Shown: piece by piece, positions 1 to 64,000 of the stretch
Position numbering within the stretch: position 1 is the stretch's first letter
Layout of the letters: every line of letters starts with the position of its first letter
Assembly: GCF_001447785.1 (NCBI RefSeq)
Contig: NW_015172562.1
Coordinates: forward strand, 740,861 to 804,860
Reading direction: 5' to 3'
Length of the DNA stretch: 64,000 nucleotides
Source: Gekko japonicus
Taxonomy: Eukaryota
Translations under genes and position numbers: made by a program
Notes under the pieces: model-generated
What the model saw: the letters and a program-made list of their open reading frames with translations, nothing else
The model's database searches: none
Told to the model about the DNA's origin: nothing

Positions 1-347
1 CAGGGTTAGAGAGAATGCCACGAAGGGCTGACATTTCTGAACTGCTAGCAGAGCTGGGGAAATAATCCAATCCCACACATGCACAGTTGTTCTCAATTCA
101 GCTAATGCAACAATAGGATTTACAAAAAGCATTAACTAACTGTTGGCCCTCCAAAAGAAGAGAGAACTGCAGGATAAAGGAACTAACAAGCAAAGAGCAC
201 TACAAGAAGCGGGGGAAGCATTCATTAGGCCCTAAACAGTAGAGACAAGGTACTATAGCTCCCCCTAGCGTTCAAATAGAGCAAACATACCCTGCATTCG
301 TATTCACATTAATAAAATTGCTCATGTACTGTTGCTTCTCCAACATG

Positions 348-550
348 TAGGGTTGCCAGCTCTGGGCTGGGAAATTCCTGGAGATTTGGGGGGGGTGGAG
401 CCTGGGGAGGGGAGACCTCAGCAGGGTACATTGCCATAGAATCCATCATTCAAAGCAGCCGTTTTCTCCAGGGGAACTGCTCTCTATTGCCTGGAGATCA
501 TTTGTCATTCTGAGAGATATCCAGGTCCCACCAGGAGGTTGGCAAACCTA
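348..550. mobile_element. Non-autonomous hAT-type MITE
   Basis: Terminal inverted repeats (TIRs) TAGGGTTGCCA...TGGCAAACCTA; 8-bp TSD CCAACATG/CCAGCATG. Related fragments near 11935-12185, 12495-12630 and 13190-13290. Confidence 0.8.
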
Positions 551-794
551 CCAGCATGGTCATGGTTAATTGGGACTTTTTATTGATGCCAAATTCTGCA
601 TGGCTTTAGACTTCCAGGTCAAGATGGCCTGGGTTAGAAAAACAGCATTGCGGAGGAGGGGTTGATACCCAGCACTGATATATCAATCAAAAAGCTTAAA
701 CTCAATTTAAAACTTAAGACCAAGTCATATCTCCTTATATGCTGATAGTTTAAGGTGAGTGGTTTTGTTAGACTGTAGTAGTAGAACTAAATCT

Positions 795-872
795 GAGTTG
801 TGTAGCACCATAAGGACCAACAAAATTTTCCAGAGTATAAGCTTTTGTAAATCAAAGCTCTCTTCCTCAGGA
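795..872 (-). mobile_element. Penelope-like terminal repeat remnant with a degenerate hammerhead motif
   Basis: The minus strand reads CTGAGGAAGAGAGC...CAAAAGCTTATAC...TTTTGTTGGTCCTTATGGTGCTAC; same family as 20511-20590 and 51995-52335. Confidence 0.55.
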
Positions 873-3643
873 ACTAGAGTTTACTCCTATGTAGCTTCAG
901 CTGTATGTGTGCCTGTACACACACAGAGAGATATGCATAAACACATGGGTTTTTGTGTGTGGATACACTCACAAAAACGACCTGTGGGGAAAGGAAATGT
1001 TCCAGGCAATTTACAGTCCCAGAAAGGTTAAAATAAATAAAGGAAAGGGGTTTTGGATTTGGTTTTTTTTGGTCATCTTCATGTCAAGAGTGCCTTCAGG
1101 TATTGTGAAGTTCCAGTTAATCTAGCTCTAACTTCTTTCTATAGGGGGGGAATCCATCAACTGGTTTAGGATTGGCAGTTGTGTGACATTGCATGTCTGC
1201 AGTTGGTTCTCCCTTAGTCTACAGGCCCACGAGTCCCTTTTTTATGAAACAACCAGGTAAATGATTTTCTGCTCCTTCTGGTTTATGAGGAGTCAGGTTG
1301 GGAAGGAGGGGGCAGGTGTTAGATTTCTGAGGCCTGGCAGTGCCCCTCCTTGCCCTGCTGTCCACAGACAAAGGCTCCTTGTTCTGTTGGTTTCATAAAA
1401 AGAAAGAGAGAGAGAGAGAGAGAACCCTGCCTCTCTAGGGGAGTGTTGAGGCAGCCGGTTAAGCAAACACACAGGGAAACAGAAATCAGGGTCATGGTCT
1501 CATTTCCTTTCCTGCCCTCCCTTGCCAGGGGCTGGGCTGGGGATGTGGCGTGTGCGTTAAAGCAAGGACGGCCTCATGATCAGCACTGCTGGCCCAGGGC
1601 ATGTTCTTCCTCTGTCAAGTTCCAAGCAGACTCTGGACCTCGCAGTCTCTGTAGCTGCAGTAATTTGTATTGGGACCTTAATAACTCTGAACACAAACAG
1701 ATCTGGCCGCAAACCTTCTCTAAAAAGGATGACTGGGACTTGTTTCCGCAAAGGGCTTACAATGCCCAGGAAGCTGTAATAGGTTTCCTGGATTTAGAAA
1801 AAGACCGCTTCAAATAACTTCTCACAGACTATGAACTCACTGTAAGTTGGGTGGGGACATATTGAAAATTCTAATTGCTTTCAGACACAGTAATTCATGT
1901 CCTTCTACTCGCTATCGTCAAGTGACTTACCTGAGAGATGAGATTCACCTCAAAAGCTCTCCTTTGGGAGACTTGATAAGAACCTATAAAAATTAACTCG
2001 CAGGCAGAAAAAGGCTTTAGCACGAAACCATCTTGAATTGCGGCTTCTTCCATGGAGAGGAGTTTTACTGGACAGCCAGAAAATAGCAGGTGAAACTTTT
2101 CTTGGTATGGAGATGCAGTGTTGGGGGGGGGGGAATAATCAGTTGACTTGTGCTGCTGCTGCTGAGAAAATAACTTTTTAAAATCCTGCTCATCAAGTGT
2201 CCCGTGGCCACACAGAAGCCTGGCTGGGCAAAAGCCTCACCTTGCCCTGTCCACTTTCTAAAAACACTTGGCAGGTGTCAGGGAACATGTTTGGCAGGCA
2301 GTGTAGCACCCACAGGTTCCAAGGTGCGGGCCCTGGTTTATATTTCTCCCTTTCTCAGAACATAGGTTTAGAATTTTTTTTAATGTCTATTAAATTATAT
2401 GGAAACATAAAGTGCAGGAATAATGTTCATTCATGGTGTTTCATGAGGCAGTTGTGGAATAATGACTGCGCCTTTAGAATCTTTATTTTGAGCTAGCTGG
2501 TCCTTCTACAACGTCTTCTGCAAAAGGAACATTTGTAGCGATTTTTCTCCCTCTGGTGGCAGGATATCACATTGTTGCTTGAAGAGTAGAGAAAATGCTT
2601 CTCTTTTACCACCAGGCCAGGATCTGTGTTTACACGGAGTACAGAGGAAAAGATTCCTGACAAACCTTTCACTTTCTTGGAGTCAGAGTGTACAAGTGCA
2701 AATTAAGTCAGAGGAGTTGGCTTCTACCATTTTCTAATCTTTTCTGGAAAATGCTGAATCTGACAAAATGAAGCACTCAATCTACCGTTACGCAAGATTC
2801 CCTACTAAATTAGGAATCAGAATTAGCATGTGTCAATCCATTTTTCAACAGCTCTTCTCAGTCAGAGAGATGCCAGATCCTGCTGAGGTAAAACGTTGCC
2901 TGTACACACTGGCTGGCAAGCATGGTAGTGCAAGGTGGAGGAAGGGGACAGAAGAGGAGGCCCAGTTTTTCCTTCCCCAGCATGGGATGGCAGAGGAAAA
3001 TGTTAACCAAGTAATATGTGAGAGGTCAGAGATAAGGAAGTGAGACAGAACCATCAATCCAATGTCTGAAATGGCTCTTGGTAGCTTTTACTTCATGGAA
3101 AAGTACTTGTGCTTTTCATAGAAACCGATCCATCATCCCAGCTGCTATTAGTTCAGCTAGGTAAAAACAGGCTAGAAGAAACATTAATTGGGAGTGGATG
3201 TGCCAGAGAACAGGACTTGGCTGCATTCAATTGTCATGAACTCACTGTTCAGCCAGTGGGCTAATCATTTTTTGTCATTCCCATCTCCCCATTTGCAAGT
3301 CTTAAATTAGCGTATAGAATGCTTTTTACCTTGTAAATTTAAAAGGCTGTATAAATGAGCAATAGTTTAATTAGCCTCCCTATCTGTTCAGATTGTACAC
3401 CTTGTATTCCAAGCCTTTTCTCCAGGTGATTTGATATATGACACACTTCTTCAGGTTTGGCAATTGCTCTCTTTCATACGGAGATAAAAAACTATTCACA
3501 GGGTGAGCCTGGTGAATACGGATCTTCTTCAGACTTGTCACTGGCCAAGCCCATACAACATTGAGGGGAGACATGTACCTTGGCTATAGGGAATGCCTTT
3601 ATGATGTGCTGTTTTTTCCTCCAGGTTGAAATCAGATGGAAAC

Positions 3644-3722
3644 TGCTGAGTTTAGCATGTGGAGGGATTTGAGGGGCTTAATCTCAATGCTTTAAACTGC
3701 TGAGCAAGGCAGGTCAGATTAA
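3644..3722 (+). promoter_or_regulatory. Rod-type proximal promoter module of GNAT1 (NRL/Maf-like and CRX/OTX sites)
   Basis: TGCTGAGTTTAGCA (3644-3657, MARE-like), TTAATCTC (3678-3685), AT-rich flank plus TGCTGA (3698-3703), AGGTCA (3711-3716), GATTAA (3717-3722). The cluster is about 280-350 bp upstream of the ATG. Confidence 0.6.
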
Positions 3723-3997
3723 AGCAAAGGAGAGGCCCCATGGGTGCATTACACCTGGCTCCTGCTCCCCTGCCTTTGCTTCACGTTGGGCACCACTGAA
3801 CATAGGTGCTGGAAGGGGGAAGGAGTACCAGTTGATCCTCAAACATCTCAAGGGAGCAAGACCAAGGAGGTGCTCACTGCCTGGGGCAGCCAGAACAGAC
3901 GAAACAGATCAAAAGCACTGGAAGCAGCCAGGGGGCTTTCTTGGGCTCTTCCTTTGCTTGCCGAACACTGATAACAACAACAAAAACAAGAGCAACA

Positions 3998-4100
3998 ATG
4001 GGGACAGGAGCTAGTGCTGAGGCAAAACACTCCCGTGAACTGGAGAAGCAGCTGAAGGAAGATGCAGAAGATGCCAGGACAGTCAAGCTACTGCTTCTTG
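3998..4100 (+). CDS. GNAT1: GNAT1 exon 1 coding part ([35 protein letters not shown])
   Basis: ACAATGG Kozak context; donor TTG|GTAAGC at 4101; 3 nt shorter than the canonical 106-nt exon. Confidence 0.95.
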
Positions 4101-7100
4101 GTAAGCCCACCAATCCCACCCCCCCCGCCAGCATCATACCCAAGTTGTCACTGTACTGCTATTACTTCTCTGTTCCCCATACCCCCAACAGCACATACGT
4201 CTTAGCTCTCTGTTGTAAATGGGGAACACTTGGCTGAGGGTGAGGATATACATTAAATCATGGTTGAAACAGAGCAAGTCCTTAGTGTAATGGTGGCCCA
4301 GAAGGACCAAGTGGAACCTGGAGATACCATTGTCCAGTTTTATATCTGGTTTGGCTTCTTGGAAAGCAGCTTCCACTTTAGTCCTCTGAGACTGATAGAG
4401 GGACAGGGAAGAAATATCCACACATATCAAAGGCCACAGAAAGANNNNNNNNNNNNNNNNNNNNNNNNNNNNNNNNNNNNNNNNNNNCTCAAGTTCAAGG
4501 CACCTCCTGTCAGGTATAGCTGTCTGGGTTCTTACATTGGTTTTCTTAAACAGAGGGTCTATGCATTTTAGATCTGCTGCTTGGGTCATTCTCCCTTTAC
4601 TGGTTTAAGTCGATATTTTTGCTGGAAACTGTGACTCATATTTCCAGCAGTTCTAACAGTAGATTACTTACTCTGCTACCTCTTCTAATTAGATTTACAG
4701 AGCTGGGAGGGGGAGCATGAGGTACCTGATGTGAATTCTATATTAGTTGCATAACCACTGAGCATTAAGCCTGCCTCCTCTCTTTAGTGTTTATCTAGGT
4801 TTTGAACTGAAGGTCTCTCACATCCCTGGCCCAGTTCATCCAGAAATACTATGTCGGCTAAGAAGCTGCCTGCTTAAGAGTTGCAATTATATCACTCTGC
4901 TGAATCCTGTTTTTGAAAGATCCTTATAACACCTACTATGTGTGAGAGAGATGTAAAAAGAGGGGAGTGGCAAATCTGTTGAAGTCAATAGGCTTAGAGA
5001 AGGGTGTAACTCTGGCCAGGAGGATACCATTAATCTTGCAAGTGTATAACCATTAGCTAAGGGCCTCAGGAACACCGGCGTCGTGAGCGTGAAATGTCAG
5101 TGTGAGAATGCGATGTTACTTGTTCATTCATCCATACCTTTCTATAGCCCCAAGTACTGTCACCCCACCTCTGTGTTCCGGCAGACTAAACGTGGTGTCG
5201 TGGTTACAGTATCACTCTATGTCCTGGGAGACCCAGGTTCAAACTCTGCCACGGAAGCTTGCTAGGTGACTTTCAGCCTAAGCCACCACATAGGGTTGTT
5301 GTGAACTGTACACTGGAGAAGATGAGAACAGTGTGAGCTGATCTGGGTCCCCACTGGGGGGAAAGGTGGGGTATAAGCAATAAAATCAGCAAGGGCTTTC
5401 TCCCCAGCAGCACTGGGAGACCCACAGGGGCATTACTGCAGTAGCTCTTGCCCCCTTCTTCTATATCACTGTGGATGGTTGGTTGGCATGACTGGCCAAA
5501 ATTCTGTGCACCTTCTGCACAGTAGTCTTCAGTCTGTCATCCTCGCCTGTGATGTCTTCATATCTAAGTATGTCCACATTGTCACTTCTCTGTGAAGTAT
5601 ATGTCTCTAGACTATTTAGGGCCCAGATCTCACCCACAAAAGTGAGCAGTCTTATTCCATTTTAAACCTAAGCTTTGGGGTCTGAGTAATACTCCAAAGC
5701 TCACTTGCTGCAAAACCAGACACACAACCAGGTCTACAACTGAAATGAGTGTCTGGACCGTGACTGAGGAAAATGGGGACTGAAAACAACCCATTCTTTA
5801 ATATATAGCTCTTATAACTGATCTGAAATGGGGAATTATTATTACCAAAGAGAGTTACAAATATAGCTTGTCACTAAAGAGGAAGAGACTGGTACGTCTG
5901 TCATTCCAAAGCACTGTTTATTCCAGTTGGATTTGATTTGATGCTATATGAGGTATCTTGTGTTTGCTTGCTGACCAGGCTTGAAGGCTACATATATGTA
6001 AGGCTATACTCTCCCCCTTGTGAGAGGCAGCAACACTACTGAGGCATACATAAAGTTATGCATGGGATGGAGAGAGTCGACAAAGAGAAATTTTTCTCCC
6101 TCTCCCAAAATACTCGACCTCGAGGGCATCCAATGAAGCTGATGAGCAGTAGGTTCAGGACAGACAAAAAGAAATAACAGAGAGTGATCAAAATGTGGAC
6201 TCATCTGCCAGAGGATGTAGTGGTGGCCACAGGAATAAACAAGCTTTCAAAGGGGATTAGACAGATTTGTGAAGGATAGGTCTATCAGTGGCTACTTGGC
6301 AAAGTGACTGAGAGGAACCTCCACATTCAGAGGCACTAAACCTCTGAATCCCAGAATCAGGCAGCAACATCAGGGAAGGTCTTGGCTTTTATGCCCTCTT
6401 GTTGGCCCTCCAGAGGAACTGGTTGGCCACTGTGTGAGATAGGATGCAGCACTAGATGGACCACTGGTCTCATCCAGCAGGGCTCTTAAGTTCATCAGGG
6501 CCGACTTATCCATTAGGCACAGTAGATACAGTGCCTCGGGCCCACGAAAATGTTTTAATTTCTTTTAAAATCAGAAGAAAAAATGAACTTTTAGGGTTGG
6601 AGAAAATGGTGGTTTTTTCATATCAGAAAAGAATGACATTTTAGGGCCCACAACAATCTATTAAATAATGCCTAAAACAGTAAAAAAGTTGAAGTATTTA
6701 AAGTTATATCAAAAATAATTTTAATATTGATATTATCATTGTGGGAGGGGTCCACAAAGGCAAACATCCCTAAGGCCCACAAAAGTCATAATGCAGTAGG
6801 GCTGCCAAGTGGGGGCGGGTGGCGCAATGTTCCCTCTAAGCTGTGGCATCTTGTGAGCAGAGGTTCTGCTTTGTGAGCGACTGGCATTAAAGTTGTGAGC
6901 AAGTGATTTGGCTACTGCATAAATTAGTTTGCTTTGGAGCCCTCCTTCCTGAGCTAAGAAAAAAATGTGTGAGCTGGAGGCTAAAAAACTGTGAGCTAGC
7001 TCACACTAACTCAGCTTAGAGGGAACACTGGTGGCGGGTAAACCCCCGCTTTGGAGGCCGTTTCCGCCGCCGCAGAATCGGACCCCGGGGGGGCTCTGCC

Positions 7101-8309
7101 CCCCCCCGAAGCACAGTGTGGCTGCGTCACCAAAGGTGACGCAACCACGCCGATCACGTTGGGGGCGTGGCCGCGATCATCGGAGGGAAAACTCTATGGT
7201 TTCCCCTCCGACGATCGGGGCCATGCCCCCAATGTGACTGACGTCGCGCGTCACTTCTGGGATGTGCTGGCAGCGCACACACACATCAGAGGAGAGCTCC
7301 CGGAGCCCGGCGACGCTCCCCCGCTGGTAAGGAGATTCGACTTGGCAACCCTATAATGCAGCCCTGAGTTTCATATGTTTCTTTGAGCATAAAAGTAGGC
7401 AGTGCTGCAGACATTGGTGGGAGGGGGGAGGGTAAAAGCTAAAATCTTCCTCCACATACCATCCAGTATCTGCCATAATGTATGTGCACTGCCATCAGAG
7501 ATAATAAACGATACAAAAATCACTGTGTGAAGACAAGTTATAACAATTTTACTGTTCTTGTAATTAAAAATAGAAACTTTTCCAAATCCTCATACACCCA
7601 AAGTTGCTCAGCAAAACAGTAAATATTGGCAGCCTGCAGAAACTGCGCTTCTGTTCCTTAAAGGAAAACTAGCAACAAGATGACCTGAGACTTCTGTACT
7701 CCAGCAAATAGTTATACAATCCTTATTTTGGTGGCAATTGCATGGTGTATCTTTCAACAGACTAATGTGTCTCCCAGGTAAGGTCATGTTTCTGGTCTTC
7801 ATCAGAGTCAGAAATATACAATTTCCAATCTGGATTTAAAGTATTTATAACAAAGTCTCACCACTTCCTATACTTGAGGAGCAAAACACTTCGAACTCAG
7901 AAGGGTTGGTAGAAGCTTTTCAACATCTGTAATTTCCTTCCATAGCAGCTGGTAGGAGGCAAGCTTAACCCTTTCCTTTCCATGGTATTTCCTTGATTTA
8001 AAAATGCTCCTTCTAGTTTCTCAGTAGAGTGAATACACACAGGCAACCTTTTTAGTTAGTCCAAATAAGGATCAAACTAACTGTGATGGGGGGGGGATCC
8101 TCATGTGTTAATATGAGACACCTGTTCATATGTTAAGAAAGTGGCACATCTGTGAGGGGAGCTAACCCTGCTCCTTCATGTGCCTTACACACACCGTGGT
8201 CTGTTATTATCAACAGTTTCTGTCCCGGGCAGACTCACTTCTAGTACTGGAGAAAGGCTGGGAGAAAATTAAGACTTGAAATGCTATCAGTAATCAATGA
8301 ATGGCAGAG

Positions 8310-8345
<36 letters not shown>

Positions 8346-11300
8346 TCTGATTTATACTGTGTGGCTTTGGTATGGTTTAAATGTTTTCTCATTGATTTTG
8401 AAGTCTGATTAGCAGAAAAGGGAATACAAATACTATAAATAATGGCTTCAAACACTGGAGCAAAGTGGCTTAAGGTGCTGGGCAAGAGGATTTAGCTCTT
8501 CAATTAAAAATAAGCCTTGCCTTCTTTCTTTACTCATAATCAGGAAGCTTTGTGTAAATAATGAGGGGGGGGGGCTTTTTATTATTATATATGTAAGCAT
8601 TTAAGAAGTGCCAGGTTTAGGAATACTGCCATCTAGGGTGGAGGATAAAAACAGATTTCTGGAGAGCTTCACTGAAGTGTTGCCAGGCAACAGTGGAATA
8701 AGCATCTTGACTGGTTCTGTCTGGGGACAAGATGGAGGAGGAGGGCAGGAAGGGAGACTGCAAGGAGCATCTTTTGAGGAGACAGCTGAGGGGACATCTA
8801 AGGAGATACTGCCTTTCAACTGAAGCAAAAGCTTAATCATCCTGAGGGCAATAAAACCTGTGTCAGTGTATCTGACATTCTGATGTTGGGCTCTCCCTGA
8901 CCCAGCCCATACTATTGCCGTCTGGATCCCAGAACCCCTAAAGAAGAGAGAGGTATACATATGTGCATCCCACATTAACAATGACTCTGCTGGGACATCT
9001 TCCTATAAGGAGGAAGCATCTGGGCTCTGAAGACTAAAGAGAAGTATTTTTTTATTCACAACTATACTTCAGGAGTCTATTGGGTTGATCTTTGGCTCTG
9101 TGTATCACAGTCTCATTTTTAGCAGCACAGTTCACTTAAAGCTCCCAATTATCATTTCCTTTTCCCATCTTTAAATAAATAACTAAATAAGAGCTGTTTT
9201 TAACATTTCATTTCAGGTTTGAATGAGATGCAACTGCTTTGCAAGTACAAGTATGTCCCTTGCTGCTGATAGGAGGTTAAGCAGGGCTCATTTAATGGCC
9301 ACAGCACCTGCTTTCTTGGGTTGCTAAAGGCCTCCCTGTGTCCACTATGCAAGCAAAAAAATTAACAGCATACACAACAGAGGTGCTGTCTTCTCTTCTT
9401 TGCGGCTGAGTCTGAGAGGATACTTTCAGTGAGCAGTACAGTTTATCCCAATTGAACGGAGAGAAAAAAATTACAGGCTTCCAAGGGAAACAAAACTGAA
9501 CTAAGTAACTTTTAACAAGTAGTTGTAAGACCATTACAGCAGCTGTGCTGGTTTGGACCAATGGTCCTTCTCGTCTAGCATCCTGTTTCCCACAGTGGCT
9601 TACCAAATGTCCCACGAAAACCAACAAGCAGGGCTCAGAGGCTGAAGCCTTCCTCTGTTGCTTTCCCCTGAAACTGGTATACAGAAATGCACTGCCTCAA
9701 ATTTGGAAGTTGCAATAAAGAATTCAGTGCAACTGATTTGAGATTTTAAATCGACAATGAGCTAAAAATAAAAAAGAAAGCATGGACATCCCTAGTCTAG
9801 AGGGAAGTTTGCTGTTATCTGCCATAAACCATGGGGAAAAGCCAGGAAAAAAGGTATTTTGTGAGTTTTAAGCAAGAATAGTCAAAGGAAGAACATGAAG
9901 GGATTCAAGGCATGTTTTTAATGTGTAAATTATAATAAGTTTGAAAAGTTTATTTTCTTTATGTTACTTATCTCCAGTCATGTAACCTGAAAAGGAAAAA
10001 CTGAATAGAGCTTTGAGCTCTAAGAACATTTTCCCCAAACATATCTTCCTTCTCCAGACAATTCTCAAAATCTGAGCAAAGCAATGAACGTTTCAGAACA
10101 ATTCATTTCAAGATCTATAGCTTTGGACCAAACTGATCAATGTAGAAAAGCTACAATGTCATGCATAAAATCTAAATGTTACAATGAAGTAGATTTAAGA
10201 TAGTGATTGTCCCTAAAATGCAATACTAATGGTATGGATCATATGAAGAATGGAAGTAGCATTACACCATTAGCTCATAAAGTAGCCATGTGACACTATA
10301 AAGAATAACAAAAAAAAATATTCCAGTAGATGTTTTGCAGATTAGAACCGAGTTCTTCAGAAACGTTGGACAATACTAGCGTGAATCCTCACTAGCAGGA
10401 TGTAAGAGGATGAGCGAAAAACAGTAGAGTCAAGGAGCCATAAAATACAAGTGGTATGAGATGAAATATAATTAGTGGACGGTCTATAATTCAGATCTAA
10501 TCAAGTGAAAACATTAGATAATTCACTAATTATAGTCTTAGCAAGGCATTGGATCACATAAGCTACTGTTGGGTCTCAGGCATTCTCCAAGTCAATCTCT
10601 TTTGCCAGGAGATTACTCTGACTGAAGCGGGAACCTTCAACATGCAACACACGTACCCTCCCATCAGTGCTATAAAACTATTGGAGGCAAAGGGAAGGAT
10701 ATCAGAGGATTCAGGCATTATTAGCACCTCACATACTTATAAGTTTTAATGTAGATTTGGTAAATTACTGAATGGTTGATTTCCCAATGTGTGGATATTG
10801 TGCCATTGATGGAGTTAGCTTTCTAGGACTGATACAGAGTGATCTTTTTTGTTCTAACAGGGGCTGGAGAATCTGGCAAAAGCACCATTGTCAAGCAAAT
10901 GAAGTAAGTTTTTGCACAGGCAACAATTCTTAGCCATTCCCTGAAGCAGCATTCAAAGAGTGAGGATGGCAGTAGGATTTTTTCCCCAATCAAGTGCTTT
11001 GCTCTATGGCACTCCTGTCTGGGAGACTGGTAATGTAGAAGTTGGGTACTTCCTGAACAGTCATGGCTGTTCCTCCAGTTGTTGTAGTGCTCTCATGGAA
11101 TGCCTCACACATTATGTCTTAAGAGTATACCTAAGACATTTTAAGCATGCACAAAATTCCAAACAAAACTGGAAAACAAATCATATGACATTCCTGATTC
11201 CATGGCCCTCCAAATTATATTTCCCCTTGTAATCCCCTTTTGGTTGCCCTGTGTCCTGACAGTATCATGTTCTGGATTCATTTCCTCCTCTTAACTTCCA

Positions 11301-14300
11301 CAGAATAATCCATCAGGATGGTTACTCCTTAGAGGAGTGCTTGGAGTTTATCTCTGTAATCTACAGCAATACTTTGCAGTCCATACTGACCATTGTGAGG
11401 GCCATGGACACACTCCATATCCAGTATGGAGACCCAGCTAGAAAGGTAGGTAAAAAAAGAAATGGATATTGTTATTACTTTTGCACTTTAAAAAGGTGCT
11501 GTGTAATATAAAAACACATAATTTTAAAAGTAGACTAAAAACAACACAACCCTACCTTAGGGTTATAGTCTAAACAAACAGAAACATGAACACATGAAGT
11601 TGCTGTAGTCTGAGTCAAACCACTGATCTATCAAGGTCAGTATTGTCTACTTTGACTGGAAGCTCTCCAGTTAGGAGTCTTTCACGTTACCTACTACCTG
11701 GCCCTTTTTGGTAGAGATGCTGGGTATTATTAAACCTAGGACCTTCTGCATGTAAAGCAGTTCCTCAACCACAGGGCCATGGCGTCATCTCAAATTATGA
11801 GGGGAAGGAATGAGGAAGTGGTAAGCAATTTATATAATTTCTAGGAATAAGGTCCATTGTGGAAATAAATACGAGCTCTAGAAAGAGGCTCTGGGTGGAT
11901 GCCCCGGCCTTGGGCACTCAGCATCAATTTTCCATGGCGACCTCAGCAGAGTCCACTGTTTTCTCCAAGGGAACTGCCATCCGGAGAGCAGTTGTAATTC
12001 TGAGTGATCTCCAGCCTTCACCTGGAGATTGGCAAAAACAGTTCCCCAGGAGGAAATTACTTGTTTGGAGGGTGGAGTCTATGGCATGGTACCTTTCTGA
12101 GGTCCCACCCCTCCTCAAACCCCACCATCTCCAGGCTCCCCCCTCAAATCTCCAGAAATTTCCCAACCTGGAGTTGGCAACCCTATCTCCTTCCCAGCCA
12201 ACTATCAACCTACCTTTATCTGCCCCTCTGACTTCAGCTTTCCATCTCCTCCCCCCTCCCTGCAGCCTCTATCTAGGAAAAGAACAGTCTTTCTCCACAG
12301 TGGGGACCAAAGCAGCTAACATCATTCTCATCTCCCCCTTTCAATCTGCACAACAACCCTGTGAGGTAGGTTAGGCTGAAAGTCTGTGAGTGGTCTGAAA
12401 TCACCCACTCAGCTTCCACAGCAAGAACCTGGGTCTGGCACACCCTGCCCTGAAGCACTAACTGCTGCGTCACACTAGCTGTCATGGGGGGGGGCCACCT
12501 CAGCAGGATATAATGAGACAGAGTACATCATTTTCTCCAGGGGGACTGATCTCTGCCATCTGGAGAGCAGTTGTAATTCTGAGTGATCTCCAGCCCTCAC
12601 CTGGAGATTGGCAACAATGGTTTCCCAGGAGGAACAGTACAGTCTTTCTCCACAGTGGGTACTAAAGCAGCTTACATCATTCTCCCCTCCCCCTTTTGAT
12701 CTGCACAACAACCCTGTGAGGTAGGTTAGGCTGAAAGTCTGTGAGTGGTCTGAAATCACCCACTCAGCTTCCACAGCAAGAATCTGGGTCTGGCAGACTC
12801 TGCTCTTAAGTGCTAGCTGCTATGCCACACTGGCTGTCTTAGTTGAGAGCCAGTTTGGAATAGTGGTTAAGAGCATGGACTCTAATCTGAGAGAACCAGG
12901 TTTGATTCCCCACTCCTCCACAGGCAGCTGCTGGTGTGACCTTGGGTCAGTTATAAGTTCTCTCAAGGGCAATTCTCAAGAGAGCTCTCTCAGCCCCACC
13001 TACTTCACAGGGTGTCTGTTGTGGGGAGGGGAAGGGATTGTAAGCCGCTCTGAGACGCCTTCAGGTAGTGAAGGGCTGGGTATAAATCCAATCTCCTCCT
13101 CCTCTTCTTCATATTTAATTTAAATATTAAAAAAATAGAGCGGCTGCTGGAGGTGTCATCAAGACACCCAGAGGGCGCTGCCAGGCTTTGGGTAGCCAAC
13201 CTCCAAGTGGAGCCTGAAGATTGTCTGGTATCACAACTGAACTCCAGACAACAGATCTCTCTCCCCCTGGAGAAAATAACTGCTTTGGAGGGCGGAAGCA
13301 GAATACACAGAAGGAATATGAAGTGCAGTATGATGAGGAATCTTTCCGTGGTCAGCCTCAGATGGTGAAGTGAAACCCAACTCCTGTTTCAATTGTAGGA
13401 TGATTCCTGCAAACTGCTGCACTTAGCTGACACCAGTGAAGAGGGCACCATGCCTCCGGAGATGTCTGACATCATCTGCCGCCTCTGGAAGGACACGGGC
13501 ATCCAGGCCTGTTTTGTGAGGGCCTCGGAATACCAGCTGAATGACTCAGCTAGCTAGTAGGAACCTTCTGCTTGTACCCCTTGAGAGACAGAGAGAGAGG
13601 GTCTCCAAAATAATTTAAGGGTGCGCAAGATGATCCCTAGTACTGTGTACTATTTGGAGAAATACATCTGTCCCCACTTTCCGCAGCTTTTGATGCACCT
13701 TTAGGAAATGTTTTAGAATCTGTATGCCTCTACCTGCAATTTTGGTAGACAGGGAACACCTCTGTCCCCATGAGCTGATGCAGCAGTGTATTAGGCCAAA
13801 AGAGAATGACCTTGTAATTGGATACTGTTTTGAAGTTTGCACCCAGGGTGGCTGTAAGGTGAAGGTGAGTCCAGGAAGGAACAGGCCAAAATCAGGTACT
13901 CTGCTGACCTGGATCTATGAGCAGAGTGACAGAGGAGGGCTCACGTTGCTCCTCTGCCTTCCTTTCTGAGGGTGGTGTTGGCTGGACACATGTAGCATTT
14001 CTCTCCCCTTACCCTTGAAGTGCATTGTAGAAGCACTCTTCTAGAACACACAGTCTGCCACTTACTTTATCAAACAGACTAGGGGACAGGACATTTGACT
14101 AGCCTCTCCGAAGGCTTGAGGTAACTCACATTGTAGGTTCTACATCTTCCTATCTTCAGTTACCTGAGTGACCTGCCACGGCTGGTGACACTTGGATACA
14201 TCCCTACAGAGCAGGATATTCTACGCTCCAGGGTCAAGACTATGGGCATCATTGAAACTCAGTTTTCCTTCAAGGATCTCAATTTCAGGTATCACAGAGT

Positions 14301-17300
14301 TGCAATAGCTGGGCAATCTGCCACACATTTGTAAAGAGGGAAGATCATACACGGCATGCCGGGAAGCAAAAAGATGGGGGGATACATACACTATAACATT
14401 CTAGGTAAAAATGATAGTGACTAGATCACAAAATGCTTCCTGGCTATTTTCTTTTTAAAATATATTAATTTAGCTCTATTAGTAAGCCATTGGACATCTT
14501 AAACTGGCAAAGAATTATTCACTTGTCTACTATATACTTTTTGTGTGGAAAGATGTCACCATGGAGGAAGGTGAGGCACAGGAAGTTGGTAGAGGCCTGG
14601 TGAGGGAACGGAGGCAGTGTGGAAGATGCTGGAGCTGGTTGCACTCTACAGGGAAAACAACGGAATGAAAAGGATTGGTAATGTTTGCATGCTGGTGAAT
14701 TGGAAGGAGAGCATGGTGGCCCAGATACAAAGAGGAGGACAATAAGCTTGATAGCTCCCGATTTGAAATTTGGGACAGGCATTGTTGTCATAGTTCTGTT
14801 GCTTTGTGATATGAGAAACCACCCTTCTGAAACTTTGACCTGTTCTGCTGCTGTTACTAGGAACTGGCAAACCCAGTTCCGCTTAGGAAAGTTTTCATAG
14901 ATCAGACGCCACTTTATAAGATGCAATGGACAGCAACTGAGGAACAAACAAAAATCATATGTAACACTAAATATACAGCTAATGCTCAGATGACAACTGC
15001 ATGTCTAGTTTTCCTCTCCGGTACATCCAGAAGGCCTTCCCTTGTGTTGGGATGTCATGACATTCCTGACTCACCCATTGCTGCTTGCCAGTGATGTACA
15101 GCAGGGACAGAGTAATGTGGTACGTTATGCCGTCACAAACCAGGTATGTTGTAGTTGACATTACATAAGGGAACACATGAAGTAGATGTAAGTTGCCCAG
15201 GGAACCACTGTGAGACTCCCCACTGTGTCTCATGTACTGCTGATTTAAATCCCACTTTTCTCCTGATTTGTATTCCAGACAACTGTTTCCTGCCTCTTCC
15301 ATGTTCATATTTATGGCTCAGTCCTCAGTACACCATTTGAAATGAGAAACCAGGCAGAGCCCCAGAGGAAGCATGACTAATGGACAGAGTTTGACATAGA
15401 ATTATTGGGCTGGTATAGGATAAAAGGCAAGGGAAGGTGGAGAAAGTCAATGTTGGCCTTCCCTGACATTTCATAGATGCATCTATCAAGTGGCTCATTT
15501 AGTTGCTGCTGAATTAGCAGTTTGATAACTTCTACTTGTGAGGATTTAGCACCCTCTAAGGATACAAAGTGGAAGTGCAAGAACTCCAATCTGTGAAGGA
15601 GGCTTTGGTCTGCTCTTATTTAAAAACTAATTTCAATAGTCCCTCACCCCCAAGATAGTGAACTCCTCATCAAGCACTTGCTTCTTGCTGGTACATCTTT
15701 CTTCTTCCTCCTGTGACTTTTAGTCTAGGGACAAGAGTCATACAAACGTCTCTTATACAATACAGCTAGCCCGGGCCTTACTTTTTCCCATCTCAGATCA
15801 GGGGATGGATTATAGAACTCCAGTTAGAGGGGTTTTTGGAAAAAAATACCTTCCATTAATTCCTCACAGGCTGCATGTTGCAAAGGAACAGCCAGAGCAA
15901 CAATTCAGTACAACTAGAAGCCTGCAGAAAAAAGAAATGCCTGGCTAGCTCAAACATTCCAGTAATGCACTCTTCCCTTCTGTCTTACTGAATCTTTGCC
16001 CCGTCATCCTTTGTTCACCTCCATGTTACCGCCACTTGTAATTTTGTAACTTGGCCACACAACCTAGAGCTCCAGTCATCCTTGAATCTCTGCAGTGTGC
16101 AGCCTTGAGTGCTAAAAGCTCCCCCCCCCGAGACCCCCTTCCTCATTAGCCCATATTGCCTCAGTTCTTTTTCTTCTGCTTTCCCCCTCATACTTCCTTT
16201 AGCTACCCTTCCGCCAAGATCCTCTCAATTCACTGCCTACTTTGTACCCTCCCACAATGCTTCTGGTTTCCCCATTCCTTATCTCCCTTAGCTCCTCAGG
16301 ACCTAATAGCGGTCACTGGCTTGCTCCTATAAAGCTACTCCTGCACTCTAGAAGGTTCTACTCCTTGCCAAACTTCCCTTCTCTATCTGAAGGCAGACTG
16401 CAAGTACGCTTGAAATATTTTGCTTTGAGCAATTGGAACAGTTATGAACCAAATTGGTCAATTATCATTGAAAAGCTGCATCGTCACAAGTGCGATACAC
16501 TACTGCTCTAACAGTGAAAATAGCTTGGATTCTATGCCTTTTCTCCCTGCATGCTTCTCTCTTGATGTTGCAGATGCTGTCCTCTACCAAGCCCATTTCC
16601 TCTAGCCCTAGGCAGAACTTCTGTATTCCTTAGACCACTGTCTGATCTGCAAACTGTCTTTCCAGCACCTGGGAGAAATGCATGTGGAGGATCCAGGGAT
16701 CCAAGCCATAGGAGTGGTTGTGAGTTCAGCAGAGCTGCAATGTGAGGTTCTAATCCGTAAGAACCACAACTCTAGAATCAAGAGTTAGAACTCCACTGCT
16801 TTGCCTCCATTTGAGTGGAATGCACCTTATTCATAACTACCAGCCTCTGTTACAGTATAACCAATGTTTGTCCTTAGATTTATGGACCTCCAAAGGAAAA
16901 TCACTGTTCATGAGTTGGGTCTGCTCACAACATTATCTTGGTAAGGTTCCAGCCTGCATCTGCACTGAAAGATCAGTCTCTAGGTTATGTGGCATTTGCC
17001 AAGGTGAGACTTCTTGGCACAGAATAGGCAAACATGAAGTCATAAGCAAATCTCCTGAACCTCTGGCCAATAGCCTCTTCGTGCTTGGTTTAACTGGCTC
17101 TTCAAATCTGCACTATCTGCCAGATATCTGGTAGACATATCCAAAGCTTTAAGTTTTTCATTTTTTATGTTTGCAAAAATCTCACTGTTACTTAGTGGTT
17201 TTAACAGAACTTGTTTCATGTTGGTTTAATTTCTATTGGTTTTAATAGGAAGCATATTTCTAATTATAATGTTTTTGTTTCCCATCCAACTTGGCTGAAG

Positions 17301-20300
17301 TTTTAAGGGATTGTACCTCTCTGCCATATTTCAAGCAGATGGGAGACAGGCCCCCATTTTAATAGGCAATTTAAAAGAGACAAAGACCTGTTTTGACAAT
17401 TGAATGAATGTTTCCTATATGCCAGTTTCATATCTTCTGTTCCCACTTGACTCTCCCCCTCTGAGCACATATACAAGAAACAAAGAATCTGTTTTAAGTT
17501 GACAACAAATTACTTCCTATTTACTTCAGTGACTGATTGTTTCCTGTTTACTGCTTCTCAATCTTTTGCCTAAGATCATCATGTGTGTAGTGTATGTTGA
17601 TGACTGCTTGATCAAATCCTGTCTCCCCACATTCCATCTTAATTAAATACTTCGCTTTCTTGATGCTACAGCATCCTTTGTTTTACACAAACCTTTTAAA
17701 ATCTGCCTATAAAAGAAGAACTGTTTCTCCCATCTTTTTGAAATTTGGCATGGAAAATCTTTTGTGTGACAGGTAAACACCCACAGAACTTAATCCTAAT
17801 TGGATGGAACACAAGTGGACTAGTTCATTTGTTTTGATTAGCATTTGTTTCCCAAAACAATGCATAGCTTTGCTTTGAAACAAATGCATAGTTCTGATGG
17901 ATTTGCTTTGAAGCAAATGCGTATCCATGAATACATGAAGGTGCCTTGTGAAGTCATTCTCCCTTTACTTACTGTTTACAGAAAAATTTAAATGCATGAA
18001 ATTACTGTAGCAGTAGATGCCATGGATAATCCAGCACAACTCTATAGACATGATAAATGAGACAAAGACTTATGGAATCAAATAAATGATCTTCAGTCCA
18101 GTATGATAATATTGATGGGAAGGAACGATGCCCAAGGTACTGAGCCACTAGGGACCTTAGCAGGCATCACTAAGCAAGGCTGTTCAGTGTGGCCCCTCTT
18201 TAACTTACTGGCAGGATGTTTGATGTGGGGGGCCAGCGCTCAGAACGTAAGAAGTGGATTCACTGTTTCGAGGGAGTCACCTGCATCATCTTCATCGCTG
18301 CCCTCAGCACTTACGACATGGTCCTAGTGGAGGACGATAAAGTGGTAAGCAGTACCCCAAGAAATCTGACCCTTTAGAAATGGCTGGCAGAATTTAGTAA
18401 ATAGCCCAAATCAGCTTATACTGTAAGCTGGTCAGTCTCCTGTTTCAGGAGACCAAATGTAATGTTGCAGGGGCGTGATTCAGGCAATGGGTGAGAAGAG
18501 GTATTTTTTTACAAGATCTGTACAGGTTTAGCCACCAAGTCAATAATCACAGATTGTTCCCTGATAAGAGTTGAAAAGAAGGATCCTGTTTCTATCAGCT
18601 CTCACAGTAGGAGCTCTGAGCTCTGAGCAAGCACAGGCCAGCTACAACAGCAGCAAACTTAACTAGGAATCAAAGCAACTTTGGCTGCGGTCACACGGAA
18701 CATTAGCCACACTACAGAGACGGAAAATAGGCGGATTTTCCGGGCGCGATCACAGCGCCACATCTGGGAAGCGTAGAGCTTCCATGCCGAACCTGAGGTT
18801 TCCTGCCGAAGATGCGGGGTAAAAAACTAGTACCTTCGAGGTACTAGTTTCTGGAAACCGCGGGGCAAGGGCGGGCGCCTGATCACATTTCCGGTGGAAT
18901 CCTGTGGCATCCGGCGCCCGCCCATATCCCGTCGTGAACAGGTTCCCCCCCCCAAGTCTCCACAGGATGCGCACAAGCGCCCAACGGCGCATGCGGACAA
19001 AGAGGCCCCCTCCCACTGCAGCCAGGCTTGCCGCCTCTGAAGGGTCGCTATGGCCACTGTCGCACAGGCGGTTAGAGTGGCTGTGATGAGGGGGTCCACC
19101 TCCCCCTCCATTTGCTATGCCTCAGAGTTCTGTTGGGGTACGGAAGCGTCTGTCGGCCTCTCTGGTAAGCCTTCAGATGTGCAGATACGATTGCTCAGTC
19201 ATGCGTATACACAAACTTCAGTTTTTTAAAAAAATCCAACCCGTTTGCCACAGAAGCGGCGCCTAGCGATTGCTGGTGTGATTGCGCCGCACCACTTCTT
19301 TGCCTCGCTGCAGGATCATCGTGTGATCGGCACCTGCCCCCTAACCACGGGACCTCCACGGGACGTCTGATCGCGCAGCCGCGCATTATTTTCCTCCGGG
19401 GCAAACAGCCACGCTTCCCCCCCGCCCGCATTTTCCGGCCCGTATGACCGGGGCCATTATTAGATAGAAAGCAAAACTCAATGCCTGTGACTTTTAAGAG
19501 TTGTATACAGAAGGGGACATCTATCTGTTGGAAGATACAGGAATTTTATTTCTTATTAAGTTTGGCCATGCTGGATTAGGGTACTGGGTCAAACTGAAAA
19601 GGGCCCCTTTTGGTCCCATTTCTCTTCTCAGAATCGCATGCATGAGAGTCTGCACCTGTTCAACAGCATCTGTAACCACCGATACTTTGCTACCACTTCC
19701 ATTGTTCTTTTCCTCAATAAGAAAGATGTATTTCAGGAAAAGATCAAGAAGGCTCATCTCAGCATCTGCTTTCCTGATTATGACGGTGAGTTCCCCGCAT
19801 TCCATATTTATATGTAGGAATAGAATTTAAGACATTTCCTATGGTCAGTTGTGCAGCGAACAAAAAATATGGGAACGCTGGCAGAGAGAGAGGCAGTGGT
19901 GTTTATTTGTCAGCCTGAACAAATGTTGCTGATACTTGAACACCAGATGGCATCACACCAGATGGCATCACAATAAGAGATCTATAACACCATCATTAAG
20001 GATCTCCCTTTTTATCTGTGCAAGATTTCCCCCACTACTGTCTCTCTATGGGACAAGATCAATACCTATGCTGCTAATAAAAGGGGAGATTGTCCAAAGA
20101 AAACCTTGGAATATATAATCATTTGTATAATCTACCTCTGTCACTGGGAATGCAGAACAGCGATTTGAATACTTTCATTACTAACTCACCCCTTCATTGT
20201 CTTGTTGAGACACTGCTGAACTGTTCAACACAACCTGTATTTGCTTGAAGGGATGAGGGTGATGCTGCAATAATCAGGTGATTAGCAGAAAGATCAGTTG

Positions 20301-21171
20301 ACAGGAACAGGAAGAGCTGGGCCTGTTGTACTACAGGAAGAAGTATGTTTTGCCCTGTCCAGTTAAGTGTATGGAGAAGACATGTTTATTATTTATTCCC
20401 TTGGTGGGTGAACAACTTGTCTTCTGTACCTTCCCATCCTATCGCACCAATCGATGAAAGCTTTTGCAGTGAGAAGGCTGCATTCACTTCCTTTGTGAAA
20501 ACACCCATGTGTATCTGAAGAAGTGTTCATGGACACAAAGACTCATACCTTGAATAAAACTTTGGTCTTAAAGGTGCCACTGGACTCAAACTTGAGTCTA
20601 CCCAAGTATAACAATCAGAGTTTGGAAAACCAGCCACCAGGGGTCCTCAGTGCTCTATGGGAAAATGCTAGCTTTCTGCCACGTAAACCAGAATTTAGCA
20701 TCTCCAGCTCGCTTTGCATTTTTAGGCTTCAAAATGGTTTTCCTCCTCTTGTCAAACACACGCAGTTCAAATGGAGTAAAATTTGGGATGGTCACGGCAT
20801 AAACTAGGCATTAAATGGCAGACAGGGGCAAGGCTCCTGACTTTTTAAACCTAATATGAAAAACTGCTGAGAGTGAATGAGCCCTGAAGCAGGAGGGGCT
20901 TTGTGTGGGGAAAGGGGTGGTGTCACAGCTTGGCCACTCAGAGAAGCCACTCCTTGATGCCAGCATCCACATCTATGCAGGGCCAAATACGTATGAGGAT
21001 GCAGGTGCCTACATCAAGGCCCAGTTCCTGGAGCTGAACGTGAGGCGGGATGTCAAGGAAATCTACTCACACATGACCTGTGCAACCGACACACAGAATG
21101 TCAAGTTTGTCTTTGATGCAGTCACTGACATAATCATCAAAGAGAACCTCAAGGATTGCGGCCTCTTCTGA
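3998..21171 (+). CDS. GNAT1: Rod transducin alpha subunit, complete spliced CDS join(3998..4100,10861..10903,11304..11445,13399..13556,14160..14288,18215..18344,19632..19785,20981..21171), 349 aa
   Basis: Eight GT-AG exons of 103/43/142/158/129/130/154/191 nt sum to 1050 nt with no internal stop. GNAT1-diagnostic peptides: [78 protein letters not shown]. Confidence 0.96.
4445..4487. other. Assembly gap (others at about 50106-50119, 55557-55585 and 60167-60178)
   Basis: Runs of N; all are intronic. Confidence 0.98.
5183..5385 (+). mobile_element. tRNA-derived SINE, degraded, with L2-like tail
   Basis: A box TGGTGTCGTGG and B box GGTTCAAACTC; similar to 12843-13112. Confidence 0.6.
6045..6495 (+). 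mobile_element. CR1 LINE 3' fragment
   Basis: End of ORF2 ([18 protein letters not shown]-like region) and CR1 3'UTR GGACCACTGGTCTCATCCAGCAGGGCTCTT; homologous to 39700-40110. Confidence 0.8.
6797..7353. mobile_element. CpG-rich palindromic hAT MITE B nested in A
   Basis: TIRs TAGGGCTGCCAAGT...ACTTGGCAACCCTA; perfect 8-bp TSD TAATGCAG (6789-6796 and 7354-7361). Confidence 0.85.
6825..7030 (-). mobile_element. 206-bp hAT MITE C nested in B
   Basis: TIRs CAATGTTCCCTCTAAGCTG/CAGCTTAGAGGGAACACTG; flanking GTGGCG duplication; opposite orientation to the copies at 39333, 42567 and 47560. Confidence 0.88.
8312..8343. repeat. (GT)n microsatellite
   Basis: Seen directly. Confidence 0.95.
10861..10903 (+). 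CDS. GNAT1: GNAT1 exon 2 (P-loop [15 protein letters not shown])
   Basis: Acceptor ttttttgttctaacag; 43 nt; donor GTAAGT. Confidence 0.96.
11304..11445 (+). CDS. GNAT1: GNAT1 exon 3 ([47 protein letters not shown])
   Basis: Acceptor ttaacttccacag; 142 nt; donor AAG|GTAGGT. Confidence 0.96.
11580..11780 (-). mobile_element. Squam3-like tRNA-derived SINE with CR1-type tail
   Basis: Reverse complement matches the copy at 61610-61824. Confidence 0.65.
12843..13112 (+). mobile_element. tRNA-derived SINE with L2-like 3' end and (CCT/CTT)n tail
   Basis: A/B boxes (TGGAATAGTGG; GGTTTGATTCC), GTGACCTTGGG core, tail GTATAAATCCAATCTCCTCC. Reverse 3' fragments at 31960-32092 and 63838-63915. Confidence 0.75.
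13399..13556 (+). CDS. GNAT1: GNAT1 exon 4 ([53 protein letters not shown])
   Basis: Acceptor tttcaattgtag; 158 nt; donor CTA|GTAGGA. Confidence 0.94.
14160..14288 (+). CDS. GNAT1: GNAT1 exon 5 ([43 protein letters not shown])
   Basis: Acceptor cttcctatcttcag; 129 nt; donor CAG|GTATCA; contains Switch I. Confidence 0.95.
18215..18344 (+). CDS. GNAT1: GNAT1 exon 6 ([43 protein letters not shown])
   Basis: Acceptor taacttactggcag; 130 nt; donor GTAAGC; G3 motif DVGGQ. Confidence 0.96.
18683..19455. mobile_element. CpG-rich non-autonomous DNA transposon (PIF/Harbinger-like) in GNAT1 intron 6
   Basis: Imperfect TIRs GGCTGCGGTCACACGG/CCGTATGACCGGGGCC; abrupt CpG-rich composition; TSD not clean. 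Confidence 0.6.
19632..19785 (+). CDS. GNAT1: GNAT1 exon 7 ([52 protein letters not shown])
   Basis: Acceptor ttttctcttctcag; 154 nt; donor GTGAGT; G4 motif NKKD. Confidence 0.96.
20511..20590 (+). mobile_element. Penelope-like terminal repeat remnant (degenerate hammerhead)
   Basis: GTATCTGAAGAAGTG...CACAAAGACTCATACCTTGAATAAAAC...GGTCTTAAAGGTGCCACTGGACTC. Confidence 0.6.
20981..21171 (+). CDS. GNAT1: GNAT1 exon 8 coding part (PNTYEDAG...[31 protein letters not shown])
   Basis: Acceptor atctatgcag; 191 nt to TGA; matches ORF 20905..21171. Probable donor CAG|GTGAGA at 21213, 41 nt after the stop. Confidence 0.96.
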
Positions 21172-21432
21172 CGGCAGTCACTCTGGTTCCTAGGCTGGCT
21201 GCCTAAGTCCAGGTGAGATGGGGAACACTGGGAAACAAAAATGACAAATCAGTCCATCCTGCTTTATTACACTTGCTCAAAGGTTGCTCAAAGGTAGCCT
21301 ATTTTATTGTTAGTTTGTATAGAAACACATATGGCATCGCTAGGGGACCACTTTTTGGGGTTGGGGTTGAGGTTGAAGTACTGGCCCACTACCAAAATGG
21401 CTGTCCTAAAAAAATTAGCTGCTGATCAAGAC

Positions 21433-23156
21433 TAGGGGTGTGCATTTGGCAGAAGCCGAGCCAAATATATACCCAAATAAGGCCTTATTGGCATTATTCA
21501 GGCATATATTCCGCTGAATGTGATTCTCCAATATGCATTTGGCAGCTGAATAAAGAATCCCAAATATATTCAGGATCCCCAAATATATGCAGCTCCATTA
21601 TACCCTATGGGACCATTATAGGTAAAGGTAAAGGTTCCCTTCCTCGAAAGCCAGTCGAATCCGACTCTAGGGTTGCGGTGCTCATCTCCGTTTCAAAGCC
21701 GAAGAGCCAGCGCTGTCCGAAGACGTTTCCGTCGTCATGTGGCCGGCATGACTAAACCCCAAGGCGCACGGAACGCTGTTACCTCCCCACCGAAGTGGTA
21801 CTTTTTTATCTACTTGCAATTTCTTGCTTTCGAACTGCTAGGTTGGCAGGAGCTGGAACTAGAGACAGGAGCTCACCCTGTCTTGCGGCACCCGGGTCTT
21901 GAACCGCTGAACTACTGACCTTCCACAGCCTGCAGTTCAGCGTCTTAACCACTTGAGCCACCACAGACCATTATAGTCAATGGCAAATCTCTCCTAGGGT
22001 ATATTCAGTGCCCCCAGGGGCGGGGTTTGAGGTAGTGGCACCAAATTTGCAGGGGGTCCAATTCTACAGGCACCCAAAGACAGGGCCCCCATCCCACCAT
22101 TGTTTCCAATGGAGGGGAAAATAGCACAAGAAGCCCAGCAGATTCTGCCAGAGAATCTCTGCAGTAGATAGTGTGTGTGTGTGTGTGGGGGGGGGGGTTT
22201 AAAAGAGATAGACTTACCTTCTCGTCCTTGCTGTTTCCCACTATTTCTGCCTCTTTCCCGTTGTTTGCCCTGATTTCCATGGCAACAGGGGAAGGGGGAT
22301 CTCTGCAGCCAATCACTACAATGCATTTGCAAATGGCACTGCATTGCAGGCTTGTGACTTAGCAAGGTTGTTGCTGAAGTCCAGCAACTACTTTGCTTTC
22401 TCCTCCCCTCCCCCTCGCTCAGATTGTGATTCTATGGCTGTGCTTGACATCAGAGCAGACCTGTTGGGATGGCCTTTGCCACAATGGCACAGGGTGCTAC
22501 TGCTGGCCACTAGTAGGATGGGTTCTGCTGCTCGGCACTAGTAAGTTGGTTCTGGTTGAGTTGTTCTGTTGGCCACTCGTTACGAGTGCACTGTTTCTGC
22601 TGTCCTTGCATAAAAGCCACCCCACAGTTTGTACTTCAGAGATTCTTACATTTGACCTTAGTCCTGTTGGCTTCTTGGCAGTGGCACTGGTTCTTCTGGG
22701 TACACTTCGCTGGTTCTACTGCTGGCCTTGCAAACAATAGTCCCCCCCCCACACACACACACACTTCACTTTCTACTGCAGAGATTCTCTGAGACAATCT
22801 GCTGGGCTTGTGCTATTTTCCCCATCATTGGAAACCCTGGAATTGGATCCCCTGCTCCAATCTTTTTCAGACTTCGGGATCCTTTTGGGGAAAGGCTCCA
22901 GTAGCTACACTGCAAATGTGGTGCCTTACCTCAACCCCGCAGCCACTAAATATACCCTAGGAGGGATTTGGCATTGACTATAATGGCTCCATGGGGTATA
23001 ATGGAGCCGAATATATTTGGGAATCCTGAATATTTCCTGAATAGGATATCAGTACCGATTTTGATATTCAGAAATATTCAGGTATACTGAATATATTTGG
23101 CTCAAAAAATGCTGAATCTGAATTATACTGAATGTTTTTTTCTTTGCACATCCCTA
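21433..23156. mobile_element. 1.7-kb non-autonomous hAT element with long imperfect inverted arms
   Basis: TIRs TAGGGGTGTGCA/TGCACATCCCTA; 8-bp TSD ATCAAGAC/ATCTAGAC. Confidence 0.8.
21622..21965 (-). mobile_element. Sauria SINE nested in the hAT element
   Basis: (ACCTTT)n tail, seen as GGTAAAGGTAAAGG on +; tRNA-like head; 11-bp TSD GACCATTATAG (21611-21621 and 21966-21976). Confidence 0.85.
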
Positions 23157-23208
23157 ATCTAGACCTTAGTCCTGACCACTTCCTGAGATGTTCTCTCTCT
23201 CTCTCCAG

Positions 23209-23880
23209 GTACTCCTGATCCTTCACATGAAAAGTGGCACTGCCAGTTCAGTAGTGTGTGAAGGGAAGCAATCACTTTTTCTCAAGCTGGTGTATTTATA
23301 CACAGGTACTGCTTGGAGCAATGAACCACACATGGGGAACTGAGTTTCTGCCTCATATGAACTGGGTCAGGCCTGAAATTCTTGTCTGAAATTCACATAA
23401 GCAAAGTGGTCACAGATTCAAGAAGCAACAACCATCTTTTCCTATAAATCTTTACCTGAAACTTGAAGTAAGGCATTGCAGGTTCGTCCTGCTTTGGGTA
23501 TTATCAGAAAACATGGCAACTGAACTATGAAGAACTAAAACCCAACATAAGGAGTTGCTTACACAGTGACCCTTTCAGATATCTAAAAGCCCCACTTCAG
23601 AAATACCACTGAGAGTCTACCCTCTACCACAAGCAGTCAAATTCTTAATTGGCTACTGTGGGATGGAATGCTGTGATAGACAGCCCAAGGTCCCTCCCAT
23701 GCAGACGACAACAGATCCGTGGTATAGGCTTTGGGGTCATCTGTAATGGTGAAGCCAGCTTTTCTCCTGTGCTGCTGCTCTTTGTTCTAGTAGCCTTGGT
23801 TCAGAGCTAAACAGGCAAGGGAATCGGTTTCGTGTGCAAGGCCTGGTGGGACAGTGCAAGAGAAGCAAGGCAGTGCAAAC
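23209..23880 (+). other. GNAT1: Probable non-coding terminal exon (3'UTR) of GNAT1; 3' end uncertain
   Basis: Strong acceptor ttctctctctctctccag|G at 23208, paired with the donor at 21213. Gi/Gt genes commonly have a 3'UTR intron just after the stop. Confidence 0.55.
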
Positions 23881-25091
23881 TGGGTTTTCTTTCTACCTTT
23901 TTATTATTTCAAACCATGTGAACAATTTTGGTAAAACATTGTGATAAAAGCTAGGCTGCGTCTGACGGTTACTAATGACCCCGATGTCCGCTGACAGCAG
24001 GGTCGCTTACATACAGCAGTGTTTCCTCAACTGACGCTACAGTTAGAGCTAAGAAAATACATTAAAATAGACCTGACAGTACAGCAACCTCAGGAGCACC
24101 CCCCAGGCCCTGGGGCGGGGCACAAAGGAATGGAAAGAAGTTGACATCAACATTGCTTAGTCCTTAGTGGAATCTTAGCCCTTAGGAACCTAATTCTGTG
24201 GCCAGGAAGAAACATGTTTAAAACCCATGGGCGCTGCCCCCTTATAAAAAGCTTGGCCTGGACCACAGCGGGGTGGGTGGGGGGCTGGAGAAAAGAGGGA
24301 ATCCATTTAATCCAAATCTAAACACAATGCACACTGAAGCAAACTAGGAAACAGATGTAAACATACAGACACCCTCAAGGCACAAAATTTACTAGAGAAG
24401 ATGAGCTCATATTGGGCAACTCAACCATTTACTAACTTGACATTTTAAATAAAAGTTTTTAAAAAGATTCTTTTTTTAAAAAAATGCAGATCAACTTTTC
24501 CTGCACAAATTGGCTTTTAGAGGAATGTTTTGTTTTTTTTCTCTTTTCCTTGCTGGTCTGTGTGCAAATTACAGAGGTAGGAGCTGAGAGGCTTGCTCCG
24601 CAGCAAGAGCTCCTCCTGATGGAAGGTGAAAAACACACGGTCAGTGATTGCTTTGGCAGAGCCGACAGAGGGCTGCTTGGACTAGAAAAATCTCTCCTGT
24701 CTCACAACAAGGGGAGGGACAAGACAAAAAAGGAAAGAACATGAAATACATGTCCAAAGCCCCCTGACCTGTTTATCTTTTGTACTTCTGCCTTTGTTAA
24801 AATTAAAAAAGTGAAGACAATACAGCTATGGCAGGCCACCTATCATTGGCGCTTGAATAAGGCTTTCTGGGCACAGGGAGAGGATACAAATGGCCTACAG
24901 GTGGTAGCTGGGACAGCACAGAGCAAGAAAAGCAATGGAGCCTGTCCTTTGGACAGGAGGAACCTCCACAGTCCTGTCATTAGGAAAATTAAAAAGAATG
25001 AAACAAAACTTAGAAGCAGAAGTCATTAAATGGTGCAGTCCTCCCTTCATCAACACCAGCCTCTTCCTCATATGGCGCAGTTCAAGTAATC
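23880..25091 (-). other. GNAI2: GNAI2 terminal 3'UTR exon
   Basis: Minus-strand acceptor ccctttcccttgctcttcctctgttacag|G at 25091; repeat-poor; ends near the AATAAA at 23900-23905. Confidence 0.8.
23900..23905 (-). terminator. GNAI2 polyadenylation signal AATAAA
   Basis: The minus strand reads ...aattgttcacatggtttgaaatAATAAAaaggtagaa, resembling the recalled end of mammalian GNAI2 mRNA. Confidence 0.8.
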
Positions 25092-25168
25092 CTGTAACAG
25101 AGGAAGAGCAAGGGAAAGGGAATAGATCAGCCACCATTGGGATACATGGCCAATGAAAACTTGCACAG

Positions 25169-25607
25169 CAGGGGTCCCCAACCTGTTTGAGCCTACGGGC
25201 ACCTGCAAGCCAATATTTATTAAAATGGTCATAGACCAGCACAAGTCACAGTTTGCGCAGACCGCAATAAAATCTAGGTATAATCCAGTGGGTAAACCTA
25301 CAGGCACATCTGGAATTCTGACCCAGCATGGTGGGCGGAGCAACAAAATGGCTGCCACAGGAGGTGGAGCCAGCCACAAAATGATTTGTCAATAGCACCG
25401 TGCAGGTCCCTTGCTGCGCTGGCAGCTGCTGCCAAAGCAACATTCAAAAAAATCTGCACAGCCAGTCAAATCTCCAATAGCCAGTCAGAAGCCCTGCTGG
25501 GCAAAAGTCCTATCTGGCCCCTCCCACTTTCTAAAAACACTTAGTGGATGCCAAAAAAGGTGTTGGCGGGCACCATGGTGCTCACAGGCGCCATGTTGGG
25601 GACCCCA
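25169..25607. mobile_element. hAT/Charlie-like MITE
   Basis: TIRs CAGGGGTCCCCAAC/GTTGGGGACCCC; flanks TTGCACAG/TTCTACAG; related copy at about 42915-43268. Confidence 0.7.
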
Positions 25608-26619
25608 TTCTACAGCCTGCATTGAGTACACACACTTTACATATCACACTTGCTCAGTTCAGGAGCACATTTTTATCCCACCCGTCCTCCAGTGAGCTCA
25701 GTGCAGTATACATGGATCCTCCTTCCTGCATGTTATCCTTCTAAACAACGCTGTGAGGTAGGTCAGGCTGAGTGTGTCCCAGAGTAACTTCTTTCCATCT
25801 CAGTCACTACTCCCATCAATTGGATCTCATCCTTCCTCCCCACATTTCCTGGATAATGAAAAGCCCCGACTTCTACTCCTTTCCCGCACCCCAAACCCAG
25901 GTGGCTCATCAAGAAGTATGGTTTCTTTTATGATTATGCTCCATTGCCTCCTGATCTCCTGGATAGGTAAAGGATGTTTCCCCAACACCCTCCTATTATT
26001 CCTGCTCACCTCTGTAGTTCCATTACTTGTGTGTATGATTTAACTTGTGTTTTATTTCGGTAGGTGTGCATTTTATTAGGATTTTCTTCTTTTCAACAAA
26101 AATGACCCGTTTGGTTAAGCAATGGACTGATCATTGAGATCACTGAGAGCTCCCTTGAAGGGAAAGATCCCCATAGACATAGGTGGGACGATCCCCGCTA
26201 TTACCCCACCTCTCGCTGAGGCCTGCCATTTAGCTAATTTCCCCTAAAAAACTGAAGTCAGCAGTTCAGCTTCTTAAAATCAAAGCTGGTTGGGGTAACA
26301 CATGGAGCTTTCATTTCTGTCTTTTCCCCAATTCTTTTACAGTGTATATTAATTCTTACAAGGGATCCAAAAGATGGCCACAGCTTGGGGCAACAGCTAC
26401 ACATGGTGTTATATCCCAGAGAAGACCTGGTCCTTATGTGCTTATAGCTGTGTTTCAGGGATCTATTCCAGCCTGGTTCAGACACACTGATCCCTGTGGG
26501 CTGAAGTAAGCTCATGAGAAACAACCTAATCCCCCCCCACACACACACACAGACGCACTCACACTGTCCATCAGCCAAGGCTCTTAGGTCTCAAAGTTAC
26601 CGAATTATTCTGCTTCAAC

Positions 26620-26826
26620 ACACATAAAACTGCTTAATACTTAATCAGACCATTGCTCCATCAAGGTCAGTATTTTCTACTCAGACTGACAGGGGCTCTC
26701 CAAGGTCTCAGGGAGGGGTCTTTCGCATCACCTACTGCCTGGTCCTTTCAACTGGAGATGCCACGGATTGAATCTGGGACCCTCCCCATGCAAAACAAAG
26801 GCCCTTCCACATAGCCACAGCCCCTT
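26620..26826 (-). mobile_element. Squam3-like SINE
   Basis: The minus strand begins GGGGCTGTGGCTATGTGGAAG...CAGATTCAATCC; same family as 61610-61824. Confidence 0.7.
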
Positions 26827-27056
26827 CCCTCTCTCTGAGTTGCCCCCTGGCAATCCTTCTTGCACTCTAATCCCTTCAAATCTTGGCACTTTAGACAGCT
26901 GCTTCCACCCTTTTTGAACTTCCTGATGAGTGCACCACACACGCTTCCCCAGGGTACCGGCAAAAAAGCTTGAATTTTCTGCCCAATGGGCAACCAAGCC
27001 CTTGCATTATCCCATCCTCACCTTCCTGTGTTCCTCAGTAGATGCCACCTGAAGAG

Positions 27057-48567
<21,511 letters not shown>

Positions 48568-49495
48568 CTGTAGGAAGACACAGCAGTGGTGATTAGCACA
48601 ACAGCTCAATATAGGTTACCTTTGTCAAGTTATCTAATGTCTCATGATGAAAGCCACAAGAAAAGGCTGCACTACCATTTTTTCCAAAGCAATCTCTCTT
48701 TGATACACATAAATGTCATAAAATATCACCCACTTTTGGTGGAGACTGGGGGGGGGGGCATGCTACAAAGCCTCATGTACACATATCCCTCCTCCCATCT
48801 TTGAAAACAGTAAGAGCTTTATGGCTAAGGTATCCAAATATACAGGTGGGCCAACATTACCTACTCAAGTGGAATATATGATAGTCCAGAAGGTTTAAAA
48901 TTCAGATCCGTATTTCTCAAACAAAGATCAAAGCATTCTATGTATGGACAAGTGGCCACTGGAGGTAGGCAGAAGCACAAACGATTTTGCATGTCTAATT
49001 GACACAAACATATAAATAGTCTATAAGCATCCATCTAATGTCTAATGTGGCTTCTATGTTGGGGGGAATTAATTCATGCTAAATGTATGTCAATTCATAT
49101 TTGTTTCCCAAATGCAAGAAGACTTATGTGCTCCACCAACCCCAAGCATGTTTGAGTCACTATCTTTTGTATTTTAATTCTTCAAAAAGCTCTGGGAGGA
49201 GAACAGACTCAAGAAGGAATCCTGCTGTAACAAAAAAAAAAAAGAAGTTACCCTAAAAGTAAATCCTCATTAGGGATGGCAATCTTTTTTTCCACATCAT
49301 TGTGTCGTGTTGCTTTACAGGAGCTTTTACTTGTTCAGGGCTATGAAATGCCTGTTTCTTCTCGGAGAGCTACTCAGATCTGGGGCTATATCCCACTCAC
49401 GCTCCCTCGTCAATTCAAATTAATCAAGGCTCCATAGTTACATTAATACAATGCAGCTCTCAGGAAAGAGGAAAGTATTCATCACTATGGTAACA

Positions 49496-49498
<3 letters not shown>

Positions 49499-49555
<57 letters not shown>
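49499..49555. repeat. (GA)n microsatellite
   Basis: Seen directly. Confidence 0.95.
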
Positions 49556-49558
<3 letters not shown>

Positions 49559-49652
49559 ACGCAAGCAGAAACAATTTATGGCTCCATGCCATTTGTAGTC
49601 AACACACAAAACCCTCCTTCCTGGGAGGAGGAAGAAGGTGGGGAGAGGGATG

Positions 49653-49991
49653 CAGATTAAAGAAGAAGCATAAGGATGAAACAAACCCTATTCTAGATGC
49701 CAGAAAAATCACCCTTTTGGCCATACTCCATTGACTTACAGTACAGGGAAAAAAAGGAGGGGCATGAAGCAGAACTAACAAAACCTATCTTACAGTCAGC
49801 ATCACTGTATCAGTTTTGCGATACAGATTAAAGAAGAAGCATCAGGATGAAGCAAACCCTATTCTAGATGCCAGAAAAATCACCCTTTTGGCCATACTCC
49901 ATTGATTTACAGAACACTACAGGGAAAAAAGGAGGGGCATGAAGCAGAAATAACAAAACCTATCTTACAGTCAGCATCACTGTATCAGTTT
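49653..49991. repeat. ~170-bp tandem duplication
   Basis: CAGATTAAAGAAGAAGCAT...CACTGTATCAGTTT occurs at about 49653-49815 and 49824-49991 with few differences. Confidence 0.9.
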
Positions 49992-50916
49992 ACTAAACTG
50001 GCTGTGTAATAGAGACTATTGAGGACAGCTAAATGAAAGAGGGGGGGATTACCCTGCTCAAGACCCTCAGAGAACCTTGGAGGAGATTTTGGCAGTGGGG
50101 GTGGGNNNNNNNNNNNNNNCCCCTTCCCCTCTGTGATTCCTAGTGGAGACCCAGTGTGCACAGAGGGACATGTGATCATAAAGAAAGCCACCAAGAAAAT
50201 GGCGCGGCATCCTCCTTCAAGCTAGAAGATAAACATCATCAACTGTGTGAGAATTTCACAAAAGTCCCACCAGGAACAGTCAAACCATTCTGCTGGCTAA
50301 CTCTAGCATAAAATCTCAGCTCGCTAGTTGATCCTGCACTAAGATGTCTGCCAACATTTCAGGGGACAAGGAAAGGGAAATGACCACACCCAGCTGACAC
50401 ACATTATTCCTGGGAAGGCATTCCATGCTGAGATATCACAGACTGAGAGGGCAGCATTGCTGGGAGTTGTGGCCTCCACAGACATCGCTTCTCCTTTAGA
50501 AAAGAGACAGGGGCACAAAGTCATTCAGGGCCAGGCTGGTGGTAAAATGGCATCTATTTCCTCTGCAAATCCTATATTCATGTCCCATTCTTTTTTCCAG
50601 AAGAAAGCCACAGAGGGAAAACAGCCAAACAGGGAGATCATACAGCTGGCTAACAATGGCAAGATGACGCAGTACTGAAAGCCTGGCAAAGGCTGCTACT
50701 GCCTGTGGAGCTGGGATACAGTGTTTTCACAGTACAAGCATGAAGGTAATAGGCATAACAATTCAGATTACAGCATGTAAATTATCAATTAAGGTTGCTA
50801 TTGTACACATATAAAACGTCTACATCACATCACAGAAAATAATCACTGTGAATAAGAAGAATCGTGAAAAAGTAAGTGGGAGGCTATGTTAGAAGAAATT
50901 TTCCTGATGTTAACTC

Positions 50917-51950
50917 TGTCATGTCCCTATCGTGGTGTGACAGACTGCACTTTTTAAGAGGCTTAGAAGTGCTGTACCAACAACTAAAAGAACCTTGAGT
51001 GACAGGTTGCTCTGGGAATTCTGATTGGTTGGCATCAGCTGAGCAAAAAAAAAAGTCTTGAGAGAGCTGGATGCTGAGGAAAAGTCAGTCAGATTCCTAC
51101 CTTTACTGTGAAGAGACAATAGCCCTGTCAAAAAAGGGTTTAGTGCTGACAGAGTCGGATTTCTGCCTTGACTGTAACGCAGTCTGAATTCAGCATTAGC
51201 TGAGAACAGTTTGAACACAGACAGGAGTACTGGGGGGGGGAGTTTGGCAAGGAAATTTTGGTAGTAGGGAAGACTCTCATTCAGGACAAAGGAAGGGAGA
51301 TAGATCATCTAGAGAGAGAAGATTCCCTACCCAGTCTCAACCAGGGAGAGTTATCTCTGAGGAGTACAAAGATCAGTGATTAGAAACTACCTTAAGAGAC
51401 CTTAAAAGTCAGTCAAACACTCAAGAAGGGTACTGGAGTTACAAAGAGAAGAGATTTGGGTACTGGGAAAAGGGTACCAAAAAGTGTCAGTGATTATACA
51501 AATAAAAGAGTGTTTTGGGAAACACTGAAACAAAAGCCTCTCAATATAAAGATCTAAGTAACTGTGAATAATTTAAGAGCCTCTCATTAGCCTGATCTAT
51601 AAGAACAAAAGTCTGTGCTTGTAATAGTTTTACCTCAGTAATTTCAAACCCTGATTTCACCTGACCTTTCCCTTCGATGTTAAAATAAAATATTTTGTTA
51701 TTTTTGAATTTTAAAAGTTTCTCAAGTGCCATTTTCAAGGGTTTAAGTTAAAGGGCAATTCTATCCCTTTGCTCAAGTTCCTGGCCTGAGCAAATAGCCA
51801 AAATATACCTAACTGACTGACAGGGTGGGGCAGACAAGGTTTCTTCAAGGGAAGAATAAACATTTTTCCAGGGTTGCTCAGTCAGTAAAGGCAAATAGAA
51901 ACAGAGGGAAAATCTTGCTTCTGAGTGAGGGAAGTGGATAGGGTCTGTCA
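50917..51950 (+). mobile_element. Possible solo LTR (Gypsy-like)
   Basis: TG...CA ends with an imperfect inverted terminus TGTCATGTCCCTATC/GATAGGGTCTGTCA; CCAAT-like and AATAAA motifs; no clear TSD. Confidence 0.4.
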
Positions 51951-51994
51951 TACATGGTATATCCCCAAATACTCAAACAGGAGACTGAGAAAAG

Positions 51995-52335
51995 AGCAAG
52001 AGTCCAGTAGTACTTTAAAGACTAACAAAATTTGTTCCTATCTGAAGAAGTGAGCAGTGACTCATGAAAGCTCATACCCTGCCACAAATCCATCTGTCCT
52101 ATTTATTGGAAAGTGGAGTGATTTCAGATGCTTAATGACATTAGCAGGCTGAAGCAAATGACAATACCAGGTGAATGACAGTAGCAGGCCTGACTGGATT
52201 TAGGTGAGATATGTAGAGGGGTAATAGGTGTGGAGCATTGGTAATGAGACAGGAAACCTAGGTCTCGATTCAATCCAGGTAGATTCATTGTCTTGAGCTT
52301 CATTATCAATTGCAATTCAGCAATCTCTCTTCATC
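51995..52335 (-). mobile_element. Penelope-like element: GIY-YIG C-terminus plus inverted terminal repeat
   Basis: Minus-strand peptide EIAELQLIMKLKTMNLPGLNRDLGFLSHY; hammerhead-bearing terminal repeat on +; another fragment at about 63915-64000. Confidence 0.75.
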
Positions 52336-53212
52336 TAAGAGACTAAGAAGATATGCTACAGCCAGTACCAGAAGTTACCTCTGTTTCCATCCACTCTGAA
52401 AACCTTGCATTCTCTTAGTTATTATTAACTTCTTTAAGTCCCGGACTATGGGATACCTTTCTTCAAGAATATTCCAATTATCCACTGTTCTCACCCCACA
52501 GAGCACCAAACAAGGCAAGAAATAATCAAACAGCTGAGAACACCAGCTGGTAAATAATAAAAAAGACCTCCCTCAACAGCCTGATGAGAACTAAGTATAG
52601 TCTTTGCTCTCAAAATGTTGACAGTCAAATGAAAGAGTGGGGAGTGGGGAAATTAGCCTGCTGAAGCCCCTATATCTTTGAGGCAGAGATTTGGAAAGGG
52701 GGAGGGAGAGCAGTCAAATCACGTACTCCCTTAGGAGTCCTTATTTTGCCCACAAACTCCTTGGTAGACAGTCTTCCACAGAGGCAGTGAAAGGGGCCTA
52801 CACACAGGCAAGGTCAAAGTCTTGGGGGGACTCCAAAGATATGCAGAAAAATGACTTTGTACAGCAGTCTGGTATAAGTTGAGCATGCTCACTACCCTCA
52901 TTATGTTGAGAGCTGTTAATAGTCAGTAGGGGGTGGGAGAACTCTGAAGAGTTAGGGAAACTGGCCTGCTCATGCCCTAAACAATTGTTTTGGCTAAACA
53001 ATCATTAAGGCACTTTCTGGACCAGACATTATCATCAGTGAAATATCATTTGGCATGTGATTGCATCTTTGGAGACCTCATTTATACTTTTATTCTGTGC
53101 CTGGTGGTTTCACTTTGGAACAATTCTTTTTCGGTCTATCTTGTATCCATGTTGCATAATTGTATATGATTATAATGTATTATGATATAAGCCAATTTGT
53201 TCCTCATTGTGT

Positions 53213-53258
53213 TTGACCTCTGAAGAAGGCCTATACAGGCCGAAACGCATCAGGTCAA
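53213..53258 (+). ncRNA. Minimal type I hammerhead ribozyme motif (retroelement-associated)
   Basis: Stem I TTGACCT/AGGTCAA; core CTGAAGA plus an extra A; stem II GGCCT-ATAC-AGGCC; GAAA; predicted cleavage after ATC at 53251. Confidence 0.7.
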
Positions 53259-53529
53259 GTCCACTGGCCCATGTGTGTAAGATTTTGGCATTTTTACATG
53301 AGGTGTGATTGGGCCCTTATATGTTTTTTTTAATTCTTTGCTAAAAAAAAATGTGTATCTTTTTATATTATATACATTAAGTTTTTATTGTTGGCCCTCT
53401 ATTCTGTTTGACTTACCTCTTTAGGTTCTGGTTCCCAGGTTTAAGGGTTAAGTCCCCCCCCCCTTTTATCCCTAGTCTGTTCATGCCCACAACAACCTAT
53501 TGGGGGGGAGGGATTTTCATTGAGTATTT

Positions 53530-53711
53530 GTGTGTATGTGTGTATGCCTGAAGTCATGTTTCAGAGAGGTGGCTTTGATATTATCTGCCTCTGCATCCCA
53601 GCCCTGGTATTCCTTGGAGGTTGTCCTTCCAAGTACTTGCCAAGGTTGGCCCTGCTTAGCTTCCAAGACCTGACAAGATCAGGTTTGCCTGGGCTATCCA
53701 GGTCAAGGCCT
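53530..53711 (-). mobile_element. 5S-derived SINE
   Basis: Homologous to 41225-41431. Confidence 0.75.
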
Positions 53712-53922
53712 TAGAGGGAAAATTTTTGATGGGTTCCCAATCATTTACCACCCGCACCCCTAGATTCCTCACAATACGATCACAGCTGGTCTTTAATAAA
53801 TATAATCTTTCTTAAGCACTTTTTGTGGAGCAAATAATTAACAGTAGTCTCCCCCCCCGCCTCCTTTTTTGCATAAATAAGGATCGCCCGAAGTGTACAG
53901 AAATCCCAACCTTACTTGTGAG

Positions 53923-54340
53923 CATAAGAACATAAGAGAAGCCATGCTGGATCAGGACAATGGCCCATCCAGTCCAACACTCTGTGTCACACAGTGGTCA
54001 AAAACCAGGTGCCATCAGGAGGTCCACCAGCAGGGCCAGAACTCCAGAAGCCCTCCTACTGTTGCCTCCCAAGCACCAAGAAGACAAACCATTACTGCCC
54101 CAGACATAGTGAACCATCTGCACATTGTGGCTAATAGCCATGGATAAGACTTCTGCTCCATATGTTTATCCAATCCCCTCTTGAAGCTGTCTATGCTTGT
54201 AGCCGCCTCCACTTCCTGCTGCAGTGAATTCCATGTGTTACTTAATTACTCTTTGGATGAAGAAATACTTCCTTTTATCTGTTCTAAGCCTACTGCTCAT
54301 TAGTTTCATTGAGTGCCCGTGAGTTCTTGTACCGTGAAAA
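53923..54340 (-). mobile_element. CR1 LINE 3' end
   Basis: CATAAGAACATAAGA tail; peptide EAATSIDSFKRGLDKHME. Confidence 0.85.
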
Positions 54341-55205
54341 ATTGACTCTTTCAGCTTCTCAACAATCTGTGCCTCCTAAAGCATGCTCAGTCATCATTTG
54401 TTGGCCCCTTTTCCTTGCAATGACTTTAGACAGTTGCACTTTTCTATGCAGAGTCCCAAGGAAAACAAACATGTACTTTGCTTGCTTCCTCTGGAAATTC
54501 TGCCTCCCTCCTCCCATTATGCAAACAATGCCCCTGAAGTGGTGCTCATGGGGAACAGAGGACCCACACACACAGCACGGGCGAGGAGCCAGACTTCTGC
54601 CATGGTTGGGGGGACTACTAAAATCACTTCCCCCTTCCGTCTGTGGAAATTGTCCACCGGATCCCTCCCATATTTTGTGGGTGGTGAACTCTGCAGCTTT
54701 TGGCTTGGCATGCAGGCCCCCCCCCCCCCCCCCTTTCCTATTAGATGCAGCAAAATGATATATAGCTATTCAAGGAACTCCTCTCCATTCAAGTCTAGGA
54801 AAGCAGATTGTGAATTAATTGGAAATCACCCCATTGTGCAGATAATAGCTGATAACAGTGAAATCTACCCCTTGCTCTTCCTTTTGGAGATATTTTTCCC
54901 TACCAGAAGAAGACATTGGGTTTTGCTGTACAAATCTGTAATGTACTGTTATTCTGCCCTAAACAGACTGCTTTGGTAGCACTGGAGATTTTTTAAAGAT
55001 GGCTGCCACAGAAACCAAGCTTGGTATAATGTCTATACAATTTTTTTAAATCATAATGTTGTAGGAGCAGCCATCTAGTTAAAATGTTACCATTTTCTTG
55101 CATTTTACCACTGTAAAGCAAAAAATATGCTATGTTTTACTAAGACTTGCCCTTTTGCCATTTGATTGGCTATGGAGAATTCCCTCAGGAGTTGTACAAG
55201 TAGTC

Positions 55206-55432
55206 AGAAGAATTGCCCTCAAAAAAAGAAATAATTGATAAAATACTGTCAGTAGTAGAAATGGACAAATTGAGTTTAATAACAAAAGGTGCTAGCAAAG
55301 AGACAATTGATAAAAGATGGGGAAAGTTTTATGTATGGTTGAATAAAGATAATAGTTAAGACTCACAAGTATGAAAAATGTAAACCGATGATATGATGTA
55401 TACTGAAAATTTATAAATAAACTTTTTTTAAA
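55206..55432 (+). mobile_element. 5'-truncated L1-clade LINE 3' end
   Basis: Peptide KILSVVEMDKLSLITKGASKETIDKRWGKFYVWLNKDNS*; AATAAA; 19-bp TSD AGGAGTTGTACAAGTAGTC (55187-55205 and 55433-55451). Confidence 0.75.
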
Positions 55433-56002
55433 AGGAGTTGTACAAGTAGTCCATCAATTTTAAAATACTGGCTTTTTGATTATTTTATATACTGGCTGTT
55501 GATTTTACTCATTTGAAGTATTTATAAGCTGCTCTTTTGCCTAACAACAGTCCTGANNNNNNNNNNNNNNNNNNNNNNNNNNNNNAGAAAAACAGCAACT
55601 GCTAATGAAGGCACTGTGGAGCTAAACACAGGTACTTTCCAGTTCTCCTGCACCAACTGCTGTTCTTTAAAGGCCCAGTCCTTAGAGGTCTCTGTTGCTT
55701 CTGCCCCAGCTGCGACTCTCCAAAAGTTCCACAGGGCCTGTACAGGAATAGTGTGGTATCTAGAAACCAAGGCCAGGCAGCATCAGATGTTTTGGTCCCT
55801 AGGAGAGGCCTCACTTCACCCAGACAGATGGAGAGTCCTGGCTCTCTCTCAGTAGCAGTACTAAAAGATGAAGGCACCAAGGGGATGATGACGTGAACCG
55901 GCTTCTCCTCAATGCATTCCCCTTGTATCTGACTAGTTTTTGGTGCTGAATAATGTACTAAACTTAACTTCTCGGTACCAGAGCTGACTGGATAGTGCTG
56001 AT

Positions 56003-56522
56003 TTTTGTTGTTCAATTGCACAGTCGAGTCCAACTCTTCGTGACCCCATGGACCACATCACTCCAGGCCCTCCTGTCTTCTGCCATCCTCTGGACTTTGC
56101 TTAATTTTGTGTTCGTTGCATCGATAACACTGTCTAACCATCTCACCCTTTGCCATCCCCTTCTTCTTTGACTTTCAGTCTTTCCCAGCATCAGGGTCTT
56201 CTCCAGTGAGTGTTCCCTTCTCATTTGGTGGCCAAAGTATTTGCACTTCACCTTCAGTATCTGGCCTTCCAGGGAACAGTCAGGGTTGATTTCTTTTAGG
56301 ACTGACTGATTTGATCTCCTTGCAGTCCAAGGGACTCTCAAGAGTCTTCTCCAGCACCATAATTCAAAGGCATCTATTCTTCAGTGCTCAGCTTTCCTTA
56401 TGGTCCAACTCTTGCAGCCATACATTACTACTGGGAATACCATTGCTTTGATCATACGGACTTTTGTTGGCAGGGTGATGTCTCTACGTTTTATTATGCT
56501 GTCTAGGTTTGCCATAGCTTTC
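56003..56522 (-). mobile_element. BovB (RTE) 3' fragment
   Basis: ORF 56012..56341 RVPWTARRSNQSVLKEINPDCSLEGQILK...; (CAA)n tail; flanking GCTGAT duplication. Confidence 0.9.
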
Positions 56523-58884
56523 GCTGATGCATGGAGCCTAAACATATGTGAGATTATAGAACAGGAATTATGGCAGCGACCTTAACATAAAAATTTCCCT
56601 GCTTTTGGGAGTTATGAGTGAATGTGTAAGAACCTTAACTATTCTATCTTTAAGCAAAGGGTTTTTGATCTTCCAATACTTAATTATTCAGAGCTCAGTT
56701 CAAAGACTCTGGATTTTACTGCCTTTCATAATCACTGTTTACTGAGAACAAATCATTATAGTCACAAACATTAAATAATCCTCCCCAATCACAGATGTAG
56801 TGCTCTGCTCAGCATGCTGTAAAAGATCTGGATGTTTGTTTTGCTCCGCACCATGCTGTCCTGCATTGGCCCTTCCCAGCATGATCACTGTTGCACTCTG
56901 CAGCAAGTCTTCTGCATACCCAGCAGTGCACTGACCTTACGTTCTTCACTTATAACCACCTTCTATCCAAATGTCCACAAACTTTCCTCTTCCAAGACCG
57001 CTTTAAAGACTTGTTCCCTTTCCAATCTTCAATGCACTGGCCGTTACACACTTCACACAACAAAGTAAACCACAGGAACATTTCTGGGTTGGGGGGGGGG
57101 GGAAGCCTTTATCACACTAGATGGATCTAACAGCCACATGTTTGAGTCCTACCTGCAGACATTGTCAGTGCAAGTCCTGTACACTCAGCTGCTTAACTGG
57201 ATTATGTATAAACAGACATCTTTTAAACAAATTACAGCCATGCTAATCAGGGAATCTGCAGTGCTGCCGTCTAGCAAGAGCTACACTACATGAAAAGATT
57301 AAATGTCCTATTGAGACATGGAGACTCAGAAGGAAAACACAGCAGTCACGGAACATGTCACCAAAAACTAGAGAACACTGGGAGTGACCACATGCACCAT
57401 TACATTGTGGTAATTCACCTAGCCATTTACAGGGAATGATAAACACCACCTATCTAAATGTATGTGCCTAAATTCAGCTATTTATTATGAACTTTAATTA
57501 GTTCAACCTGGAGGGTAAAAGCCTGTTGATCTAGCTGTTTGAAATAGTGGGAAGAAGGAAACTGAACCTTGCCGTTATGATTCCAGCATGACAGAGCAGC
57601 TCTTCCTAATAACACAGTCAAATCCCAAAGAGGTGATGAGACAAAAAGGCATGCAAGATTATCTTTACTTGGAATAATCAGCCTTTGGGGATCTTCTCAA
57701 CGATATGGTAAACACAAACAAAATGCTTGTGGACACTAGAGGATGCTTTGCAGAAAACGTTTGGAACTTCCACAGGAAGCTCAATAATTTCAAAGGCAGC
57801 AGGCTCAAAGTTGTCAAAATATGCAAGTCTGTAATGTATCACAACTACAAGCTATGGAATTTGACTAAGCAAACAATACCAGCAGGCCAATATCCAACAC
57901 AGGTTTCCTTCGTTTATGATCGCATATGTTGGCCAAGGTGAGCTTGCCAGCCTCTCAGCTCAAATATAAATATGATGTAAATTTCTTCTAGTGAACAACC
58001 ATGATAACAACCATGTAATAAAAACAGATTTATATATTTCAAATGTTAATTTCTATGACCAGGCAACTCAAATGGAATATTAGCAAGGATTATAAAAGTA
58101 AATTTAATTAATGTGATTAATCAGGCTGCAAACATTGGGTGTCTCCAAGATGTGAATTTTAAGGTGTTAGAATAGTGGAGGAAATGCAAGAGTGGAGCTC
58201 ATAAAAAATAGACAGAGTGGAGGAAATGACGTCTATGAGGACACGTACAAAGTAAGAAAGTCACCTAGTAAAAGTGCTGTTCAGTATTTACCAGATTCTA
58301 AGGGGTTTTTTTCCCATAAAAAGTATCAGCTGAATCCATACATGCAAAAGAGAGTGATTATTTTCAACCCCCACCAGACCTTAGACTCCTCCCCCACCCT
58401 GCTTCTTGGGGGTCCCTATCCCCCAGGAGAAACACTGGAGGGCATTTTGGGCTCCAGCAGGAGGACCAAGTAATGCTTCACCGATGGAAATCCTTCTATC
58501 AATGGAGATTTTCAGTGGGATCCAAGCCAATGAGAGCAATGCAAAGATTCTTTTGTGGCTGTTGTCTGATTCACAAAATCACTGAATAGTTCCAGACCCC
58601 TTTTTGTACAGATGGAAATTAGGCAGAGTCCACAAATACATATTTTCAGCCACAAAAGGTAGGTTCTCTCTTTGCTGGAATAGCTAATGCCCGAAATACG
58701 TTAATTCATATTAACAGATTCAAAAGAGTTACATTCTCAGCAGCAGAGGAGACTCAACTATGAACTATGCTATGCTATATTTATTTTATTTACCTTGTGA
58801 ATGCTCAAAGTGGATTACAAACTTTAAAATAATGCAATAGGAACACCCTAAGATACACAATAAATAGTGCGATATATTGGCTTT

Positions 58885-59086
58885 TGCCCAGGAAAGCCTG
58901 ATCTTGTCAGATCCTGGAAGCTAAGAATCAGCCCTGGTTAGTATTTGGATGGGAGACCAACAAAGAATTCCAGGGTCACTGTGCAGCAGGAGGCAATGGC
59001 AAACCACCTCTGTTAGTCTCTTGCCCTGAAAACCCTATAGGGTTGCCATAAGTCAGCTGCAATTTGATGGCACTTCACACACACAT
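58885..59086 (+). mobile_element. 5S-derived SINE
   Basis: GATCTTGTCAGATCCTGGAAGCTAAG...CCCTGGTTAGTATTTGGATGGGAGACC plus an (AC)n tail. Confidence 0.8.
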
Positions 59087-59149
59087 ATTTGCTTTTAAGG
59101 TGCCATATGTCTCAATCAGTTTTATTAACCTCACTGTTTTGCTGTGCTA

Positions 59150-61451
59150 TAGGGTTGTGCACACACACAAAAATCGGGATTTTTCAGATTCGGATATATT
59201 GGACTAAAAAAAATTTGGGATTCCCCCCAAAACCTGAATTCTTATACTGGTATGGTATTTGGGCTTTTTCAGAAATCCCATCCCCCCCGGCTCCATTATA
59301 GCATATGGGACCATTATAGTCAATGGGGAATCTATCTGGGGGTATCCAGGGGTCTGGGTGTTTTTTGAGTTAGAGTTACTAAAATTTCAGCATTGTTTCA
59401 AAAAGATTGGACCAAGGGGTCCGATTCTATGGGTCCCCAAAGAAGGTGCCCCTACTCTCCATTGTTTCTAATGGTGGGGAAAACAGCAAAAAACAAGGGC
59501 TGAATTATCAAAACAGAGCGTCCTCAGTACAAACTGAAGGGGGGGGGGGTTTCCCAACCCAGCAAAACTCGGTACAGAGCGCCAAGCAGGATCAATGCCA
59601 CTGCTGCGGCAATACCAGTTCAACTGATCCAAGCAATGGGAGGTGCAAGCACAGCACAGACAGTGCATGTACAGAGTGCCCAGCAGAACCAGTGCCACTG
59701 TAGCAATGCCAGCTCAACAAACCAAGTGTGGGGGGTGCTAGCCCAACACAGCCAGGCCCAGAACATGTACAGAGTGCCAAGCACAACCAGTGCATGTACA
59801 GAGTGCCCAAAGAAGGTGCCCCATCCTCCGTTGTTTTCAATGGAAGAAAAAAATAAAGCATTTACGGCATTACGGTTTTGCTGGGCACTAGTACATTGCA
59901 CTGGTACTGCTCAGCACTCTGTATATACACTGGCTGTGCTGGGTCTGGGAGAAAATCCCTTACTTGTATTTGTTGAGCTGGCATTGCCATCATGGCATTG
60001 GTTCTGCTGGGCACTCTGTACATGCATTGGCTGTGTAAGGCTTGGGGGGAGCCCTTGCTTGGATTTGTTGAGCTGGCATTGCCACAGTGGCACTGGTTCT
60101 GCAAAAATCCCCCCCGCCACCTTCAGTTTCTACTGCAGAGACTCTCTGATTTGACATCCATTCCTGNNNNNNNNNNNNATTCCTGCTTTTTTGCTGTTTT
60201 TCCTCCATTGGAAATAATGGAGGATGAGGGCACCTTCTTTGGGGACCCATAAAATTGGACCCCCTGATCCAATTTTTTGAAACTTGGAGGGTCTTTTGAG
60301 TAGAGGCACCAGAAGCTATGCTGATAATTTGGTGCCCCTATCTCAAAAAACAGCCATCCAGACCCACACATAGATTTCCTATTATAGCTTATCGGGATCA
60401 TTGACTATAATGATCCCCATAACCTATAATGAAGCCAAAGGCATTTAAAGGTGCTGCAGTCCTTTTAAATGTACTCATGAAGCTGCAGCTTCACCCAGAA
60501 CAGTGTTTAAAGGGAGTGTACTCTCTTTAAACGCTATTTAACTGTGGCTATCCTGTTTTCCTAGAAAATCCTGAGTTGGCTATGTTCAATAGCTGAAAAT
60601 GCACCCCACTCTATATTCAGCTGAAAGAACAGCCGATTGTGACAGACTGCACTTAACAATGGGTTTCCTAGTGCAGCAGTTTCAGAGAGCTGGGAGACTC
60701 TTCACTGGAATGGAGAGCTTGAGTGACAGGCTGCTCCCTTCCCCTTCCCATTACTCTTTGATTGGCCAGTGCCAGCAGAGGAGAACTATATGATTAGCCA
60801 AGTACTGAGGGCATGCTCTCTTTGGAGTCATTCAGCCAGTTAGTATTGCGGAAGTCAGACAGTCAGTCGGCTTCTGATGGAGTCAGTTGGAGTCAGTGAG
60901 TCTGACAGTCAGTCAGACAGGTTCACCTTTAAAGTGAAGGGAAATGACTATTTGCCTTAACTGTTTTCTATCAATTCTGAAGAAGAATTCAGTATCAGAA
61001 CTTAACATCTAAGAGTCAGCCTAAACTGGCGTTCATTTTCACAGACACTAGAACTGGGATTGAGATTTTGGCAAGAGCGATTGGGTAGTATGCTGAAACT
61101 CCCCTTCAGGCCAAAAGAAAAGGGTTATATCTTCTGGGGAGAAGAAGAAGAATTTCTTCCAGTTGCACAGGGGGTTTTGCTCTGAGGAGACCCTGGTCTG
61201 TTGCAAAAGGAATCTGATTTAGACACCTCAAGATATTGAAATAAACTGTAGTTTCCAAAAGGAGGAGAGTTTAGGTACACAAATAAAGAAATCGTCTCCA
61301 GGAAACCTGAATAGTCATTGGAAACTATATGAAGAAACATTGTAATTATAACAAAAATGCTCAGTCCAATGCCTCTCACTGTTAGGATCCAAGAATATAT
61401 GAAAATAAGCTTCAATTTTCTGGCTTGGATAGAGCCAAATGCACATTCCTA
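59150..61451. mobile_element. 2.3-kb non-autonomous hAT element related to 21433-23156
   Basis: TIRs TAGGGTTGTGCA/TGCACATTCCTA; flanks CTGTGCTA/CTGTTTTA; internal inverted arrays. Confidence 0.6.
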
Positions 61452-61609
61452 CTGTTTTACTGTCGGGATTTAATTTGATAGATGTGCACATTTCCCCCTT
61501 CACCTCTCAAAGGGAGGCCGGCCCATTTTTTACACATGAACTCATATAATATATAGCTACTGTCAAGTCTGTTAATATACACTGCAAAAAAACAAGAAAT
61601 GGCCATAGC

Positions 61610-61824
61610 AGGGCCTGTGGCTCAGTGGAAGAGCATTTGCTTGTCTTGCAAAAGGTCCCAGGTGCAAGCCCTAGCATCTTTCAGCTAAAAGGATCCAGTT
61701 GTAGGTGATGCAAAAGACTTTCGCCCAAGACTCCAAAGAACTGCTGGTAGTCAGAGCACACAATACTGGCCCTGATGGGCCAACAGTCTGATTCAGTGTA
61801 AGGCAGCTTCATATGTTCATATGA
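61610..61824 (+). mobile_element. Squam3-like tRNA-derived SINE
   Basis: Head GGGCCTGTGGCTCAGTGGAAGAGCA; tail GTAAGGCAGCTTCATATGTTCATATG. Confidence 0.75.
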
Positions 61825-62331
61825 ATGGTCCAAGATTCATAGCCACTGTAATCTTATATACTCCTGTATCTCTCTCTTACTCATACCTACCCCATTTCCA
61901 TTCTGACTTCCATTTCAATGAAGGTTTTCAGCTTGACTGATTCAGAAATGTACACAGCAATAAGGGCGAGACAGTAAATAACACATTTGGCTTAGATGAA
62001 GACTATATCCTAACAAGTGCACATAAATCTCTATGCTGCAAAACTGACAAGCCTATTTCTATGCAAACTCTGCTTCCCAATGCTTTGCAAATCATAAATA
62101 TATATTAAATCATAGATACAAAGACTAGAAAGCCTTATATCACATTGTAAAACACATTTTTTTGCATGTCGAAACTATGCATCTCTAAACAGTCGAGTCA
62201 GAAAGAAACATTTGTTATTTTAGATGCAATGGGAGATCTGAATGGACCTCAGCAACAGTTTTCAGTTAGATCCTCAAAACAAAGACATGCTGAGAAATAA
62301 GAATACTTTGAGGCAGTAATCTCCTTGTAAG

Positions 62332-62669
62332 CAGGGGACTATTTTTGGGCAGGAACGCACAGGAACGGAGTTCCAGCTGGCTTCAGAGCTGGCCACACCC
62401 ACTATAGCCAAAACACACACACCCAGAGACTCTGAGGCGGGTGGGCCAGGGGGGCCCCTGGAAGGATCGGGGAGGCATTTGAATGCCTCCCTGTGCCTTC
62501 CTTTCCCTTCAAGGGGGGCTTGCCTGGGCTCCCCGCAGCCGCAGGGTGCTCAGACAAGCCAAGGGAAGGTATGGGGTGTGACCTAATATGCTAATGAGTT
62601 TCTGCTGTTGGGTGTGGGCTATTATGCTAATGAGTTCCTACTGGGCTTTTTCTACAAAAAAAAGCCCTG
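62332..62669. mobile_element. hAT-like MITE
   Basis: CAGGGGACTATTTTT...AAAAAAAGCCCTG termini; TSD not evident. Confidence 0.5.
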
Positions 62670-63353
62670 GGCAGGGCCCTGTCGTTGCTGGAGTACAATG
62701 CTTAACTGAGTGCCATTGTATATTGATGGTGTTGTACAAGTTAATAGTATATAAAATAAAATGTAATATTTGTTAAATGCTGAAAATAATTTAAGCACTT
62801 TACAGAGTACTTAAAAGGACAAATTTCTTTAAGCATAGATGAAACACAAGAGGCATCAGGCAGGATGGAAAAGAAGCATATACATGTATTTTTTTATGCT
62901 GCAGGTGAGCTTAAGAGTCTAGCAAATGGTACGGATTCCAGCGCACAGCTCATCTATTATTGTTGACAGTGTTATTAATACTGCTGGTAATTTTTTTTAC
63001 CCTGCTTTGTACTTGACTGAATCTCACTGAAACATGACAAGAAACCAGAGTTCTAACCAGAGTTCTTCAGAAACCTCACATATGGATTGCATACAGTCTA
63101 AACTCTCAAGAATTCAGTCTGCAGCAGGAAGCATGCCATTTGCAACAAAACAAGTAAACCAAATGGCAACCAAGTCCACTATTAAGCTGATGCCATTCCA
63201 AAGTGTGAACATTTTATCAGAAGGAATTTCCCCCCCTTGGTACAAAGCCTTTTTGCCTTTGATGTCAGTTTTCAAGATATACAGTCACAAACTATAGTTC
63301 GACAAAAGTTGTGCTGGTGCAACCAGTCCTCCTCATTTAAAGGCACACACACG

Positions 63354-63379
63354 TATGTATGTATGTATGTATGTATGTA

Positions 63380-63411
<32 letters not shown>

Positions 63412-63600
63412 TACCTGGAAGTCATGGCGACCTCTGGTGATTGACCCCTACTGGGGGCATGGAGGATATTCAGAGAGGTAGCTGAGTGAAGCCTGCCCCC
63501 ACCTCTCGACTGCTGGTATTTCAAGGAGGTCTCCCATCCAATTGCCTGCCAGAGTCGACCTTGTTTAGCTTCTGAGATCTAATGAGATTGATCTTGCTTG
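63354..63600 (-). mobile_element. 5S-derived SINE with an (AC)n/(ATAC)n microsatellite tail
   Basis: Homologous to 41225-41431; compound repeat at 63354-63412. Confidence 0.75.
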
Positions 63601-64000
63601 GCATAGCAGGGATTCTTGTACTGCTCGGGAGGACAGAAACTTGCCATAACTACATGGCTCATTCTCATAATAAAGGCACCATTTAAAAAAATATTTTATT
63701 TATTTAGTTTTCTATTATACAGCCAAAAGCACTTTTATACATTTATATTCATGTTTTTGAGGTCTTACACATGATAGATTACCCCCACCATTTGTATACT
63801 CTCAACCACTTTCTTTGGAATATTATTTCATCTTTAAGAAGAAGAGAAGAAGAGATTGGATTTATACCCCGCCCTTCACTTGGGAGTCTCAGAGCGGCTT
63901 ACAAACTCCTTTCCCATCTGTCCTTATATCTTGGAGAGTGAAGTGATTTCAGATGCCAAAAGACAATAGCAGGCATTGATAATGAGAGAAGAAACCTAGG

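What the first reader, a model, noticed from the sequence alone, without database searches (positions are those of the whole stretch)
3998..21171. Full-length but fast-diverging rod transducin gene (GNAT1) in an apparent gecko genome
Seen: all 8 exons splice in frame to 349 aa. G1-G5 motifs, R174, T177, Q200, the myristoylation G2/S6 and the receptor-coupling tail [11 protein letters not shown] are intact. There are about 30 differences plus one codon deletion against recalled human GNAT1, a normally very conserved protein. Established: geckos have transmuted, cone-derived photoreceptors and lost rod opsin. Inference: this is either a gene in early decay with no stop codon yet, or a rod G-protein retained or repurposed for another opsin or tissue (for example pineal or deep brain). 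The gecko assignment rests on repeat content only.
Basis: partly seen in the sequence, partly recalled or inferred. Interest (0 to 1): 0.8.

Follow-up and report, generated by a model that had tools for sequence, protein, structure and literature searches.

The report
Gecko keeps intact rod transducin gene
A complete, apparently working copy of GNAT1, the light-signalling gene of rod cells, sits in a lizard genome that other notes call a gecko's (geckos have no rods); it has changed unusually fast, but its survival in geckos was already reported in 2019.

Summary
Eight coding exons (3998-21171, + strand) with canonical AG/GT borders join to 1050 nt, giving 349 aa with no internal stop. The N gap (4445-4487) lies inside intron 1 and touches no codon.

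Every exon matches bovine transducin-alpha best, and the convergent neighbour is GNAI2, so this is the GNAT1 orthologue. It differs from bovine GNAT1 at 33 residues plus one lost codon (K25). With a medaka GNAT1 as outgroup, 22 changes fall on this lineage and 3 on the bovine one (Tajima chi2 14.4, p about 1e-4). They cluster in the helical-domain exons 3-4, and include T178M at the RGS contact and E235K. Exons 5, 7 and 8 are about as conserved as in neighbouring GNAI2.

An ORF this intact is unlikely after long neutral drift: 3.6% at 0.05 substitutions per site, 0.15% at 0.10. A unique CRX/MAF-type site cluster sits 280-355 nt upstream of the ATG. One public contig shows a spliced 3'UTR intron. 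Three RNA-seq runs of unknown tissue show almost no signal beside strong GNAI2.

Best reading: a maintained gene under relaxed or shifted constraint, used outside rod vision.

Pinto et al. 2019 already reported intact, eye-silent GNAT1 in Gekko and Eublepharis. I could not verify the species or whether the speed-up is gecko-specific.

The parts
3641..3722 (+). Candidate proximal promoter module: two AAACTGCTGAG (MAF/NRL half-site type) and two CRX/OTX-like TAATC/GATTA sites, 280-355 nt upstream of the ATG
   Evidence: This is the only 100-nt stretch in the 64 kb with at least 2 of each motif, and 0 of 200 shuffles gave such a cluster. The motifs were chosen from knowledge of rod and pineal promoters, so the test is post hoc.
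3998..4100 (+). GNAT1 exon 1 (ATG, residues 1-34 plus 1 nt). Carries A3T, E9A, K18Q and the loss of the K25 codon
4445..4487 (.). Assembly gap (N), inside intron 1; not filled in
10861..10903 (+). Exon 2 (43 nt), P-loop [15 protein letters not shown]
11304..11445 (+). Exon 3 (142 nt), start of the helical domain; 8 differences from bovine, 4 residues seen in no other row
13399..13556 (+). Exon 4 (158 nt), helical domain and the most diverged exon: 10 differences from bovine, 8 of them unique to this lineage by the medaka outgroup
14160..14288 (+). Exon 5 (129 nt), switch I. R174 and T177 are kept; T178M is the ATG codon at 14242-14244
18215..18344 (+). Exon 6 (130 nt), DVGGQ and switch II. Carries A225T, and E235K (codon 18339-18341)
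19632..19785 (+). Exon 7 (154 nt), NKKD; differs from the consensus of the other GNAT1-type rows only at a variable site (S271Q); N287D, counted against bovine, is a bovine-lineage change
20981..21212 (+). Exon 8: coding to the TGA at 21169-21171, then 41 nt of 3'UTR up to the donor CAG|GTGAGA
21213..23208 (+). 3'UTR intron (1996 nt), GT..AG with a long polypyrimidine tract before the acceptor. Contains a high-copy expressed SINE-like repeat at about 21620-21966
   Evidence: Contig joint in run X1; sequence
23209..24470 (+). Exon 9, non-coding. The end is inferred from the AATAAA at 24448. It would overlap the 3' end of GNAI2 on the other strand
   Evidence: The start is supported by the X1 joint and by a contig starting at 23204; the end is not shown.
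23950..27248 (-). GNAI2 3' end: exon 9 (about 23950-25091, non-coding), 3'UTR intron 25092-27021, exon 8 27022-27248 (stop at 27057-27059)
   Evidence: Spliced reads in three RNA runs
31478..48567 (-). GNAI2 exons 7 (about 31478-31633), 6 (32417-32546) and 5 (48439-48567). Exons 1-4 were not found in the window

Best explanation
This is the single-copy orthologue of GNAT1 (rod transducin alpha). It is still a working gene kept by purifying selection, but it has been released from the very tight constraint of rod phototransduction. Its core GTPase machinery, lipid-anchor signal, receptor-binding tail and splice signals are intact. Its helical domain and a few regulatory contacts (T178M at the RGS-contact threonine, E235K in or beside switch III) have drifted or adapted. 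It is probably transcribed at a low level, or in a small CRX/OTX-positive cell population outside the main retina. The pineal or deep-brain photoreceptors are the leading guess, with pinopsin as a possible partner. There a slow G-protein that does not depend on RGS9 would be tolerable.

Shown: structure, orthology, intactness, asymmetric rate, and a spliced 3' end in one run. Inferred: selection, site of expression, partner opsin, and the effect of T178M.
For: Intact 8-exon ORF with canonical splice sites.

G-alpha domain in every exon of 40 aa or more. Bovine Gt-alpha is the best solved relative of every exon. The exon-7 signature is shared with the named GNAT1 of Fulmarus and medaka. GNAI2 is the convergent neighbour.

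Rate: 22 changes are unique to this lineage and 3 to the bovine one, with medaka GNAT1 P0134 as outgroup. In exon 4 the window has 6-8 unique changes against 1-3 (1 in most) for every other row.

Constraint: exons 5, 7 and 8 differ from bovine at 10 of 155 residues, against 7-8 of 158 for GNAI2 versus human. In simulation, P(ORF and splice dinucleotides intact) is 3.6% at 0.05 neutral substitutions per site and 0.15% at 0.10, with 37 and 70 expected residue changes.

A unique CRX/MAF-type cluster lies upstream of the ATG.

A run X1 contig joins 21212 to 23209 across a consensus GT-AG intron.

Literature: GNAT1 is intact in the Gekko japonicus and Eublepharis genomes yet absent from five gecko eye transcriptomes. 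G. japonicus has a pinopsin gene.
Against: No labelled squamate, bird or turtle GNAT1 was reachable, so the speed-up may be squamate-wide or reflect a generally faster lineage.

T178M alters a residue that is Thr in bovine and medaka GNAT1 and in the window's GNAI2 (and, from knowledge, in all Gi/Gt proteins), and several changes are radical (R101C, K117P, D137V, E156P, P161L, E235K). This also fits decay.

Three true RNA-seq runs show 0-2x depth on GNAT1-specific 3' sequence against 25-180x on GNAI2.

Run X1 is only guessed to be RNA. If it is DNA, the joint could be a processed retrocopy.

The tissue of every run and the species are coded. The promoter motifs were picked after the fact.
Confidence: 0.6

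Rival explanations
1. Early pseudogenisation. The gene lost its function with the rods, is now drifting, and has simply not yet met a stop codon or frameshift.
For: 22 lineage-specific replacements against 3 on the bovine lineage. T178M and E235K hit switch regions. Near-zero depth in three RNA-seq runs. No eye transcripts in five geckos.
Against: Intactness is improbable after more than about 0.05 neutral substitutions per site. Rod loss is placed in the common ancestor of living geckos, and by general knowledge that is over 100 My ago. Pinto et al. report intact copies in two deeply split geckos. The GTPase-domain exons are about as conserved as in GNAI2. All 14 splice dinucleotides, the Kozak context and a promoter cluster are kept. 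A spliced contig exists.
Confidence: 0.15
2. Ordinary squamate GNAT1. The extra changes reflect a squamate-wide rate or a helical domain that is free to vary. The animal may still use the gene in retinal photoreceptors, as snakes with transmuted photoreceptors do, or it may not be a gecko at all.
For: Most changes lie in the helical domain, by general knowledge the most variable part of G-alpha proteins. No squamate comparator could be obtained, and I did not verify the species. A photoreceptor-type promoter cluster is present.
Against: The 22:3 asymmetry is large, while neighbouring GNAI2 shows only 7-8 differences in 158 residues from human. Unlabelled non-mammal-like exon-4 rows carry 1 unique change each, against 6-7 for the window in the same comparisons. 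T178 is Thr in bovine and medaka GNAT1 and in the window's GNAI2. Five earlier notes on this genome name Gekko japonicus (untested). Gecko eyes lack GNAT1 transcripts.
Confidence: 0.15
3. Adaptive re-tuning. The replacements, T178M and E235K above all, were fixed by positive selection to fit a new receptor, effector or shut-off regime.
For: Changes sit at the RGS contact, in or beside switch III, and in residues 293-314, which by general knowledge form the effector-activating segment (N297A, M308V). The gene is otherwise well kept.
Against: No test of positive selection was possible. The scatter of radical changes over the helical domain looks more like relaxation. No partner or tissue is known.
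Confidence: 0.1

Closest known systems
Bovine/human GNAT1 (rod transducin alpha; PDB 1TAD, 1TAG, 1TND, 1GOT)
   Same: Same 8 coding exons and near-identical length (349 vs 350 aa). All nucleotide-binding motifs, the acylation signal and the C-terminal receptor-binding tail are shared. Identity is about 90%.
   Different: 33 replacements plus loss of K25. Of these, 22 are unique to this lineage by the fish outgroup, including T178M at the RGS-contact threonine and E235K. By the literature it is not expressed in gecko eyes.
GNAT1 of Gekko japonicus and Eublepharis macularius, as reported by Pinto, Nielsen and Gamble 2019 (bioRxiv 10.1101/592873)
   Same: That paper reports an intact, apparently functional GNAT1 in gecko genomes, no transcripts in five gecko eye transcriptomes, and a suggested function outside the eye. 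This is the same observation and the same idea. If this genome is G. japonicus, it is the same gene.
   Different: The paper, as read, gives no rate analysis, does not mention T178M or E235K, and describes no 3'UTR exon or promoter. Schott et al. 2019 (Evolution 73:1958) may cover selection tests but is not held in the library.
GNAI2, the neighbouring paralogue in this window
   Same: Same exon sizes for exons 5 and 6 (129 and 130 nt). Both have a 3'UTR intron starting 35-41 nt after the stop, and the two genes converge.
   Different: GNAI2 is strongly expressed in all three RNA runs, keeps VKTTGI, and differs from human GNAI2 at only 7-8 of 158 compared residues.
Rod-type transducin in the chicken pineal gland (from my own knowledge, not checked here)
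   Same: It is a precedent for GNAT1 working outside the retina with pinopsin. G. japonicus has a pinopsin gene.
   Different: No expression data for gecko pineal were available. This is a hypothesis only.

Membership tests
G-protein alpha subunit (Pfam PF00503), Gi/Gt class | G-alpha domain along the protein | tested here: met
   Exons 3-8 each match PF00503 at consecutive profile positions 43-333. Exons 6, 7 and 8 exceed the family cut-off on their own.
G-protein alpha subunit (Pfam PF00503), Gi/Gt class | G1-G5 nucleotide-binding motifs, catalytic Arg and Gln | tested here: met
   GAGESGKS, R174/T177, DVGGQ (Q200), NKKD and TCATDT are read directly from the sequence.
GNAT1 orthologue (rod transducin alpha) | Closer to Gt-alpha-1 than to other G-alpha proteins over its whole length | tested here: met
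   Bovine transducin-alpha or Gt chimeras are the top hit for all 7 exons queried. Identity to the named medaka GNAT1 is 83.7%. The exon-7 signature is that of named GNAT1 rows, not of the GNAT2-like rows. Caveat: no GNAT2 hit appeared in the PDB searches, so the GNAT1 vs GNAT2 call rests on exon 7, N-terminus length and synteny.
GNAT1 orthologue (rod transducin alpha) | Conserved linkage to GNAI2 (GNAT2 pairs with GNAI3 and GNAT3 with GNAI1, from general knowledge) | tested here: met
   The downstream convergent paralogue matches GNAI2 chains best in exons 5, 7 and 8.
GNAT1 orthologue (rod transducin alpha) | Expressed in rod photoreceptors and coupled to rhodopsin and PDE6 | not testable with these tools
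   Run tissues are coded. The literature reports no GNAT1 transcripts in gecko eyes and loss of RH1.
GNAT1 orthologue (rod transducin alpha) | Switch-I Thr178, the main RGS9 contact (from general knowledge of RGS-G-alpha structures) | tested here: not met
   The sequence reads VKTMGI, with codon ATG at 14242-14244. Bovine and medaka GNAT1 and the window's GNAI2 have Thr. This bears on function, not on orthology.
Unitary pseudogene / gene in decay | Premature stop, frameshift, lost start codon or lost splice site | tested here: not met
   No such lesion was found.
Unitary pseudogene / gene in decay | Neutral rate of protein change (omega about 1) | tested here: inconclusive
   No orthologous DNA was available. 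Indirectly, 22 lineage-specific changes are fewer than the 37 or more expected after 0.05 neutral substitutions per site, and intactness would then be 3.6% or less.
Unitary pseudogene / gene in decay | Loss of transcription | tested here: inconclusive
   Depth is 0-2x in three RNA runs of unknown tissue, against 25-180x for GNAI2. One contig in run X1 carries the spliced exon 8-9 junction.

The most novel reading that the evidence does not exclude
Geckos keep GNAT1 as a re-tuned transducin for a photoreceptor outside the rod pathway, for example pineal or deep-brain cells using pinopsin. T178M and E235K would be adaptive changes that uncouple it from fast RGS9-driven shut-off. The gene would then be a natural example of a phototransduction G-protein re-used after its cell type disappeared.
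Probability: 0.2. Interest if true: 0.55.

Novelty: already known. Interest (0 to 1): 0.3.

Why it matters
Geckos are the textbook case of photoreceptor transmutation: rods were lost and cones were rebuilt as rod-like cells. A rod-specific gene that stays intact long after the rods disappeared points to a second job for transducin. Candidates are pineal or deep-brain light sensing, taste, or something else.

That survival is already in the literature. This window adds four things:
- a measured rate asymmetry (22 versus 3 changes);
- the location of the changes: the helical domain, the RGS-contact threonine and the switch III area;
- a retained photoreceptor-type promoter cluster;
- a 3'UTR intron and exon that help in designing expression assays.

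These make the question 'where and how is gecko GNAT1 used?' easier to test, but they do not answer it.

Tried and rejected
1. Full-length labelled orthologues. The word search only sees proteins of 0.55-1.75 times the query length, so exon queries returned unlabelled exon-sized ORFs. Two cluster look-ups gave one usable labelled protein, medaka GNAT1 P0134. Three other long cluster members were unrelated bacterial proteins.

No orthologous DNA was available, so there is no dN/dS or RELAX.

3. The big representative search was not used. The operators reserve it for open proteins or claims of absence. Its 50%-identity representatives carry no names and would not separate gecko from other GNAT1.

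4. The joined 349-aa model was not sent to any database search or to structure prediction. Searches were exon by exon, by reference. Scripts built the joined translation from window.fa by coordinates only.

5. Species. Run and organism names are coded, and the window holds no protein that could fetch a species-labelled match.

6. The run X1 joint as a DNA indel with a 7-nt target duplication was rejected. The 7 shared letters are TCCAG|GT, which is splice consensus, with a CAG|GTGAGA donor and a long polypyrimidine acceptor. A retrocopy remains possible if X1 is DNA.

7. A helical-domain control with GNAI2 was impossible, because its exons 1-4 were not found in the window.

8. An Rfam scan at gathering score found only a 5S-like and a tRNA-like element, and nothing in the gene.

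9. Read laying was placed on non-coding sequence (21160-27056) on purpose, because reads resembling human DNA are silently dropped in conserved exons.


Full report
**Observation**

I rebuilt the gene from the sequence. Eight + strand exons carry AG before every acceptor and GT after every donor: 3998-4100, 10861-10903, 11304-11445, 13399-13556, 14160-14288, 18215-18344, 19632-19785 and 20981-21171. Joined, they give 1050 nt, or 349 codons plus TGA, with no internal stop.

The N run 4445-4487 lies inside intron 1, 344 nt after the exon-1 donor and 6.4 kb before exon 2. Exon 1 aligns with bovine residues 1-35 up to its last codon. The one missing codon (K25) lies in uninterrupted sequence. Exon 2 is identical to medaka GNAT1. 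So no coding piece is missing and the frame does not cross the gap. Whether the scaffold is correctly joined across the gap cannot be shown from the window.

**Identity**

- Exons 3-8 each match Pfam G-alpha at consecutive profile positions.
- For all seven exons long enough to query, the best solved relative is bovine transducin-alpha or a Gt chimera.
- The exon-7 sequence is the type found in the named GNAT1 of Fulmarus and medaka, not the GNAT2-like type.
- A second G-alpha gene converges on this one from downstream on the minus strand. Its exons 5, 7 and 8 match GNAI2 chains best.
- Linkage of GNAT1 to GNAI2 is the known ancestral arrangement, from general knowledge.

This is therefore the GNAT1 orthologue.

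**Divergence**

Read exon by exon against bovine GNAT1, there are 33 replacements plus the K25 deletion:

| Exon | Differences from bovine |
|---|---|
| 1 | 3 plus the K25 deletion |
| 2 | not queried (too short) |
| 3 | 8 |
| 4 | 10 |
| 5 | 5 |
| 6 | 2 |
| 7 | 2 |
| 8 | 3 |

The nucleotide-binding motifs, R174, T177, Q200, the MGxxxS acylation signal and the [11 protein letters not shown] tail are intact. T178, next to T177, is Met (ATG at 14242-14244), and E235 is Lys.

The word search cannot reach full-length proteins from exon queries. A cluster look-up gave one labelled, nearly full-length outgroup: Oryzias melastigma GNAT1 (P0134, 333 aa). I used it to polarise the 33 differences (together):

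- 22 are unique to the window's lineage;
- 3 are unique to the bovine lineage;
- 4 differ three ways;
- 4 are not covered by the medaka protein.

Tajima's test gives chi2 = 14.4, p about 1e-4.

In exon 4 the window has 6-8 unique residues, against 1-3 (1 in most) for every other row, including the non-mammal-like ones. Exon 7 is at consensus apart from one variable site.

As a control for lineage rate, the neighbouring GNAI2 differs from human GNAI2 at 7-8 of 158 residues in exons 5, 7 and 8. GNAT1 differs from bovine at 10 of 155 in the same exons. So the speed-up is real, but it is concentrated in the helical domain (exons 3-4). I could not obtain any labelled squamate, bird or turtle GNAT1, so I cannot say whether it is gecko-specific.

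**Selection**

There is therefore no dN/dS.

As a substitute I simulated neutral substitutions on the CDS plus the 28 splice-site bases:

| Neutral substitutions per site | Chance of staying intact | Expected residue changes |
|---|---|---|
| 0.05 | 3.6% | 37 |
| 0.10 | 0.15% | 70 |

Indels are ignored, which makes this conservative. Only about 22-26 changes are seen on this lineage since the split from mammals. Pinto et al. place rod loss in the ancestor of living geckos and report intact GNAT1 in both Gekko and Eublepharis. Long neutral decay therefore does not fit. Relaxed but continuing constraint does.

**Regulation and transcripts**

The only place in the 64 kb with at least two MAF/NRL-type half sites and two CRX/OTX-type sites within 100 nt is 3641-3722. 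It lies 280-355 nt upstream of the ATG. None of 200 shuffles produced such a cluster. The motifs were chosen from knowledge of rod and pineal promoters, so this is suggestive only.

Run and organism names are coded. I laid three true RNA-seq runs (tissue unknown) and one run of unrecorded type on the non-coding stretch 21160-27056. The results were:

- **GNAI2 as positive control.** Its last, non-coding exon (about 23950-25091) has 25-180x depth. Its 3'UTR intron (25092-27021) is spanned by 61-146 spliced reads per run.
- **GNAT1-specific 3' sequence.** Depth is 0-2x in the same three runs.
- **Run X1.** One contig joins 21212 to 23209 across a consensus intron: CAG|GTGAGA, then a long polypyrimidine tract and CAG|G. 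A 1464-nt contig starts at that acceptor.

So GNAT1 has a 3'UTR intron 41 nt after its stop, where GNAI2 has one 35 nt after its own stop, and a ninth non-coding exon. A spliced product exists in at least one public data set. If X1 were DNA, a processed retrocopy could give the same joint.

A high-copy, strongly expressed SINE-like repeat (about 21620-21966) explains the very high depth there.

**What is known**

Pinto, Nielsen and Gamble 2019 (10.1101/592873) state three things. GNAT1 has functional copies in the Gekko japonicus and Eublepharis genomes. No reads mapped to it in five gecko eye transcriptomes. This suggests a function outside the eye.

Searches for gecko GNAT1 rate or selection analyses found nothing else in the library. 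Schott et al. 2019 (Evolution 73:1958) is relevant but not held. Sato et al. 2018 list a G. japonicus pinopsin and note pinopsin in a day-gecko retina. Geckos lack parapinopsin.

Five earlier follow-up notes on other pieces of this genome name Gekko japonicus. I did not test this.

**Verdict**

The most likely reading (0.6) is a maintained GNAT1 orthologue under relaxed or shifted constraint, used at a low level or in a small cell population outside rod vision.

The rivals are early decay (0.15), an ordinary squamate gene (0.15) and adaptive re-tuning (0.1).

The core finding is already published. The new details are the 22:3 rate asymmetry, the position of the changes, the promoter cluster and the 3'UTR exon. 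Interest is 0.3.

**Limits stated as required**

- The joined protein was not sent to any database search or fold tool.
- The big representative search was not used.
- No N was filled.

Noticed in passing
window 21213-23208 and 25092-27021: Both convergent paralogues carry an intron in the 3'UTR shortly after the stop codon: 41 nt after it in GNAT1 and 35 nt in GNAI2. Both are under the usual 50-55 nt limit for nonsense-mediated decay. The feature looks inherited from the ancestral GNAT-GNAI tandem pair.
   Followed up: partly
window 23950-24470: If GNAT1 uses the AATAAA at 24448, the last exons of GNAT1 (+) and GNAI2 (-) overlap tail to tail by about 500 nt. That would allow antisense interaction between a near-silent gene and a highly expressed one.
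   Followed up: no
window 21620-21966: A SINE-like repeat of about 345 nt shows more than 1500x depth per orientation in the deepest RNA run. Most reads are 95-99% alike with loose ends at both borders, so many genomic copies are transcribed.
   Followed up: partly
The Rfam scan of the whole window at gathering score reported no hammerhead. I ran no lower threshold.
   Followed up: partly
window 41316-41430 (-) and 61611-61682 (+): A 5S rRNA-like element (38.2 bits, just at the cut-off) and a tRNA-like element (35.1 bits) lie inside GNAI2 introns. They are probably repeat-derived.
   Followed up: no
window 11859-12700: Intron 3 of GNAT1 holds two copies of a repeat whose translation shares the string [16 protein letters not shown], inside a 171-codon ORF. 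It is probably a transposon fragment.
   Followed up: no
protein clusters of P0001, P0019, P0046, P0103: Some 90% clusters with an exon-sized vertebrate GNAT1 fragment as representative list long bacterial proteins as members (P0125, P0147, P0149, P0151). Local blastp found no match between any of the four and the GNAT1 model. This looks like a clustering artefact in the protein collection.
   Followed up: partly

Follow-up and report, generated by a model that had tools for sequence, protein, structure and literature searches.

The Gekko japonicus gene for the alpha subunit of rod transducin, GNAT1, carries methionine instead of threonine at switch I residue 178 (T178M; Gi1 T182), a residue that contacts RGS proteins. 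This change is real and old, and the changes in gecko GNAT1 are patterned. With a probability of roughly 55%, we consider that geckos keep a functional GNAT1 which shed its RGS coupling by local release of constraint after the loss of rods. The window analysed here, to which all coordinates refer, is a 64,000-nucleotide stretch of the G. japonicus genome.

The window gene was found to consist of eight exons between 3998 and 21171 on the plus strand, with GT-AG borders at 7/7 introns and an open reading frame of 349 amino acids ending in a single terminal stop. Its spliced protein is identical to P0186, which is labelled G. japonicus GNAT1 by its source. The features are as follows.

3998..4100, plus strand: exon 1, with the start ATG; the K25 codon is absent between 4069 and 4070
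10861..10903, plus strand: exon 2, P-loop GAGESGKST intact
11304..11445, plus strand: exon 3
13399..13556, plus strand: exon 4; a spliced contig confirms the donor site, and synonymous differences are in excess against organism B
14160..14288, plus strand: exon 5, with T178M
14230..14247, plus strand: switch I (G2 motif), R174-V-K-T177-M178-G179; both the catalytic Arg and the Thr that binds Mg are retained
14242..14244, plus strand: ATG codon, giving Met at Gt 178 (Gi1 T182), where switch I otherwise has the threonine that contacts RGS; from sequence, contigs and alignment
18215..18344, plus strand: exon 6, DVGGQ and switch II intact; A225T (18309-18311) and E235K
19632..19785, plus strand: exon 7, helix alpha3 and NKKD intact
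20981..21171, plus strand: exon 8, CATD and the receptor-binding C-terminus (11 residues) intact, stop TGA
48441..48566, minus strand: matching exon of the neighbouring Gi-type gene, RVKTTG kept; internal control

In a tree of 32 rows, the GNAT1 clade and the gecko clade within it were each supported at 100/99. GNAT2 and GNAT3 were found as separate loci in the same genome, and the best PDB matches of the window protein were transducin chains. The window gene is a member of GNAT1, and not GNAT2 or GNAT3. A pseudogene was ruled out by the lack of any frameshift, premature stop or broken splice site, together with the synonymous excess in exon 4. Of four geckos with a usable exon 1, only G. japonicus has lost the K25 codon of the N-terminal helix, in frame (window 4067-4072).

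As the preliminary description had stated, exon 5 encodes RVKTMG: positions 14227-14247 (+) read TCC AGG GTC AAG ACT ATG GGC, in frame SRVKTMG. The residue number it gave is correct in bovine Gt terms, where reference residues 174-181 are RVKTTGII; the Met is residue 177 of the G. japonicus protein because one exon-1 codon is absent. The same description placed an unchanged RVKTTG in exon 5 of GNAI2 within the window, and the minus-strand Gi-type neighbour, which from synteny we take to be GNAI2, indeed reads RVKTTG. Eleven matches to exon 5 were present in the genome, and Met occurred in the window gene alone, the other ten having Thr-Thr-Gly (the eleventh match, L002, reads RVKTTG).

The codon was then followed in sequencing runs, 12 of 24 of which, from six studies, held the exon or part of it; two rows are possibly the source of the assembly, and none of the 12 is recorded as RNA. 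Four runs (X6, X11, X17 and X12) were placed on exons 4-5. In X6 (study P3), one 327-base contig at a depth of 2.9 joins exons 3-4-5-6, intron 4 being removed at GT..AG; no letter differs over 13397-13556 and 14160-14289, and its loose ends match exons 3 and 6, so that the gene appears to be transcribed and spliced, X6 being presumed to be RNA. In X11 (study P5), an unspliced 151-base contig covers 14199-14349, again with 0 other letters. X17 (raw RNA) has about 1-2 reads at the codon, under the listing threshold, and its reads are mostly intronic, while the X12 contig covers exon 4, exon 5 lying outside its coverage. The contigs of X6 and X11 show ATG at this codon, and not ACG or another ACx triplet. 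The Met codon is therefore backed by two studies that are not the possible source, and their matching contigs rule out an assembly error. An origin by ACG to ATG, the sole one-step path from Thr to Met, is plausible from the codons. At window 13897, in intron 4, a 7-base insertion was seen in 3/3 X17 reads, an intronic polymorphism.

Among 269 stored proteins, 258 carried RVKTTG, four RVKTMG, and one each RMKTTS, RVKTSG and RAKTTG, with four outside the pattern. The RVKTMG proteins are the GNAT1 of Gekko japonicus, Gekko kuhli, Paroedura picta and Euleptes europaea; the G. kuhli record (P0010) is a faulty model flagged UNVERIFIED_CONTAM. RMKTTS is the GNAT1 of Eublepharis macularius (P0187, a single predicted protein), with V175M and G179S and with T178 kept. 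Both T178 and G179 were invariant in 33/33 non-gecko GNAT1, 30/30 non-gecko GNAT2/3 and 8/8 gecko GNAT2/3 proteins, the last all reading RVKTTG. The only non-gecko departures from the motif were a turtle GNAT3 (RVKTSG) and a shark GNAT2-like protein (RAKTTG) (P0087, P0151). One Gekko gecko cone transducin record (P0217) reads SRAKK instead of the SERKK shared by all the other gecko GNAT2 and by the G. japonicus genome, and also has V46G, probably through a sequencing error in that record.

A survey of the codon across Gekkota had been proposed, and here it covered five GNAT1 proteins from three families (Gekkonidae, Sphaerodactylidae and Eublepharidae). Met proved common to two families (4/5 proteins), but not to the third, since Eublepharis keeps T178 and has G179S. 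The survey strengthens the idea of RGS uncoupling, because T178M is shared and Eublepharis carries G179S instead. A private allele was ruled out by the presence of T178M in 4/5 gecko GNAT1 proteins. Eublepharidae are sister to Sphaerodactylidae, Phyllodactylidae and Gekkonidae, and the tree agrees, placing Eublepharis outside the other four geckos with weaker support (86/73). On the simplest reading, T178M and G179S are likely two separate events; a reversal to Thr in Eublepharis is a possible alternative. A search for short exon-5 fragments returned 35 proteins, 34 with RVKTTG and one unmatched, 0 of them gecko-like, and so added no gecko taxa; no GNAT1 of Heteronotia or Sphaerodactylus was found among the members listed (15 of 256 and 15 of 137 per cluster). 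No earlier description of T178M or G179S in gecko GNAT1 was found in the literature within reach, which excludes subscription papers and preprint supplements.

The role of this part of switch I is documented by structural and mutational work. Gt R174 and T177 touch the gamma-phosphate and Mg (PMC8252600), and T177, which the preliminary description had named as Mg2+-binding and kept, is Thr in gecko GNAT1. Its view of T178 as the central RGS contact also agrees with the published structures, in which Gi1 T182 is hydrogen-bonded to RGS4 N88 and also held by D163 (PMC8252600), and the homologous Thr sits at the centre of the interface with RGS (PMC3386157). The Arabidopsis T194N mutant shifts RGS affinity from 17.4 to 115 nM (7-fold) with intrinsic rates unaltered (PMC3386157), and plant proteins with Thr-to-Asn still respond to RGS (PMC3386157, PMC11061236). 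Selaginella T192A showed no binding by ITC, yet interacted in a two-hybrid assay, and on its GTPase stimulation the text is inconsistent, giving it both as activated by RGS and as showing no effect; the same paper dismisses the idea that one residue caused the loss of RGS, and reports that plant V189A moves the Kd from 23 to 130 nM only (PMC11061236). Lys at the homologous site of G12/13 was modelled as incompatible with RGS, and canonical RGS proteins do not regulate G12/13 (PMC7572916). Gi1 G183S prevents RGS interaction, while V185F has no effect and H213Q alone a small one (PMC12505447). No assay or structure of Thr-to-Met at this site was found in the searchable literature.

Because Met lacks the hydroxyl with which Thr contacts the Asn and Asp of RGS, and takes up more room at a buried position, RGS binding would be expected to fall, and T178M is predicted to weaken RGS-accelerated shut-off. 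By analogy with the known alleles, G179S in Eublepharis would weaken RGS binding too, and here our prior confidence is higher than for T178M. The signature of a canonical RGS-sensitive Gi/t subunit, Thr at Gi1 182 followed by Gly, is absent from gecko GNAT1, which on sequence would not class as such a subunit.

The distribution of the gecko changes was examined in an alignment of non-gecko proteins chosen from the stored set (33 full-length GNAT1 and 30 GNAT2/3), partial and aberrant models being left out. The alignment has 174 invariant sites out of 350, and gecko GNAT1 alters ten of them, not counting a gap that the faulty model of G. kuhli shows at 103. The changes are E8Q, E16Q, G113D, V175M and G179S in Eublepharis, R138K and N251D in Euleptes, H209Y in Paroedura, and T178M and A225T in four species each. 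Individual gecko proteins have 2-6 such changes, compared with 0-2 in the 33 non-gecko GNAT1; by leave-one-out, 30/33 of the latter had none and the other three had 1-2. Four of the ten (175, 178, 179 and 209) correspond to Gi1 V179, T182, G183 and H213, which are named as RGS contacts (PMC7572916, PMC12505447, PMC8252600). Since the contact list was compiled once the substitutions were known, the resulting P values are taken as indications: on the eight invariant contacts named in the papers, 0.46 changes were expected (P 0.00036), or P 0.003 with 3/9 on contacts when site 178 is left out, and a list of ten contacts gave P 0.001, or 0.007 without site 178. For all 20 invariant switch sites the values were 0.017 and, without site 178, 0.062. 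The chance that Eublepharis alone would change 178 or 179 was 0.06-0.07, and CpG-type transitions could inflate the clustering. Residue I181 (Gi1 V185) is Thr in two geckos; V175M, I181T and H209Y may matter little for RGS, because the effects of V185F, H213Q and plant V189A are nil or small. Elsewhere in exon 6, the otherwise invariant A225 is altered to Thr in 4/5 geckos (18309-18311, a CpG-type context), and E235K/Q in switch III is found in 5/5.

The rest of the protein shows continued constraint. In 5/5 geckos the bovine sequence is kept at the G1, G3, G4 and G5 motifs (P-loop, DVGGQ, NKKD and CATD), at R174, T177 and Q200, and over the last 11 residues of the C-terminus, and the frame is open in gecko species from three families. 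Exon 4 differs from that of organism B (run X12) by 10 differences in 8 codons, with changes at 7/33 synonymous vs 3/123 non-synonymous sites (Fisher P 0.0008); another path for one codon gives 6 vs 4 (Fisher P 0.007). This pattern points to purifying selection on exon 4, for this one exon and this one species pair. Differences from coelacanth number 40-49 in geckos, 32-33 in lacertids and 25 in turtle, and the overall rate of gecko GNAT1 is raised, but modestly. Relaxed constraint, one of the two outcomes that the preliminary description had offered, is supported.

Eight rod genes, RH1 among them, are missing from five gecko eye transcriptomes; no transcript of GNAT1 was recovered from these eyes either, though it is intact in two genomes, and the authors of that study suggested a role outside the eye (10.1101/592873). 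In the G. japonicus genome, one PDE6 gamma gene was present among 23 candidates scored, with cone P gamma as its best match (L012, L013; G000:C12855), and a rod PDE6 gamma was not found among them. The other outcome offered earlier, a slow transducin working with RGS9 in rod vision, was not borne out, given the missing GNAT1 transcript in five gecko eyes and the cone-type PDE6 gamma. A partial GNAT1 transcript, with no protein, was reportedly seen in gecko eyes by Schott et al. in 2019. The RGS-domain exons of RGS9 in the G. japonicus genome are open and keep the EN, WINID and DSY motifs, which we take to correspond to RGS4 N88, N128 and D163; no obvious compensation in RGS9 is seen, because these motifs are kept. 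Just past WINID, one 45-residue exon of RGS9 (L050:6238-6375) departs from the solved RGS9 at three residues (K to T, D to G and K to R).

The preferred account is that the loss of rods in geckos freed the RGS-docking surface from selection, that T178M and G179S arose separately, and that nucleotide binding and intrinsic hydrolysis would be largely kept, so that slower shut-off would make the signal last longer; the remainder of the protein likely continues to serve a role away from the retina. Gecko GNAT1 is probably used outside the retina; our guess at the leading site is the pineal photoreceptors with pinopsin. Gt1 occurs in fish pineal cells and pinopsin couples to transducin (PMC4619617), and pinopsin is present in a gecko's retina and pineal (PMC2781857); the available text of 10.1101/2025.10.31.685797 and of PMC10776941 does not mention GNAT1.

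The same changes could instead have been selected, with a slow, long-integrating transducin favoured in a non-rod photoreceptor (e.g. a pinopsin pinealocyte sensing irradiance in the pineal, or a dim-light cell) and natural RGS uncoupling fixed twice in parallel, by T178M in Sphaerodactylidae and Gekkonidae and by G179S in Eublepharidae. Such an account would fit the alteration, in two lineages, of the two adjacent residues best known for RGS control while the GTPase core stayed almost fixed, and the retention of Met in 4/4 species across two families. We regard it as rather unlikely, as a release of constraint would be expected to leave the same pattern, further drift at 175, 181 and 209 included. 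Nothing can be read from the CRX-type motifs upstream, of which there are 2 and 1 in 1.5 kb where the densities over the window are 0.8 and 0.7. General decay, in which a near-dispensable GNAT1 drifts slowly everywhere and hits switch I by chance, aided by CpG mutation, is unlikely: the greater distance from coelacanth than in lacertids and turtle, the 2-6 invariant-site changes per gecko, the in-frame loss of K25, the low contig depth and the rod PDE6 gamma not found in the genome would all suit it, but the frame and catalytic motifs are intact in all five geckos from three families, exon 4 has its synonymous excess, and the changes cluster on RGS contacts.

A further account places the effect elsewhere, with the substitutions tuning the G-beta-gamma interface or being tolerated by RGS, so that shut-off is little altered. 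The G-beta-gamma face, too, is built from switch I/II and helix alphaN, E8Q, E16Q and E9A lie in alphaN, and the plant Thr-to-Asn proteins remain responsive to RGS. We nevertheless hold this to be unlikely, as G179S is the very swap used in standard RGS-insensitive alleles, the larger Lys of G12/13 at position 178 is modelled to clash, and the RGS9 motifs are kept.

Compared with other vertebrate GNAT1, the window gene has the same eight-exon structure, lies inside the GNAT1 clade and keeps the nucleotide motifs and C-terminus, but it differs in T178M, A225T, E235K and the K25 deletion, and in being undetected in gecko eye transcriptomes (10.1101/592873). The Eublepharis G179S is the same Gly-to-Ser change, at the homologous position, as the engineered Gi1 G183S, Go G184S and Gq G188S, and T178M adjoins it; unlike those alleles, the gecko changes are natural. 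In grasses, rice RGA1 has N195 at the same switch I threonine (Arabidopsis GPA1 T194N), a lineage-level change linked to loss of RGS coupling (PMC3386157), but there the RGS gene has often disappeared and the causal model is contested (PMC11061236), whereas in the gecko the RGS9 RGS-domain exons are open, cone transducin keeps Thr, and the residue is Met, not Asn. G-alpha 12/13 likewise have a non-Thr residue (Lys) at the Gi1 T182 position and are unregulated by canonical RGS (PMC7572916), but in their case the trait is ancient and belongs to a whole subfamily, which also differs structurally in other ways and has RhoGEF partners of its own.

RGS-insensitive Gi/t subunits are familiar chiefly as products of engineering; a vertebrate lineage in which separate branches have altered the one or the other key residue would offer a natural experiment on the purpose of RGS coupling. 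The pattern names, from its sequence, the function that would have been dropped, fast shut-off, and those retained, the nucleotide cycle and receptor coupling. It also bears on a question raised by 10.1101/592873, namely why geckos retain an intact rod transducin apparently unexpressed in their eyes.

Some further observations concern other parts of the G. japonicus genome. Two G-gamma matches (L059 and L066) are without the usual intron and resemble processed copies of L070 and L067. Two exons of the GNGT/GNG11 class were found (L064 and L069); L064 falls one residue short of bovine gamma-T1 close to the C-terminus and may, we presume, be GNG11-like rather than GNGT1. In two cases (L062 with L061, and L028 with L027), small contigs repeat exons of larger ones and are likely unmerged haplotypes.
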